In this document: positions 1-64,000 of the stretch, piece by piece | How the letters are laid out: each line of letters opens with the position of its first letter | Position numbering within the stretch: position 1 is the stretch's first letter | Assembly: GCA_000002445.1 (NCBI GenBank) | Contig: CP000071.1 | Location: 736,001 to 800,000 of the forward strand | Source: Trypanosoma brucei | Taxonomy: Eukaryota | Direction of reading: 5' to 3' | Length of the DNA stretch: 64,000 nt | The notes under the pieces: generated by a model | Database searches by the model: none | The model's input: only the letters and a program-made list of their open reading frames with translations | What the model was told of the DNA's origin: nothing | Translations under genes and position numbers: made by a program

Positions 1-600
1 GGTGCAGAGGTTGTTACAGTAGAAGGGCCCTTCCACAAAAAACCACAGACAGCCACGCAGTTATTCTCCAAACTGGAAGCAAAAATAGGAAATGTATGGA
101 TTGATATCAGCTACGCATGAGAACTGCTCTCGTGCGAACTTCCTGACACTGTGTAAAGGTTTCACACACTGAATGAAAGGGAACTGGGTGTGAAAGAAAT
201 AATAGAAGTGTAATGAATATGTGCTAAATTTATGTTATGGTGTTTTAGCCCTCTTCCATAAGCGTGTTGGCATGCGGGAAAATTGAGTAAATATGTTTAC
301 ATAAGCATGGAGGTATATAAATTGGTTGAGGTGTATTGGCATCTTACCACATTACAGATACGAAATGAAGGGATGCGAAAAAAAAAAATAGACATTTAGA
401 ACAAAGAGAAAGAGAACGCAACGTTAACATTGTTGCGCGCCATCCAACAGTACGCGATGTGCCACGAATATAATGCATATTTGCGTATGAATCTTCCTGG
501 GTGCGCTTCTCCTCTTCCTCCTTGGTTGGATGATGGGTTGTTTGCTTTCATCCCTGTTGCGTGGCCGCCGGGCCCAACGCTCAGTCATACGTGACTTTAT

Positions 601-660
601 AGACCTTGCTCCTTCCTTTTTTTTATTTTTATCTTGTTCCTTCACAACAGCAACAGAAGG
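601..660 (+). promoter_or_regulatory. Polypyrimidine tract plus AG dinucleotides, a probable spliced-leader acceptor region for the downstream small ORF
   Basis: ccttccttttttttatttttatcttgttccttcacaacagcaacag sits directly upstream of the first ATG at 792. This layout is typical of kinetoplastid trans-splice signals. Confidence 0.4.
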
Positions 661-791
661 ATTTAGCATACCAGCGACACTCTAGCGGTGGTACACTCAT
701 ACAGGCACATATCAGTAGATCAAATCGCTACCAGTGCCAAAAGAAAAGGCATTTGCTTTCGCTTAAGCGCGCCAAACACATTCTGGAGGTC

Positions 792-1076
792 ATGCCCATG
801 CTTCAACCGTACTTTACGAAGAACCCGCAACGCATCACACGGCTGCAGGAGAATTATGATGAAGGTGTTCAGCGCGAGAAAGTACCCGCAGCAGTGCGTG
901 AGCAACTTGATATCCAATATCTAAACGTAACACCGGAGAAACTTCACTTCTTACACCAGAATGTCATGGGGTCATATAGCCCAGGGGAGAAGAACGAAAA
1001 GGTAAGGAGGTACAATGAACTCCATCCACCCGAGAAGGAGCATAGCCCAAAGTTCTGGGGGAAAATCTTTGCATAG
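792..1076 (+). CDS. Small hypothetical protein (~94 aa)
   Basis: The ORF track begins at a TTG at 606; the first in-frame ATG is at 792. Codons are GC-rich and a polyY/AG tract lies upstream. No domain was recognised. Confidence 0.35.
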   Translation: MPMLQPYFTKNPQRITRLQENYDEGVQREKVPAAVREQLDIQYLNVTPEKLHFLHQNVMGSYSPGEKNEKVRRYNELHPPEKEHSPKFWGKIFA

Positions 1077-1565
1077 TGAAATGAACTCAAGAGGATGAAA
1101 GAAAGTATCATAGCCGCGTCCCGTGGAAAGAAAATGGGGGTAAGGTATGAAAAGCAAATCAACGAAAAATTACCTTTTAAAAGAACAATAGGTGCGTAAA
1201 AGGAAGACCAGATTTCTGGTGGAATGGAATACATACATGTAAATGCTTAGATGAAAAGGGTATGTGAGAATGCCAATGTCAGAGCGTACGTTAATGCCTC
1301 TTTGTCTTATTTTCCCCCTCATGGTTGGTGTGCCTTCCAGTTGTTTTTATTTATGACCCTCTGTGTTAGCGTTATTTTTTGCAAGGTTCATATATATATG
1401 TATATCCATATAACCGTTTCTAGTGCCGTGTGGCTGGGAAACTTATACTTGACAAGTGTTCTTCACCATTTAACTGATGTTCCCCCCTTCTCTACTTGAT
1501 TTGTTTAGCATCTGTACGTCCTCGTCAGAGACTGACTCGTTTGTGAAGAAATACGGTTGCCCTCA

Positions 1566-2573
1566 ATGATGATTTCCCAAAGTCATTCGCCGTTCACGGA
1601 AGCGGGCGGTTTCGCTGCCGCAGTAACCCTTCTTTTTACGGCGATGGGAATGGTGATACTTTCCAGTCACCTGATGCCACTAACTGGCACACGAGTATTG
1701 GAACTGAGTAGTAAAATTCACTTGACGATGGCCGCTGGCACGTTTCTTCTGCTCCGCTTTGCTCTCATTGCTCCTTTTGGTAAGCATTCGGGGCTAAGTA
1801 CAGTGCGAATCCGAGTGCCTGCATTGTTGTCATGGTCCCTGCAGGAGTGCCCCACCCTTCTGAGCATCATTTACTACATCGTGGTGGAATATCCATGTTA
1901 TGTGCATCAGTGTAACCCTCTGCAGTGGTTACACATGATTCTAGATCGTCCCTCTATGGAGGTTACGACAACGGTTGCCTCGGCGGCTCCTACACTTCGC
2001 TTAGGCCTATTGTTTTTCGCTGTTCACTACTTCAACCGCAGCGTATTGTATCCACTGCGGGTTGCAAACCATGGGACATCCGTGCCGTTGCACATAACGC
2101 TGAGTGCTATGCTGTACTGTGCTCTAAATGGCCGGCTGCAGTTGCTGGCCAACATCGATAGCGTTGACGCGTCTCAAAGACTTGTTGTTGACTCCACATG
2201 GCAAACGATACTTACTATTCTCGGTGCTGTCATTTTCTTTGCTGGAATGCTTGTAAACGTTACAAGCGATTGTTATCTTATCCGACTAAAGAAGCGGCCT
2301 CCGCTAGGCGCATACAAAATCCCATACGGTGGTCTTTTCGTGTTTGTCAGCTGCGCCAACTTCTTCGGGGAGATTGTGGAGTGGTTTGGCTACGTCGCAG
2401 TTGTGTACGGAACAAATGGAACTGTTGCAGGACTCGCAGCCTTAAGTTTCGCCGCGTATGTCGTTGCTAATCTCCTCCCCCGTGCTTACGCTCATCATCA
2501 GTGGTACATTCAGCACTTTGGTGCTGAGTACACAGCGCTTCAACGCCGTGCGGTGATACCATTCGTGTACTGA
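1566..2573 (+). CDS. 3-oxo-5-alpha-steroid 4-dehydrogenase (steroid 5-alpha-reductase / polyprenol-reductase-like) family membrane protein
   Basis: It is a multi-TM protein. The C-terminus (GGLFVFVSCANFFGEIVEWFGYV ... HQWYIQHFGAEYTALQRRAVIPFVY) matches the conserved C-terminal domain of the 5-alpha-reductase family. The track start at 1557 is a TTG; the first ATG is at 1566. Confidence 0.7.
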   Translation: MMISQSHSPFTEAGGFAAAVTLLFTAMGMVILSSHLMPLTGTRVLELSSKIHLTMAAGTFLLLRFALIAPFGKHSGLSTVRIRVPALLSWSLQECPTLLSIIYYIVVEYPCYVHQCNPLQWLHMILDRPSMEVTTTVASAAPTLRLGLLFFAVHYFNRSVLYPLRVANHGTSVPLHITLSAMLYCALNGRLQLLANIDSVDASQRLVVDSTWQTILTILGAVIFFAGMLVNVTSDCYLIRLKKRPPLGAYKIPYGGLFVFVSCANFFGEIVEWFGYVAVVYGTNGTVAGLAALSFAAYVVANLLPRAYAHHQWYIQHFGAEYTALQRRAVIPFVY

Positions 2574-3774
2574 AATGTGGGCGCTGCAGTGTATTGCACT
2601 AGACACCCTAATACTGCATCTTTTCTGTCTTTTTTTTTTTATCATCATGTAATTTTTTTTATTGGTTTAATTCTGTTAGTGTGGTCAGCACAGTTCTTCC
2701 TTTCTCTCTCGTTCCCTCTTGCCATTCACTCACTTGAGCGTCGTGGCAAGGGAAATGAATTTACTATTGGTTTTTGTTTTATTTATTGTCTCTACGTCAG
2801 ACACGTGCATTCCCACACACACATACATACACTTGTTTTTCTTGGCATGTGGGAGAAAGGCAGCACACGCCGTGCATTCCTGAATCCAAAGCCTAATTAA
2901 GCATCGATGGGCGAATTGCTTCAACCTTTGGTTAATGTTGCAGCCTAACAAAATAACCGCCGCGACGCAAAAGCAATTTGACATCTAGTTTCTGTACGTT
3001 ACAGCGGAACGTTCTGCGAAACCGTAGCGTGATGCGGATACGAACAGCTGAACGAGATGATGGGAAGTAGAAGAAAGCGTGGATTTCGCGCTGCTGTGAT
3101 GCGATGTATGGGGAATTATTGCTTCCTGAAGCGCCCCAATCACAGTAATCTATTAGTTTGTTTGTTTTGTTTCATTTTGTTTTTATCTAACACTAGAAGC
3201 AGACTATTTACTTTTCTTTTATTACAATCCGTTGTTGTTCTGGTTTACGATATAATGCCTCGTAACGGGGGAAACAACTGACGATACCGTATCAACAGTC
3301 GTGCGGCAGCCCTCCATCATCTCCATGCCCGCTTCTTTGATGCTGCTATTGCTGTTTTTTTTTCTTATTGTTCTCTCCCTTTTACTAAGTATCACATGGT
3401 AGTTTATTCCGGCTCACACGCAAGTGGTACCCGCAGATGTTAATTCTTTAGCGTTGTAGCGTTTTTTCCACGTAAAGTGAATTCCTCTCCCGTGAGGGGG
3501 GGGGCGAGGGGACGATTGCAAGACGGATGAAACAGGAACCCTGTCAGGTGCCTTATGCTTTGTTTCATCTGCAATGTGAAAAGTCACTTCGACTATATTT
3601 TACTGTTTTCATAGTGATTATTTACGATTCACTTCATTGTGTTTTGTTACTGTTCTAACCATTGTATCCCACCGTCTCACTCCTTTTGTGGTGTAATACC
3701 CTCAGCAAGACTGAACAATAAGCTTTGCCAGCTGATAAGGGAAGGAGTTGCAGCGCCACCTGCACTGTACTTAT

Positions 3775-4707
3775 ATGCCAGTGTTTGAGAACAAGCATCT
3801 CCTCCGCGTCTTGCAACCCCCACAGCAACTGGCGCAGAACTTTGTAGCGTACTGCAAGGCACATCAGGTGCTTACTCGTGGTTTATGTCGTGTCGGCAAA
3901 ACAAAGCGCGGTGAACTGAGGGGCCTCATTGCCAACAAGGATATAAAGAAGGATGACAACATTGTGATGCTCTCAGAGCGGGCTTGTCTGCACCCGGGGA
4001 GGGCACTAAAGTGTGAAAGGTTTCTCGCCATCTTTCCGCAGAATGTTAAGGAGATGCTTTTACAGAATCCGTTATTTGTTCAGAACAGTCGTGTGGCCGA
4101 ACGCTCGATTATTCGGCATAATCAGTTTTTACTAGCGTGCTACATGACGTACTTGATTCTTCGCAACGATGAGAATGCAGAGGGCCAAGCGCTCAAGTAC
4201 ATCAACTTCATGCCTCGCAACGAGGGTAACTTTGAGCAGCTCATTAGCAACATGAACGGGGTACTTGACGGAGCTGCGGCGTGCCAGTCAGCGCAAGCGG
4301 CTCTTTCTTTGCAGTTTGGTATCACGCAGGCTGAGGTGCGACCGCTCCTACAGTGGTCCATGGCCATGATCTTTAGCCGTATGGCACCCATTGATCACCG
4401 TTGGACATTGCAGTGTGCATTTAAAAATACGCCTTTCGCGCCGGCTTTTGATATTCGGGGGCCAGATGACGATGCAAATATGGTTAAGGAACCCATCGCC
4501 TTTTTGTGTCCCGTCATCGACATGTGCAACCACAGCGATCACGAAAATGTCGCTCTTATGGTGCCCCAGCGCACTGACTCATCGCATGAATCGGTAATTT
4601 GCTTGCGCTCGCTTCGGGATATTGACCGCGGGGAGGAGCTCACTATGACGTACGGTGGATCGCCAACGGAGCTACGTGTTATATGGGGAATGCAACGCGT
4701 TTTGTGA
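3775..4707 (+). CDS. SET-domain protein (lysine methyltransferase-like, SETD6/Rkm-type)
   Basis: The C-terminal region carries FLCPVIDMCNHSDHENVAL (the NHS motif) and EELTMTYG, which are typical SET-domain signatures. The track start at 3748 is a TTG; the first ATG is at 3775. Confidence 0.65.
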   Translation: MPVFENKHLLRVLQPPQQLAQNFVAYCKAHQVLTRGLCRVGKTKRGELRGLIANKDIKKDDNIVMLSERACLHPGRALKCERFLAIFPQNVKEMLLQNPLFVQNSRVAERSIIRHNQFLLACYMTYLILRNDENAEGQALKYINFMPRNEGNFEQLISNMNGVLDGAAACQSAQAALSLQFGITQAEVRPLLQWSMAMIFSRMAPIDHRWTLQCAFKNTPFAPAFDIRGPDDDANMVKEPIAFLCPVIDMCNHSDHENVALMVPQRTDSSHESVICLRSLRDIDRGEELTMTYGGSPTELRVIWGMQRVL

Positions 4708-5127
4708 GTCGCGTAAGGACAAGGCGGTGTTGAGGGGGAAAGAGCGAGGTGTTAGTGGGGTCGGGCTGAGTTATTCCATTTATCGTAAGCACTCCTTAAC
4801 CACGAGGGGACAACCCCGTTTGCCATGACTATGGCGTTTGGTTGTTTACATTTGTTCCTGAGGGAGGTTATTAAGCATTGCTGTTTCTCGTGTTTCTGTG
4901 CCACCCTCCCTCCCGAGCACGCGAGCGCGTTCATTTTCAACGGCACCCCCACCCCTCCTTCTGTCACACACAATGTATGTTTCGATCACGTGTGTATCAC
5001 TAGCCACTGAAGGGTATTCAGCGCAGTTGGAGGCAGCGGCTCGCCAGATCTGTCCACAGCTGCTCAGGCGCTGGTGGTTACATGCGTCAAGGTGAAGGGC
5101 AAAGCGACCGCTTGCGACCGCTCGTAG

Positions 5128-5895
5128 ATGCACTTTCCCAGTATCGTGTTTAGACGGCACGGAGGTCGCCAGTGGATGCAGCAGCAGAGCCGTGACCCGT
5201 TCGTCTTGGAGGCGCGTCGGCGCGGATACGTTGCGCGCAGCGCCTTTAAACTATTGGAAATGGACGATAAGTTCACACTCTTTTCCAGAGGCAACACACG
5301 TGTTGTGGTGGACATTGGTTGCAGTCCTGGAAGTTGGCTGCAGGTCATACGCGAGCGGTGCGGGGACAAGTGTGCCGTTTTTGGTGTTGATGTGTTGCGT
5401 GTGGCCTCCACAGTCACTGGAGCAGTGTGCATCCAAGGTGACTTTACAAACCCAGCGGTACGCGAGGAGCTTCTCGCCCGCATGGTGACCGTTCGTGCGG
5501 CGGGGGTGGTGGACGTCGTAACATCGGACATGTGCCTTAACCGAGGTACAGGCAGTACGTCCGACAGGCAGAAGCAAGAGGAACTTAACCGGTCGGCACT
5601 AGCCTTTGCCTTGGAGCAGTTGGTACCAGGCGGGAATTTTGTGTGTAAGGTGCTTGGGTCTCCCACAGCCTACGAGGAGCTGCGAAGGGATACGTGTCGG
5701 TGGTTTGTGCGGACGGATATCTGCAAACCTTCTTCGAGTCGACTCACAAGTGACGAAGCATTCATGGTATGCCGGGGGAAACGTGAGATACCTCGTGATC
5801 GAAGTGGCGGATGTGATGGGACCTACGGCGGCCGATTTGGGTTGGACGATTGGCCAGGCCAACTGCGGGGCTCACCACGGCGACGCAAGCCGTAG
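5128..5895 (+). CDS. FtsJ/RrmJ-like rRNA 2'-O-ribose methyltransferase
   Basis: RSAFKLLEMDDKF is followed by VVDIGCSPGSWLQV, a SAM-binding motif like DLGAAPGGW. Later come VVTSDM and FVCKVL, which fit the K-D-K-E catalytic residues. The start is an ATG at 5128; an alternative is M17 at 5176. Confidence 0.7.
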   Translation: MHFPSIVFRRHGGRQWMQQQSRDPFVLEARRRGYVARSAFKLLEMDDKFTLFSRGNTRVVVDIGCSPGSWLQVIRERCGDKCAVFGVDVLRVASTVTGAVCIQGDFTNPAVREELLARMVTVRAAGVVDVVTSDMCLNRGTGSTSDRQKQEELNRSALAFALEQLVPGGNFVCKVLGSPTAYEELRRDTCRWFVRTDICKPSSSRLTSDEAFMVCRGKREIPRDRSGGCDGTYGGRFGLDDWPGQLRGSPRRRKP

Positions 5896-6146
5896 AGCCG
5901 GTTAGCTGTGGCGAAGCAAGGGAACAAGGTGGGTCCTAATAGTGTTTCTACCGACAGGACGTGAAGCTCTGGTGCCTGCCGTTGCAGCAGGCGAGAACTC
6001 CATCCCACGCCACCCCTACATATGCGCATGCACCTTTCCCTTCACCACCGTTGACATTTTTGTTTTCCGGTGGGTGTAAAAGATACTCCGAACAGGCAAC
6101 CAACTCTTTCTGCGCTGGACCCGCACGCATGTGACTTGACTTCTCC

Positions 6147-6920
6147 ATGTTACCTGGTAAACTCTTTAAAAGTACAGTTAAGGAAACTGATATGAGCATT
6201 TCATGTTCCCTGGCCGTTTTCCTGGTAGTCTACGCGTTGGGCTGCTGGGCTGACGGCACTCAGACGCGGGACAGGCCTTTCATGTATGCTGACAGCGTGC
6301 CTGCGCTTGCCCCGGGAGAAGTCCGAAGGAACGAAGCAATGCGCTTTCCATCGACGCTGGAAACGGAAGTGCGCCAGCGCTATGTGTTGACGAACATGCA
6401 AAGGGACGTGTACTATATTGCTCATCTTAGCTATCTCGGTTCCCCATCTATCATGTACAATCTCCATCTAACGCGTTTGCCACGTGCCACGGTCGGGGAA
6501 CTCCAACAGAAGAACCAAGCTGGCCCTGGTCAGCGGCATCTGTCCGATGTGAATCGAATGTACGTGAAGGCGCGCAAAGATGTCTTGCTCTTTGATTTCT
6601 TGGGAGGTGAAGGAGAGGTTGACAACGGTGATCACGACCCAGCAAATGATGATAGCTTTGTACCAGTTCTCGAGGTGCGCGGATATCGCAACGGCTTTCC
6701 GCACGAACCGGAGAAGTGGAAGGATTTCCGATACAACATCCGATTGGATGTCGTTGGAAGGGCCGATGGCCTCACAATGGCTATCATGTGGAATGTTGTC
6801 ACCGTGATTGTGATGGGAGTGTTTGTGATTGGCTTTGCCGCCCCGTGGGTCATCAGTACCGCTGCCGGGGATACAACCAATCAGCGGTCTCGGCGCGACT
6901 TCCTCATATTTTTTTGGTAG
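6147..6920 (+). CDS. Hypothetical membrane or secreted protein with a signal peptide and a C-terminal TM segment
   Basis: A hydrophobic N-terminus (MSISCSLAVFLVVYALGCWADG) follows the alternative start at 6192. A C-terminal TM segment (VTVIVMGVFVIGFAAPWVI) is followed by basic residues. No known domain was recognised. Confidence 0.45.
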   Translation: MLPGKLFKSTVKETDMSISCSLAVFLVVYALGCWADGTQTRDRPFMYADSVPALAPGEVRRNEAMRFPSTLETEVRQRYVLTNMQRDVYYIAHLSYLGSPSIMYNLHLTRLPRATVGELQQKNQAGPGQRHLSDVNRMYVKARKDVLLFDFLGGEGEVDNGDHDPANDDSFVPVLEVRGYRNGFPHEPEKWKDFRYNIRLDVVGRADGLTMAIMWNVVTVIVMGVFVIGFAAPWVISTAAGDTTNQRSRRDFLIFFW

Positions 6921-7394
6921 TTGTTGATTCAATCTCCAGTCAGAATAGGAAGCTGGGCAATTCACCACTCGGAAAAAAAGTACGACGAACATGAAGAGTC
7001 GGTGGCCAAAAAAAAAAAAGTAGTTGGGGTGCGGTGTATTGGTGGCTGAAACATGTATTTCAAAATATACTTAAACTTCACCCGCAGTTTATGGCCAAAC
7101 TACCACCACCGCCACCAAGCGCACATTTTCCCCGTCTTTGTCTCAAATTTGCTGATTTTTTTTCAGTTTCGACAAGGAGGCAAATAAGCGTAATAGGACC
7201 GCTGCGGCACACAGAAGGCACCATAAACGTGGCGTACAGGATCATAGTAACGCAAAGGCACGCTCGCTTTAAAGTAGTGCTATAGCCCTAAGAACAGAGA
7301 GCTTTCGTGATAAGGGGGGGGGAGAGAATCGGGTAACGTAACAAGACGTAATTTTTTGTATTTCGTCCAAATCGCGGGTGGTGATAAATTCAAC

Positions 7395-9416
7395 ATGCGT
7401 GACACAGGTCGCTGCAGCGGCCATAATGATGACGTAGTAGACCCCGTAACAAGCAACGGTGCTATGTCGCATGTCGGCCCTGATCTTGCACACCGTCAGG
7501 CACTTTACGAGGAGTCGGTTCGTGACCCCGTGGCCTTCTGGGAACAGGCCGCCGCTGACTTCCATTGGGAAAGAACTTGGCCCAAGGACAAATCGCCCCT
7601 GGAGTACAATTTCCACAAAAGCAATGGCAGCATTTTCGTCAAATGGTTCGACGGGGCAGAGTCGAACATGTGCTACAACGCTCTCGACCGGCATCTACCG
7701 AAACATAAGGACCGCGTGTGCTACCACTGGGAAGGTAATGATGAGGGAGAGAGTCGCGATGTGACGTACGGTGAGATGTTCGAGGAAGTCGTGCGTATCG
7801 CCGCAGTGCTGAAGCACCGCTACAATGTCAAGAAGGGCGACGTGGTCACCATATATCTACCGATGATACCCTTCGCCGCGCAGGTGATGCTCGCAGTGGC
7901 ACGCCTCGGCGCCGTCACCTCAGTCGTGTTCGCTGGCTTTTCGTCGCAGGCTGTTGCGAGCCGCCTGACAGACGCGAGGAGTAAACTCATCATCACTGCG
8001 GACAGCTTCTGGCGTGGCACCAAAACACTCCTACTGAAAGAGCTCAGTGACGCCGCGCTCGCCATTTGTGAGGCAGAGGGCCACAACGTCCAGTGCCTCG
8101 TGTACGATCGGTCCAAACGGGAAAATGTTCCCATGACAGAGGGCCGCGATGCGTGGTACAGCGACGTTGTAGAGACCCTCACGGCAAGTGAGCTCGCGGA
8201 TTGCCCCATTGTATGGATTGGGGCGGAGGATCCGCTTTTCCTCTTGTACACCTCTGGCAGCACTGGTAAACCCAAGGCAATCTTGCATACGCTGGGAGGT
8301 TACATGGTGTACGCCGGAGTCACCTTTAAGTACAGCTTTGACTACCACGAAAGTGATGTGTCGTTTTGTACAGCAGATATCGGGTGGATCACTGGCCACT
8401 CGTACGCACTGTATGGTCCGATGCTGAATGCCGCCACATCGGTACTGTTTGAGGGCATGCCAACGCACCCAACTCCGTCCCGCTGGTGGGATTTGGTAGA
8501 CAAGTACCGCGTTACGATCTTCTACACGGCTCCAACGGCTATACGGGCACTCATGCAGTGCGGTGATGAACATCTGCAGTCCACAACGCGGGGGACGCTG
8601 CGCATTCTTGGTAGCGTAGGGGAACCCATCAACGCAGAGGCGTGGCAGTGGTTTTATGAGGTGGTTGGTAAGCGCAGGGCGGACGTAATTGACACGTGGT
8701 GGCAAACGGAGACGGGTGGCCACCTCATTACCCCACTTCCTGGATGCACACCAATGAAGGCCGGAAGCGCCACCCTTCCTTTCTTTGGAATTGTTCCGGC
8801 GTTGCTTCATCCGACGACGAATGCAGTTGTTGAGGGTGAAGGTGAGGGACTTCTTGCTATGCAGACCCCCTGGCCAGGTATCGCACGCACCATCTTTGGT
8901 GACCACAACCGCTACGAGCAGGCATATTTTGCTGTGGATGGCTTTTATCTGACGGGTGATGGGGCTCGTCGGGACAAGGATGGTTACTACTGGATTACGG
9001 GCCGCGTGGATGACGTACTAAACGTCAGTGGTCATCGTATAGGAACGAGCGAGGTGGAGGAAGCGGTGAACAGCCATCCCGATGTCGCAGAAAGCGCTGC
9101 TGTTGGCATCCCACATGACGTGAAGGGTGAGTGCATCTACGTGTTTGTTACGTTCAACAACAATGTGACTGTGGACGCTACGTTGCTGAAAAGGGTGAGA
9201 GAAACAGTTCGCCGAGTCATTGGTCCATTCGCTGCCCCTGATTACGTCCAGGCAGCGCAGTGTGGGTTACCCAAGACACGCTCGGGAAAGATTATGCGTC
9301 GCATCCTTCGTAAGATTGCGTCTGGGTTGCATGAAGAGTTGGGTGACACCTCAACGCTCTTGGATCCGAGTGTTGTGCAAAACCTCATAGAAGGGAGGAA
9401 GCAAACAGTGGGGTGA
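7395..9416 (+). CDS. ACS: Acetyl-CoA synthetase (AMP-forming acetate-CoA ligase)
   Basis: The motifs YTSGSTGKPKA, TWWQTETGG and GDGARRDKDGYYWITGRVDDV mark the adenylate-forming-enzyme family, and the length of ~670 aa is typical. The track start at 7356 is a TTG. The first ATG is at 7395; an internal Met at 7464 is also possible. Confidence 0.9.
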   Translation: MRDTGRCSGHNDDVVDPVTSNGAMSHVGPDLAHRQALYEESVRDPVAFWEQAAADFHWERTWPKDKSPLEYNFHKSNGSIFVKWFDGAESNMCYNALDRHLPKHKDRVCYHWEGNDEGESRDVTYGEMFEEVVRIAAVLKHRYNVKKGDVVTIYLPMIPFAAQVMLAVARLGAVTSVVFAGFSSQAVASRLTDARSKLIITADSFWRGTKTLLLKELSDAALAICEAEGHNVQCLVYDRSKRENVPMTEGRDAWYSDVVETLTASELADCPIVWIGAEDPLFLLYTSGSTGKPKAILHTLGGYMVYAGVTFKYSFDYHESDVSFCTADIGWITGHSYALYGPMLNAATSVLFEGMPTHPTPSRWWDLVDKYRVTIFYTAPTAIRALMQCGDEHLQSTTRGTLRILGSVGEPINAEAWQWFYEVVGKRRADVIDTWWQTETGGHLITPLPGCTPMKAGSATLPFFGIVPALLHPTTNAVVEGEGEGLLAMQTPWPGIARTIFGDHNRYEQAYFAVDGFYLTGDGARRDKDGYYWITGRVDDVLNVSGHRIGTSEVEEAVNSHPDVAESAAVGIPHDVKGECIYVFVTFNNNVTVDATLLKRVRETVRRVIGPFAAPDYVQAAQCGLPKTRSGKIMRRILRKIASGLHEELGDTSTLLDPSVVQNLIEGRKQTVG

Positions 9417-10701
9417 TGAGCACTCCATGGCGAGTGGAAAGTAATGGAAAGGCATGAGAACTCCCGAAGCCTAGGCCGAGTAGGCTGAAGGTACCTCATG
9501 CAAATTAATATAGGCGTGGGTACCAACGAAAGACGGAGAAAAGACGTCCAAGGAACAAAGGAAAACGGGGATGGGGATGGGGCCACGAACGGTAACACTG
9601 CGGCAGAATGGGTGCTCTTTTACATCGCTCGTTTGCTTCGTTTCCGACCTTGTTTTTGTTGGTGCTAGCTGTAGTTGTCTAATCAAAAAGTTAAAGAAAA
9701 AAAAGAAAGGAAACTAAGTGCGGAACTTCGCACCTGCGGTAGGGCAGATGTCGGTCGTTTTAGGCTCCGGTGCATCTCTCTTTCTTCCGTCTCCCGTCTG
9801 TTTGACCCCATACAGTCCGTTTCCGTGTGAAAGGTCCCTACACGAATACCGTGGCATTGAGGAAAGAAATAAATGTGGAAGGTATTGAAACAGGGAGGCA
9901 AACGCCTGACCAGCCATTATGTGACACGATCATTGTTTTGGTGGAGGGGGAGGCGAAGGGGTAGGCGAAATGAGAGAGGTGTCACTCGTTATTGTTTTGT
10001 TTTTGTTTTTGTTTTTGTGTTTTGTGTTTTGTCTCCTCTTCTATTGTAAAGCAACTAACGTTCATCTCGGTAAAAAAAAAAGCGGGAAGTGGAGGTCGCA
10101 AAAGAGGCGCGGAAAAGGAATTGGGGAAAAACAAGCAGGCGAAGAGAGGATGATGACTACCGCGGAGACAAACACGTATACGAACTCACACGGTCAACTT
10201 TTATGTATTTATACGTGCAGGGTAGCTGATGGCACGATTTATTGGTGGCGGGAGGTAAACGACGGGAAAGAAAAGAAAAAAAAGGTGGAGAGGGAGAGGG
10301 AGAAGGAAAACGATGTATTAGTGGGCCCAAGCAAAACGGAAGACGAACCGATACAAAGGAAAGGTGAGAAGGGGGAGGGACCGTACACGTAATTGGTCTT
10401 TATTTATAACTTTGTTATCTTGCTTTTCCCACTTCATACTTGTTTTCTGCCCCAAGTTCACACTATTCGTAAGCGGCTGTAAGAAAAGGGGGCGGAAAAG
10501 GCTTAAGGTTTTTTCTTAGTGGTTATCCAAAGACAGTCGTCCGAGGTCGTTCCACCTGCCTACACATGCGGTGGTGCGAGTGTAGATTTAGGTGTGTATC
10601 CTTCTATTACTTTGTCTGAATTTCATTTACATGTTGTTTCGTGTTTCCTAAAAGGGCTGTTCCCCTCTGTTTTCCAGTAAAAACGTATCCACAAACGAAC
10701 G

Positions 10702-10742
<41 letters not shown>
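10702..10742. repeat. Compound microsatellite (TA)n(TG)n
   Basis: The tandem run is gtatatatatatatatatatatatgtgtgtgtgtgtgtgt. Confidence 0.9.
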
Positions 10743-11711
10743 ATTTGCGAATGTATTTTGTCCGCCATTGAGAATGGAAAGGTATTAAGGATTTACGGCG
10801 TCTCGTCGTTCGGCGATATCATTTCATTATGTCCCTCACTCGCTTTGTCTTTCTTGTTCCTAAAGCGCGTAATTCTTCGTTTCTTTTTTTTCTTTTTTCT
10901 TTCCTACTCCTTTTGTTATTATTGTTGTTGTTGTTTTTTTTTTCATTGGTTTATTGGTTGGTTTGTTTCTTTCGCTCTTATTGTTCAACCGACACGTGCA
11001 CGTCGTGTGGGAATGGAGAGAAAAGCATACGTGCCTTGCCGCTTCGGGCGCAGAACCTCGTGACTCAACCGTATAATTTGTAGACTGAAGCAAACGAGAA
11101 GACCCCCAAAAGAAAAAAACGAAAGTGGAGAAGAGTTTATTTTGGGGTGTAGTTCCGGGGAGCGGCGGCTAAGACAATGATGCAGGGAAGCGAAAAGGAA
11201 GAAAAGATGTGTGCACGTTGTCATGCTTGCAATTTTTTTTGCCATTATCTCTCTTTTTTGTTTTTGTTTTTCGTTTCACGTGTCGGTTATGCTTAATTTT
11301 GAGGTTGAGCTAAGCCCTCGTGTGACAGAAGTACTTACACTAAATCCATTCAAAAGAAACAACAGGGAGGGAAGGGGGGGAACTGAATTCGCTTGTGCCC
11401 CTGCAGTTGTCATTGATTCTTTTTTCTTTTCCTCTGTTCATCCCCTTTTCTCCATGTGTGAAAAGCCATCCACTTCTTTAAGCAAAAACTATTGTTTTTG
11501 AAGAGCAAACACATGCAAGGAAGAAAGCGCTGGCCTCTTTTTGTGATGTTATGTGGTATACTGACTCGTTGAAGCGAACGCTAAAACCACTAATCGGACA
11601 GAAGAGGGGTCATGCAAACACGGCTATTTGCACTTACAATCATATACTCGTAGCCACGTGAAGGAGGATCGTTGCATTTACTTACAGAATACCCTTACAG
11701 AGCGATTGGTC

Positions 11712-11759
11712 ATATATATATATATATATATATATATTTATTTATTTATTTATTTATTT
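11712..11759. repeat. Compound microsatellite (TA)n(TTTA)n
   Basis: The sequence catatatatatatatatatatatatat is followed by ttatttatttatttatttattt. Confidence 0.9.
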
Positions 11760-11770
11760 GTACGAGTGAA

Positions 11771-11893
11771 ATGCCCCAGCAGGGTTTGCACACCGTCTCC
11801 CGCATGTACGCCAACTTCACGATGGTTGAAGAATCACCGCTGCATGCTCAGCTCAATATCATCCCCAGCTGTTGTGGGCTGAGGATGCGCTGA
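11771..11893 (+). CDS. Possible 40-aa small ORF (MPQQGLHTVSRMYANFTMVEESPLHAQLNIIPSCCGLRMR)
   Basis: It has GC-rich coding-like codon usage and sits immediately after a (TA)n microsatellite in an otherwise ORF-poor 3-kb interval. No homology was recognised, so it could be chance. Confidence 0.15.
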   Translation: MPQQGLHTVSRMYANFTMVEESPLHAQLNIIPSCCGLRMR

Positions 11894-12418
11894 AGGCTTT
11901 GATTTCATTACGTGAAAAACTCTCGCCACATTTGGTTCACCGCTCCCACATATGCAAAAGCTGGCCTTCGCCGGTCATCTTCGTTCCTCCCCTTTTGAAG
12001 GCAAGATGGCGCTTCCCTTTTGCGGGGGGCAAGTGAGACAAACCGAAAAAAAAAAGACAACATTTTTTTCTGGGCGTCCAGACCATGAAACCCGGAGAGT
12101 GGTCGAATTTCGTCTGTTTGTCCCTCTCTTTAGTATATTTTACGCAGGCTCGGGCTTTCCCTTCCGAAACGCTCATCCATCGCAACGCTAACATTCATGC
12201 AACTACAAATCTCATTGTGCCGTTACATCATCGCTTTAGCCCCCACTACTTACCTGCATTATATCTCTTATGTGCACATCCACATCTTCATCTTTCCTTC
12301 AATAGTTGTGCTCTTAGGGAGTGTAATTGACGCCTAGTGGATTTTGTTAGTTCCCTCCTCTACAAAATCGGGTGGTGCTCCTCTCACTTACTTAAACACG
12401 TAAACACATCAGTACGGG

Positions 12419-12763
12419 ATGGGCATAGAAACGTGGAAGGTTTTCCCGAGCATTCTCACGGAATACCCGAAGCATGGTGTTCCACTCCCTTGCTCGGATC
12501 AAAACCCACGCTTGAAATGCCCTGAGACGCGGTGGGCGAGAGATTTTTGCCTCGCACAGGGTGGTAACTGCGAGTATAAAATAGAGGCACATTTCGACTG
12601 TCTTGAGCAGTATTATCCACCAGAGAAGGTTATGCAGTTGCGCAAGGCATTTAAACCGAACACCTTGGACTACCCAACGAGCGACACGTACATTCGTTAT
12701 CGACATTTCTACATTGGTGCCGGTTGGATGGGGGGAAAGCGCGGGTGGGAAGGCACGGCGTAA
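12419..12763 (+). CDS. Twin Cx9C (CHCH-domain) small protein, a probable mitochondrial intermembrane-space or respiratory-complex accessory subunit
   Basis: Two exact Cx9C motifs, CPETRWARDFC and CEYKIEAHFDC, are separated by a short linker. The protein is 114 aa with an ATG start and a basic, Gly-rich tail. Confidence 0.55.
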   Translation: MGIETWKVFPSILTEYPKHGVPLPCSDQNPRLKCPETRWARDFCLAQGGNCEYKIEAHFDCLEQYYPPEKVMQLRKAFKPNTLDYPTSDTYIRYRHFYIGAGWMGGKRGWEGTA

Positions 12764-13260
12764 GGGTTGTGATGTTGTCATCTCCAAAGAGAAAAAAAAA
12801 AAGAAGGTTTCTTGTGCATTCTTGACCCTAGAAAGTACGGTTCTCTCCCAGGAGGTTGTTGTTCGTAGTTGAGGAAAAGCGTGGGTTGTGGTGCGTGTGG
12901 TAGCAAAACATGTAATCGTAGTAACACCTGATGGATGATAGCATGGCGGGAGGTTGTGAGAAGGGGAATAAATGTAAGGTCAGATTAGTAGGGAGAGACT
13001 TATATAAGAAGTTTTTTAGTGCTATGGCGGCTTTTTCTTCTCTCCCGCCGCAGGTCCATTCATACGTTTTTCATCGTTAAAATTTTTAGTTTAGCGTATG
13101 GTTGTTTGCCCGACGCTGAAGTGTAGCTGCACCGGTACGCCGCACACTTGCAGAGAAATTCGTGCGAGGAGGTCGCATTATGACGCGACCAAATGCAACG
13201 GTTGGAAGGACTGTTGCGTCTGGAGGAGGTGGAGTCCAAGAGAAGACACACTTAACCTGC

Positions 13261-13340
13261 CCCATCATCCTTTTTTTTTGTGTGTGTTGACCCCAACTGC
13301 TTCATCGTCCACCATCTCCCTTTCCCGCTTCCTTTCACGA
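13261..13340 (+). promoter_or_regulatory. Polypyrimidine tract upstream of the thiolase-like gene, a probable trans-splice signal
   Basis: The tract ccttttttttttgtgtgtgttgaccccaactgcttcatcgtccaccatctccctttcccgcttcctttcac is followed by AG dinucleotides and the ATG at 13535. Confidence 0.35.
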
Positions 13341-13534
13341 ATAGTTTGTGGACCGTGGTGCATATTACGGTTCTAGGGAAAGTGAGTAGTTACCGTCTAC
13401 GCTAGCTTTTTTACGCGGAAAGAAGCATACATTTGAAGCAAAAGTAGGTTTATTTAGAAGGGTAAAGGAACGAAAAGGCTCAAGTTTAAGAAAGGAACTA
13501 CTACAACAATTACAACAGGTTAATCAAAAGGATA

Positions 13535-14851
13535 ATGCTCCGTCGTACGTCCTCCACATTTTCAGCAAAGCGAGTATTTGTTGTGGGTGGGCATATTACA
13601 ACGTTTGTGGGCAAAGGGTCACCACTTTTTATCGATAAAAAACACCCCGATTTTGGCAAGAAGGAAAACAAAACACTGGAGGAACTTCTGGCAGAGAGCA
13701 TAAATGGAGCACTGCAAAACACGGGTCTGCACGACGGCCGTGCGGCGCTCGTTGACAAACTTGTCGTCGGAAACTTCCTTGGCGAGTTGTTCTCTTCTCA
13801 AGGGCACCTTGGTCCGGCAGCGGTTGGCAGTCTCTCCGGCAGCAACAGTTCTGCCTTCCTAAACAAACCAGCTGTGCGCGTCGAGGGTGCGTGTGCAAGT
13901 GGTGGCCTCGCTGTGCAGTCCGCATGGGAGGCACTACTCGCCGGTACTTCACAAATCGCCCTTGCTGTGGGTGTTGAGGTTCAGACAACCGTCTCTGCAC
14001 GTGTGGGTGGTGATTATCTCGCACGTGCAGCACACTACAAGCGCCAGCGACAGCTTGATGACTTCACGTTCCCCTGCCTCTTCGCAAGACGTATGAAGGC
14101 AATCCAGGAGGCGGGTCATTTTACGATGGAAGACGCAGCGTATGTGGCAGCGAAGGCTTACGCGAGTGGTAATCGGAACCCTCTGGCCCACATGCACGCG
14201 CGGAAGGTAACGTTAGACTTCTGCACACAAGCCTCCGACAAGAACCCTAACTTCCTTGGGAACGAAATATACAAGCCTTTCCTGCGGACCACGGACTGTT
14301 CACAGGTCAGTGATGGCGGAGCTGCGGTTATCCTCGCCAGTGAAGAAGGGTTGCAGAAGTTAGGCCTTTCACCCAACGACAACCGCCTCGTTGAAATCAA
14401 ATCTCTCGCCAGCGCAGCCGGTAACCTCTATGAGGACTCACCAGATCTTACACGAATGACTACTTCCATGGTTGCGGCGCGAACTGCCCTTTCGATGGCT
14501 GGCGTGAAGCCCGAGCAACTTCAGGTTGCAGAGGTGCATGACTGCTTTACCATCGCTGAGCTGCTAATGTATGAGGCCCTCGGTATTGCAGAGTACGGGG
14601 GTGCGGGGGCCCTCATCCGCAGTGGGGCAACGGCACTTGATGGTCGCATTCCAGTCAACACCGGGGGCGGTTTGTTGTCGTTCGGCCATCCGGTAGGAGC
14701 CACTGGCGTGAAGCAGGTGCTGGAGGTGTACCGGCAGATGAAGGGCCAATGTGGGGAATACCAAATGAAGAACATCCCCGGGATTGGCGCCACGCTTAAC
14801 ATGGGTGGTGATGACAAGACTGCAGTGTCTATGGTGCTAACGAATATCTAA
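13535..14851 (+). CDS. Thiolase-like protein (SCP2-type 3-ketoacyl-CoA thiolase / acetyl-CoA C-acyltransferase family)
   Basis: It has the N-terminal catalytic Cys motif VEGACASGG and the C-terminal thiolase motifs NTGGGLLSFGHPVGATG. The protein is 438 aa. Confidence 0.85.
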   Translation: MLRRTSSTFSAKRVFVVGGHITTFVGKGSPLFIDKKHPDFGKKENKTLEELLAESINGALQNTGLHDGRAALVDKLVVGNFLGELFSSQGHLGPAAVGSLSGSNSSAFLNKPAVRVEGACASGGLAVQSAWEALLAGTSQIALAVGVEVQTTVSARVGGDYLARAAHYKRQRQLDDFTFPCLFARRMKAIQEAGHFTMEDAAYVAAKAYASGNRNPLAHMHARKVTLDFCTQASDKNPNFLGNEIYKPFLRTTDCSQVSDGGAAVILASEEGLQKLGLSPNDNRLVEIKSLASAAGNLYEDSPDLTRMTTSMVAARTALSMAGVKPEQLQVAEVHDCFTIAELLMYEALGIAEYGGAGALIRSGATALDGRIPVNTGGGLLSFGHPVGATGVKQVLEVYRQMKGQCGEYQMKNIPGIGATLNMGGDDKTAVSMVLTNI

Positions 14852-15685
14852 ACAGGCAGCGACGAAGAAGAACTGTTGCGAAAGGAAAGTAAATCCGCAC
14901 CCAACCACTCCCCTCCTCCCGCCCCCGGGGGGAAGCAAGGAAACATGTGATTGAAGACCACCACACCTCTACCGCGGCAACCGGGGGTGCCACGGTGGAC
15001 TGCAGGGGTGTGGTGCTCATAATGGATTCGTCTGTTTACTTTTACTGAATTTTCTGTTTTTTCTTTATTTCTTATTTTTCACACCTGGTTACTTTGCCAG
15101 TGGTGCCCGCTGAAATCTTTCTTGTGCTTGATGGGACCAAGTGACTGTCTAACACTGAATCGTACACCACAGGAGGGGGATGGAACTGAGGTAACGCAGT
15201 GGCACGCTCACGAAGCGTGTTAGGATACGGTATTACGAAGAAAACGGGTGGACGGAAAGAGAGGTGACCAACACCCCAACAGGATGATGTTCTTTATTGT
15301 GTCCACTTACTAGAGGGCTCTGTGATGCCAGCGCATTAGTTGTGCGGGGTTTTGACTATTCAATTGCTCATTTCCTTATCTTTCCTCTTCCACCTAATTG
15401 ACCTTTGGTTCCACTACTGCACTTCTACCTTTTCCGTTCACCATCAGGCCTACGGAACCTCTTTCAACCACCCTCACAATCTCTGCAATAATACCACGCG
15501 GGGGCGCACCTCGCATCGATACGCACCAATGACGCCTGTCGTGGGGCACGTGTACGTTAAACGGCGCTGCATCACACGCACCTCTCTCCCTCCTCGTTTA
15601 TTTACTTGGTAATAAATACCGACGTGCCTCTTATCTGAAGAAAATAATATACAAGAGACAAGGCGGGACACGCAACACTACAAGG

Positions 15686-17575
15686 ATGCTCCGCATCACC
15701 TTACCATCACAGCAAGTTTCCAAGCGGCTAGTTGCAAAGTTGGCCTCCATGTCTGGTGTAAAGGGTGCAACGGCAACTAATGCTAAGGGAAATGACGCTG
15801 CTTCACAGGCAATGGAAGCACCAGCAGTCGTACCACCTTCCAGAGAAACCCCCAAAAGTACCCTGCCGAGGGTAGGAGCAAGAGCAGCCGTTCCGGTGGG
15901 TGGCGCAGGCGTGCACTCGGATGCATTGAGGCAAGGTACGCTAAGAGCGGCAACGCCAATAAAGCCCTCAGTTGCCGCTGCGGCGGCGTCAGTGTACGAA
16001 ACACGTATCAACGCCCCAGCACCCAATATCCGCAATGGCGAAGCTGATGGACAGCAACTACCGCAAAAAAAGACACTGAGGAGACGGAAAAGGTTGATCA
16101 GGGTGTCAACCAGGCGTCGCGTACGTCAAAATACCGCCAAAGTCCCAGAAGATATGGAAGAGGAACCTATTGTGGAAGATGTGGAAGACCCATTCGTCGA
16201 TCAGGAGGAACACGAGGAGGAGCCCGTGGCCGCTGCGCCTCGAGAAAAGCGCCAGCAGCCTCGACCTGAGCGGGTAAAAGGACGGCCGGAAGCGAAAACA
16301 GTAGACAGACAACCGGAGATTAAAAAAACGGAACCTTCACCAGCCGCCTCATACGCTGCATACGAGCATGACAGAATTTCTGGTACGTCTCTTCACGGGA
16401 AAACACCGATGATTAAGGCCTTCCGTATCGAAGACGTACTCGCGGCGTGCACGCCTAGTGACGGTGTATTCGCCCGCCGGCTTCCGCAAGGGGGTTGTCA
16501 GTTCTTCGCATGGCCGGGCACCCCACTTGCCGTCGCTAGTAGCGCCGTGGCAAACATGCCGGAGACCATCCGGACCGTCCACGCCATATTTGGGCGAGAA
16601 AAAACGCCGATGGACTTGGTGCTGGATATCGACTGCCCCGTTCCACAGGAGCACTGGAGCATGTCAAAAGTTCGGCCGTTTCAGAAAAAGGTGTTGGACG
16701 ACGTGATGAATGTGATTGTGGAGGAAATTGAAGCAATTGGTGAGGAGATTGAGTCCCAGGTTGTGCTTCAGTCACCAAATCTCAAGAAGGTTTCCTTCCA
16801 CGTGCATACCAAGCTTAAGGATGCCGCCTTTGAAGATTACAATTCCCTACACGGATTCCTGCACCAGTTCCACAAGAGAATACCGGCCGTGGACCTGCAA
16901 ATCTACCGCTCCAACGGTATGCTCCGTATGCACCGTTGTATGAAGGAGAATCACACCAGCGCTATTGTGGTTTTTGAAGACAAGGACTGGAATATCGGTT
17001 TCCCAGACGGTATTGTACCGGACGCGAAAGCTGCCCTTCACTCCGCCTGCATCCGTGAAGAGGGAACGTACTCCCGTCTGCTGCACTTTGACCCGCCGCG
17101 CAACTTCCCAACGGCGTTTGAGAACTCCGGGGCCAACGGCAGCGGTGCCGCAGAGGATAAAAAAATCAAAGTCCTCCTTCCGCGCACGGAGCGTGAGGCA
17201 GTTGAAAACGCATCGCGATGGCTCCGTGAGGGAACCCGCGAGGCAGACGTTGACGAATGGCGCTCATGGATCCGGCTTGGTATCAATGCATACCGCGTGG
17301 CGTATCACTTCCGGGACGCAATGACGTTACAGCGGCCAGCACTGGAAGAGCTCCTTGACGCATGGGTGGAGGCGAGCAAGAAATGCCCAGCGAAGTTCAA
17401 ACCTGGTGTGTGCGAGGCCCGATGGGCAACATTTGATATTAACAGACTCTCGAAGTTTGACGATAATGAGTGGTGGCCATCATACCAACGCATTGGAAGG
17501 ACGGCGATGTTGAATGAAGCGGCAGACGCGGCAAACCGCGGTGGTGCCAACGGCATCCCTCCACAAGGAGCGTAA
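15686..17575 (+). CDS. PRI1: Archaeo-eukaryotic primase (AEP) superfamily protein of NCLDV/herpes-pox type, consistent with the kinetoplastid mitochondrial DNA primase PRI1
   Basis: AEP motif I hhDhD is present as MDLVLDIDC. Motif II sxH is present as KVSFHVHTK. Motif III is present as VDLQIYRSNGMLRMHRCMK. A C-terminal helical PriCT-like region (WRSWIRLGINAYRVAYHFRD...) follows. The protein is ~70 kDa and lies immediately downstream of the thiolase, as I recall for T. brucei chr8. Confidence 0.65.
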   Translation: MLRITLPSQQVSKRLVAKLASMSGVKGATATNAKGNDAASQAMEAPAVVPPSRETPKSTLPRVGARAAVPVGGAGVHSDALRQGTLRAATPIKPSVAAAAASVYETRINAPAPNIRNGEADGQQLPQKKTLRRRKRLIRVSTRRRVRQNTAKVPEDMEEEPIVEDVEDPFVDQEEHEEEPVAAAPREKRQQPRPERVKGRPEAKTVDRQPEIKKTEPSPAASYAAYEHDRISGTSLHGKTPMIKAFRIEDVLAACTPSDGVFARRLPQGGCQFFAWPGTPLAVASSAVANMPETIRTVHAIFGREKTPMDLVLDIDCPVPQEHWSMSKVRPFQKKVLDDVMNVIVEEIEAIGEEIESQVVLQSPNLKKVSFHVHTKLKDAAFEDYNSLHGFLHQFHKRIPAVDLQIYRSNGMLRMHRCMKENHTSAIVVFEDKDWNIGFPDGIVPDAKAALHSACIREEGTYSRLLHFDPPRNFPTAFENSGANGSGAAEDKKIKVLLPRTEREAVENASRWLREGTREADVDEWRSWIRLGINAYRVAYHFRDAMTLQRPALEELLDAWVEASKKCPAKFKPGVCEARWATFDINRLSKFDDNEWWPSYQRIGRTAMLNEAADAANRGGANGIPPQGA

Positions 17576-18558
17576 TCGTAGCGACATAAGTTTGTGGCAG
17601 CACAGGGAAGGAGGGGGACATGAATGGATGGAGAAAAGAAAAATTGAAAAAAAAAGAAAAAGAAAAAGAAAGGAAACAAAGGTGAGCCGTCATTTTTTCT
17701 TTTTCTCCACCCTGTGCTCACACTCGTTTTTATACACTCCGTGCGTTTTTATCATAGAGGTTTTACTCTCTTTTTTTTAAAAAAAAAAAGAGGGGGAGAA
17801 GAAAAGATTGTCGTCTTTGGATGGCCATCATGATAATTCGGGACGGGGCAGAGGGGGGAGAAGCCGGTGTCGCTGCCAACCACTGTTACCATAACCTCAA
17901 TCTCAACAGCATAGGACTGATGAAAGAGGGAAGAAAAATACCCAGCAAAGGGGGAAATATGCAAAGGGATGAAAAAAAGGATAAATAAACTTTTTCTTTG
18001 GGGATGAGGAATGCAGTGGTGCGTTACATAGCGACAGCATCTCTCTCTTTTTTTTTTTTGTAAATGTTTGTTGGTTCGATCATAGAAGAGATTCGAAGAA
18101 GGAAAAAAAAACTGTTTTCTTTTGAATATGGGAGTCTCAGATGTCTTGTGCACGCCTCAAGGGACATGAAGAATGCACTTGAAGCATGCGTAAATATTCA
18201 CTCCCTCTTTTCCTGTATGCATTTGCGATGTTACGTCATACATGTGTTTCTCCAAAAGAGAAAGAAAAGTTTTAAAAAGAAAAAAAAAGAAAAGAAAAGA
18301 AAATGTCTCTTTCCTTGTTTTTGAGGAAGCCATAGATTTTTTTTAAAAAAAAGAAAAAGGAATGAATAGAAGAGGATGAAGGGAGACAAGGTGATGAGTG
18401 TGGTGTGGTTGGCTGACTCCCTACGCTTTGTTTTGTTTTTGTTTTTGTGTGTTAGAGAGAGGAAAGAGGGGGTGATAAAAAAAAAATAGATAAATAAAAA
18501 GAAAAGAAGTAACACATGTTTATAACAGCAGTTGAGCAAGAAAGGGAGAAAAAAAAAA

Positions 18559-18577
18559 GAGAGAGAGAGAGAGAGAG
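18559..18577. repeat. (GA)n microsatellite
   Basis: The run is gagagagagagagagagag. Confidence 0.85.
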
Positions 18578-19347
18578 CATCGGGGAAAAGGCAGCTATCG
18601 GATGCCTTTCGTTTGGTTTTCACAAGTCTGTGTTTTTCTGCTCTCCACACGTGTTCCCTGAAAAATAACCCCTTTGGGATCTCCTCTTTCCTTCACAGTG
18701 AACACGCATATACAGACACAAACATACAAGCGTACATTAACACAATAGAGCCTCATGCACATCCTGCTTTGTTATCTGTCATTTATTTTGAGGCGGCGGG
18801 CGTTTGCCCTTGTTTTCATCCACTGACTTTCCTTTCATTGTTGCTTTTTGTGTTTCTCCTTTTTTTTTTTATTGGTGTTTTTTTTTTTCCTTGTTCGTGG
18901 TTGTTTTATACAATTTGTATCCCCTTCTTTCCTTTTGTTTTTCGTTTCTGTTTTGCCCGCTTAATACCTCCACCGTCTCTTCCTTCGCCATTTTGTCGTG
19001 GGTTGAGGCTCCTTGCGACAGAACCTTCGTGTCAACGCCATTCCTGCAACTTCCACCTTTCCATAATTCTACCAAACTTTCGTCATTTTGTTACTATTAT
19101 CATTATTATTGTTATTATTAATGTTGCCGCTTCCTCTCATTACCTTTAAGTGTAGGATTGAAAATGGCGGAAAAAAGCAGATGAAAGGAGGAACTCGTGT
19201 GCGGGACGTGCCCTTGACGCTACAGGAACTCCCTACGAAATTCAAGGGTTCATGTTTCAGAGACTATATTTATTTATTTTTTAACGCTTCGTGGCGCAAA
19301 GCACATGCATTTCCGTCGCTTCTCTCTGGTTAGAGCGGATGTGTTGT

Positions 19348-19470
19348 TTCGTTATTATTATTATTTTTTCCTTTTTCTTTTTCTTTTTTGCTTTATTTGT
19401 GTGTGTTTACTTTCCTGTTCTCTCAGTAACTTCCCCCTTCATCCTTTCTGTCTCTCTTTTAACATGCTGT
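19348..19470 (+). promoter_or_regulatory. Long polypyrimidine tract upstream of the Dim1 homologue
   Basis: The tract is ttattattattttttcctttttctttttcttttttgctttatttgtgtgtgtttactttcctgttctctcag ... Confidence 0.35.
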
Positions 19471-19589
19471 GCCGTTGTGTCCCTTAGCCTGTGAGCGCAC
19501 GTGCGCAAAGGGCTAACTGAAATTGTGGATACATCAGGCTTGGTATAGGGAAGTTTCCATTGCTTTTTTTTAAAAAAAAAAACTTTTTT

Positions 19590-20057
19590 ATGACGGAGTT
19601 GACACGCCTACACTCCGCCTGGGATGTTGACCGGCATATTGTGCTTGAAGGCGAGAAACTTGTACTTATCCGCTTCAGTCATTACGGTGAAGCGACGGAG
19701 CAGGAAGAAGACATGGCACACACACTTTCCACACGCCAAATAGATGAAGTACTTGTCGCACTCGCACCAAAGGTACGGAAGTATTGCACAATTTATGTTG
19801 TGTCTACGCTGGAGGTGCCTGAGTTCAACGTCATGTATGAATTGGGTCACAGCAGAGAGCCCTTCGCCGTGATGTTCTTTTACCGAAACGCACATATCCG
19901 TGTGGATGTGGGGACGGGGAACAATAATAAAATCAATTTTGTTGTATCGGAAGATGAACTGTTATCCATCGCTGACGCAGCGTACCGTGCGGGGAGAAGT
20001 GGAAAGACGATAGCATACTCGGAAAAGAAATTCACAACAGCTGCTGTACGCCGTTAG
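19590..20057 (+). CDS. DIM1: Dim1/TXNL4-family thioredoxin-like protein, a component of the U4/U6.U5 tri-snRNP
   Basis: It aligns along its whole length to Dim1. The pattern is L..W.VD..I..E...V.IRF.H, then IY.V...EVP.FN.MYEL, then MFF.RN.HI.VD.GTGNNNKIN. The track start at 19560 is a TTG; the ATG is at 19590. Confidence 0.8.
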   Translation: MTELTRLHSAWDVDRHIVLEGEKLVLIRFSHYGEATEQEEDMAHTLSTRQIDEVLVALAPKVRKYCTIYVVSTLEVPEFNVMYELGHSREPFAVMFFYRNAHIRVDVGTGNNNKINFVVSEDELLSIADAAYRAGRSGKTIAYSEKKFTTAAVRR

Positions 20058-20525
20058 TGCTGTCTTTAGTGTCGCCCATGTGTCATTAAGTTGCGCAAGT
20101 GGGAACTACAGTTGGGGAGAGAATATTTTTCTTTCGTTTCCCTCATCACATATTTTCTTCTTCACCCACAACACCCACATACGTTCACGCACGTTATGAC
20201 TTTAAAAAAAAAAACTAAGTATATGTAAACCGTTGTTATTTTCTGCTGAAGAATTGTATGACACACGCCTTTCCCTACTTCTGTTGCCTCTCTCAGATTT
20301 TTTCACTTGCCCCAGGTAAACAGGTGGAGGGGAAGAGCATTACGTATTTCCTCCCAAAGGTGTGGGGGTTAAGTTCAACATAACGTGGTACCGTTACACG
20401 TGAAAGAACGGAAACAAATAAGGAGAAAAAGGAAAAGAAAAAAAAAGTTGTGCTCCTCAACGGTCTATCGAAAGGGCAACAACAACAACTGTAACAGCAA
20501 ACGCGGGAGTAAAAGGACACAGAAA

Positions 20526-21827
20526 ATGGCAAGGTTTCAATCTTCTGTGGTTTCCCGTGCGCCGGCATTTACATTTGTTATGTTTTCACTGGTAGCGGCG
20601 GGAGTTCCAAGAGTTATTCCTGGAGCTGATGGCTCCGTAGCCACTGAAACGAAGGGAAAGGGTGGGGCTGTCCGTGAAAACAGGGAGGGCAAATGTGCTT
20701 CCAGGATTGTGTCATATTTAAGGCGTGCCGTTACGCAGCGGGCGGAACTTACACAGCGAGAGTTACGGGCCCGTGCAAACCTCAACGAAGCGCGCAGTGT
20801 AGCCTTAGAGGAGGAAGACGGCCAGCGGGAGCCAAAGAATGACACACATCAACGTATCATGGAGGCCTGGGGTGTTGTAGGAGCTGTTAATGACGATATT
20901 ATCCGTTTCAACGAGAGGACGATTAAACAACATGGAGACGTGCCGTGTGTGTGCATTAACGAAGTGTTCGGCGGGCCGGACATCAGGGCTGCGGGCGCCG
21001 CCACCTCATGGAAGGAAATAGTGTTGCTGCAGATGGATCTTCTTTTCATGTATTGGAAACTATATTGGGAAACGCTGCACGGCGTGTGGCTGTTTACATT
21101 TGAGGAATATGCGCCGTACGAGAAGCTCTACGGCGACACGGTGGGGCACTATCAGCGGAAAGTGCAGGAACTGAGGACAGAATTGGAACGCACCAGCACC
21201 CTTAGCGCTGACAAGGATGTCAACCCGCTGGTGGGCTTTGCGCACTTGGCTCTCACACACACGAAGATCTGGACCTACAGTGCAGTACCCTGGGTAACTC
21301 AAATTACTGTGGTTCTTTTTGTGCTCTTGTTTCTGCCTTTTATTATGAGTGCCACCGTACTTTCCAACTTTGTGTGGCGGTTGTGGCTACAGCTGTTCGT
21401 CGCACATCATGTATACGGATTAACAGCGGATGGGATCCTCGACTCGCTCCGGGAGTACATCAGTCTTGTCACAAGTCAAAAGTGGAAGGAACTGCAGGGG
21501 CGCTTAATAACTGGACTCTCGGCACTCGCATTCGGTGGTAGTTGTGGTACCTTTTTCAGCCTCCTCCCTGCCATGATATTCATTTTTGCTACCGTTGTGT
21601 TCATGGTTACGCTCATGTGCGTGTGGACCAGGCTGCCGCTTATGTTGCTTTTATTTTGTGAAGAAGCAGAGGCAGAACGCTCGGTTAAGCTTGCTCCAGC
21701 TGATGTGAAAAACAAGCAGTCGGACGTAAAAAGTAAAAATGGTGGGGGCTCGGAAAAGACCACCGCTACTAAAGGTAAAAGGAACTTAAAAAAGGGCCCC
21801 AATGACACCGAAAAGTGCAAATCGTAG
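20526..21827 (+). CDS. Hypothetical multi-pass membrane protein
   Basis: A signal or anchor-like segment follows the N-terminus (MARFQSSVVSRAPAFTFVMFSLVAAGV), and several C-terminal TM helices are present. The track start at 20385 is a GTG; the first ATG is at 20526. Confidence 0.5.
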   Translation: MARFQSSVVSRAPAFTFVMFSLVAAGVPRVIPGADGSVATETKGKGGAVRENREGKCASRIVSYLRRAVTQRAELTQRELRARANLNEARSVALEEEDGQREPKNDTHQRIMEAWGVVGAVNDDIIRFNERTIKQHGDVPCVCINEVFGGPDIRAAGAATSWKEIVLLQMDLLFMYWKLYWETLHGVWLFTFEEYAPYEKLYGDTVGHYQRKVQELRTELERTSTLSADKDVNPLVGFAHLALTHTKIWTYSAVPWVTQITVVLFVLLFLPFIMSATVLSNFVWRLWLQLFVAHHVYGLTADGILDSLREYISLVTSQKWKELQGRLITGLSALAFGGSCGTFFSLLPAMIFIFATVVFMVTLMCVWTRLPLMLLLFCEEAEAERSVKLAPADVKNKQSDVKSKNGGGSEKTTATKGKRNLKKGPNDTEKCKS

Positions 21828-22546
21828 CGCGGGGTAGCATCCCGTGGATTCTCAGTGGTGGTGGTGGTGAAAACATTAGTAGATTGTTTTTTTTTCTCCC
21901 TGTTTTTTATCTTTTGGAGGGGTTCGTGTCGCAATACGAGGGGTAATGGTGGTTGGTGATATTGGGCGACTGTCACTGGTAGGTTGGCATCTTAAAAAAG
22001 GGAACGGGAATGGGAAATAATGTCGTGGGGGTGTTTGAAAGGCGCTCTCGTATCGCATTGTAGCCGACTCGCATTCGATTAATTTCCCCCCTCTTCTTCC
22101 TTTGACGGCCCGTGTGGCACATTTTGCGGTGCACGCGCATGAACGAATGTAATGGTATTTTCCAAGTGCTCTACTGCGTTGAGGAGTCTTGGTTGCGAGC
22201 GCCACCAACTGCAACAACAAGTTACGTGGTGGTGTGGCGTGCCAAAGCTGGCGTGCATGTGTGTTTGCATATTCCGTTATCGGCATTTATATTACTCTGC
22301 AGTTTCCGTAACTGCATACACACCCCAGTATTTTTTTCCTTTGTTCTAAAAATTAAAAAAAAATAGTCCGTGGCGGTGCTCCTGCTTTTCAGCTCGCATG
22401 GGAAAGAAATATTGCCTTTTTCGGTGTGGTGCTGCTGTCGTTTTGATTTCTCCTTCTATTCCTACACTTCTTCTTTCATCCATAACATCTTAATTATACA
22501 TATGCATATATATATGCATATTCTTGTGGTGAAAGTACTCCGCTTG

Positions 22547-25500
22547 ATGCCGAACCATGGAAAGAGTAAGGCAAAAGGGACGGAAGAAAAGAAAGCTCGC
22601 CGCCGCAACAGTGCGGTTGCAAAGGACGATAGCGCCAACAATGTCCGGAGCGACCGTAAGGTGAATGATTCAGTCAAGTCGGCTCCAGCACCGGAGCAGC
22701 GCTTGCAGTTGTCCCTTGACCGTTCTGTATTTAGTTCGTCACAATTCTCCGCCCCGACGTTCGTTAACAACATCACAAATAGAGTTTTGTTTCCCCTGCT
22801 TATGTCCCGCGGCTGGAAAGAAGAAACCGCGGGGGGGATGAAGCGTTTCACCGAGAACGGTGTGGTTGGAAGTACCACCACCCGAGCTGATGCAGAAGCA
22901 GGGCAAGCGCATGGTGAGGAGGGGAGCACCGGGAGTGACCGGGGAGCTGTCGCCACTAGTCTTACGACAACTATTGCGGCCGCTCTCCGCGAAATCGAGA
23001 AAATGCAGGAAACTGAGGAGCAATCGCTCCAACTCCACGAAGTTCGTTGCCGTCGTTTGGAGATTAGGGAGAAACGAAAACTCGCTACAGTACGGCTGGG
23101 ACTAGAGGATACAACAGCGCGGCTGCACGACTACGAGTCGCGTGTGTGCAACGCCGCTGCTGCAATCGCGGGTATTGAGCAACACCTCGCCCAATCGAAC
23201 GCCCGAGTGCTTCGCGGCCGATCGGTTTCTGTCCTTCTAAATCACTTCCGTATGCTTACAGCAATACAAAAGAAGGACCTGACCAGCGCACTTAAGGGTC
23301 TGAAAAAGGCTCGGGCAGAGCAGAGAGAGAAAATAACCGCACAGTGGAAGACGTGTAGTGTATTGCCGGCAGAGACCGTTTACTTCGACTGGGATATAGA
23401 TGCCAGTGCTAGAAGAGGCGATGGGGTTGGGATTTGTAGTGACTATGAAAACGGCGTGAAGGACCGTACAATGCGTGATACCTACGAAGGCGAGAGTAGG
23501 CTGTCAAGTAGGAGGCACCACACGAGCATCAGCTCCCGTGTGCACGGTCAGTCGGGCGGCACGTCGCGTGAAGGCCTTCACCATCTTGAGGAGGCGGCGA
23601 TCGCCGCAGGTCTTGACCGTGCTTTTGTTGTGAGGAGTTCTACAGAAGCACAAGTGGAGTGGTGTCAGAGGCTACTGCATTTGCGTGGGGAGCTCGATGG
23701 GATTGTGAAAAATACGGCGAATGTGGATGTATACGTGAACTGGCTAAGGGAAGAACTGATGAATGATATCTTCCACCTTGTGGAGTGCTTCAATGGTGTT
23801 CATGGCGAGCTTGCTGAAATCGCAGCACAGGACCCATATGGTCGAACACTGCTTCGCACGATGGAGTTCGTATCCCGCCTGTACACTACCATCACAACCT
23901 CGCATGACGCATTGTTGTTGGATTTCTACAGCCATACTATCAGTCAAATGTGTTCTTCACTCTTTAAAGATTACTCCCCCGAGCCGCTGCGGGTTGTGCC
24001 GACATTTGAAAAGGCTAAAAAAGGATCTAGCAGTTCGAAGGCTTCGCAGGAACCCGTAAATCAGGCCAACACGGCTATGCAACACTACCGGACATCGTTG
24101 GAAGGGTGCCTTCGTGGTGCATTTAGCTTTTTTGTATCTCGTGCGCGGCGGGATGTTATCATCGTAGAAGCGATATTCGGTACAACATACACAGCGAGGC
24201 ACCATCTGCTAACACAAATGACGAAGGGTGTTGTAGAACCCTTCCTTGTGAACCAGATGAAGCTCGCTGAGGATCACGAACGGGAAATAAGGGAGGCAGA
24301 GTCTAGACTTTCTCCAAGATCCAGGAACCGTGCGGCAGCGCAAATGGTCGATGCGATTACATACAAGCACACCGTGCAAACAGAACTGTTTGTGTTGTTC
24401 CAAGAGTACGTGCAAGAGATTCGGCGCACATTCACCTGCGGCGAGGCAGATTTCCTCGACAAGTATGTGGACTCACTGTTTGGTACGAGTCGGGCTAGCT
24501 ACTCAGAAGCCGAATTGTTACGTCGCCACTATTCATTACTGGAGGAGTCATATGCACCGAAGCTTCGCAACGTCAGTGGGGAGGTCTTTGACCTCCGCAG
24601 CGAGCACATGCAAATGACGAAGGAGTTAGTTCAGTGTTTTGTTGAACTTTCAAATCGGATACGGATTTACGCGCGACCAGAAGACGTTAGGGAAAGAATG
24701 GTTGAGCTTGTGGAAACTACATTGCAGCAACTGGGGAGGGTGCTGGAAGCAGAACTCCGCAAAACTGTTGATTTTATGAGAAATAGTCGTGATACTTGGC
24801 GATCAAAGCCAAAGAACGAGGAAGACATATTACGTAATATCGATAGCGAGCCCCAGCAGTGTGGATTGCGCATGTTACTGTTCGCTCAGTCCACGATGAT
24901 TAGCCTAGACGACGCTATAGCAGCAAGTTGTGACCATCTGTTACAACATGAACCACAGTTTGTTACCACCATCGAGGCGAAGAAGGTGGCTGCCTTCCAG
25001 GCTCTTGACGAAAGAGCGGAGTTGCTGCTGAATTTCTGTGCACATGCCATTGTGGTACGCTCCCTTTCTATACTACTTCACTTCCAGCATCGGAATGACT
25101 ACGTCCCTAAAGTAGCGAAAGGAGGAGAAGGCGAGGTGATCGCACCACCGTGTACGGGAGCCTGCTCACTTTTTTGCAAATATGTCGCACAAGAGTTTGA
25201 AAGGGCAAAGGAGTTCATCAAAATGTCAGGGGGGTTGGCATCGCACCGAAACACGTCGCCACAAGCTCCTGCCGCCGAACAACTCCCCCCATCGAGCCAG
25301 TTCTTTTCGTCAGGCTCGATGCCTTCCGGTCAGCATATGTGGTCACAGAACTATTGCCTATACAGCAGCGGCGTATGCAGCAGTGGCAATATGGGTAGCG
25401 CCCTCGGACCAACGGCCCAAATAGATTCTCCGGATGGCGCGCGGCAGCGTGCTCGGCAGATGAACTTACAGCAGTTGCTGTACGGCGATGGGGGCGCTTC

Positions 25501-25843
25501 TTCTTTTGTCCGCACCGTTGGGGTGTGTCTCTATCGTGGTATCAGCATCCATCTAAAAGGCTTTTCTGTGTCAGACCGTGGGGCTCTTGTTTACAAGCGG
25601 GATGTGACAGCTTATGTGGAGGCGATGGCGCCGCTCACGCGGGTACCAGGTCTTGATGGAGCGGTCATTGATGTTCTTTTCCGACTGTTAAAGGAAACAG
25701 CGAGCCTGTTAATTATGCCTCCGGATCACATTAAAGGAGTGTGGGACACAGGCTTGTTGAGGCTTTTGAGTCATGATGAGAAGGTTCAATTCGTTAAGAT
25801 GAGGGTGGATCTGCACGACAAGTTTCGTGATGTTGTGAAGTGA
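22547..25843 (+). CDS. Large hypothetical protein (~1100 aa) with predicted coiled-coil segments
   Basis: This is a long GC-rich ORF. The track start at 22370 is a GTG. In-frame ATGs lie at 22502, inside a TA-rich stretch, and at 22547 (MPNHGK...). No domain was recognised. Confidence 0.6.
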   Translation: MPNHGKSKAKGTEEKKARRRNSAVAKDDSANNVRSDRKVNDSVKSAPAPEQRLQLSLDRSVFSSSQFSAPTFVNNITNRVLFPLLMSRGWKEETAGGMKRFTENGVVGSTTTRADAEAGQAHGEEGSTGSDRGAVATSLTTTIAAALREIEKMQETEEQSLQLHEVRCRRLEIREKRKLATVRLGLEDTTARLHDYESRVCNAAAAIAGIEQHLAQSNARVLRGRSVSVLLNHFRMLTAIQKKDLTSALKGLKKARAEQREKITAQWKTCSVLPAETVYFDWDIDASARRGDGVGICSDYENGVKDRTMRDTYEGESRLSSRRHHTSISSRVHGQSGGTSREGLHHLEEAAIAAGLDRAFVVRSSTEAQVEWCQRLLHLRGELDGIVKNTANVDVYVNWLREELMNDIFHLVECFNGVHGELAEIAAQDPYGRTLLRTMEFVSRLYTTITTSHDALLLDFYSHTISQMCSSLFKDYSPEPLRVVPTFEKAKKGSSSSKASQEPVNQANTAMQHYRTSLEGCLRGAFSFFVSRARRDVIIVEAIFGTTYTARHHLLTQMTKGVVEPFLVNQMKLAEDHEREIREAESRLSPRSRNRAAAQMVDAITYKHTVQTELFVLFQEYVQEIRRTFTCGEADFLDKYVDSLFGTSRASYSEAELLRRHYSLLEESYAPKLRNVSGEVFDLRSEHMQMTKELVQCFVELSNRIRIYARPEDVRERMVELVETTLQQLGRVLEAELRKTVDFMRNSRDTWRSKPKNEEDILRNIDSEPQQCGLRMLLFAQSTMISLDDAIAASCDHLLQHEPQFVTTIEAKKVAAFQALDERAELLLNFCAHAIVVRSLSILLHFQHRNDYVPKVAKGGEGEVIAPPCTGACSLFCKYVAQEFERAKEFIKMSGGLASHRNTSPQAPAAEQLPPSSQFFSSGSMPSGQHMWSQNYCLYSSGVCSSGNMGSALGPTAQIDSPDGARQRARQMNLQQLLYGDGGASSFVRTVGVCLYRGISIHLKGFSVSDRGALVYKRDVTAYVEAMAPLTRVPGLDGAVIDVLFRLLKETASLLIMPPDHIKGVWDTGLLRLLSHDEKVQFVKMRVDLHDKFRDVVK

Positions 25844-26346
25844 AAACTGTGCTTCATCTCAACGAGGAGCAAAGACTGACAGGATGATGCAGTAGGCGAG
25901 AGGGGAGATATACAGATGTATGAGCAGGACTCGGGGTTCCTTCTTTTCGTTGCTGGTGGCCTTTTAGTCGTCTTTTAAGTGCGTGGTTATACACTCACAT
26001 GGGAAGGGGGGGAGAATGACCCTTCGATCTTGTGGTTTGCCCCTCTGATAAACATACGTGACTCAGCTGCTGCACATGAAAGTCGTCATGTTTTTGTTGT
26101 TCTGAATTGCTTGTAAACTCATTTACATTTGCTTTATCCTTACCGGATCTACGTATGGTCTTGCGCCAAAACATACACACATACCTATTTTCACTATATG
26201 CGTGTAAAGCGAAGCCAACACCGTCGGTCTTCCGTTGCTCTCTTTTTGGATCGCTGCGTTCCATTAGCAACCGCTCAGTCGCCAAGAGATCGCTCTCGCT
26301 CTTCACCTACATCCACTTGTTTGTTAGGTATCAATTCTCTCATATA

Positions 26347-26366
26347 CATATATATATATATATATA
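26347..26366. repeat. (TA)n microsatellite
   Basis: The run is atatatatatatatatatata. Confidence 0.85.
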
Positions 26367-26448
26367 AACGCCTGTTTAACACCTTCCGTAGTTCTACTAG
26401 ACAATACGAAGCACCTCTTTATCGTGTAGGCTGAGCGGCCCGACTCTC

Positions 26449-28086
26449 ATGGCGGTGTCGGGATCGGAGTCAGGGACGTCCGAAGGAAAGTTGAGTATTA
26501 GTTCAGGGACATCAAGCCACAATTCGTTTTCTTCCTCCTCTTCACCCTCCACAGAGGGAGGAATACAAGCGGATGAGCCAGCAGCGGAGACTGGCACGAG
26601 CAGTAAGAGCTCAGCTGCAGGTGTCAGCCCGGCGGCCGATTGCACAAATGGGCTGGAAGCAGAATATGCTTTACGGCGTATAAGCGTCGGGTCACACAAG
26701 AAAATAGATGCAGGCGAAGCGGAGATGCACGGCAAAGGCGAGAACCAAGTTGGAGGAAGTAATCAGCTTTTGAAAGATTCACCATGTGTGCATGTCAGTA
26801 GGAGGGCAGAAGAACCAAAAGTGCAGGGGGGACAACCGCGTGGACGGAGAGAAAAGCAACAGGGCCCCACCAATGAAAACACGAACTCTGGCCCCGGGTC
26901 AGCCGACGCTGCATCGCGGCTACGGTTCCTTGAAGAAATGTTGCTTCACATGACCGCTCTAAACAAGGAGCTAGAAATGGATCTCACGAAAACGAAGAAG
27001 GAGCTTCGGGAATACAAACAAGCCTTTCAACGGTCGCACTCTCGTACAGCTTACGAAACACCTACTCAGTCAGTGAATGCACGAAACGTTGACTCGGAGT
27101 GGGGGGAGATACGCAGCAGGGATGCATTGTATCCGGTGGCACGCACGAGGGAGGCGCAGCGACGGCAATGTCATGTGGATCCGCATTCGGACATTAGGGG
27201 CAGTCGGGCCGCATCGTCAAGACCATCTGCCCACCGCCGGGCGGGGGCTGACGGGCGCTTAGAGAAAAGGATTTCATCTAGTGCATTTGGTACGTGCCCA
27301 CCGAAGGGAGTAGGATCAACTCGGGTTACCAAAGAAGCAGTTTCTGGTCGGGAACTGAGTCGTGGTAGGAGTGGGGCTGTAAATGGCTTGCTTCGTCACC
27401 CCTCCGCACAACGGAGGTACTCCACGGCTCCGACAGTTGAGGCCCGACCATCAGGAGTGATGTCACGCGGGGAACATTCGCGGCAGTGCGGCCAAGTTCG
27501 CGACTACTCTCAAGATTGCAGAGATGCCCATGGTAGGAAGTCCGAGCCGCGCCGCGAGAACTCTGGGCCCTGCGCGGGTCGCCGAAAAAGCAGGTCACCA
27601 CAACCAATCCAAAGGGATCCTTCGAATCACAGAAAAGCTCCGCGGAGGAGCCCAGGATCCGCTCCACAACCACCATCAGGCACTCAGACAGTAAAACTGC
27701 GGGGAGCGAGGCCCACAGGGTCAGTGGCAGGACCCTGCAGTAGAAGCAGGTCGGCACCGAAGCAGAGCACCGAAGTTGTTAGCATACCGGCGCCTTTGCC
27801 AAGGAATCATAGAAACGCATCAGCGACGGCTACAGTTGCACCAGGTCGAGGTCGGTCGTCCAGGAACTTTTCCCATGCAGTAGCAACGGCAGGTAAACCG
27901 ACCAGCAAGCACGCGGCCAGTGGTAGAGCCGTTCCCCGTTCTGTGGAAAGCACTCTAACTCAGACTCAGACCGTAACTCCTGCCCCAGAAGGTAATATAG
28001 AGGATGTAGCGGCGCTTCAGCGGCGGTATTGGCAGCAATCACGAGACATCTTAGAGCAGCTTAACCGGTTGCTGGAAGAAGATTAA
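26449..28086 (+). CDS. Hypothetical basic Ser/Arg/Pro-rich low-complexity protein with an N-terminal coiled-coil
   Basis: It has an ATG start. A coiled-coil segment (LRFLEEMLLHMTALNKELEMDLTKTKKELREYKQAFQR) is followed by a long S/R/P/G-rich disordered region. The protein is 545 aa. Confidence 0.5.
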   Translation: MAVSGSESGTSEGKLSISSGTSSHNSFSSSSSPSTEGGIQADEPAAETGTSSKSSAAGVSPAADCTNGLEAEYALRRISVGSHKKIDAGEAEMHGKGENQVGGSNQLLKDSPCVHVSRRAEEPKVQGGQPRGRREKQQGPTNENTNSGPGSADAASRLRFLEEMLLHMTALNKELEMDLTKTKKELREYKQAFQRSHSRTAYETPTQSVNARNVDSEWGEIRSRDALYPVARTREAQRRQCHVDPHSDIRGSRAASSRPSAHRRAGADGRLEKRISSSAFGTCPPKGVGSTRVTKEAVSGRELSRGRSGAVNGLLRHPSAQRRYSTAPTVEARPSGVMSRGEHSRQCGQVRDYSQDCRDAHGRKSEPRRENSGPCAGRRKSRSPQPIQRDPSNHRKAPRRSPGSAPQPPSGTQTVKLRGARPTGSVAGPCSRSRSAPKQSTEVVSIPAPLPRNHRNASATATVAPGRGRSSRNFSHAVATAGKPTSKHAASGRAVPRSVESTLTQTQTVTPAPEGNIEDVAALQRRYWQQSRDILEQLNRLLEED

Positions 28087-28946
28087 GCGACGTGCGGTAC
28101 CAGTCTCTGGTTCTATCCTCTACGCTCATTCCTTCTTCATCTGAGCTATGTTTGGCCTCCTTTTGTTCGTAGTTGTTAGAGCTTTCAGAAGGGTTCGTGT
28201 TGTCGTATTTGGGGTGAGTCGTAACCAGCCGGGTTTCTAGCGGGACTGCACGCAAAAATAGTGAGTTAAGTCAACAAAAACGTATTTATAGTGCGCATGG
28301 ATCAGCGTTCGAGCGTGCGTTTGTATGTGCGCACTTGTGAGATGTTTTTATCCCGCCGCTCTTGGAGAGCGGAGGTGCAAAAGGAAAAAGGTGGCGAAAA
28401 ATAATAATGCATTGTTGAGTGGGGAGTTAGAAAGAAGAAGAGTTGAGGAGCGTTGGGATGGAATTGTTTGAGGGGCCGTGATCCTTAACATAAAAAAAGC
28501 GGGAGAGTTTGCATCTAAAAGAACAGATAAGTGTGGGACCCTTGTTGCTTCGAGGGGGAAGAAGGGTGACTCTGCTGTTGCTGCAGAAGGGGTCAAGTAG
28601 ACCTCTGGGGGGTTTGGTTTTGCAGCGACTCTAAGTAAGAGGTATGGTCTCCGAATTTTTTTTTCATAACTGAGAGGAGCCGAAAAGCGGCTTTCATGAG
28701 ATAAAGCGTCCCAGTCACGCTGCCACTACCCGACACGCCCCCGTTGGGCTTCTTTGTATGTGTCTTCTCATTGCGTTGTTGAGATCATTTTCCGCTCCCT
28801 TTGACAAATACCCGTGCGTAAGTACGAATACGCATATTTCATGATTTTTTTTCCTTCTCCACTTCACTTCACCTTCGCGGCCACCCAAACAACAACATTC
28901 CACTTGATTGTTCCTGTCTCTTATCGTACACATGGAAGGCTGAAGA

Positions 28947-30887
28947 ATGGGCATGAAGCTGCAGCAACCACATCAGGCACGTAGCGGCGGAGAAAAGAGC
29001 ATGGGCAGAAACGAAGAGCTGAGGAAAAAGACGGAAGAGCTTGTACGGCAGCGTACCGCTGAGCTCCGAGAAGCAAGGACCCGCGAAGAAAAGCAGCAGC
29101 TGCGCGGCCGCTGGGTGACGGATGCAGACGCATTGGGAAATGCTGAAGCGCGTAAACGCGAACAGTTTCAGCGAAGCGCCCCGAAGCGTGCAGCGCGTGT
29201 GAATCTTTTCGGGAAACTAGAGAACACAAACACAGGACTGGAGCTGGAGGAGCGAGAGGTGTCGGACCGCGTCACGCAGGATGATGTGGTCGCTGCTGTC
29301 GACCTACAATCCAAAAGCAAGAAGTATGAACTGGTACTGGACAAACTGGGCCCATACAAACTGGACTTCAGCGCAAATGGAACACATTTGCTGCTCGCTG
29401 GTCTACGCGGTCACATGGCGAATATCCGCTGGAAGGATTTTGCTCTTAATGGTGAAACACAACTAAAGGACCGCATTGACGACGCTAAGTTTCTCATTGA
29501 CCATACCATAACCGCGGTAGCTCAAAAGAAGTTTGTTTACATGTACACAAAAGAGGGAGCGGAGATGCATGTTCTCCCTAGTATGGCAAATATGAATCGT
29601 CTGGCATACCTGCCGCGTCATCTGTTGCTATGCGCTGCGTCCACACAGTATAGTGTTATGCAATATATGGACATCAGCACGGGGCAAGAACTAGGAACCA
29701 AGGTTCCTTCGGTTGTGCGGGATCCCACTTCCTGCATGGCCGTCAACCCAAGTAACGGTGTCGTGGCCACTTGCGACCTCCGTGGTCTGGTAAAACTATG
29801 GTCGCCTAGTGTTGTGGATCCCTTAGTGCAGCTGAAGGGCCACAAGGGCGTCATCGATGATATCTGCTTTCACCCAAACGGCCGCTTCTTCGTTACTCTT
29901 GGCGGCGATCATAAATTCAAAGTGTGGGACTGCCGCACATTACGTGCTCTAGAGGAATACGCCGTTACGTACGCGTTCAACACCATCGACGTCTCTAGCT
30001 CGGGGTATGTGGCGATGGGTGGTGGCACCAACGTGCAAATTTGGAAGGACCTTTTCACTGCCTCCCGCCCTAACTCCCCGTATTTGAAATTTGGTCTCGG
30101 TTACGGCAACATCGCTCAGCAGCTACGGTTCTGCCCGTTCGAGGACGTAATTGGTGTGGGTCACTCACGTGGCTTCCATTCACTTCTTATCCCGGGTGCT
30201 GGTGACGCAAATCCTGACTTCTTCTATGCAAACCCGCACGAGACAGAGCGCCATCGAAAGGAGAGAGTTGTTTCGACGCTGTTGGATAAGTTGCCGCCCG
30301 ATATGATATCGCTTGACATCCAGGTCCCAGGAGTGAATACCGCACGGCTCGCAGAGTATAACGAGAACATCCGACTTAACAAAAAGGCGCGTGCCATCCG
30401 TGAAAAGAAAGAGCGGCGAGCAGATAAGTCGCTCGGGGATGCAGCTCCAACCGGACTGCTGGTTGGAAATGATGAAGAGGTTGACGAAGATTTAGGATAC
30501 AAGGAGCGTCCGGTAACAAAAGAACTCAAATCAAAGAAGGAGGTGGCAAAGGAGCGCAAAATGCAGAAATGGGATAAAAAGGATAGTGCGGACAAGGTGC
30601 GCTCAAAGCAAACCATGCGAACTTCGAAAATAGTGCAACAGCGACGGGCCAGGATGCAGCGGCTGAGCGGTGCAATGGGATCGGATGATGAAGAAGAGAA
30701 GAAAGCAGAGCAAAATCGGTTAAAAAGGCATCGCCGCGAGGAGGAGGACGCGGCTGACGACGTACGGGAGTTGTATGGCCGGCGTGACGAAGGTTCCAGT
30801 AAGGCGGTGAACCGCGGGAAGAGTGAAATGACCGTGATGACGCCCTCCGTGAAGAAAAATGCCGCCCTCAGGCGTTTGATGGGGTAG
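28947..30887 (+). CDS. UTP7: WD40-repeat protein with a BING4 C-terminal domain (Utp7/WDR46-like SSU-processome component)
   Basis: WD repeats include LVKLWSP, HKFKVWD and GTNVQIWKD. The C-terminus has the BING4CT signature FGLGYGNIAQQLRFCPFEDVIGVGHSRGFHSLLIPGAGDANPDFF, followed by a basic tail. Confidence 0.8.
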   Translation: MGMKLQQPHQARSGGEKSMGRNEELRKKTEELVRQRTAELREARTREEKQQLRGRWVTDADALGNAEARKREQFQRSAPKRAARVNLFGKLENTNTGLELEEREVSDRVTQDDVVAAVDLQSKSKKYELVLDKLGPYKLDFSANGTHLLLAGLRGHMANIRWKDFALNGETQLKDRIDDAKFLIDHTITAVAQKKFVYMYTKEGAEMHVLPSMANMNRLAYLPRHLLLCAASTQYSVMQYMDISTGQELGTKVPSVVRDPTSCMAVNPSNGVVATCDLRGLVKLWSPSVVDPLVQLKGHKGVIDDICFHPNGRFFVTLGGDHKFKVWDCRTLRALEEYAVTYAFNTIDVSSSGYVAMGGGTNVQIWKDLFTASRPNSPYLKFGLGYGNIAQQLRFCPFEDVIGVGHSRGFHSLLIPGAGDANPDFFYANPHETERHRKERVVSTLLDKLPPDMISLDIQVPGVNTARLAEYNENIRLNKKARAIREKKERRADKSLGDAAPTGLLVGNDEEVDEDLGYKERPVTKELKSKKEVAKERKMQKWDKKDSADKVRSKQTMRTSKIVQQRRARMQRLSGAMGSDDEEEKKAEQNRLKRHRREEEDAADDVRELYGRRDEGSSKAVNRGKSEMTVMTPSVKKNAALRRLMG

Positions 30888-31570
30888 GGAACATGCTGAC
30901 GGCTTATCAAATTATCGGGGACGTGGTTTTGGTCCCAACACTCAAGCTCGCGTTGGTCAGTGACGTGAGAATTCTCGGGTTAGTCTTCGCGGAGCAGACG
31001 GCTTTATGTGGGGGCACCAGGTGGCGAAGTCGAAAATGGCGACACACCGAAAGAAAGAAGGTGACCAAAAGAAGTTTTCTGGACGGTTAAGGCACGATGC
31101 ACTTTTAAAAGGTAAGCGCACAATTGTATGCCAGTCAATCATTAAAATATTTAAGTTGATGGATGACATTAAGCCCAAACTCGTTTCCCCCTTTTGCAGA
31201 AAAATATGTCGATTCGACTGTCATAAAGCTAGTGGGGGTTCGGTTTGTGAGCCTCTCAAATTCTTCTCTATCACGTTTTCTTTTTTCACGAACAAGGAAT
31301 GAACCAATTCGACAGTAGGTGAACATAAAGTGGCCGCTCGCTCTCCCCTCGCACTACTTCGAGGTGGTGACACAATGGAAACTAATCGCACAAGAATAGC
31401 GAAGGTCACAAGGCCAGGGCAGGTGTGTTAATGACTTCGAGTCGAGGCAGGAAAAAAGAATTGTATTCGTGTTTGAACCTCTTAACGGGGGACCCTTGCT
31501 TCCGGGAGCTGAGACTGCTCGAATAGTTTCCCCCCCCCTCCCCCGCTAACACGTCTCTCTGAACATCCCG

Positions 31571-31626
31571 TTGGTTTTATTATTGTTATTGTTGTTATTT
31601 TTTTACACCCTGCCTCAAGTAAACAG
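31571..31626 (+). promoter_or_regulatory. Polypyrimidine tract plus AG dinucleotides upstream of the MetE gene
   Basis: The tract is ttggttttattattgttattgttgttatttttttacaccctgcctcaagtaaacag. Confidence 0.4.
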
Positions 31627-31680
31627 CGCTCTATCAGAAGTGACCTGTGGCCCTTGTTGCACTCATCGCCCACTGCTGTG

Positions 31681-34026
31681 ATGATGACGACCGCAACGCG
31701 GCGCGCTAAAATTATTACGCATACACTCGGTTTCCCTCGCTTTGGTGTGCAGCGCGAGCTGAAGGGTGCATTGGAAAGCTACTGGAGTGGCGCGGTTACG
31801 GAGGATAATCTGAGGGAAACGGCGAGAGAAGTGAGATTCCGTCACTGGCGGCAACAGATGGAGCGTGGCGTTGACATGATCCCCGTAGGTGACTTCCACT
31901 GGTATGATCACGTTCTCAGCACAAGTCTCATGCTCGACAATGTGCCACCACGGCATCGAACCAGAAACGGTTCCATCAATATCGATACCCTTTTCCGTGT
32001 TGCTCGCGGATACACCTCTAGTGGTAAGTCAGTGGATGCATCTGAAATGACTAAGTGGTTCAACACCAACTACCACTACATCGTGCCGGAGTTTACGTGC
32101 CCTACACAAACCTTCAGTTTCGCTTGGAATCAGCTGATTGAAGAGGTGGAAGAACTGCTAAGTTTATGGGGGCCTTCAAGAACGAAACCCGTTATTTTGG
32201 GCCCCGTTAGTTACGTGTGGTTGGGGAAAGTAAAAGGTTGTGAGTGGTTTGATCGCCGGTCCCTTCTACCTCGCATTGTGCCGGTATACGCGGAGGTGTT
32301 GAGGAAACTTGCCAAGAGCGGGATTCAGTGGGTGCAGTTGGATGAACCCGCGCTAGTGTTGGACCTGGAGCAAGATTGGCTGGATGCATTTGAGGCCACA
32401 TACAAGGAACTGCGCCGACAAGCCGGTAATGTGCCAAAATTGCTGTTGACAACCTATTTCGATAGCGTCGGTCATAACATGGACGTTATTAACTGCTTAG
32501 CGGTGGACGGGCTGCATGTGGATGCCGTTGCGGGTGATGACGATCTCGTAGAGGTGGAAAAGAGGTTGCCCGCCTCATGGGTGCTTTCCGCTGGTGTTAT
32601 TGATGGTCGCAATGTGTGGAAAGCAAACCTTCATCAAATCTACGAGAGGTTGGCAGCCCTTCGTAACGCGGCACCGGCGCGTGCGCTATGGATTGGGACA
32701 TCTTGCTCCCTTCTGCACTCCCCAATTGACGTAGGCTGTGAAGTGGGGATGGACGAAGAAATAAGGAACTTACTGGCGTTTGCTCTGCAGAAATGTGATG
32801 AGATGAACCTTCTTGCTGACGCTCTAAAAACAGAGGAAGGAGGAAGCCATTTGGTGGAGTACAGTTCACTCCTGCACCAACGGGAGGTACCCGGCGGTGC
32901 GATAAATGAGGAGGCACGAAAGCTTGCATCGGAGCTGAACGCCAAAGATACCGAACGGTCGCTTCCCTACTCAAAACGTGTTGAAGTGCAGCGAAGCTTA
33001 ATAAAGCTTCCATTGATTCCGACAACTACGATTGGCTCTTTTCCACGCACATCCGAGATACGCAGCCAGCGTTTGTCATTCAAAACCGGTCTAGTTGATG
33101 AAGCGACATACAAGCAGCAGATGAAAGATAACATTAAACACATAGTGGCTGAGCAAGAGGCGATCGGCCTGGATGTATTAGTTCATGGTGAACCGGAGCG
33201 CAATGACATGGTTGAATATTTCGCGGAACTCCTGAGTGGCTTTGTTTCTACGGCGAATGGCTGGATTCAAAGTTACGGCTCTCGGTGCGTAAAGCCACCC
33301 ATCATATACGGTAACGTGAGTCGACCTACTGCAATGACACTGGAGTGGCTGACGTACGCACAGTCTCTCACACAAAAGCCAGTGAAGGGCATATTAACGG
33401 GTCCAGTAACGATCCTTAGCTGGTCGTTTGTCCGAGAAGACCTGCCAAGAAGGGAAGTTGCACGTCAGGTTGCACTGGCATTACGTGAAGAAGTTGATGA
33501 CCTTCAGAATGCGGGTATACGTCTGATCCAAGTGGATGAGCCCGCTCTGCGTGAAGGACTGCCGTTACAAAGAAGAAAGCAGCAGGAGTACCTAAAGTGG
33601 GCCACTGAGGTGTTTAAGCTTGTTGTGGCGGTCGCACGACCGGAAATACAAATACACACTCATATTTGCTACAGTGAAATACACGATATTGCTGGGGCCA
33701 TCGCGGCAATGGATGCCGATGTTATTTACTTTGAGGCCACGCGCTCCGACATGGAACTACTGAGGGTATTTGATTCTTTCACATACCTCAACGGAGTGGG
33801 GCTCGGTGTGTATGACGTCCACAGTCCAAATGTTCCCAGTGTGGAGACGATTGTGCAGCGACTGGAAGCATCTGCTGAGCGGATTCCACTCGAGCGGTTG
33901 TGGGTAAATCCTGACTGTGGACTGAAAACACGCGGGTGGAAGGAGACGGGGGTAGCGTTACGTAACATGGTGGAAGCGACTAGGCAGTTCCGTGAACGAG
34001 TGAAGCGGCACTTTACTGTGCACTAG
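31681..34026 (+). CDS. metE: 5-methyltetrahydropteroyltriglutamate--homocysteine S-methyltransferase (cobalamin-independent methionine synthase)
   Basis: The N-terminus has HTLGFPRFGVQRELK. The C-terminal zinc site is marked by HTHICYSEIHDI and VNPDCGLKTR. The length of ~780 aa and the two-barrel architecture fit MetE. The track start at 31654 is a TTG; the ATG is at 31681. Confidence 0.9.
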   Translation: MMTTATRRAKIITHTLGFPRFGVQRELKGALESYWSGAVTEDNLRETAREVRFRHWRQQMERGVDMIPVGDFHWYDHVLSTSLMLDNVPPRHRTRNGSINIDTLFRVARGYTSSGKSVDASEMTKWFNTNYHYIVPEFTCPTQTFSFAWNQLIEEVEELLSLWGPSRTKPVILGPVSYVWLGKVKGCEWFDRRSLLPRIVPVYAEVLRKLAKSGIQWVQLDEPALVLDLEQDWLDAFEATYKELRRQAGNVPKLLLTTYFDSVGHNMDVINCLAVDGLHVDAVAGDDDLVEVEKRLPASWVLSAGVIDGRNVWKANLHQIYERLAALRNAAPARALWIGTSCSLLHSPIDVGCEVGMDEEIRNLLAFALQKCDEMNLLADALKTEEGGSHLVEYSSLLHQREVPGGAINEEARKLASELNAKDTERSLPYSKRVEVQRSLIKLPLIPTTTIGSFPRTSEIRSQRLSFKTGLVDEATYKQQMKDNIKHIVAEQEAIGLDVLVHGEPERNDMVEYFAELLSGFVSTANGWIQSYGSRCVKPPIIYGNVSRPTAMTLEWLTYAQSLTQKPVKGILTGPVTILSWSFVREDLPRREVARQVALALREEVDDLQNAGIRLIQVDEPALREGLPLQRRKQQEYLKWATEVFKLVVAVARPEIQIHTHICYSEIHDIAGAIAAMDADVIYFEATRSDMELLRVFDSFTYLNGVGLGVYDVHSPNVPSVETIVQRLEASAERIPLERLWVNPDCGLKTRGWKETGVALRNMVEATRQFRERVKRHFTVH

Positions 34027-34952
34027 CGTTTAAGGTAACTGTGCGGTCAACCACGCCGACACTTAAAGGAATATCCGCGCTGCTTCGTGTCGTTCATGTT
34101 TCGCCACAGCAGATGACTTTAGACCGGCATCAATATCCATGGAAGTGCAAAATTGGAGTCACAAGCCCTTCTTGGGAACCTACAATTGCCAACAGCGGCA
34201 CCCCGTCGACAAACCATTACTTGCCGGCCCCGTTAACTAATGGAAAAAAGCTCTGCTAGACGAAGTCGTTAAAACCTTTTTTTTTTTCCTTCCCCCCCCC
34301 CCCCACGACCTTCTCTTCGTGTGATGCCTTGTATGGTTTGCGAAACGCATTCTCGTAGTGCGTATGCGGGCTCAATGATATTAAGATAAACCTGTGTCCC
34401 ATAACGGCCAAATTCCTTAAATTTGTTAACTAGTGTGTGGTGGCCTCAAGAGCTATGCGATGTATCGTGAAGAGTAGCGAAATGGAGACTCACTCCGGAA
34501 GTATTGTGAAACTGTGCGAAGCCGTTAGTTGTCGTCTGTTCATCAATGTTTCGATCTGGAGTTTAGTAATATGGAATTCATGAGGTGTGGTGGGGAACAT
34601 GAAAGGGGGGAGAGTAATCTAGGCGGCACCGATACTCTACCCAGTGTATATTATTTCTCATATCCGTCTTTGTTACCCCGCGAAATTCACACTAACCCTC
34701 CATCACTCACTCTCCGTGATTAATCTCCTTCGTGTTAGACATTGTTATTGTGATTGCTATCGCTGGCATCTCCCTTACAAACTCTCACTTGCTTTCCTCC
34801 GTCGCCATTTTTTCTTGCATTTTTTTTTTTGCATAGCGTGTTGTGCATTGCTGCGTGTACAGGCACCGGTAGCACCAAAGTCCAAATTGGACCTGAAACG
34901 CATAACGCATCCGGATTTATATACATATTAACTCATTTTAAATTTTTAGAAA

Positions 34953-37457
34953 ATGGCTCACCCGGTGCCACCGGTTAACCCATATGACCCGCGGGATCTT
35001 CAATCCAAGGCGCTGCAGCGTTGGGAGGAACAGCAGCGGGTGTGGGCTAATATGGAAAAAAATATCAGGCGTCGTGTGCCTGGAAAAGGCCGGGCGGCGC
35101 AACTTGGTGGAAGGAATATGGAGTTTGCGATGTACAAGAAGCGGTTAAACATTGAAAAGCAGTTTCTTCTAGAAGGCGCAGTACCACCACCGGAGTTGGG
35201 GGGTCATAATTTGTGGGAAAGCACATTACGCATACATCCTGGGGAAAATGCAGTGCGATATGTTCGGATGGACAAGACGGAATACCCATATCCATTGTAC
35301 TGTAAAGTGGCGGATAACAGACGAAATGATGCGGATAATCAGACAAACATGCGCATTGTGCATCCGAAAGAAAGACAGCTAGGTGTCGTGAAGGAGCAGC
35401 CACAGCAGCCGAAATCAAAGGATGAATCAATTTCCATTATATTTCCCGGTAAAGAGTACTACAGCAAGCAGGTGGCAAGGAATATATCAGCGATTGAACG
35501 GCAGATGCCTCACTTTCTTGTGCCAAGAGCATACTTAGAAGTTTGTGGAAAGCCGCCACCGTGGACCTTTAATACCGAAGAAGCTGCAGCAGCCAAGAAG
35601 CGTGCCCCGCCCGTTGCTTACCACCCACCTCCGGCTAGCCCCTCCGTAACTGTGTCCCGCACATTCTCACAACAGTGTGGTAGTCAAAAAAAATGTTCAT
35701 CCCTCGGTGAAGATGACGCAGCCACGGCAGTGACACGGCCCGATGTCAATAGTTGCACCGTTGACGTCACCGAGGAAGCCGTGGGTGGTCCCTCCCTCGT
35801 CATATCCACAACCCGCATTTTATTTTTTGCGGAGCCCGGAGAGCTTTCCCATGGCTCAGTGAAAATCAAAAACAACGGCACTACGACCGTTTACTACACA
35901 TGGGCTCCTATTCAGCCAGTCACAGAGTTGGATGACGCCATTACTGGGAATGAGACTAGAGATGAAGAGAGCGGCGGGGACGACGGGGAAATTTCTGGAA
36001 CTAAAAACGAGCGCTCGCAAACTGAATCCGATGAAGGAGGAGCCACATCTGCCAGAACGAGCTGTGATACTGTGCAAGTGACAGCGGTCCCGCAATGGCG
36101 AAGTAAAGAGAGAGGGGAAGAAAGAGGCATTCGCGTGGACGGTGAGGCCGTGGAGCAGCAAACACCACGCGGAGAGGCAAAATTGTCGCTTCGTGCGCTA
36201 GCAACAAAATCCAAAGAGTCAAAAACCTTCTTTTACCTCTCTGCTCCCCTAGACGGCGTCATACTTCCGGATGATGAAATCATTTTTCCTTTCTCCGTTA
36301 GGGCTGCCTTCGCTGGACGCTTCACGCGTCACTATGAGCTTCTTATGTTTCCTACTATGTCGCGACCCCTCGTCGTGGAACTATGTGCGTTTATCCGTTC
36401 TCCCCTGCCCACGTTGAATGCACTGTCGGACCCTGTCGGCGAGGCCTTCGACGCGAGAGAAGGAGTAAACATGCAACGTCAACTGCTTAACACTTTGGTT
36501 GCGAGGGAAAGTATGTACGACGCGTCAGAGATTGCTAAGGCGACCAAGGCGTGTATAGCTGCTTCACAGGCGGAAGAAGAGGCGAGAGAGGCAGAAATAA
36601 CCAGGTGGCGGCTGGCTTGGAATGACTCGACGTACATGGCACTGCGCGTGCCGTTCAACCGAGACATTTACCAACGGTTGAATGCGATGTACGGAAACAT
36701 TATGCGGACGATGGATGAGTGCGGGAGACCATTGCAACACAGAGAATGGAATGGTTCTGTCCAGACTCTTCAGACGAAAATCTGCGGAGTTCGCGATGCT
36801 GTGTGTAGGAATACCTTGCGTGAAGCTTTTAATTGCCTCTTACGCGCTTCAGTGGTTTGCGAGCAGGAGCGCGAACCTCTTGGCCTTTTGCTTCGTCGGG
36901 CTGCGGGAGTTACCGCCTTTTCAGTACTCGCTCACCGTGTCGAACAACTGGATGACTCCATCAGTTATGCACTTGGCATCCGATCGCGTCCAGTGCCCTT
37001 ACAGTCCACTGTCCTGCCAGTGATAGCCATGAATCAGAAGTCAATCAACAACACCAACAACCAAGGTGCTTTATCTGGGCGGGCTAACGCACGGCAGGGA
37101 AGCAGGGCAAGAAGCGGCTTTACCATACAAGACAATAGTGCCGTGCTTTCAGTGCTCACAGAAGAGCAAGGAAATGAAGCGGAAGCTGCCTCGCAAGAAG
37201 CTGCCATTGAACCCTCCGTACAGGAAGAGTACAGAGCGCGTTTGTTCACTGGAATGCGACGACTTGTTGGGGATGCAGTGGAGCAGCTCTGTGCCATATT
37301 AGACGCCTCCCGCAACTCCATCGAGGCGGCATGCGACCTTCCTCTCATGGGTATTACCGTTTGCACGCGAGCACAAGATGTACGCATCATTCAATGCGCC
37401 GAAGATTTGGAAGTGGATACGGCTGTCGAGGCTATTGTGCCGAAGAAGAGGAAGTAG
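34953..37457 (+). CDS. Hypothetical protein (834 aa)
   Basis: This is a long GC-rich ORF with an ATG start and a polyY tract upstream. It has an acidic, low-complexity middle section. No domain was recognised with confidence. Confidence 0.6.
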   Translation: MAHPVPPVNPYDPRDLQSKALQRWEEQQRVWANMEKNIRRRVPGKGRAAQLGGRNMEFAMYKKRLNIEKQFLLEGAVPPPELGGHNLWESTLRIHPGENAVRYVRMDKTEYPYPLYCKVADNRRNDADNQTNMRIVHPKERQLGVVKEQPQQPKSKDESISIIFPGKEYYSKQVARNISAIERQMPHFLVPRAYLEVCGKPPPWTFNTEEAAAAKKRAPPVAYHPPPASPSVTVSRTFSQQCGSQKKCSSLGEDDAATAVTRPDVNSCTVDVTEEAVGGPSLVISTTRILFFAEPGELSHGSVKIKNNGTTTVYYTWAPIQPVTELDDAITGNETRDEESGGDDGEISGTKNERSQTESDEGGATSARTSCDTVQVTAVPQWRSKERGEERGIRVDGEAVEQQTPRGEAKLSLRALATKSKESKTFFYLSAPLDGVILPDDEIIFPFSVRAAFAGRFTRHYELLMFPTMSRPLVVELCAFIRSPLPTLNALSDPVGEAFDAREGVNMQRQLLNTLVARESMYDASEIAKATKACIAASQAEEEAREAEITRWRLAWNDSTYMALRVPFNRDIYQRLNAMYGNIMRTMDECGRPLQHREWNGSVQTLQTKICGVRDAVCRNTLREAFNCLLRASVVCEQEREPLGLLLRRAAGVTAFSVLAHRVEQLDDSISYALGIRSRPVPLQSTVLPVIAMNQKSINNTNNQGALSGRANARQGSRARSGFTIQDNSAVLSVLTEEQGNEAEAASQEAAIEPSVQEEYRARLFTGMRRLVGDAVEQLCAILDASRNSIEAACDLPLMGITVCTRAQDVRIIQCAEDLEVDTAVEAIVPKKRK

Positions 37458-38363
37458 CAAACAACCATATGTGTAAGGGAAAAAGAAAGTTATACAGTTG
37501 TGTGGCGTGGTGCGCGCGAGAGGATAAAGAAATGATGTTACGGAAAGTGAAACTGATAGCATGGTCCGCTTCAAGTCATGATACAATGAGATGCATCGTA
37601 ACGAGTGCTATCGCGGATGTAAAGGTGTGTCGCTGTCACTTGATGGAAGTGAGCCAGCAAAGAAGAGAGTAAAGGTAGAAAAGACGTCGGTGAGGGGGGA
37701 AAAAAAAAAGAAGAGGAATACATATGTCATATGAATTCAATCAAAGAGAGGGAGTGTAAAACACTTCCGCTACTGGGAAGAGACGAGAAACAAAATAAAG
37801 AAAATCTAAAAAAAATAAAGAAGACAATGCTGGAAAGGTAGTGTTGTTTTGTCAGTTCATTAAAGACACAACTCCGTCCACTCTTATGATTGCGTGGCGA
37901 GGAATGAAGTGAAATGTGCTGAAATATCCGGCAAATAAAAAAGTTAAAAGCCGCTGGTACCATGGTGGATGTATGACAATAGACAAAAGAAAACAGAGTT
38001 CATAACGTACGGTGAGCTGGCCAACGCTGTTTTGACATTTTGACGGGAATATCCCTTTTGTTGAACATATGCAGACCCTCCATTTCCTCTTTCATCCTTG
38101 TCTTTTGTTAACCTCTTCCAACATACTTACACGACATACCTTTGTGTGAAAAAAATAATTAATTAATTAATTAAACAAAACGGAAAGTTTGTCAAGGGGT
38201 GAGTGAAGTGAGTAAGCAGAGAAACGAAAGGGGAAATATATAAAAGAAGAAAATTAGGAAGCTCTGTATCCTTTCAAAAGAGGTCACTACAAGAGCTAAA
38301 CCACTTTTTTAGATAAAATAACTAGAAGAACACATTTAGGTAGAGCAGACCATTTACACAGTC

Positions 38364-40616
38364 ATGCGGACAAATGAAGAAAGAGATGATAAGGGAGGGT
38401 TCATTGCGGAGCCAAAGCTGCTAGCGGGTCCCGCACAAAAAAAAGGTGCCCCATCCCCCGCAAAGAAGCGGGCAACGAGTCCTTTCAAGACAGTACCCAA
38501 CCACCTTAACCCTAACAAACAGCATGGTGACTCAATGAACGGGCACAACACTTCAATGGAGAACGCGGACGAAAACTCAGCGGCATTCCGCTCGCGGGCA
38601 ACGGAGATTATGAGGTTCAGAGTGTATGCCCGAGTCCGTCCTTTTATCCCTGAAGAGCTTGCGGATATGGAAGGACAGGAGCGGCGGTCTGTTGTGGAAA
38701 TGACGGAAAACAAAACAGTCATATTAGACCCTAAGGATGGATGGGCACCTAAGGCACAATTCGAATTCGATGCCAGTCTGTGGTCCATCCCCCCTGAGCA
38801 TCGTATCGTGCATACTTTTAATGACACAAGACACAGCACCTACGCTACGCAAAGAAATGTGTATGATGTCATTGCTAAGGACCTTGTGCCCCATGTGTTT
38901 GACGGATTCAACAGTTGTGTCCTCACGTACGGATTGACAGGAAGTGGTAAAACGTACACAATGATGGGCAAATACGACCCGAGAGCTACATGTGGTGGGG
39001 ATGGGGAGGAAGGCATCATTCCACGTGTATCGAATGATCTATTTACCATCCTTGATAAAAAGAGAAAGGAAGAAGAAAAGCCAAACATTCGCTTCCGCAT
39101 TGAAGTTACTTTCGTGGAGATTTATATGGAGCGTGTACGTGACCTCCTCGACCCTGCGCTTAAGAACTCCAAAGGAAGTGAGAAGTTGCAGGACGCCCGT
39201 ATTCGTCAGGATCCCTACAGTGGACCCTTCGTGGAGGGTGTAACGAAGTATCAGGCTGAGAACTGGGCTCAGTGTTGTTTACTGCTAGAGCGCGGCTCAA
39301 CACATCGTACCACATGTGCAACTGCGGTTCACAACCAGTCTAGCCGCAGTCACGCTATTTTCCAACTGACGGTAATTCAGGAAGAAACGATCCCTGCAAA
39401 GGACCGCTACTCACGCCCGACAGTTCGCTGCCAGGCGGGTCGCATTAACCTTGTCGATCTTGCTGGTTCTGAGCGTGGTGGTTTTCAGGATTATGTGAAG
39501 GAGTCAGCGGCTATTAACACTTCCCTGTTGGCGCTGCGTCGAGTTATTGACAACCTCACGGAGCGGCAGAACGTGTTGATGGAACAAGCAAAGGCTGAAG
39601 TGACAGGCGGTTACTTCCAGGAGCGTACTTTGCCCCAGGTGCCCTTTCGAGATAGTGTTCTCACGTGGCTACTGAGCGACAGTATTGGTGGGAATGCTCG
39701 TACAACAATGGTGGCTACGTTGAGCCCGCTTGCAAAGAACTATGGCGACACGCTTGCAACGCTTCAGTGGAGTAGTAAGGCGCGTAACCTTGTGACGCTG
39801 GTAAAGGTGAATGATGCCCAAACAACAGTAACAGACGGTATGACAAGTAAGGCTGGTGAGCTTCACAATGCTGTGCGCATTCAACGACAAAACATGGACA
39901 CACTCCTTGAGTCGCTAAGGTCGAAACAAGCCATCGCTGAGAACTTGGAGAAGGAAATGGGTAGCATGACACGTCAGATGACGTCAATCGATACGGAAAC
40001 GAACAAAATGATCCGGAAGCGGCAGGCGGTTACAGTGCAGCGAACCCTGTTGCGCAAAGTCTGGGCGAAGCAAATAAAAACATTGGAAGAGCGCCTCCAA
40101 GCATCACAGAAACGGTTGGCTCAGAAAAACGCTACGGTGGCGAACTCAAACCGGCAACGTGATGATGCGCTGGAAAGGGAAAACGCAGTGAAGCGAAAAC
40201 TACAAAACTTGAAGGCAAGAGAAGAGGAGCTGCATAAACTAGTCGCAAAGAACGATGCCACGGATGAGGCCTTTCGGGAGGAACTTGCGAGTGCGGAACT
40301 AAGATACCAAACGGAAATGGAAGCTGCGGGTGCAGATAATGTTGTGAGCAGGCTCACCGAGTCCATAGAGAACAGGACCCGAATGGAGCGAAGAAAGCTT
40401 GACGATTTAAGGGAGAAAGTGAAGGCGGCAGAGCGGAAGGCGATATCTATGGAAGCAAAAGTAAATGAAAGTAAGCAAGAGGAGTGGAAGGAGCAGGTGA
40501 GGCGTGATGGAGAGGAAGTGGTACAACTTCGGAGCAAATTAGGTGAGTTGCAGGCACGTTGGGATGCCGTTCGAGAGGAAAACGACAGTCTGAAGGCGAT
40601 GGTGAAGAGAAAGTAG
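38364..40616 (+). CDS. Kinesin with an N-terminal motor domain and a C-terminal coiled-coil
   Basis: The P-loop is GLTGSGKTYTM. Switch I is SSRSHAIF and switch II is LVDLAGSER. The neck is followed by an extended coiled-coil. Confidence 0.85.
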   Translation: MRTNEERDDKGGFIAEPKLLAGPAQKKGAPSPAKKRATSPFKTVPNHLNPNKQHGDSMNGHNTSMENADENSAAFRSRATEIMRFRVYARVRPFIPEELADMEGQERRSVVEMTENKTVILDPKDGWAPKAQFEFDASLWSIPPEHRIVHTFNDTRHSTYATQRNVYDVIAKDLVPHVFDGFNSCVLTYGLTGSGKTYTMMGKYDPRATCGGDGEEGIIPRVSNDLFTILDKKRKEEEKPNIRFRIEVTFVEIYMERVRDLLDPALKNSKGSEKLQDARIRQDPYSGPFVEGVTKYQAENWAQCCLLLERGSTHRTTCATAVHNQSSRSHAIFQLTVIQEETIPAKDRYSRPTVRCQAGRINLVDLAGSERGGFQDYVKESAAINTSLLALRRVIDNLTERQNVLMEQAKAEVTGGYFQERTLPQVPFRDSVLTWLLSDSIGGNARTTMVATLSPLAKNYGDTLATLQWSSKARNLVTLVKVNDAQTTVTDGMTSKAGELHNAVRIQRQNMDTLLESLRSKQAIAENLEKEMGSMTRQMTSIDTETNKMIRKRQAVTVQRTLLRKVWAKQIKTLEERLQASQKRLAQKNATVANSNRQRDDALERENAVKRKLQNLKAREEELHKLVAKNDATDEAFREELASAELRYQTEMEAAGADNVVSRLTESIENRTRMERRKLDDLREKVKAAERKAISMEAKVNESKQEEWKEQVRRDGEEVVQLRSKLGELQARWDAVREENDSLKAMVKRK

Positions 40617-40806
40617 TGGGCATATGCATGAAACACTGGAGGTGCAAGGACAAAAAAAAAGGAAGGAAAAAAGAAAAAAAATAGAAAAGGAAAAGGAAAA
40701 GGAATACTTATGGTGGAGTTGCCACAAATGATACAAACATCTATCGGCGGACACGTGACAAAGAGGAAAGGTGTATGCACTATGGAGTATTCGGAAGGGG
40801 AAATGC

Positions 40807-40850
40807 GTATATATATGTATATATGTATATATATATATATATATACATAC
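40807..40850. repeat. TA-rich microsatellite
   Basis: The sequence is gtatatatatgtatatatgtatatatatatatatatatacatacatac. Confidence 0.8.
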
Positions 40851-41576
40851 ATACGCGTTCAGAGGGAAAGAATGAAAAAGATAGGGAGAAGTGCTTGAGC
40901 ACCAGTCATGTCGGCTACGAAAGTGGAGAGTTGAGGAAAAAAAAAAGAAAAAGGTCCCAGGGCTTTTGGAGAGGGGCCAACAATAAAAGAGGGTAGAACG
41001 TAGGGAACAGGCGGGTGCCGCGCTCAGAACGAAGCTGCAAGTAGAAATACTTGAAAAAGAAAAGATGAAAGCGAGGGAGAGAAAGAGGGGAGGTTAACGA
41101 GAAAAAAAAAGATACATTCGTGGAGGAAGGAAAGGAAAAACGCTGAAACCACGACATGAGATATCTCTCAGGTGTAAAGAAGGGAGGGGGGAATGGGAGT
41201 GCACTGCTTCCGGTTTCTCTTCTCTTTTTTATTTTTCTCCCTCCTTCTCTTATTCCTTCTTAAACGGGCCCGCCACCTGTGCATTTACTGCTTTAACATT
41301 CATTTATTCCTCACCTCCGTGGGCGCGTTTCGCGTGATGGGCACATCAAACATGAGGGCACGGCTTCTTTTTTTTTTTTTTTTGATTCTGTTATTATTAT
41401 TGTTATTTGGCTATGATAGACGATTACTTTCTGCTGATACACATCCCTTCTATTTTTCCTTATTCCTCCTGATTCCTCCCCTTTCTGCCCGCATGCATAT
41501 GCATGTGCTTGTAAGCGTGACCAAAGGTAATGTGAGGCGAAGTCCTGTTGTACATTTTTATATGTAGATAAACAAT

Positions 41577-41598
41577 TATATATATATATATATATATA
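41577..41598. repeat. (TA)n microsatellite
   Basis: The run is tatatatatatatatatatata. Confidence 0.85.
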
Positions 41599-41963
41599 CG
41601 CACACACATCCGTTGTAAACACATAGAATGAGTTCGAAACGACAGGAAAAAAGAGAATAAAAGGAAAGCTCGTGTAAACAAGTGCGCATGGATGAGTGTG
41701 AATGTGGCCTATCGTCTCTTCGTTTATTTTATTTTATTTTCTTCACTTATTATGATTCAAACCTTCTCTTATATCAAGCGGCAAGAAGGTATGATAATAT
41801 TCCGTTCTTTCGCATTTCCCCCACTTCGAGGATCGTCCCCGTATATCCTCTCAATTTCCTTTTGTTTTCTTTGTGTGGTCATTCAATTCATTTCGTTCAT
41901 ATTTTTTTTATTTTTCGCATGGACCAGCACGTGTGGTGAAGAGCGCTTTTCGAAGTGTTTCTT

Positions 41964-41988
41964 TGTGTGTGTGTGTGTGTGTGTGTGT
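41964..41988. repeat. (TG)n microsatellite
   Basis: The run is tgtgtgtgtgtgtgtgtgtgtgtg. Confidence 0.85.
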
Positions 41989-42385
41989 ATTTCGCACCGT
42001 GACGACCAGCGGAAGGTTTGAATGAATGAATGGAAGGATCAACTGAAAAAGATAATGATGATGATAATAATTATTATAATATATATATATATAGGGAAAC
42101 AAGTAACGGAAACGTGCGTGAAGGGAAAGGGAAAGGATATTCTTTTTTTTAAAAAAAAAGATAGCAGTAATGTTGATATGAAGAAGAAGACAAAGAAAAA
42201 AATAGAATGAAGGAAATGGAAAGATATGCCCACTCTAACGCGTGTTTCTGAGGTGTTGGAACTACACGCGCGCGGACAAAATAAAAGAGAGGTAATGATC
42301 CACAACGAAGGAATATTAGTAGTGAAAAGTTATTACCACCACTGTAGTTCGTACATCAACACAAAGCGGCTTAGCATGTATTGCA

Positions 42386-42392
<7 letters not shown>

Positions 42393-42424
<32 letters not shown>
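42393..42424. repeat. (TA)n microsatellite
   Basis: The run is (at)16. Confidence 0.85.
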
Positions 42425-42427
<3 letters not shown>

Positions 42428-43217
42428 ACTGTGGTTAAGGCTGTTTCTACCATAATTCCCCTTTCCTCCTTTCTCTATTCCACACAGAGTCGCCCTCGGT
42501 TGCAGGTGTTAGGTGTTGATGTTGATGATACTGTTGCTGATGTTTATCACCCTCGGCATGTCATCTCCTTTGGCGTTATTATTTTTTTTTCTATAGTTTG
42601 CAGTGTGTCGGCTCACTTTTGTAACTTTGACTATGAGTTTTCTGCCGCTTCACAAGCACATGTCCATTATTATTGTTATTATTATTTCCCTCCTCATTTC
42701 CTTAACTCATTTTTTGGCTGTTTTCACTGTTGGTTCTGGTTTGTCCCTTTTTTTTTTTCTTCTCTCTCTCTCTCTTTCGCTCGCTCGATTTTTTTGGGGG
42801 GGGTGGTGGTGTTCGGTTACCTCAAATATCCCTCATGAGGATATAATACAAGGTAGAAACAATCTTAACTGTGGTCAAGGAACGCGTGGAGTAAAAAAGC
42901 ACTCGCATATATAGTTTAGGAGGGAAGACAAAAAAAAATTTAAAGAAAAAAAGAGTCGAGGGGCACATCTCCTGCACACGCGTACACACAGGTATAATTT
43001 GTGTTTTCCTGTTTATTTGTTTGTTTCAGCACACAGAATCGGGTATTGACGTGCTGTGGCGATCGCTAGCACAAGATAAAGGGGAAGTGGTGTGAAGGTG
43101 CACAGAGGACACGACACCTCACGCAAACAGAGGGGGGGAAAGAAAATAGAAATAAAAGGGAAAAAAGCAAAGTAACGTGACGTAAACTCAAAAAGAGTAA
43201 TTGTCACACGGACCATA

Positions 43218-46200
43218 ATGACTAGTGAAGAGCAAAGACGGCAGTTGTATAACCGACAGGAATATGTTGTCGGTACGGAGACACAAGCAAAGTATGGATG
43301 CACGGATGTACTTGTCGTGGGGGCATGTGGACTGGGTGCGGAAATTATAAAGAATTTAACGCTCACTGGCGTGCGCTCTATCAAAGTATTGGACAACGGC
43401 CTTGCAACACTGCAGGACTTGGGCACAAACTTCTTTTTGACTCCCGCAGATATGGGTAAACCGCGCGCGGAAGTGGTGGCTGCGAGAGCACAGGAGCTGA
43501 ACCGTTTCGTTAGCGTAACTGCTGTCGACGTCCCTTTGCACGAGGTTATACCAGCAGTTCATGTGGTGGTCTTCGTTAACCAGCGCACAACACTGCTTCT
43601 TGCCGAAAACGCCATGGCACGAAAACATAACGTGAAATTTGTGGCATGTGAAAGCCGTGGCGTCGCTGGGTGCGTGTTTGTGGATGCCGGCCCCTCCTTT
43701 ACTGTGCTTGACCCCGACGGCGAGGAAACAGTTGTATGTGTCGTGACGAATATATCTCGGGATGGTGTTGTATCACTACATGAAGACAAGAAGCACGAGT
43801 GCGAAGTTGGCGGTCGCGTGTTTCTTACGGGTTTGGTATCGCCCGAGTCACTAAACTCGACGGTTGATCCCTTTGCTCTACACAACGGTCGGGCCACCAC
43901 CGAGTGCGCACAGGGTGATAATTCACCCACTGGGGCTTCGTCATCTCTGCGGCTGTTTGAAGTGTCGGAAGTCGTCTCACCCTTTCATCTGCGACTGAAA
44001 GACTTCGGCGCAATTGTTGGTGATTCCCCAATCGAAACAGGCTATGCATGCTACCTCCACACGACCAAACGGAAGGTCCTCGTGGGGTTTAAAGACCTTC
44101 AGCTCAGCGTGATGCAGCCAGAGTTTGTTACGTTGTTTGACAGCGAAAAGAAAATGATGGCCCCAATGACACTTCACGCCCTGTTCCGAGCTGTGCACAG
44201 CCATGGAAAGCTGCCGACGACACCAATCGAGGTTAGAGATGTGCTGAAGGCAGCCGAGGCGTACTTCAGTAGTGGAAATGATCAGGTGCACAATGGCTTT
44301 GATGTGGAGACTGCCGAGAGTATACTTTCAGTAATGCATGGTCGGCTTAACCCCATGGACTGCTTCATTGGTGGTCTTGCCTCGCAGGAGGTTCTCAAGG
44401 TGTGCAGCGGCAAATTCACTCCGCTGCGTCAGTGGTTGTACTACGATGCACGGGAGTTGCTTGTGGCACGGGGCGAGATGAGTGAAACCGGGTGCGTGTC
44501 AACCGCGCCAGGCGGGAGTCGTTATGATGGGCAAATTGCTGTTCTCGGCTCTTCTTTCCAGTCTTTCCTTTCTCGGCAGCGTGTCTTCATTGTGGGCGCG
44601 GGAGCACTCGGGTGTGAACTTATCAAGAACGTCGCATGCATGGGTTTTGGCGCCGTCTCCATTACAGACATGGACACCATTGAAATGAGTAACCTCTCAA
44701 GGCAGTTTCTCTTTCGCAACAGCCACATTGGGCAACAGAAGTCTAAAGTAGCGGGAGAGGCAGCACGTGCCATAAACGGTGATTTGAAGGTAAGCGCATA
44801 TCTGGAGAAGGTGGCGCAAGAAACAGAAAATGTGTTTGATGAGAAGTTCTGGGAGTCCCATTCTCTTGTACTCAACGCGCTTGACAATGTAGAAAGCCGG
44901 AAATATGTTGATGCGCGGTGCCTATTCTTCAGGAAACCCTTGTTTGAGAGCGGAACGCTCGGTCCAAAATGCAATGTTCAGTGCGTGATTCCGTATTGCA
45001 CTGAAAGTTACAGTAGCAGTTATGATCCACCGGAGAAGTCTATCCCGCTTTGCACGTTGAAAAACTTCCCCAACGTCATTGAGCACACTATTCAGTGGGC
45101 GCGGGATAACTTCGATGCCGTGTTTTTCAGCACGCCCAGTGATGTGAATGGCTACCTGGAAGACCCCACAACTTTTGCATCTAATTTGGAGCGGGACCCC
45201 GGAACGAAGTCAATTGTATTGAAGGCCGTTCGAGACGCGTTAGTGCAGTGGCCGAAGGATGCTGCCGACTGTGTCCGCATGGCGCGAAGTCTGTTCCACG
45301 AATATTTCAACTCGTCCTTCAGGCAGTTGCTACACAATCTTCCCCTTGACAAGCGCAATGACAACGGTGACCTCTTTTGGAGCGGTGCAAAGAAGCCGCC
45401 AAAACCTCAGGAGTTCAGCGTGGACTCTGAACTAAACGTTTCGTTTGTCTATCACTGTGCCAAACTTCTTGCACAGGTTTACAACCTGTCAGCCTTCACG
45501 CTGTCGGTGAAGGAGGTTGCAGAACTGGCGATGCAAGTAGCAGTTCCTGGTTTTGTACCACGTGAGGCGCGTTTCGAAACAAATGAGGCTGAGAACAAAG
45601 AGGGAGCCGCAGCACAACTTGTTGGTGACTTGACGATGCAAGATCTTCCTCCAGTGAGTCAATTTAACTCTCGGCGAATGAACCCACTGGTGTTTGAAAA
45701 GGACGACCCCAATAATTCCCACATGGACTACATCACAGCTTGCTCAAACCTCCGTGCCACGGCGTATAGCATTCCTCCGGCGGATGTTCACTATACAAAA
45801 CGCATTGCTGGAAGAATCATCCCTGCAATGGTAACAACAACGGCCCTAGTTACTGGGCTAGTGGGGATAGAAGCACTCAAGTACCTCCTCCTCGCGCATC
45901 GTGAGAATGGTGCACAGGGACTTGCTAAGGCCAATCCAATAACAGAGAAAGTACAGGAGGAGTATCTGAGTTTGTACCGCAATGCGTTTGTTAATGTCGC
46001 ACTGCCCTTCATGGCTTTCTCCGACCCCATCGCCGCTCCTGCAAAGACAGTTCCGATGCCCGACGGCTCATCGGTCCGCTGGGGAATTTGGGATCGCATT
46101 GATATTAATGAAGGCCGTGACATCACCGTGAAGGAGCTCGTTAGTATCCTTGAGAAACGGCATCAGCTGGAAATATTCATCATTGCGTTACCATGTGGAA

Positions 46201-46385
46201 AGATGGTATACTCACAGTTTGGTAATGTGAAGGACCGCGACAAACCAGTCTCCGTTGTCGTGCGCGAAAAGACAAAAGGGGAGGAAAAAGATGAGCTGAG
46301 TTGCATTTGCTTTGTCGCCACGGGGAGCATCGGAGATAATGACGTGGATATTCCTCTAATTTATTACAGGTACAAGGATTTTTAA
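43218..46385 (+). CDS. UBA1: Ubiquitin-activating enzyme E1
   Basis: Two ThiF/MoeB adenylation repeats are present: [14 protein letters not shown] and [14 protein letters not shown]. The catalytic Cys region [21 protein letters not shown] is present. The length of 1055 aa and a C-terminal ubiquitin-fold domain fit E1. Confidence 0.9.
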
Positions 46386-47571
46386 ACAATTTCTGCCGTG
46401 TCTTCACCTCAAAGCACGAAAACTTCTAACGCGCCAATCCTTCGATCTACTCGCTTCTGCTGAGCCTTTTAGCCAGTGAGGTCTTTTCCCTCTGTACGGA
46501 AGGGAGAAAAGTAGAAGTGGTATCCTTTCTTTCTGTTTTGGGGAACCATGGGGCCGCCTAGCGATAAATGTAGGGGGGGGATGGTGAGCAAGGAGAAAGC
46601 AAACAACAGAAAAAAATACGCAAGAGAAAAAAAAAGATGAAAAGGGAAGAGAAGATAAGGTAAGATAAGAGGGACAAACGGGACAGCAACAGAAGCAAAA
46701 AAAAGAAAAAAAATCTGGCTATCTGCGGACACGATAATGGGAGAAAAGGAAAGTATATATGTACCCAATTATATACGTTCTTTAACGGGGGCGAGTGTGG
46801 AGCCACTGGATGTTTGTGATCGCATTTTGTTTTTTTTCCCTTTTGTGTGTGGGCATTTTGTTTTTTGCCTGGGAAGAGGATATGAGCAGATAAGACATGT
46901 GAAAGGTCGGTCGCAACGTGAGAGTCACTACACCGGATGGAAATTACCATAGGGGCAAAAAAATAAATAAAAATGGAGAAAAGTTGTGGAAAGTGCATGA
47001 ATGGCAATATCTGGTTTCCAGGGAGCATGTTGATTCAGTTGAAAAAAAAAAATGAATACACTTATGATGGTTTAATAAAGCGATCGGCTCTCAATTTCAC
47101 AGAAGATAACACGTTTATTATCATTATTGTTGTTATTATTCTCCCATCCCCCCCCCCGCGATGCAAAAGCCACACAGCACCACAGCAGCTGACGGGAAGG
47201 GTCTTTCCCTCCCATTTTCACTTTTCTTGTTTCTTTCCGGGGGGTTCATACGCTTCCTCTTTGCAACACCATTCTGTCAAACTCTTAAGGGCACGTCCCC
47301 CTGTTTTGGTTTCCCACCTCTCTTCCACCATCATTGTCCTATTTGTTATTATTATTACTATTGCTGTTGTTGTTTTTTGACCTCCGGCACTGACACACGT
47401 GCATATGCACGTATATGTGTGCTCTGGCATGCGCTTATGTAGAGTGCAGGAAAGACCTATAAACAGGTGTTTTTCGATGACAGTGAGGAAGGCGGAGAAC
47501 ACAGCAGAATATAGGAAAGGCAAAAGCACAAAAGTAGGTACAGCCGGAACCACTCTCGTACCGCGACGGTG

Positions 47572-48633
47572 ATGCGCCACTTCAGATTAAACCGTTGCTC
47601 TTACACGCCGAACCTAACCTCGCTAACTAATCAGGTGAACCGTAGTGAACGATTGCGCAAGTGGGGCAGTGTTGGTGTCCCACCCGGTTTTCCCCGCATC
47701 CCTCGACTCGAAGCAAAGGGCATTGCCATATTACATGAATCTCCCAAAGTGATACTTGCCGGTCGCAGCCGATGCAACAACTTTGACAGCAATCAGTACA
47801 TGTTAATTAACAAGGCGACCAAACGTTGTTTGTTGGTTGATGCATCCGACGACTGGCCAGACGACTGGGCCGCATTTATTGGAGCTTCTGACTTGACCTT
47901 AACACATGTGTTCCTCACGCATTGCCACATCGACAATATTATTAACCTGAATGCTTTTCTCACTATATGCGGCAGCCGGCAGAAGCAACGAGTTCAAGTC
48001 GACAGCCAGGATAATGATAACCGCGAGGACGATAATGGGAGTGATGAAATCGGTGTTATGTGGTGTCCAGCAGAGGAATGTTGGGTGCAAAACTTTAAGC
48101 GGTCCTGCGAAAGGTACGGAAGGTTCGAGGAGATGCACCAGGTGCTTCCCATGATGTGCCGTAGCCTTTACACGCCCCAGCACTTAGTGGACCCGGTAAT
48201 AGCTGGTTTCTCTCGTCGCAATGCCCGGCACCTTCGGCGGAACGATGTGCTGCTGTCAGCGGCCACGAATCGGGCAACGTCGTTTATTGACTTTGGTAAC
48301 GGCGTACTCCTTTATTACATATTTTCCCCAGGCCACTCCCCTGGCCACATGATGCTTCACATACCAACGGAAAGAATCCTTTTCAGTGGTGACCTTCTCT
48401 TCTTCAACAAGGTGGGCCGAGTGGATTTGCCCTGGGCGACGGGCGTACGGCTCGCTGAGAGCCTGCGCCTGTTAGAAGCACTTCCAGACAATACCGTTGT
48501 GGTTCCGGGCCACGGCCGCATGACGACGCTGGGTCGTGAAAGGCGTGAGAATGAGGCGCTGCAACAGTGTTATCAACGACAGGAGATTGGGAAACAAGAG
48601 GTGTCAGTGGGTTTTAATGAAGGCTATCTTTAA
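47572..48633 (+). CDS. Metallo-beta-lactamase-fold hydrolase (glyoxalase-II-like) with a variant metal motif
   Basis: LTHCHIDNI has H-x-H-x-D-N in place of the canonical HxHxDH. SPGHSPGHMM and VVPGHG are also present. The track start at 47569 is a GTG; the ATG is at 47572. A basic N-terminal extension could be an organellar presequence. Confidence 0.6.
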   Translation: MRHFRLNRCSYTPNLTSLTNQVNRSERLRKWGSVGVPPGFPRIPRLEAKGIAILHESPKVILAGRSRCNNFDSNQYMLINKATKRCLLVDASDDWPDDWAAFIGASDLTLTHVFLTHCHIDNIINLNAFLTICGSRQKQRVQVDSQDNDNREDDNGSDEIGVMWCPAEECWVQNFKRSCERYGRFEEMHQVLPMMCRSLYTPQHLVDPVIAGFSRRNARHLRRNDVLLSAATNRATSFIDFGNGVLLYYIFSPGHSPGHMMLHIPTERILFSGDLLFFNKVGRVDLPWATGVRLAESLRLLEALPDNTVVVPGHGRMTTLGRERRENEALQQCYQRQEIGKQEVSVGFNEGYL

Positions 48634-49064
48634 TGTGGAAACTTGTGGGAAAAACTGGAAGGAGAGGAAGTCGGTGGCGTTTTGCTCCTTTCGGGGCCCG
48701 TAACGACCTCTTCACTATTCCCTTACCTTACTATTTATCGGGGGGTGGAGGTGCGCACACATATAAAGAGATGAAAGAAGATGCACCGACTGTAACATAA
48801 CATTGGCCCAAGTGCTCGATTTCTCACTCCACTCATTAATGCAGCCATACATATGCTTTTTTTCCCCCACTCTTTTCTTCTCACACCCCACCTGCCCCGA
48901 AATAGTCCCTGAGAGGGAGGTTTTATTTTTCTTTTTTTGTGGGTCTGCTTCGGCCGCATCAACAGCAGCCGACAACACCCAATCTGCGCAAGCAGGAAAA
49001 CGTAGGGAATATCGTGCCAAGTAGTCAGGTCAACGTGCCTCATTAACTCTCCCTTCAAGCAACG

Positions 49065-52000
49065 ATGTCGGTTACAGTGAACGCTGTTCGTGAGTCTGCA
49101 GAGGCTGTCAGCCTAACTATACTCTCATGTGAGCCCGCGCAGCAGAAAATAGCCGTCAGGTTCGGTGGCTCACATGGTGGTTGGCGTTGGATCGATGTTC
49201 CCACAAACACACCTGTTATATTAGAGCGCATGCGTCCGGAGGCAGGGGCAGAAAGCAGTGAGGGCCCTACCAGTAATGGTGCTGCAATGGAGGGGTGTGA
49301 GGAATATGAATTAGCCGTCACACCGTCTCCCCCTGTGGATGGGCGCGATGAGAGTGTTTGCTCGTTGGTCGGAGTCGATACCCGTCAAGTGGTTCAAAAG
49401 CCCGTTTTATTGAGTGGTGCAGATGAAGGAGGTCGTGTTTTTGAGCTTTTGTTGAAATGGACCCTGTTGGATGCAACTCCCACACCGCGGGAGTCAACAC
49501 CCGATAAAGCACCTGAAGATCACTCGGGCACGGAAACGGAAACACGGAATGAAGAGGAAGTAATTGTGGATACTGCGAATAAAGACGATGAGAAGGGTGA
49601 GGAAGCACCCCCGCCTCCTCCAATCGTTGCTCAACCCGACGAAAGTAAGGAGAAGGAAATATCCGAGAATCCCAGTGGTCACGATTCCCCCAAAGACAAA
49701 AGAGTTGAGCGACACGTTAACCCTGTGAAAGAATTGGAGGAGCCCAAACAGCAAGAGGCAGAGCGAGAGCCGCAACAAGAGCAAGCCCCACAACCTCGGT
49801 GCAACCAGAGTGAGTGGAAATGGAAAAGCAGCGTGATTCCAACACTCCCCGCGGATGTTTCGGCGGCACGCCACGTGCTCATTGCCACAATCGTATCAGT
49901 ACAGCAACCCGCAGTGTTACCGAATCGGCATGTAGTGGTAAAGCTAGGTATTGAGGCGCCCAATGAGCGCATGTCCCTTTTGCCGCTGTTGCGAACAAGG
50001 GCGGTTACACAGTATGATGCAGTAAAGGTTGCACAGATGGGGCCACCGGTGCTGTTTCCACTCTCAGAAAATGTTTCCGTTTATTGCGCCGTAGCGGATA
50101 AACGTGCAGATCATCCGAGTGATAGTGGTGGGATTGGGAGAAGGGTGTATCGCAGAGGCAGGCCCGCACCCACCAAATCACCCGGCAGATCGCTTGCAAG
50201 GATCCCAAAGGCCGAGTTGGATAAACACGCCGCGGAGAAGGCTTCCAAACCACACACGGCGACCTCGGGTGAATGTACTTTTTCCTTGCCCCAACGAATT
50301 GAGGGCACAGGCAACAGTGACAATGCCGGTGGTGGAAGGAATGGAGGTGCCAGTGTGTTTCATTGGGAGAAGCATTCCCACATGGAGCATGCGTACATTG
50401 CCCACGGTACAGTACAATGCGGAAACAACGAGGTAGAACTGGCCTTCCTCCGAATGACAGTCGGGGCGTACCGCGACGCGTGTCGAGGGCACGGTGCCGC
50501 CAGACGGAATGGATTTGGCACCGTCGAGGTTCGCGTGGAAGACATTGAATTAAACGAAACAACCGAAAAACAGCGGCCAGAGCATGATAACACCCTGGTG
50601 GAAGTTTGGCTGACACAACCGGAAGTGGATGCCGTTAGCGGTACCCATAGTGACAGGACCGGCGCAGCCGCTGCGGCATCCACTTCCACAAAAAACAGCT
50701 CGGGGTGCCGCCATCTGGTGCTCCTAAGTAGCAGTAATTGCATTCAGCCGCTGCATTTTCCTGTGAGCGAACCCTTCGCATATCTTTCTTGGGCAGTGGT
50801 ACCAGCACAACAGAAACAAGGTGTTCAGGAAAATGTACTTCATGGCGCTGCGCCCATATGTCTCGTGCGGCCGGGTGTTTGGACACCAATCACAATAAAA
50901 CTTAGAGACAGGAATAAATCCGCCTCCTTTATTAAACTTTGGTACTGCTTCACTAGCGACGGTCGCAGCGGGATGGACGACCCCAGTCGGCCATATCATC
51001 CAGCTTCAAAGAGCACTGATGATGGCAATTGTTATTCACTTCGAGTTTACTTAGACAGTTGCACCAACCTCTACCCCCTAGTGCAACTATACTCTCGTGA
51101 TGGTAATGCGAAGGCATTCCGCCTCTTGATCATGGACCCAGAGGACGAGGTAGCCGTATCCGCCTCTCGTCCTATGGACTTGAATGACATGCAGCTCTAC
51201 TGTAACTACAAAGGGGGAGAAGACAGGACACCCCCCGCCATTAAGCTTCTGTTTACGCGAGTATTCCCCTCGCATGCTCTGTACCGTTCCAGTGACTATA
51301 CAGTATCGAATACTGGCGAGCAAGCAGGCACTTGCAGCGTTACGTTTTTATGCCGATTGTTTGCATTTGCCTCAGTTGCCGAAGCTCACGCAATGAACAA
51401 CGCCCACTGCATAGGCGAGGGACGTGTAGTTGTCTTCCCTGGCAATGTGGTCAATGGCAAAGACGGAACAAACCTGGACATTGATGTGCACGTGGCCGTT
51501 GATGGCATGTTTACCCCGGGTCCCGTTGCCGTGAAACCGACCGCGGTTACGTCCCCGCCACCATGCACTGTGCTTAGAATGCGCGGAGAAGTGGAACGGG
51601 CACCTTGCGGGGAGGGAGATGCAGTGATATGCGTACGCTCCGTTCAGCTTTTCCATCGGCAGCAGCAACAAAAAAGACGCGGTCGAGTGGTGTGGACCGA
51701 TGGGGGTTTGTCTGCAGTGTACGCGTGCTTCTGGCTCTGCCGTGGACTAAGTGGTGGTGGCGTGAAGGAGTGGAAAGAAGCACTTAAGGGTTGTCAAGTG
51801 TTAACGCTCACACCTAAGCAACAGAGGCATCACCACCACCAGCAGCAGCAGGAGGTGTCGTTGCAGTGTAACGAATTCGTCCTTTCTACAGGTGGAGAGA
51901 AGCTTGTGTTGTGCGCTGTTTTCATTCCTAAAACGACGGAAACTGTTGACGACGAGGCCAAGGTGCGTAACACCGCCTCTAACTTGCTGAGGAAGCTGGT

Positions 52001-54824
52001 GCGCAAAGTGAACAAAAAGAAACAGGAAAGCGAGTCCGGTTTACGTCATGTGCAGGGAACCATGAGGGCCCTGAATTACTTAGAAGTTGACCTAACGCTG
52101 TCCGCAGCTGCACAAGGTGCCGTTGTGGGAACCGCGCATATCAACGACGAACTATTGCTACAACTAAAAGCGGCGTGGGTCAAAGTACCATCAGGTGTCG
52201 GCGCTGCAACTGTCCCCCGTGGGTCCGCAACCCAACCGGTAGATCAGCCTTCACCACATTTATGGGCGCTTCGCCTGACATTCCCCACGCAACCCGCCCG
52301 GTCCCATGTGAACGTACATGTCAAATCCTGGCCTGTTGCATATGACGACCTTTCACATGAGCAACAGCAAACATTCAATTCAAACCTGGTCAAGGCACAT
52401 AGAGGCGGTGGTGCCGCAACTAAAGTGGACTCGACCATGTCAAGTGCCTTTTATATTGTGCGCCCACTTCGTTTAGAGCCAGCAGAGGGGGAATGGACAT
52501 TGTTCATCTTCGGTGACGCCTGCACCACACGCACTCGATTAGCTGCCTCCGTAGGGGAAACGGTGCTAGAGCATGTTGTAGTAGACTATCTTCTCCCTCA
52601 GTCCTTGTCGCTTGCCAAAGGTGTTATCGTTGACTGTTTTCATGGCTCTCTCCATGCGGATGAGGCAGGTGAACTGAAACGAAGAGCTGAGGGTGAGCAA
52701 CGGTGGCGCCGAAAGTTGAGGGAGGACCCAAGCATACAACAGCCATGTCAACTATTTGTGCCCTTCACCTCACTAGCGATATCAGCTGACGGTAGTGACC
52801 CAGTCACCTTGCGTTATCACACGCTAACGCGCTGCACAGATGATGGAGCGTTGCTCATCGGTGCCGCCACGTCTAATGGGAAAGGCGCCATATTTCATTA
52901 TAATATCAACGAGAACACATGGTCTGTCCTCCCCATTCGTGCTCCCCAAGATGGCAAAGACAAAAAGCGCCGTGAGCAAGGCAAGAGGGACAACAACGGA
53001 GCTGAAGACGCAGATAATTCTCAGCAGGCTAGCCATTTTTCCACGCGATGCATTACAAGCCGTCATGGTCACACAACAGTTTGCTCTTCAACAGAAAAGT
53101 GTGCCTACGTCTATGGCGGGATCGGCATCGGTGGAACAGATCCAGAGGCAGCAACAGCAGCGGTGGCCGAAAGCAACAGAAGTGACAAGAGTGCTGCACT
53201 TAGCCCAAAACTAGGCTCCACCTCCAGCCCTAAGTGGCCTGTAGGGTTTATGCGTGATATCTGGTGCATTAACTATGCTGAAGGAACAGCAACTTGTCTG
53301 TGCAGTGGCGAGAACCAAACGGTGTCTGCTCCAATCTCTCGGTGGCGGCACGCAGCGGCATTTCACAACGACAGCGTAATCATCATTGGGGGTAGAACGG
53401 CTCCGGCTCTCCAACAAGAAGGTGCGAAGGAAACAAACGAAGAAAAGCTACTGACGGAGGAGGAAACCCAAAAGAAACAGGAAGACGGTCAAACCTTTTA
53501 TCAGTCTCACGGCGGTGAGGAGGAAGATTTATTGCTTCGTAGGGATGGCTTATGCAGCTGTTGCTCTCTCCTCGTATTTGACTTGAATCGTCGTGCGTGG
53601 GGCACACAAACAACTTCGGGCGCTACACCAGCACCAAGGTATGGTCACGCCAGCGCTGTGCTCGGCACCTGCGTGTATATCTTCGGCGGTATGACCCAAC
53701 GAAACCACCTTCTGGACGATTTGCACGAGCTCGATATTGCCACGAACACCTGGCGCCGTGTGGAATACAACGGTGCTGTTGCACCACCACCTTCGCACCT
53801 CGCTGCCATGGAAGCCATAACGGTTTCTAATACACCGTGTTTGGTACTTACCGTGGGCGCCGCAGGCAATGGCGAAGAGCGTGAGGCTGGCGATGCTGCG
53901 GAGCGCGGTGTAGACGCACTGAGGTTGTACCTGTTCTCGCACGCGTCGCAGTTTTGGCGTAGGCTTCGCTTCAATTGCGCGCCGTTGCCTGCACCCGTGG
54001 GGGTTGCCATGTGTGATGCCACACCGGCTTCGATGCGACAACATGGCAGACGCCAGCAGCCGCTACGGCATCGCTCCCTTCCCCTGAATAAGGCAGTGTT
54101 GTTCAGAATGTTGGTTGTTGGAGGGATGAAAGCCGGCTCCCCGAACAAGGGCAGTGCGTACATTGCTGATTATGGGCTGGAACGCGAGAGCACCATTAGG
54201 CCCGTTGTGCCGACACTTCTTAATGTTGCGCGGGACGTGATTGCCGAGAGGCGCCAGGATGAACGAAGAGAACCCCCGCACTCTGCGGATCTCAGAAACA
54301 TAAATCTAGAACGATCACCAATAAGAAAGGGAATCGGCCAGCGTACAGCTTCATCGCTATGTACAACGCCGAGGGGGGCCCGCAGTGGCCGCAAACCCTA
54401 CAAAAGTGGTCCTCTGAAGATAGCTTACCGTTCCTCGTCGGCGGGACCACTCACGCAAGACCAACAGCGCGGTCTCATACACCGTTTGTACTACAACCAG
54501 TGCCACGCCCAAGAGGAGCGTAAAAAGGGAGAGTTGCAGGAACAACCGCGATCAGGAAAGATGCCCATCAGCGGACGAAAATATAATCCGCACCCGCCCA
54601 TGCAGCGGAAGGCTTGGGGGGCGCCGGCGGCTCCTCGCGCCGACTGCATGCGACCCCGCAAACCGGCAACAGCAGGGCCGTACCGCAACCATAGGCACCT
54701 TGACTCATCTGGCGATACGCAAATAAAACCCCAGAATGACAGCAGAGGAGAGGAATTAACTGCAACAGCGCCGCCGACGCCAGTTGTAGCAGCGGGGCGC
54801 CGGCTTAGCGATCCAGAAAACTAA
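49065..54824 (+). CDS. Very large kelch-repeat protein (1919 aa)
   Basis: Kelch and beta-propeller blades are marked by RWRHAAAFHNDSVIIIGGR, RYGHASAVLGTCVYIFGG and ATNTWRRV. The N-terminal half is acidic and low-complexity. An HHHHQQQQ tract is present. Confidence 0.6.
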   Translation: MSVTVNAVRESAEAVSLTILSCEPAQQKIAVRFGGSHGGWRWIDVPTNTPVILERMRPEAGAESSEGPTSNGAAMEGCEEYELAVTPSPPVDGRDESVCSLVGVDTRQVVQKPVLLSGADEGGRVFELLLKWTLLDATPTPRESTPDKAPEDHSGTETETRNEEEVIVDTANKDDEKGEEAPPPPPIVAQPDESKEKEISENPSGHDSPKDKRVERHVNPVKELEEPKQQEAEREPQQEQAPQPRCNQSEWKWKSSVIPTLPADVSAARHVLIATIVSVQQPAVLPNRHVVVKLGIEAPNERMSLLPLLRTRAVTQYDAVKVAQMGPPVLFPLSENVSVYCAVADKRADHPSDSGGIGRRVYRRGRPAPTKSPGRSLARIPKAELDKHAAEKASKPHTATSGECTFSLPQRIEGTGNSDNAGGGRNGGASVFHWEKHSHMEHAYIAHGTVQCGNNEVELAFLRMTVGAYRDACRGHGAARRNGFGTVEVRVEDIELNETTEKQRPEHDNTLVEVWLTQPEVDAVSGTHSDRTGAAAAASTSTKNSSGCRHLVLLSSSNCIQPLHFPVSEPFAYLSWAVVPAQQKQGVQENVLHGAAPICLVRPGVWTPITIKLRDRNKSASFIKLWYCFTSDGRSGMDDPSRPYHPASKSTDDGNCYSLRVYLDSCTNLYPLVQLYSRDGNAKAFRLLIMDPEDEVAVSASRPMDLNDMQLYCNYKGGEDRTPPAIKLLFTRVFPSHALYRSSDYTVSNTGEQAGTCSVTFLCRLFAFASVAEAHAMNNAHCIGEGRVVVFPGNVVNGKDGTNLDIDVHVAVDGMFTPGPVAVKPTAVTSPPPCTVLRMRGEVERAPCGEGDAVICVRSVQLFHRQQQQKRRGRVVWTDGGLSAVYACFWLCRGLSGGGVKEWKEALKGCQVLTLTPKQQRHHHHQQQQEVSLQCNEFVLSTGGEKLVLCAVFIPKTTETVDDEAKVRNTASNLLRKLVRKVNKKKQESESGLRHVQGTMRALNYLEVDLTLSAAAQGAVVGTAHINDELLLQLKAAWVKVPSGVGAATVPRGSATQPVDQPSPHLWALRLTFPTQPARSHVNVHVKSWPVAYDDLSHEQQQTFNSNLVKAHRGGGAATKVDSTMSSAFYIVRPLRLEPAEGEWTLFIFGDACTTRTRLAASVGETVLEHVVVDYLLPQSLSLAKGVIVDCFHGSLHADEAGELKRRAEGEQRWRRKLREDPSIQQPCQLFVPFTSLAISADGSDPVTLRYHTLTRCTDDGALLIGAATSNGKGAIFHYNINENTWSVLPIRAPQDGKDKKRREQGKRDNNGAEDADNSQQASHFSTRCITSRHGHTTVCSSTEKCAYVYGGIGIGGTDPEAATAAVAESNRSDKSAALSPKLGSTSSPKWPVGFMRDIWCINYAEGTATCLCSGENQTVSAPISRWRHAAAFHNDSVIIIGGRTAPALQQEGAKETNEEKLLTEEETQKKQEDGQTFYQSHGGEEEDLLLRRDGLCSCCSLLVFDLNRRAWGTQTTSGATPAPRYGHASAVLGTCVYIFGGMTQRNHLLDDLHELDIATNTWRRVEYNGAVAPPPSHLAAMEAITVSNTPCLVLTVGAAGNGEEREAGDAAERGVDALRLYLFSHASQFWRRLRFNCAPLPAPVGVAMCDATPASMRQHGRRQQPLRHRSLPLNKAVLFRMLVVGGMKAGSPNKGSAYIADYGLERESTIRPVVPTLLNVARDVIAERRQDERREPPHSADLRNINLERSPIRKGIGQRTASSLCTTPRGARSGRKPYKSGPLKIAYRSSSAGPLTQDQQRGLIHRLYYNQCHAQEERKKGELQEQPRSGKMPISGRKYNPHPPMQRKAWGAPAAPRADCMRPRKPATAGPYRNHRHLDSSGDTQIKPQNDSRGEELTATAPPTPVVAAGRRLSDPEN

Positions 54825-55766
54825 AGGGAGAAAAAAAAAACACAACATTGGGGAAGGAGGTGAACGTTGCAAAGGCTATACGATGCCATCACGTTCCGAA
54901 ACAAAAGGCCGAAGCAGTGCATGAAAAGAGAATAAAAAAAAAACGAAAACCGGCACCATCACCGGCGCACCCTCGGCTCGGCCTAGTAAGATAGAGCAAG
55001 AGGCGTGCAAGTGTTTTAAGAAAAAAAAGATCGGTGGCATAACTCCATTATCCCCTTTTAGGAAGCCCGCATCTGCAGGGCAACAGCGGACAGAACTGCT
55101 CATACGTAGTGTAGTGTATATGACAATCGCTTACATGAGACTGCACCGAACACACGAAGTAGACGTGTTAAACGGTGAAGGAGTTGTTGGGCAATTAGTG
55201 TAACTAACAAAACCAATAAAAGCGGTTGCTTGGGACGCCTATTCGATTCAATATGGTTTAACCAAGGGATGCGCTGTAGGGACCTGGGCACATTAAAACG
55301 TTACTTAGCCCGCGAGCATCACCTGGGTTTCGCAGCCGCATTAGTTTGCAGTAGGTGTATTTATATAAGTTATGAGGAGAGAGATTTTCAACCCATCACT
55401 AGATCTTGTTTTCACGCAATGCACTTAATGTGCCCTATAATATACTGTACGGATAGTTGATGAAATGGAAACTTGCGTCTCTTTAACGGGGTGCCGCTTC
55501 TTGCGCACTGCTAGTTATTCGGGAATAATGTACCTTTTATAAAACGCAAATGGCCTTTTTTGTTTTATTTTGTCTTGTTGTGCCCGTGTATTCCTTGCCT
55601 CTAAAGCGCCTCTACTTGACGCGGAATATGTGGCATAGAGCTGATTTTCGCTTCATCTCCGAAGCCACTCCTTCATTATGCACGAGTTGCTTAACCACAA
55701 CAGCTCGACCTGTTATTATTGCACCCTCGATGCTTTGTGTATTCTTTTTTTTTTTCTACTGCCGCC

Positions 55767-55788
55767 TGTGTGTGTGTGTGTGTGTGTG
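55767..55788. repeat. (TG)n microsatellite
   Basis: The run is tgtgtgtgtgtgtgtgtgtgtg. Confidence 0.85.
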
Positions 55789-57455
55789 CGTTTGCGCAGG
55801 TGCCCCTGCTGGAAACTGGTGCTTGTTTGTAACCGTGCTTTGCTTACACCTTCCCCTGATACAAAAGGAAGGAAGTTCGTTCTCCTCTTCAACCAACCGC
55901 TGTCACGTGCCAACCTTAATTTACACCCACCAACAAGCGGCCCTTTCATGTGGACTACGGCGGCTGCTTGGGCTCTGGCGGCAAATATGTAAGGGGCTAT
56001 GTGTTGTGAAGGGATTGAAGATACGAACCCAAGGAGGCTGCCAAAAAGCGGGGAAACGTTGGCAAAAAATAATATATATATACATATATAGCGGCATATG
56101 AGGCGGCACAAGCGTAGATACGGCGTCCGATTGATTTTGTTCATTTTGTGGCGAGCCCACTTGTACGCAGTTGGGTTACGTTTCTTTTTTTTTTTTTGGA
56201 ATGGAACACCGCAGAAATAGGAGAGACCTTGGGGACGCAAGTGGAGGATGTGTAGGATTAATGTCACGCCGTAACCACGACGTTCAAAGAAGGTATTGGA
56301 GGGAAAACCGCAAGCGTTACACGGTGATACAACCTCTGCTTTCCGATAGGAAAGGATCCCAACCATTGGACCTCAGAGGGGATGCATGACCAAAATTATT
56401 GTTAACCGAGCAATGCTTTGATGGGGATGATGAATTCTGTCGCTTCCCCTTCCTTATGCTTGCGTGTGTGAGTGGTGGAAAGGCTGCTTATCCATTGGGC
56501 CGCGCTCCCTCTACGCCTCCCATCCCAGAGACCGTAAGAAGGGATGTTGCTAGTTTTTTCTCATTTCCCACCGCCGACTCCACCGGAATGTGCTAGCCTA
56601 TACCCCCTCCTCAGCCCGTTTGGGGCGTCGCAACCGACCTCTCGACGCGTCGACGGCTGCCACCTCTACCTTAACTTGCCGTCGTTTTCTTAACGCAGTT
56701 GTGCTTTTCTGTCACGCTCGTCTTTCCCGGTGACAATACTTGTTTCCTTTCCCTGCTGGCTGTGTTGAAACGGATCCACCCAGCCCGTTGAGACCCCTCC
56801 CCCTTTGCTTGAATCCCCCCACCCCATGTGTGCCCGACATTTGAAGTGGTTTATAGCGCTCGGCTGATTCGCCATGCCCGGCCGGTAAATGGTGCCCACC
56901 CGTCGGTGTGTGAGAATGGTCGTTTTAGCCCTTACTCTGCAGTTAGCTCCCTTCCGTTGCCTCGCCTACCACAACCTTCACATGCAACGGATCCCTTTCA
57001 CTGTGCTAAAGCGCTGCGGCCTCCACAACCCATACCAGTCCGATGTGTCTTCGGGCGCCTGGTTACATCATCCCTGTTAGCGATCCCCATCCCTCACCCT
57101 CTTTCCTCAACACCCTGTTCGGACGCGCCGTCCACGGTCTCTCCAGTACGTCGGCACACTTCAACGAGTCGTGGAACCGTTTCTTTACCTCGGTTGCCTG
57201 AAGCTTCTCGAGTGGTTACTTTTATGTCTTCTTCAAGGAAAGTAGCGATATTCGGTTCAAAGTTGGAAACATTTCCCCTGTCCTGTAGCCGAAGGTGACG
57301 TCGCAACGCTGTCCAGTGGTGTCCGACATCCAATTGCTGGCTGCTGTTACGATTTGGCCTTTCGTGATCCACTCAGCAGGTAATCTCCGGCTGTGAACCC
57401 GCCCCGCAGCGGCTTAACCGTGAACTTGTACGTCAAAAGCAACGGTCGCTGCGTG

Positions 57456-57528
57456 TCCTCCCTGGCGCAGTCGGCAGCGCGTTAGGCTGTTAACCTACAG
57501 GTCGTTGGTTCGAATCCAACGGGAGGAG
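57456..57528 (+). tRNA. tRNA-Asn (anticodon GTT)
   Basis: A manual cloverleaf fits. The acceptor stem is TCCTCCC/GGGAGGA. The D-arm is GCGC-AGTCGGCA-GCGC. The anticodon loop is CTGTTAA (GTT). The T-arm is GTTGG-TTCGAAT-CCAAC, and the discriminator is G. A T7 run follows. One U-C mismatch closes the anticodon stem. Confidence 0.8.
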
Positions 57529-57536
57529 CTTTTTTT
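57529..57536 (+). terminator. Pol III terminator T-run after tRNA-Asn
   Basis: The run cttttttt lies immediately 3' of the tRNA. Confidence 0.6.
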
Positions 57537-57607
57537 CCATAGCGAGTGACGCTGTCTGTTCGAAATTGAAATTGAGTAAAGTCCGATATGATTGAGTGTG
57601 TTGGGGG

Positions 57608-57612
57608 AAAAA
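57608..57612 (-). terminator. Pol III terminator (T5 on the minus strand) after tRNA-Trp
   Basis: An A5 run on the plus strand lies immediately 3' of the minus-strand tRNA. Confidence 0.55.
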
Positions 57613-57613
57613 G

Positions 57614-57685
57614 TGAGGACTGCAGGGATTGAACCTGCGACCCCTGGATTTGGAATCCAATGCTCTACCACTGAGCTAAGCCCCC
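57614..57685 (-). tRNA. tRNA-Trp (anticodon CCA)
   Basis: The reverse complement folds as GGGGGCT-TA-GCTC-AGTGGTA-GAGC-A-TTGGA-TTCCAAA-TCCAG-GGGTC-GCAGG-TTCAATC-CCTGC-AGTCCTC-A. The A box and B box are canonical. The acceptor stem has two G-U pairs. Confidence 0.8.
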
Positions 57686-57774
57686 GTCGCCGGTCTAGAC
57701 AGGTTTAAATATCTAGGTATACTGATTCACCGCTTGTCCACTCTGTCCTTTGGCTATCTGATCGGAACATTCGG

Positions 57775-58195
57775 TGGGTGCCGGCCTGCGGTCACATAGG
57801 TATAGCGATGTCATAATGTTGAGACACTTTTTCACTGAATTTTGAACCGCTTTAGCACGTGGAACGTAGCACGTTAAATCTGTGCGGCAAACCCCATAAC
57901 AAATGAAAAATACCCGCCGTTCCCATGCATTCGAGAGGAGTTCAATTCTCCATGAGAAAGGGGGGTAATTGCATGGTCCCCCCTCCCCAGTGGACGGGAG
58001 AAAGAGCTTTATGGAGTTAGTCCCTTTGCATCAAGTGAGGCACTGTCCTTTCGGATACCCTGTAGCTGCGGGGTGCGTATGGCAACGGGGACTTCAAAGC
58101 CTGACGTGGCAGGCTGTTTCGACCACTTGCTTGGCTGGTGGGCTTTGGGCTTCTAGGTCACCAGTTCCCCATTGTCTCTCCCTTAACTAGTTTTT
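57775..58195 (+). ncRNA. Candidate Pol III-transcribed small RNA locus (snRNA/7SL-like), with identity and exact ends unresolved
   Basis: The segment is non-coding, non-repetitive and structured. It begins about 95-100 bp downstream of the divergently oriented tRNA-Trp 5' end. It contains an Sm-like RAUUUUGR site at 57847-57855. It has a tRNA T-arm-like hairpin GGAG-TTCAATT-CTCC at 57937-57951. It has a strong hairpin G6-TAATTGCATGGT-C6 at 57960-57983, and it ends in a T11 run at 58185-58195. An internal T5 at 57828-57832 argues against a single transcript from 57775. There may be two units, or the RNA may start near 57905. Confidence 0.25.
58185..58195 (+). terminator. T11 run, a candidate Pol III terminator for the small RNA; it could instead be the start of the polyY region for the downstream gene
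   Basis: The run is ctagttttttttttt. Confidence 0.3.
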
Positions 58196-58340
58196 TTTTT
58201 TGCCTTCATCCTCTTCGTGGTGTTCTTTCCTTCGTGTGGCGTCCGCCGGCGCGTCGTTGGCCACCGTTTTGCCCCGTTACGTTTGCCGTGCTCAGTGTGA
58301 CATCGCTCCGACCTCACGTTCATACACAGTGCGACTTCAT
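58196..58340 (+). promoter_or_regulatory. Pyrimidine-rich region upstream of the NDUFAF7-like gene, a probable trans-splice signal region
   Basis: The region reads gccttcatcctcttcgtggtgttctttccttcgtgtggcgtccgcc... with CT-rich runs and AG dinucleotides before the ATG at 58590. Confidence 0.3.
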
Positions 58341-58589
58341 TATCAACTGTGTCTTTTCTGTTGTCTAGCTCAGCCTCTGGGTGATGGGCGTCTGCAAGCG
58401 CCGCTCTTACCCACCCCTGATTGCTATGTATCTGCGCGGGTGGGGCCACCTTCAACCGCACAGCGACTTTTTTAAATAGGCACTTACATTTACCTACTTC
58501 GTCCCTCTTCTCTTAACATCGTGGGTTGCTTCACCCGGTTTTCGGTTGTTGTTAACACTTGTAACTTTGGATTAGATCGGTAAATATAT

Positions 58590-59876
58590 ATGCTCAGAAG
58601 AGCGGTACCCCGTTTTTTCAGCAGGACGCGTCCGGCCCTTGTGAATTTACATGCAAGCGAGTTGTCGACACCGGATAGGTCAACCGTTAATTCAACCAAC
58701 AGGAAAGAGCTCAAAACGCCCCTTTGCGTCGAGTTGATAAGCAAGATGTCATCACAAGGGTATTTTCCGATGTCACAATTTGTTAAGGAATGTCTAACGC
58801 ACCCTCAACATGGATATTACTCGACGAAGAAAAATGTAATAGGTAGCGAAAAGGCTGATTTTATCACAGCTGCTGAGATACCGTTCTTTGCGGACATTGT
58901 TTCGGCCTGGATAATGGACGTATGGCAGAAGATGGGTACTCCACGGGTTCTTCATCTGGTTGAGCTGGGTCCTGGAAGAGGAACGCTGATGAAGAACATT
59001 CTGAAACAAATAAAATACTCCAACCCCCACTTGCTCCATTTTTTGCAGATTCACCTTGTCGAAGTAGGTGCCGCTCGAACGGACGAGCAAAGGAGTGCGC
59101 TAAGTGAGTTTCAAACTGCCCAAAAGAAGATAAAGTGGTGGATGGGATTAGAGTCCATTCCCTTGACGTTAGAACCCACCGTATATATTGCAAACGAGTA
59201 CTTTGACGCACTGCCGGTAGCACAGTTTCGTTACACAGAGCGTGGATGGGTGGAAACGTGTTTAGAGGTTGACGAAGATCCAGCTCACGAAGCTCATTTT
59301 CGGATGGTACATGCGCCTTCTGGGTCTTTTTCGGCATACCTCATTCCCAACGATGTCCGTGCGAATGGAAAAATTGGTGATTGTATCGAAATAAATGCTG
59401 TTGGAATGCAAACAATGGAGCTCATTATGAAAAAGATGGTGGAGTGCCAAAAATCAGCATGCCTCATCGTGGACTACGGGAAGGATGAGCACATGCACAG
59501 CACACTGAGGGGAATTCGAGGTCACAGATTCGTCGATCCACTTCTTTCTCCTGGAGAAGTCGACCTGTCTTCATGGGTCAGCTTCAAACAGCTACGATGG
59601 TCGATGGAGCGACTGGAGACTGCCAGGCGCCATCTTAAATGGTTTCCCGTTATATCCCAAAGCGAATTTCTCCAGTGGGGTGGGATTGATGTAAGGCTTG
59701 CGCATGTCATAAAGGATGAGGAAACCAAAAGCGCGATGAAAATATTGCAGAACTACCGCAGACTTATGGACAAGAACGAAATGGGGGAAAGCTATAAGGT
59801 GTTTGCTCTACAAACACGAAATTTCCCCAACGTATCGCCCTTTTTTCAAGAAGCCGAGCTTCCCTCTTCGTTGTGA
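58590..59876 (+). CDS. NDUFAF7/MidA-like (DUF185) SAM-dependent methyltransferase, a probable mitochondrial complex-I assembly arginine methyltransferase
   Basis: The N-terminus (MLRRAVPRFFSRTRPALV) looks like a presequence. The SAM-binding motif is LVELGPGRGTLMKNIL. The DUF185-type C-terminal region includes IVDYGKDEH. Confidence 0.7.
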   Translation: MLRRAVPRFFSRTRPALVNLHASELSTPDRSTVNSTNRKELKTPLCVELISKMSSQGYFPMSQFVKECLTHPQHGYYSTKKNVIGSEKADFITAAEIPFFADIVSAWIMDVWQKMGTPRVLHLVELGPGRGTLMKNILKQIKYSNPHLLHFLQIHLVEVGAARTDEQRSALSEFQTAQKKIKWWMGLESIPLTLEPTVYIANEYFDALPVAQFRYTERGWVETCLEVDEDPAHEAHFRMVHAPSGSFSAYLIPNDVRANGKIGDCIEINAVGMQTMELIMKKMVECQKSACLIVDYGKDEHMHSTLRGIRGHRFVDPLLSPGEVDLSSWVSFKQLRWSMERLETARRHLKWFPVISQSEFLQWGGIDVRLAHVIKDEETKSAMKILQNYRRLMDKNEMGESYKVFALQTRNFPNVSPFFQEAELPSSL

Positions 59877-60180
59877 GAAATATGGTGGATACCGAGTAGG
59901 ATCCCCTCTTTTACATTTTTAACGTTCAAATATCGGATCATGAACATGCTGTATTGAGTTATAAAGCAATTAACAGCACTAACGACTTTGCGATGTGTAT
60001 TTCGATGTAAAGAAGTTCTTGCTTCGTATGAGTTTCTGACTTGTAGGGGTGAGCAACATCTCTTGTTTTCTTTCTTTAGCATTTACCGTTTTCAAGACCC
60101 AACCAAGGTATCACAAAATTACTTGTAACCTTTAAATCTCTTCTGTTACTTACATATATCGTCACAAATAATCTAATGAA

Positions 60181-62142
60181 ATGCGGTGGATCCCTGCAGT
60201 TCCACATGTAGCGTTGACCACTGTAAGAAGCGTTTCAAACGCTGAATGCGTTTTAGCCATTAACGGCGCCGGGCTGGGGTTATCGAAGCGGGGGTGCATT
60301 TCCAGCCGCTCACCGATGTTTTCTCAAAGGTGTTTCTATACTGTTGGGAGGGATGGTGCCGTAAAGTACCGCAATGTTGTAGAAAACACCCTTGCTGACA
60401 CCCCCTCCGGGTATATTCAGGATCCCGCTAATTACCCACCGCAAATGGTTACATACAACAAGGTTACACCTGAAGCGCAGGCCACACTTGACGAAATGGA
60501 ACGTGAAAGGGAGTTGATGAATCGTGAGGAGTTAATGTACAAAGGTTGCACAACAAAAGCGATACAGGAGGCCAAGGCAATTATTTTCAAAGGTGATGCT
60601 ACCCAGAAAGAAATTGAATTAGCGTGTGTCACATTACAGAAATCTCTAGAAGAATTGGTTGGACTGCTTGGGAACACTGTAAACAAGGGGTGCTCGGATG
60701 GGGTTGTTTTCCTCGTTCCTGTCAGTAAAAGCGAAGAAGGGGAAAGGTCAAGTGAAGAACACGTTGTAAATATCGATGATTGCAACCACGTACGTTACGT
60801 TATAGCGTTGGGGAAACGGAGATTGGGTGACTTTGACGGTAGTGAACGTATGTGCATGGACATACTTTCTATCGATCATGGGAGCTGCGATGCGTTGGAG
60901 TGTCTCCTGGAAATTTACACCGGGACTGCTCAACCAGTGAAGATTCGTGGTTTGCTTGACCAGCTGGTAAGGTGGAAGACCGAAAAAAATACAGAAGAGC
61001 AGTCTATGGAGGGTAACGCTGCGAAGATTACTACGAAGTTAAAAAATAACCAACTGGAGTTGGTGGAAGTTGCGTTAGTTCTTCTCTCCGACATCATTGT
61101 TGAGGCTGCTTCGCTGTATTATCTTGAACACAAAGAGGGGTCGACATCAAGATATTTCTACGAAGCTATACTCCCAATTTCCCGTGCATTAGGGCGTCAG
61201 TATACGTCATTACTTTTGGGGTCACTGTTCAGATGCTTGGACGAGCAGCACCTTGCCTCCCTACTGAGGGGCGCCACACTCCACGAATCTGAGCACACTA
61301 TGGGTTTAGTTATTAGTTTCCTCAAAATGTTAATGGCATGTAAACTGTTCCAAGAAGTAGATGACCCGTCGAGGTTTGAGTTTCAAATTTTGTCGAAGCT
61401 GCATGCAGCCCTTCGCCTGAGCGGACGAAAACACGAAAGTTATAAGATATGTGAGCGGTTGATACACTTATATCGAGCCAACTCACTGAAATATCGTTTT
61501 TCTATCGGAAACAATGCGAGCGAAGACAACGTTGATCTTCTCGATGACTTAGAATCGGAATACAAAACTGCCCTTTTCCAGTACGTTGAAGATCGCGCGC
61601 TAGACTCGCTCGTTGTCGGGAAACGTCTTTGCATTCAAGCGATTGAAGAATATCCCGCAGAATCAGCACCATGGGAAACGCTTGCGCTCATCATACACAA
61701 GGAGCAACCCGTAAGTGGCCTAGATGATGCTATAGTGGCCGCAAGGAAAGCCTTTTCTTTAGATCCTCTGAATCTGCGGATCATTTTGACACTAGCCAAT
61801 TTTTACAGAGCCCAGGGACGCCACACTCTCTGTCAAGCCATGATTGATCGCTACAAGCTTTTAAAATATTTCATTGAAATCAATGCCAGCGAGGAAGACA
61901 TCAAGGCTACCTTAGATGATATTGAAAAACTCGAGACCGATTATCCTATTGAACGAGAACCAAATCATGTTGTCACACAGTTCGCTGACATGAAGGAGCA
62001 CATGGAACGTATGGAAATGTCACACACGTACTCTATGCCCATTGACAAGGAGCCACGCGTTTTCGGTGCGCAGCCTGTGACAGTGCCTATCCTGGACCCA
62101 TCTATTAATGTCGACCAGCCTGAGCGGCCGAGAGACATGTAA
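60181..62142 (+). CDS. Hypothetical protein (653 aa), helical and repeat-rich, with a possible mitochondrial presequence
   Basis: It has an ATG start and the N-terminus MRWIPAVPHVALTTVRSVSN. The body is alpha-helical and TPR-like by composition. No motif was recognised. Confidence 0.55.
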   Translation: MRWIPAVPHVALTTVRSVSNAECVLAINGAGLGLSKRGCISSRSPMFSQRCFYTVGRDGAVKYRNVVENTLADTPSGYIQDPANYPPQMVTYNKVTPEAQATLDEMERERELMNREELMYKGCTTKAIQEAKAIIFKGDATQKEIELACVTLQKSLEELVGLLGNTVNKGCSDGVVFLVPVSKSEEGERSSEEHVVNIDDCNHVRYVIALGKRRLGDFDGSERMCMDILSIDHGSCDALECLLEIYTGTAQPVKIRGLLDQLVRWKTEKNTEEQSMEGNAAKITTKLKNNQLELVEVALVLLSDIIVEAASLYYLEHKEGSTSRYFYEAILPISRALGRQYTSLLLGSLFRCLDEQHLASLLRGATLHESEHTMGLVISFLKMLMACKLFQEVDDPSRFEFQILSKLHAALRLSGRKHESYKICERLIHLYRANSLKYRFSIGNNASEDNVDLLDDLESEYKTALFQYVEDRALDSLVVGKRLCIQAIEEYPAESAPWETLALIIHKEQPVSGLDDAIVAARKAFSLDPLNLRIILTLANFYRAQGRHTLCQAMIDRYKLLKYFIEINASEEDIKATLDDIEKLETDYPIEREPNHVVTQFADMKEHMERMEMSHTYSMPIDKEPRVFGAQPVTVPILDPSINVDQPERPRDM

Positions 62143-62239
62143 GGTGTTTGGGGTGCACGAAGTTATTTCTTGCTTAGCGTATTAATTTATCGGATGTGAG
62201 CGCCGGTAAGATCTATTATTTTTTTTTTTTTGGAACTGA

Positions 62240-62875
62240 TCAGTGCTTCGCAGCTGCGCTTGCCAGAATGACCAATCTCGACTCATTTAATCTGAACGAC
62301 CACACGCTTAGTGATACATATAGAGAACACCAAGGAACATGGTTTACTAATAAAGCGGGTCCAATTAATCCCAGTGTTGGTATTGACAACATGTGGAAGT
62401 GATAATTACACTTGACTATTCCAAAGGTGAAAAAATCCAACAACGAATTTTCACCGGATGGTTGTGCTTTCACCATCCAAGCAGACCCGTTCGCGTATTC
62501 TATTGATGAACATTGCTTTAACTGGCCGTGATACGTCAGTTGATCTGTAGCATTGTCTGCATTTTTTTTTAGCTGTCGTATATCGGAACTTAGTTTCAGC
62601 ATCGCAAGGGATTGGCTTTCACTTGTCCGGAAATTTTCTTCAATAGATAATGCCGGGGAAGGGCAGGTCGTAACGCCTCCGTCGCCCTTTATGGTGCGAT
62701 TTTTCAGGGGATTGCATACGACATTTTTGCATTCGATTCCACAGAGCCCATTTGCGATATCCTTCTGGGACAAGCTGTTTTGCTGTCCGCGTGTTAACTC
62801 TGAGTTACTGTCGGTGGTAGAGAAGGGATTAACCGAAGATGTTGGGTGGTTAAGCAGGTTAGAATAGCAGTGCAA
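62240..62875 (-). CDS. Possible minus-strand ORF (211 aa) of unknown function
   Basis: It is the only long ORF in the terminal non-repetitive region and is Ser/Asn/Leu-rich. No motif was recognised. Its stop would lie only ~100 bp from the stop of the upstream + gene. It may be a chance ORF in a 3' UTR. Confidence 0.2.
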   Translation of the reverse strand: MHCYSNLLNHPTSSVNPFSTTDSNSELTRGQQNSLSQKDIANGLCGIECKNVVCNPLKNRTIKGDGGVTTCPSPALSIEENFRTSESQSLAMLKLSSDIRQLKKNADNATDQLTYHGQLKQCSSIEYANGSAWMVKAQPSGENSLLDFFTFGIVKCNYHFHMLSIPTLGLIGPALLVNHVPWCSLYVSLSVWSFRLNESRLVILASAAAKH

Positions 62876-64000
62876 AGTGAAGGTTCAGGGAGCTACCAAG
62901 TCTGGCGCCGGGTTATTACAGTTACTGTTTGTTTTCTTCACGGATCAGTAGTTTTTCGCTGAACATATAAGATGTATTGAGGTTACGATATGGTGACTGG
63001 AAATAACTTTTTTGCAATCAGCTATGCATACTTATTCTGTGCACCAACTTGTGTGCGCGTGTCAGTCAAAATATCGGTCCAGTCGCCGTGTGATTTACAC
63101 AAAGCGAAGGACCATGTGTTTGCTGGCAGCCTCGTAGGCTGTAAGTTACGAAGTCGCCGCTGTCGAATATTAATGTGTTTTATTGAAATGTGTGAGCTGA
63201 CTGCTTGCTTAGTCCACTGCACAGTGACTAAGTGAGAGAGCTTAAATGAAACAAAGTAAACACATTTTTGAGCCTATCGGAAATTGTACTGGAGGTTGAT
63301 GCGCACAATCCTATAGGAGCGATATGATTCCCTGCACTTGTTAACTATTATGTGGGTCAAGGCTATCATTATACCGAGGTGTGGTGCATCGCGACTTGTC
63401 GCTGGTTTTCTTTAAATGGCACATGTCCTCCATATATACAAAAAGAGCTCTCCTATTTGCATCGCATGGCTTTCAAATGCTTGCGTTGGTTCCATCTGGC
63501 CGTGAGAGTACTGAAACACCGTCATGGCACCTTTTTATCGAAATTTTTCTGGTATTGGGGTGTCTGAATGAATCGTACGATGACGTTAGGAGTGTTTTCC
63601 GGCGCACAAAAGGGTTCTTAATCTGCCATCGCTATTGGTGGATGGGGTTGTCTACAGGATATTTCTTTCTTCTTGTTCTGAAACCTCTTAATATTATTTT
63701 TATCGTGACTCTGTTGGACTGATTACTAGCGTCCCCAGTCGGGGAGCAGTAGTCTTGTGGACCCAGCTGGCGCACCACTAGGACTTCCGTTTGACTGTAG
63801 CTTTCACCATCCAGGGTAACTCCCTGTTTGCAGTTGCTCTGCCCCCTTCAGACCACGCAGGGGGTCCATCCCTTTAACGATTTGCTTCAGTTTGATTGCA
63901 GATTTTATCTCGTAGTGTTTGCTTGATGGTAGCGCATCCTCATTGGCTTTGTTCGAGAGGGTGGAAGTGTCTACTTCAATAATTAACTCAATTTTGGTAA

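Follow-up and report, generated by a model that had tools for sequence, protein, structure and literature searches.

The mitochondrial DNA primase PRI1 of Trypanosoma brucei was reportedly described in 2010 by Hines & Ray together with a primase activity in vitro, and that work is said to have inferred the priming of maxicircles. RNAi against PRI1 leads to loss of the kDNA, and the protein resides at the antipodal sites (PMC10719067, PMC13623095). Its transcript peaks in late G1 and the protein in S phase, and the tagged protein mNG::PRI1 flanks the kDNA (PMC10212563). PRI1 has been placed in the NCLDV-herpesvirus clade among the archaeo-eukaryotic primases (AEPs) (PMC4538821). Among its relatives is human PrimPol, in which D114 and E116 are the cation ligands and the roles of the catalytic residues H169, D280 and R291 are also documented (PMC8961649). 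Primase activity, localisation, RNAi phenotype and cell-cycle regulation of PRI1 are taken here from the literature; the present analysis addresses the identity of the gene, its architecture, how far the catalytic residues are conserved and how they align, and the affinity to the viral clade.

Identity and neighbourhood of the gene

The window, i.e. the whole analysed stretch of 64,000 nucleotides, contains according to its ORF listing an ATG-to-stop frame of 629 amino acids plus stop codon on the forward strand, exactly at the position where the preliminary description had placed a primase gene. The predicted product has 69.9 kDa, in agreement with the earlier estimate of about 70 kDa, and a pI of 8.9. 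The gene and its neighbours are:

13535..14851 (+): SCP2-thiolase Tb927.8.2540, upstream neighbour, context only and outside the primase (PDB 4bi9, E 4.5e-291; gene ID from PMC5993337)
15686..17575 (+): PRI1 coding sequence, Tb927.8.2550 (ORF, primers and sgRNA, 100% protein identity)
19590..20057 (+): DIM1 homologue, downstream neighbour, context only (Pfam DIM1, E 4.6e-34)

Oligonucleotides published for the tagging of Tb927.8.2550 (PMC10212563) adjoin the ATG of this frame. The forward primer for N-terminal tagging is found at 15633-15662, the sgRNA target at 15663-15682 with an AGG PAM next to it, and the reverse primer as reverse complement of 15686-15715, each with 0 mismatches. Tb927.8.2550 is PRI1 (PMC10719067, PMC13623095). 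Database entries titled 'mitochondrial DNA primase' agree with the translated protein at 100% identity, and FN554971.1 and CZPT02001770.1, which belong to two NCBI assemblies, both encode exactly this full protein. The window DNA shares ~99% identity with these assemblies; the difference of ~1% in the intergenic DNA is strain variation. In both assemblies the order thiolase-PRI1-DIM1 is kept, including the chromosome-scale FN554971.1. The position after a thiolase, already pointed out in the preliminary description, was confirmed by the SCP2-thiolase directly upstream. Homologues of the protein are spread across Kinetoplastea (38 at E <= 1e-85), and because of these and of the matches to Pfam PPL5 and PriCT_2 above the gathering cut-offs, the frame is not a product of chance. 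Antisense and out-of-frame ORFs within PRI1, at 15631-16035 (-), 16349-16654 (-), 16965-17324 (+) and 17305-17721 (-), have low-complexity translations without support and were rejected as chance frames. The cell-cycle element CATAGAA was not enriched in the window (6 copies versus 6.06 expected). One copy is located at 18081-18087 in the 3' region of PRI1; alone it is no evidence of anything.

With exact primer and sgRNA matches and complete protein identity, the frame is almost certainly the nuclear gene for the T. brucei mitochondrial DNA primase PRI1, Tb927.8.2550, as the preliminary description had proposed, and we attach the same near certainty to this identity taken together with the mechanism outlined below. 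No contradiction of the PRI1 identity was found. Gene and function were already published, reportedly in 2010, thus the present result is a correct annotation and no discovery.

Domain architecture and catalytic residues

The AlphaFold model of PRI1 presents two confident domains with pLDDT > 90, an AEP domain at aa 241-473 and a helical C-terminal domain. The features assigned within the coding sequence are:

15686..16405 (+): N-terminal extension, disordered and of low conservation, aa 1-240 (pLDDT mostly < 50; not alignable between genera)
15686..15793 (+): presumed mitochondrial import signal, N-terminal 36 residues, MLRITLPSQQVSKRLVAKLAS... (from composition)
16061..16129 (+): conserved basic/hydrophobic patch, aa 126-148, PQKKTLRRRKRLIRVSTRRRVRQ, inside the disordered region (orthologue alignment)
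16406..17104 (+): AEP catalytic domain, aa 241-473 (pLDDT > 90, RRM-like alpha/beta fold, Pfam PPL5, Foldseek, profile HMM)
16616..16633 (+): AEP motif I hhhDhD, L311-V-L-D314-I-D316, putative metal ligands (D314 and D316 invariant in 38 orthologues; aligned with PrimPol D114/E116)
16793..16801 (+): AEP motif II sxH, S370-F371-H372, putative nucleotide binding (invariant in the 20%-identity family alignment; H372 aligned with PrimPol H169)
16889..16945 (+): AEP motif III and nucleotide-binding arm, V402-D403 followed by LQIYRSNGMLRMHRCMK with R414, up to K420 (D403, R408 and R414 invariant in the broad family)
17156..17545 (+): C-terminal domain, helical, of PriCT-2 type, aa 491-620 (Pfam PriCT_2, pLDDT > 90, profile match to ASFV C962R)

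The AEP domain was recognized by Pfam PPL5 with 30.7 bits versus a cut-off of 26.2 at aa 279-376, where only the profile positions 91-181 of 356 were covered. PRI1 is a peripheral member of this family, because the coverage of the profile is partial and PRI2-type proteins fit far better (358 bits for the T. congolense protein P0075 of 1031 aa). The PriCT-like helical C-terminus of the preliminary description turned out to be a PriCT-2 domain: Pfam PriCT_2 (PF08707) yielded 28.3 bits versus a cut-off of 22 at aa 521-584, in the AlphaFold model helices with pLDDT > 90 fill aa 502-619, and in ASFV C962R the PRI1 profile matched residues 301-386, the PriCT-2 region (E 3.3e-5). W528 and K570 of this domain are invariant in the broad family alignment. 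While the AEP and PriCT_2 families thus scored above their cut-offs, the other families suggested in the preliminary description, PriCT-1, D5_N and Herpes_UL52, had no Pfam match to PRI1 even at E <= 10. A zinc-finger family was not detected in PRI1 by Pfam, the C-terminal domain being the all-helical PriCT-2 instead. NCBIfam gave no match to PRI1, which is no surprise since this library consists of prokaryotic models.

The motif strings quoted in the preliminary description, LVLDIDC (aa 311-317, nt 16616-16636), SFHVH (aa 370-374, nt 16793-16807) and LQIYRSNGMLRMHRCMK (aa 404-420, nt 16895-16945), are all present, but the third contains zero acidic residues and was quoted from L404 on, one residue after the catalytic D403. 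The hD of AEP motif III is V402-D403, directly before this string. At D314, D316, S370, H372, D403, R408 and R414 there is no or almost no variation, even where identity falls to 20%. In profile-HMM alignments, D403 is placed opposite D280 of PrimPol and D170 of VACV D5, and R414 opposite R291 of PrimPol. Judged from these alignments and the global fold match, D314/D316, H372, D403 and R414 of PRI1 probably correspond to D114/E116, H169, D280 and R291 of PrimPol. The DxD and H motifs of the earlier proposal do align with catalytic residues of PrimPol and vaccinia D5 (profile HMM; roles in PMC8961649).

The N-terminal extension is limited to trypanosomatids; bodonid orthologues (Bodo-type, 379-431 aa) lack it. 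In the PRI1 N-terminus acidic residues begin only at aa 37, the stretch before it contains 6 K/R and 0 D/E, and the M-x-R start is conserved in PRI1 orthologues, bodonids included. From the composition we infer that the N-terminal 36 residues are presumably a mitochondrial import signal. The neighbouring thiolase begins with MLRR. N-terminally tagged PRI1 (mNG::PRI1) still localised correctly (PMC10212563), an observation that fits poorly with a cleavable presequence of the classical N-terminal type. In Leishmania, Leptomonas and Phytomonas the patch at aa 126-148 has RKKKIIRRIVKRKK as its aligned counterpart (alignment columns 183-200), and the residues 126-160 include 13 K/R.

Proposed function and the template of priming

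PRI1 would be transcribed as part of a polycistronic unit on chromosome 8 whose genes share one strand, and the protein of ~70 kDa would be imported into the single mitochondrion and concentrate at the antipodal sites that flank the kDNA disc. The AEP domain (aa 241-473) would bind two divalent metals via D314, D316 and D403 and hold the incoming nucleotide by H372 and R414. Short primers would be made de novo on a single-stranded kDNA template and then be extended by mitochondrial DNA polymerases. The PriCT-2 domain (aa 491-620) occupies the place of the zinc finger of PrimPol and UL52 and presumably assists in keeping either the template or the nucleotide of initiation in position, a role that we infer. 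The 240 disordered N-terminal residues are a trypanosomatid-specific addition. When PRI1 is missing, the kDNA network becomes smaller and disappears, and growth of the cell ceases. PRI1 is essential and has no counterpart in the host mitochondrial replisome; for Leishmania, its use as a target of drugs has been put forward (PMC10853515).

Within the identification as PRI1, the template is a matter of debate. A study from 2026 argues for a primary minicircle role (PMC13623095), so that at the antipodal sites the enzyme could mainly serve to prime minicircle replication or the Okazaki fragments, and not maxicircles as first proposed. Pri1 remained at the antipodal sites over the whole cell cycle, PRI1 RNAi fragmented the kDNA and decreased minicircles to < 60%, maxicircles also to < 50%, and a complex of mtRNAP and mtTF1, present in the disc, was required for maxicircle maintenance (PMC13623095). 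In contrast, maxicircles were lost faster than minicircles in earlier RNAi experiments, and the replication intermediates of minicircles were not lost (summary in PMC10719067). The PRI1 sequence itself holds nothing that separates a maxicircle from a minicircle template. We give the predominant minicircle role a little less than an even chance.

The mitochondrial primase PRI1 may, with a rather small probability in our estimate, work beyond its role as a replicative RNA primase as a primase-polymerase, repriming at or bypassing kDNA lesions at the antipodal sites, and the N-terminus with the patch at aa 126-148 could tether DNA or target the site. This idea arises because human PrimPol comes closest to the catalytic core, in which all catalytic and nucleotide-holding residues of PrimPol are kept. 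If true, such a repriming or bypass function would help to reconcile the conflicting maxicircle and minicircle phenotypes.

Affinity to viral primases and comparison with known systems

The preliminary description regarded the protein as a virus-like AEP of the NCLDV/herpes type, and the structural comparison bears this out. The best solved structure in the Foldseek search with the AEP domain was human PrimPol (E 6e-11, TM 0.67-0.73, identity 17-19%), and the best 50 PDB matches were all PrimPol, HSV UL52, ASFV C962R or poxvirus D5/E5; the probability was 1.00 for the PRI1 model versus the AEP domains of PrimPol, UL52, D5/E5 and C962R. The top matches in BFVD were primase-helicases of NCLDV (giant viruses) with E 1e-13 to 1e-7, in alignments of 410-470 columns that spanned both domains. 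A profile HMM retrieved PrimPol with E 4.6e-9 and the AEP of VACV D5 with E 8e-7, and its PDB matches were restricted to PrimPol, D5/E5 and C962R. The profile built from full-length orthologues suffered from contamination through the N-terminus of low complexity, and significant matches were obtained only with core-only and broadened profiles. A single-sequence search of the PDB sequences revealed nothing meaningful, only low-complexity matches to subtilisin and similar proteins. Distant metagenomic sequence relatives have the layout AEP_C962R+PriCT_2+D5_N. These fold and profile matches support the membership of PRI1 among the AEPs of the NCLDV-herpesvirus clade. By these matches, PriS and the Prim-Pol of bacteria and archaea are more distant from PRI1 than are PrimPol, UL52 and the primases of D5 type. 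The UL52-type zinc finger defines the PrimPol and UL52 families; the clade at large is not defined by it, since its members of the D5/C962R type have PriCT-2 in that place. The earlier statement that the protein has no resemblance to PriS was slightly overstated: Pfam DNA_primase_S matched aa 313-414 faintly with 19 bits and E 0.0019, below the cut-off of 26.8, and several PRI1 orthologues carry a PF01896 match. PriS structures were absent from the best 50 Foldseek matches.

As the nearest relatives outside the kinetoplastids are NCLDV primase-helicases and the primases of herpes- and poxviruses, the frame might be a recent viral insertion, i.e. a fragment of an endogenous giant virus and not a resident cellular gene. 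Against this stand orthologues throughout Kinetoplastea, including the free-living Bodo saltans and Cryptobia/Trypanoplasma, with all catalytic residues kept. The GC content of the PRI1 gene (0.52-0.53) matches that of the neighbour genes, and PRI1 lies on the same strand as the surrounding unrelated housekeeping genes in a polycistron. No further viral-type genes were found among the neighbouring genes, and PRI1 is without the D5_N/helicase module of the viral proteins. Present in other trypanosomatids and not flanked by viral genes, a recent insertion is highly improbable and was rejected; the distribution across Kinetoplastea, the native GC content and context and the missing viral helicase module imply that any viral transfer predates the kinetoplastid radiation.

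An identity with PRI2 (Tb927.1.4010) or a PRI2-like paralogue had to be considered, since PRI2 has the same pair of an AEP of the PPL5 type and a C-terminal PriCT-2, the window protein matches PPL5, and PRI2-type proteins were among the distant matches of the PRI1 profile, only at E ~1e-16. However, PRI2 is a protein of 129 kDa encoded on chromosome 1 (PMC10719067), the PPL5 score of P0075 exceeds that of the window protein more than tenfold, and the exact Tb927.8.2550 primers and the adjoining Tb927.8.2540 speak against it; refuted by size, primer matches and synteny, this identity has a negligible probability. T. brucei also has the PrimPol-like proteins PPL1 and PPL2 (PMC4538821), and the best solved-structure match was human PrimPol, but a nuclear translesion enzyme of this kind is refuted, with practically no probability left to it, by the primers specific to Tb927.8.2550, by the PriCT-2 in place of PrimPol's UL52-type zinc finger and by the location of tagged PRI1 beside the kDNA (PMC10212563).

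For the recruitment of a replication enzyme of virus type to an organelle, PRI1 is a textbook example. The additions made here are modest: the catalytic site was mapped onto PrimPol residue by residue, a confident two-domain model was described, PPL5 was found to fit the PRI2-type paralogue far better than PRI1, and a conserved basic patch was located in the otherwise unconserved N-terminus.

Among the known systems, the canonical eukaryotic and archaeal PriS belongs like PRI1 to the AEP superfamily and shares the same three motifs, whereas PRI1 is without the PriL partner domain. Human PrimPol (PDB 5L2X, 7JK1) resembles PRI1 in the catalytic residues, in the affiliation to the NCLDV-herpesvirus AEP clade and in acting in mitochondria; it differs by a zinc finger of UL52 type at the C-terminus and a region that binds RPA, where PRI1 has PriCT-2. 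PrimPol is a repriming and translesion enzyme that makes DNA primers, whereas PRI1 is described as a replicative primase. The D5/C962R-type proteins of NCLDV (vaccinia D5, mpox E5, ASFV C962R, homologues of mimivirus and marseillevirus) share the order AEP then PriCT-2, but continue with D5_N and a helicase module of the SF3 or origin-binding kind, while PRI1 ends after PriCT-2 and has a disordered N-terminal extension instead. PRI2 also combines an AEP with a C-terminal PriCT-2, acts in the same organelle at the antipodal sites and is essential for the kDNA; it has a long N-terminal extension and is a distant paralogue of PRI1. To T. brucei PRI1 of Hines & Ray 2010, the gene in the window is the same gene, with zero difference at the protein level.

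Identity of the gene

The region 15686-17575 (+) holds an ATG-to-stop open reading frame of 629 codons with exactly the boundaries given in the preliminary description, which had proposed a virus-like archaeo-eukaryotic primase (AEP), the kinetoplast DNA primase PRI1. Its product is predicted to weigh 69.9 kDa, with a pI of 8.9. The decisive, annotation-independent link to Tb927.8.2550 is provided by the CRISPR reagents of an eLife 2023 study for placing an N-terminal tag on this gene (PMC10212563), each present once and without mismatch in the window:

15633-15662, forward homology arm, 30 nt
15663-15682, sgRNA target, followed by an AGG PAM
15686-15715 (reverse complement), reverse arm, covering the first ten codons of the ORF

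Tb927.8.2550 is PRI1, Tb927.1.4010 the 129 kDa PRI2 (PMC10719067; PMC13623095). A search of ~5.8 billion proteins retrieved a 629-aa entry of 100 % identity, named "mitochondrial DNA primase [Trypanosoma brucei equiperdum]", and 37 further homologues; all named ones were kinetoplastid, among them Leptomonas proteins explicitly named PRI1 and also a Bodo saltans protein. The claimed position after a thiolase was borne out by the ORF immediately upstream (13535-14851), a full-length match to T. brucei SCP2-thiolase (PDB 4bi9, E 4.5e-291), gene Tb927.8.2540 (PMC5993337). Reagents, identical entry and neighbouring gene thus confirm the identification. The gene is TbPRI1, already known, described in 2010 and repeatedly studied since; observation and interpretation were both correct, apart from minor errors in domain naming and motif boundaries. 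PPL1 and PPL2 were ruled out by identity, domain content and localisation, PRI2 by size, chromosome, PPL5 score and primer matches.

Two NCBI assemblies also carry a gene for the exact PRI1 protein (records FN554971.1 and CZPT02001770.1, loci L001 and L002), one record being chromosome-scale (2.2 Mb), and both keep the gene order thiolase-PRI1-DIM1. Positions 12686-20575 share ~99 % DNA identity with these loci (35-43 mismatches and 9-13 gap openings over 7.9 kb), which marks the window DNA, judged by sequence, as that of a closely related T. brucei-group strain.

Domains and catalytic site

In the Pfam search suggested in the preliminary description, the AEP-type family PPL5 (Prim-Pol family 5, PF18168; 30.7 bits, cut-off 26.2, aa 279-376) and the C-terminal helical PriCT_2 (28.3 bits, cut-off 22, aa 521-584) exceeded their cut-offs, while the expected D5_N, PriCT_1 and UL52 families had no match in PRI1. 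DNA_primase_S stayed below threshold (19 bits, E 0.0019, aa 313-414). PPL5 fits the PRI2-type T. congolense protein P0075 (1031 aa) far better, scoring 358 bits across the greater part of the model, whereas PRI1 is matched at positions 91-181 only; due to this poor fit the PRI1 orthologues are inconsistently annotated, some as PPL5, some as DNA_primase_S and some with PriCT_2 alone. An AlphaFold2 model built from 38 orthologues presented four segments:

aa 1-240, disordered, pLDDT mostly <50
aa 241-473, confident alpha/beta domain, pLDDT >90
aa 474-490, short flexible linker
aa 491-620, confident all-helical domain

AEP motifs were defined by Guilliam et al. as hhhDhD/E, sxH and hD/E, the first and third being metal-binding and the second nucleotide-binding (PMC4538821). 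In PRI1 these are L311-V-L-D314-I-D316, S370-F-H372 and V402-D403. All three strings quoted earlier are present in the product (LVLDIDC, aa 311-317; SFHVH, aa 370-374; LQIYRSNGMLRMHRCMK, aa 404-420), but the last, given as motif III, begins at L404 and omits the catalytic Asp403. The alignment of 38 orthologues is invariant at D314, D316, S370, F371, H372, H374, D403, R408, G411-M415 and K420. A broader alignment took in relatives down to ~20 % identity, collected by searching 1.84 billion representative proteins exhaustively with a profile. There, invariance is confined to H299, D314, S370, H372, D403, R408, R414, W528 and K570; D316 is nearly invariant. The profile of this alignment matched human PrimPol (E 4.6e-9), the AEP domain of vaccinia D5 / mpox E5 (E 8e-7) and, via PriCT-2, ASFV C962R (E 3.3e-5), with the following correspondences:

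PRI1 D314 / D316, PrimPol D114 / E116
PRI1 H372, PrimPol H169
PRI1 D403, PrimPol D280 and vaccinia D5 D170
PRI1 R414, PrimPol R291

PrimPol uses D114, E116 and D280 as metal ligands and H169 and R291 to hold the incoming nucleotide (PMC8961649). The proposed catalytic motifs therefore align with catalytic residues, and the assignment stands.

N-terminal extension and genomic context

Residues 1-240 are unalignable between genera and missing from the bodonid orthologues (379-431 aa), which characterizes them, on alignment evidence, as a trypanosomatid-specific extension. The N-terminus (MLRITLPSQQVSKRLVAKLAS..., 15686-15793) starts with MLR, and its first 36 residues hold six K/R and no D/E; an M-x-R start is common to PRI1 orthologues and the neighbouring thiolase. 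This stretch looks like a kinetoplastid mitochondrial presequence. An N-terminal mNeonGreen fusion left the localisation beside the kinetoplast DNA (kDNA) intact (PMC10212563), unexpected if import needs a free N-terminal presequence, and suggesting that the import signal is internal or tag-tolerant. The extension has one conserved island, a basic/hydrophobic patch at aa ~126-148 (QKKTLRRRKRLIRVSTRRRVRQ, 16061-16129), followed by an acidic run; it appears as RKKKIIRRIVKRKK in Leishmania, Leptomonas (Leishmaniinae) and Phytomonas. This patch might bind DNA or direct the protein to the antipodal sites.

The family-supported ORFs of at least 180 aa in the window are all on the + strand and functionally unrelated: steroid 5-alpha-reductase-like protein, SET-domain protein, FtsJ methyltransferase, acetyl-CoA synthetase, thiolase, PRI1, DIM1, Sec10, BING4, methionine synthase, kinesin, ubiquitin E1, metallo-beta-lactamase-fold protein and Kelch protein. 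The array is an ordinary trypanosomatid polycistronic unit. Four further same-strand ORFs had no Pfam family at E <= 0.001-0.01 and are presumably kinetoplastid-specific hypothetical proteins:

6147-6920 (+), 257 aa
20385-21827 (+), 480 aa
26449-28086 (+), 545 aa
55550-56101 (+), 183 aa

Minus-strand and out-of-frame ORFs within PRI1 were dismissed as low-complexity chance frames. The ~4 kb between acetyl-CoA synthetase and thiolase (9417-13534) hold no ORF of at least 180 aa, only short ones (92-140 aa) without Pfam support and simple repeats; in L001 and L002 a product of 114 aa, weakly matching COX17, crosses the upstream edge of the locus. The gap between PRI1 and DIM1 (19590-20057) is unusually long (17576-19589, ~2 kb) and rich in poly-purine and poly-pyrimidine tracts. 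It contains one CATAGAA (18081-18087), a motif at chance expectation across the window, and a 156-aa ORF called in one assembly (L001 5971-6441) and not in the other, without match in a family search.

With a GC content of 0.52-0.53, the PRI1 region does not differ from adjoining coding regions, and nothing in GC or context suggests a recent insertion. A recent viral insertion was ruled out by phylogenetic breadth, composition and context; any viral transfer predates the kinetoplastid radiation, since orthologues are present in free-living bodonids.

Role in kDNA replication and relation to known primases

The PRI1 transcript is among the two top transcripts peaking in late G1, and the protein reaches its maximum in S phase (PMC10212563). 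RNAi stops growth, and kDNA shrinks and is lost (PMC10719067; PMC13623095). There is disagreement over the template: the original study inferred that it was maxicircles (PMC10719067), while a 2026 PLoS Biology paper, on the grounds of localisation, fragmentation of the kDNA and loss of minicircles, argues that it is minicircle replication that is primarily impaired, maxicircles being primed by mtRNAP-mtTF1 (PMC13623095). The PRI1 sequence does not discriminate between the two templates. Hines and Ray reportedly observed in 2010 that recombinant PRI1 makes oligoriboadenylate on poly(dT), extendable by a DNA polymerase.

In a Foldseek search of the PDB the top match was human PrimPol (E 6e-11 to 9e-10, TM 0.66-0.73 on target), ahead of HSV-1 UL52, ASFV PrimPol C962R and the AEP domains of poxvirus D5/E5; PriS structures were absent from the best 50 matches. 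Among predicted viral structures, the best matches were giant-virus primase-helicases and primases (E 1e-13 to 1e-7) from Terrestrivirus, Heterosigma akashiwo virus (D5), Indivirus, Marseillevirus, Catovirus, pithoviruses and Bodo saltans virus, many aligned over 410-470 columns, enough to cover both PRI1 domains. The exhaustive search gathered 119 clusters at E <= 0.001, a small family. Its distant tier comprises PRI2-type proteins such as P0075, with PPL5 and a C-terminal PriCT_2, and metagenomic proteins of ~900-1400 aa combining AEP_C962R, PriCT_2 and D5_N/helicase. This comparison shows PRI1 to be the counterpart of the primase half of a D5/C962R-type protein, with no helicase attached. 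PrimPol and UL52 carry a zinc finger at the position where PRI1 has PriCT-2, and by this correspondence PriCT-2 would most likely assist in binding of the template or of the initiating nucleotide.

Follow-up and report, generated by a model that had tools for sequence, protein, structure and literature searches.

[quoted passage not shown] In a 64-kb window of TREU927 chromosome 8 (the whole stretch of DNA analyzed, to which all positions refer unless stated otherwise), the original prediction placed a + strand Pol III gene next to a minus-strand tRNA-Trp gene, starting near 57775–57785 and running through structured sequence to a run of 11 Ts (T11) at 58191–58201. The arrangement is reminiscent of trypanosomatid snRNA, U3, and 7SL genes, which need the A and B boxes of a divergent tRNA or tRNA-like element, have box A 104–106 bp upstream of +1, and place a third promoter element in the opening ~21 nt of the RNA (PMC4950102). 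According to PMC4950102, which summarizes Nakaar (1994), the tRNA-dependent Pol III small-RNA genes are the U1–U6 snRNAs, U3, and 7SL. A tRNA-Trp-driven + strand gene extending to T11 finds no support in our results on RNA family, terminators, structure, cross-species conservation, and variation within the species. Very probably, the locus is an annotated tRNA island between two co-directional Pol II arrays, a known termination site, and the segment in question is not a gene. The ~500 bp from tRNA-Trp to T11 would then represent unconstrained 5′ flank and spacer DNA. The main value of the analysis is thus negative, in that an unannotated Pol III small RNA that had looked plausible drops out as a candidate; what is left is an ordinary annotated tRNA locus, and the coincidence of tRNA genes with a termination region has been published previously.

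The two tRNA genes themselves are real. The tRNA-Asn(GTT) gene (57456–57529, + strand) is annotated in TREU927 as Tb927.8.2663 and the tRNA-Trp(CCA) gene (57613–57685, minus strand) as Tb927.8.2666. Both were found with ARAGORN and with the Rfam RF00005 covariance model (63.9 and 68.5 bits, respectively, well above the gathering score of 29 bits), each with its anticodon, and they were the sole ARAGORN and Rfam finds across the 64-kb window. The genes are convergent and separated by 83 bp. A T-run scan detected a T7 terminator at 57530–57536 (+ strand) and a T5 terminator at 57608–57612 (minus strand; A5 on the + strand), each immediately 3′ of its gene and each longer than the minimum of four Ts looked for, so that the original call of two opposed tRNA genes, each with its own T-run, was right. 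The promoter boxes of tRNA-Trp were also placed correctly: on the minus strand, box A (TAGCTCAGTGG) lies at 57678–57668 and box B (GGTTCAATCCC) at 57635–57625. Pol III transcribes each tRNA from the A and B boxes inside the gene, and each transcript ends at its own T-run within the 83-bp spacer. Tb927.8.2666 is the single Trp-CCA copy, and the T. brucei nuclear genome has no other tRNA-Trp gene. Padilla-Mejia et al. (2009) list the pair as Tb08_tRNA_Asn_1 (Tb927.8.2663, 793455..793527) and Tb08_tRNA_Trp_1 (Tb927.8.2666, complement of 793613..793684), coordinates on chromosome 8 of TREU927 that equal those of the window plus 735,999. The window thus spans chr8:736,000–799,999, and the original guess of chromosome 8 was right. 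The 3′ flank given for Tb08_tRNA_Asn_1 in Additional file 2 of that paper (GCTTTTTTTCCATAGCGAGTG) and the one given for Tb08_tRNA_Trp_1 (TTTTTCCCCCAACACACT) are the same in the window, and no associated Pol III gene is given for the pair in that listing. The tRNA-Asn and tRNA-Trp genes were thus correctly called, but they were already annotated in T. brucei.

The position at which a tRNA-Trp “companion” transcript would begin can be derived from geometry only. Adding 104–106 bp to box A gives a hypothetical + strand start at 57782–57784, and the arithmetic behind the original estimate was therefore right; the position is uninformative by itself, because one like it exists upstream of any tRNA. 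What follows the putative start does not fit an RNA reaching T11. The T-run scan revealed a T5 (57828–57832) and a T4 (57840–57843) on the + strand, 46–61 nt past the predicted start, so that the coding region of the proposed 419-nt RNA is interrupted at +46–50 and again at +58–61; no further run of T4 or longer was found between the T4 and T11. The terminators of T. brucei tRNA genes have a mean of 4.89 Ts (range 4–10), frequently with a back-up run. Since the T5 and T4 have normal terminator strength, Pol III should stop after ~50–61 nt and not after 419 nt, i.e., ~360 nt ahead of T11, and the description of the segment as T11-terminated does not hold. The 5′ flank of tRNA-Trp (57686–57781) had the properties of unconstrained spacer. 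No A-box-like or B-box-like motif was found with up to two mismatches either in this flank or in the segment, and tRNA-like elements in the segment were thus rejected. A minus-strand companion gene of tRNA-Asn was likewise discarded, as no minus-strand T-run occurs within 900 nt to the left. A motif CCTGCG(C)GGT, present near the predicted start in both T. brucei and T. vivax, was also set aside: by a rough estimate, chance alone should yield about one match of this kind over the region, and the two copies are left unaligned by MAFFT. One published lncRNA table contains no entry at these coordinates.

Folding energies gave no support for a structured RNA. Compared with dinucleotide shuffles, the + strand of 57781–58201 (421 nt) reached −131.8 kcal/mol vs. 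−130.9 ± 6.3 for the shuffled sequences (z = −0.15), and the minus strand of the same interval had z = −0.72. Ten sub-windows of 63–120 nt ranged from z = −0.65 to z = +0.96, and the 52 nt up to the end of the T5 (57781–57832) scored z = +0.56. The region between the T4 and T11 (57846–58190), formerly described as a structured segment, is a unique, fast-evolving sequence that folds at chance level, no better than when shuffled. The accompanying description of the sequence as non-repetitive was confirmed, 57686–58589 being unique within the window.

The segment could not be assigned to any known RNA family. A search of 57300–58600 with Rfam 15 at E ≤ 10 yielded, beyond the tRNAs, only chance matches far below the gathering thresholds (E 0.88–9.3 in the segment), and none of the known small RNAs suggested for it was recovered either by gathering score or at E ≤ 10. 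Nor were other Rfam families detected at seven syntenic Trypanosoma loci. Two candidates were considered individually. At 57825–57845, CACUUUUUCACUG followed by AAUUUUGA resembled the loop and Sm site of U5 snRNA. This candidate was dropped, as the T. brucei U5 gene is annotated on chromosome 10, the Rfam U5 model gave no match at E ≤ 10, and the stretch is polymorphic, with a T-to-G change at 57840 breaking the Sm-like U-run. The T. brucei vault RNA, which is reportedly TBsRNA-10 (a designation said to go back to Kolev in 2019), is a Pol III small RNA that Rfam might miss and was hence a plausible candidate. Its specific primers (vtRNA primers, PMC12547018 Table S1), however, had no match in the 64-kb window at up to three mismatches. 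Taken against the tRNA-dependent snRNA, 7SL, and U3 genes, the segment shares the divergent tRNA, complete with boxes A and B, and a possible start 104–106 bp away, but differs in belonging to no RNA family, in lacking structure and conservation, in its high polymorphism, in having a terminator at ~50 nt instead of at T11, and in a tRNA orientation that varies across Trypanosoma.

Variation within the species was assessed on four sequences, namely the window, T. b. gambiense, and two more from the T. brucei group; the values below refer to T. b. gambiense, and the other comparisons were similar. Both tRNAs were free of differences in all four sequences (0%), and the coding sequence of the downstream NDUFAF7 gene had 2 in 1287 positions (0.16%). 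The non-coding DNA on either side of the island was also little changed, with 24/2631 differences at 54825–57455 (0.9%) and 4/399 at 58191–58589 (1.0%). Between tRNA-Trp and T11 the values rose to 6/95 at 57686–57780 (6.3%; 6–7 differences across the sequences), 4/65 at 57781–57845 (6.2%), and 11/345 at 57846–58190 (3.2%; 10–13 across the sequences). The excess of this segment (3.2–6.3% substitutions) over other non-coding DNA (0.9%) is significant (Poisson P = 1.3e-10). Among the changes, the T-to-G substitution at 57840 removes the T4 in T. b. gambiense and related sequences, while the T5 is kept in all four. A functional small RNA would not be expected to be the fastest-evolving DNA of its locus, and the divergence argues against constraint. 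As a separate observation, the substitution excess between T. brucei isolates is sharply localized around the tRNA pair; hypermutation of tRNA flanks as a general rule was not reproduced in two T. cruzi haplotype contigs.

The comparison was extended to T. vivax, T. cruzi, T. c. marinkellei, T. theileri, T. melophagium, T. grayi, and T. conorhini. In each of these seven species tRNA-Trp lies upstream of the NDUFAF7 orthologue, so that the linkage holds in all eight Trypanosoma. T. vivax has the Asn(+)/Trp(−) arrangement of T. brucei, yet the alignment of the two species falls to background identity from the tRNA boundary onward, and the first T-run in T. vivax comes 164 nt after the predicted start. 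The tRNA-Trp gene is on the + strand, often in duplicate, in T. cruzi, T. c. marinkellei, T. theileri, T. melophagium, and T. grayi, so that the divergent geometry is not conserved. When the 3-kb stretches preceding NDUFAF7 were compared all against all by BLASTN, sequence shared beyond sister taxa was limited to the tRNAs; T. conorhini, represented by 632 bp of upstream sequence, gave no match whatever. Conservation of 57690–58200, which the existence of a small-RNA gene had been expected to entail, was thus absent beyond the tRNAs in the seven other species. Two outcomes named at the outset as refuting the gene, the lack of an Rfam match and the lack of conservation in other Trypanosoma, were therefore both observed. 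A protein search gave no T. congolense orthologue that could have provided a closer outgroup; an RNA that arose very recently in T. brucei alone would go unnoticed in such a comparison, although the high divergence within the species argues against constraint.

The T11 run finds a different explanation. Together with the C/T-rich stretch that continues it (58187–58240, + strand; T11 proper at 58191–58201), it is the only place in 57700–58600 where a 30-nt window reaches at least 85% pyrimidine. In trypanosome mRNA processing, a spliced-leader acceptor is marked by a polypyrimidine tract and then an AG. An AG scan placed the first AG after the tract, a predicted spliced-leader addition site, at 58294–58295, ~90 nt past T11 and ~295 nt ahead of the NDUFAF7 ATG (58590), so that the acceptor pattern of tract, AG, and downstream ORF is complete in the sequence. 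The arrangement is that of other trypanosome trans-splice acceptors, with a T8-GCCTT-pyrimidine-AG equivalent in T. vivax; the block of T-run, GCCTT, and pyrimidines is the sole non-tRNA block common to T. brucei and T. vivax, at ~506 and ~530 nt from the tRNA. Most likely, T11 opens the polypyrimidine tract belonging to the splice acceptor of NDUFAF7. It would direct spliced-leader addition at a downstream AG, with 58294 as the first candidate, for the NDUFAF7 mRNA.

Two readings in which tRNA-Trp drives a companion RNA have to be weighed against these data. In one, the tRNA is the divergent promoter of a structured Pol III RNA of ~419 nt (57783–58201), which would be of the 7SL, snRNA, vault, or MRP type, either new or divergent. 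Features in favor of such a gene are the intact A and B boxes, suitably spaced from a possible start, the long T-run at 58191–58201, and the unique sequence. We nevertheless regard it as hardly credible: the RNA would have to read through the internal T5 and T4 of normal strength 46–61 nt from its start, has neither an Rfam match nor identity with vtRNA, shows no detectable structure, and would be unusually long for its gene class. In addition, its sequence is unconserved even in T. vivax, where the tRNA orientation is the same, the geometry is lost through reversal of tRNA-Trp in the stercorarian trypanosomes, and the segment is 3–6% divergent within the species. A shorter Pol III transcript of ~50–61 nt, from 57782–57784 to the T5/T4, avoids the terminator problem; it could be a by-product of TFIIIB/TFIIIC binding or a young T. 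brucei-specific small RNA. It agrees with the companion-gene spacing rule, and the T5, which all four T. brucei-group sequences preserve, is plausibly distant from the start. This reading appears improbable as well, if less so than the 419-nt RNA. The element needed in the first ~21 nt is not recognizable (no consensus exists for it), isolates differ by four substitutions across the 65-nt stretch (6.2%), one of which abolishes the T4, and structure is missing (z = +0.56 and +0.96). Moreover, there is no T. vivax equivalent, the first T-run there being 164 nt from the predicted start, and no associated Pol III gene is given for the locus by Padilla-Mejia et al. (2009). Were it true, divergent “companion” transcription would be a general by-product of trypanosome tRNA genes and a source of new small RNAs.

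Under the preferred reading of a tRNA island bounded by two Pol II arrays, the surroundings of the pair become relevant. Upstream lies a kelch-repeat gene of 1919 aa (49065–54824, + strand), followed by a 2.6-kb non-coding stretch (54825–57455) that carries microsatellites (T-run, (GT)n, and (TA)n) as well as chance ORFs without conservation; this stretch probably holds the 3′ UTR of the kelch-repeat gene and part of a Pol II termination zone. The first gene past the island (58590–59876, + strand) encodes an NDUFAF7/MidA-type methyltransferase (Pfam PF02636), whose predicted product has 100% identity with the T. b. gambiense protein. One-directional coding, as claimed originally, was borne out in that long ORFs are overwhelmingly on the + strand. 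The gap was not strictly ORF-free, as it contains chance ORFs of 183, 216, and 156 aa (183 and 156 aa on the + strand, 216 aa on the minus strand), and the two + strand ORFs had no cross-species match at syntenic loci.

The tRNA-associated Pol II termination regions of T. brucei are said to have been described by Siegel in 2009 and, as regards their annotation, by Muller in 2018. Staneva et al. (2021) report that, among 154 annotated Pol II termination regions, 20 coincide with tRNA or snRNA genes, and that eight proteins as well as the Pol III subunit RPC1 are enriched at these sites. Table S8 of that study, which refers to Chr8_core of strain Lister 427 whereas our window is from TREU927, lists tRNA-Asn at 657296–657369 and tRNA-Trp at 657453–657526, both overlapping “sTTR_30” and both marked “yes” for RNAPIII/TTR-associated factors. 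Membership in a termination region comes from this literature look-up; the locus is identical to that in the window, with the same 83-bp spacing, co-directional flanking arrays, and bound factors, and no difference was found. The suggestion that Pol II transcription is attenuated or terminated at the Pol III island is thus correct for this exact locus, since both genes fall under sTTR_30, yet it had been published previously. The occupied Pol III genes act as a boundary that ends Pol II transcription arriving from the upstream array, and Pol II would start anew for the array headed by NDUFAF7. Comparative synteny agrees with the island being a boundary. Synteny of NDUFAF7 and the gene after it extends to all eight Trypanosoma species, while none of the T. 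brucei genes upstream of the island was found at the loci of the other species. In T. vivax the island lies inside a divergent strand-switch region, and NDUFAF7 thus heads a transcription unit there.

Re-initiation downstream of the island also bears on whether the segment is inert spacer or, alternatively, holds elements of a Pol II promoter or start region serving the NDUFAF7 array. A unidirectional termination region followed by genes on the same strand requires re-initiation nearby, the T. vivax island sits in a divergent strand-switch region, and NDUFAF7 is the first conserved gene past the island in all species. Against this, the segment has no motif common to the species and diverges fast within T. 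brucei. Start regions of T. brucei are broad (kilobases) and poorly defined by sequence, and this breadth bars localizing a start to 57690–58200 by sequence alone. We consider start-region elements in the segment possible but doubtful, and clearly a better prospect than either companion RNA. Apart from these considerations, we observed that tRNA-Trp stays linked to the first gene of the conserved array even though salivarian and stercorarian trypanosomes carry the tRNA in opposite orientations.

Comparison of the TREU927 sequence with three T. brucei-group sequences revealed a local substitution hotspot at window positions 57400-58170, with the convergent tRNA pair at its centre. Within the hotspot 7-10 variant sites were counted per 200 nt, vs. 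0-3 elsewhere outside microsatellites. In the 588 nt flanking the tRNAs we found 26 substitutions, as compared to the 5.4 expected (P = 1.3e-10); these are unpolarised differences. Although the tRNA-Asn and tRNA-Trp genes lie inside the hotspot, both are invariant across the T. brucei-group sequences. The elevated substitution level might stem from transcription-associated mutagenesis at the tRNA genes, from chromatin in the termination region or from an old haplotype. The indel-rich bins observed in the strain comparison are accounted for by simple repeats in the 2.6 kb that precede the tRNA genes, namely a (GT)n microsatellite, itself preceded by a T-run, and a (TA)n stretch (55745-55790 and 56070-56095), as well as a T14 run (56185-56198).

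We also compared two T. cruzi contigs (L012 and L013) over positions 2000-9000, and no substitution hotspot was found at tRNA-Trp in this interval. Instead, a step in divergence was observed, from 2-5% all along the sequence upstream of tRNA-Trp to approximately 0-1% from the tRNA onwards. The T. cruzi tRNA-Trp is the edge of a conserved block, adjoining an RHS-containing region.

The tRNA-Trp gene was located directly upstream of the methyltransferase gene NDUFAF7 in all Trypanosoma species examined (loci L001, L002, L011, L012, L014, and L015), while no tRNA was found at the Novymonas locus. Its orientation differs between species: T. brucei and T. vivax carry the gene on the minus strand, and T. 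cruzi, T. c. marinkellei, T. theileri, T. melophagium, and T. grayi carry it on the plus strand. T. theileri, T. grayi, and T. melophagium each have two plus-strand copies. This strand difference suggests that tRNA-Trp was inverted in the salivarian lineage. A plus-strand A-box-like element, GGCCGTAGCTCAGTTCC, was detected in the T. vivax locus (L002, 5961-6020). It begins about 25 nt away from the tRNA-Trp 5′ end, and two T4 runs come after it, at 6006-6019. The element was not called by ARAGORN or Rfam and has no counterpart in T. brucei; it may represent a degenerate tRNA or a tRNA-like remnant, perhaps a leftover of the tRNA-Trp inversion. In T. brucei, a T-arm-like hairpin, GGAG-TTCAATT-CTCC, is present at 57937-57951, midway along the segment between tRNA-Trp and the T11 run. 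It gave no match to tRNA models at E<=10, and the resemblance is probably due to chance. The T. grayi locus (L014) contains two tRNA-Asn genes (865-937 and 941-1013) separated by 3 nt, a gap that leaves no space for an intervening T-run terminator. The doublet may reflect dicistronic tRNA transcription or an artefact of the assembly.

The gene at 57613-57685 is the sole tRNA-Trp(CCA) gene of the T. brucei nuclear genome and has to serve the mitochondrion too, where its anticodon is edited to decode UGA. An essential single-copy tRNA gene is vulnerable when placed within a zone of Pol II termination.

The original prediction regarded the gap holding the tRNAs as the only interruption of the coding array. 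This was not borne out, since a second, 4.1-kb stretch contains no ORF of at least 150 aa, and the tRNA gap is therefore not unique in missing long ORFs. The stretch surrounds two plus-strand ORFs of equal length (140 aa; 9970-10392 and 10641-11063) with 250 nt between them, which are probably tandem copies of a small gene.
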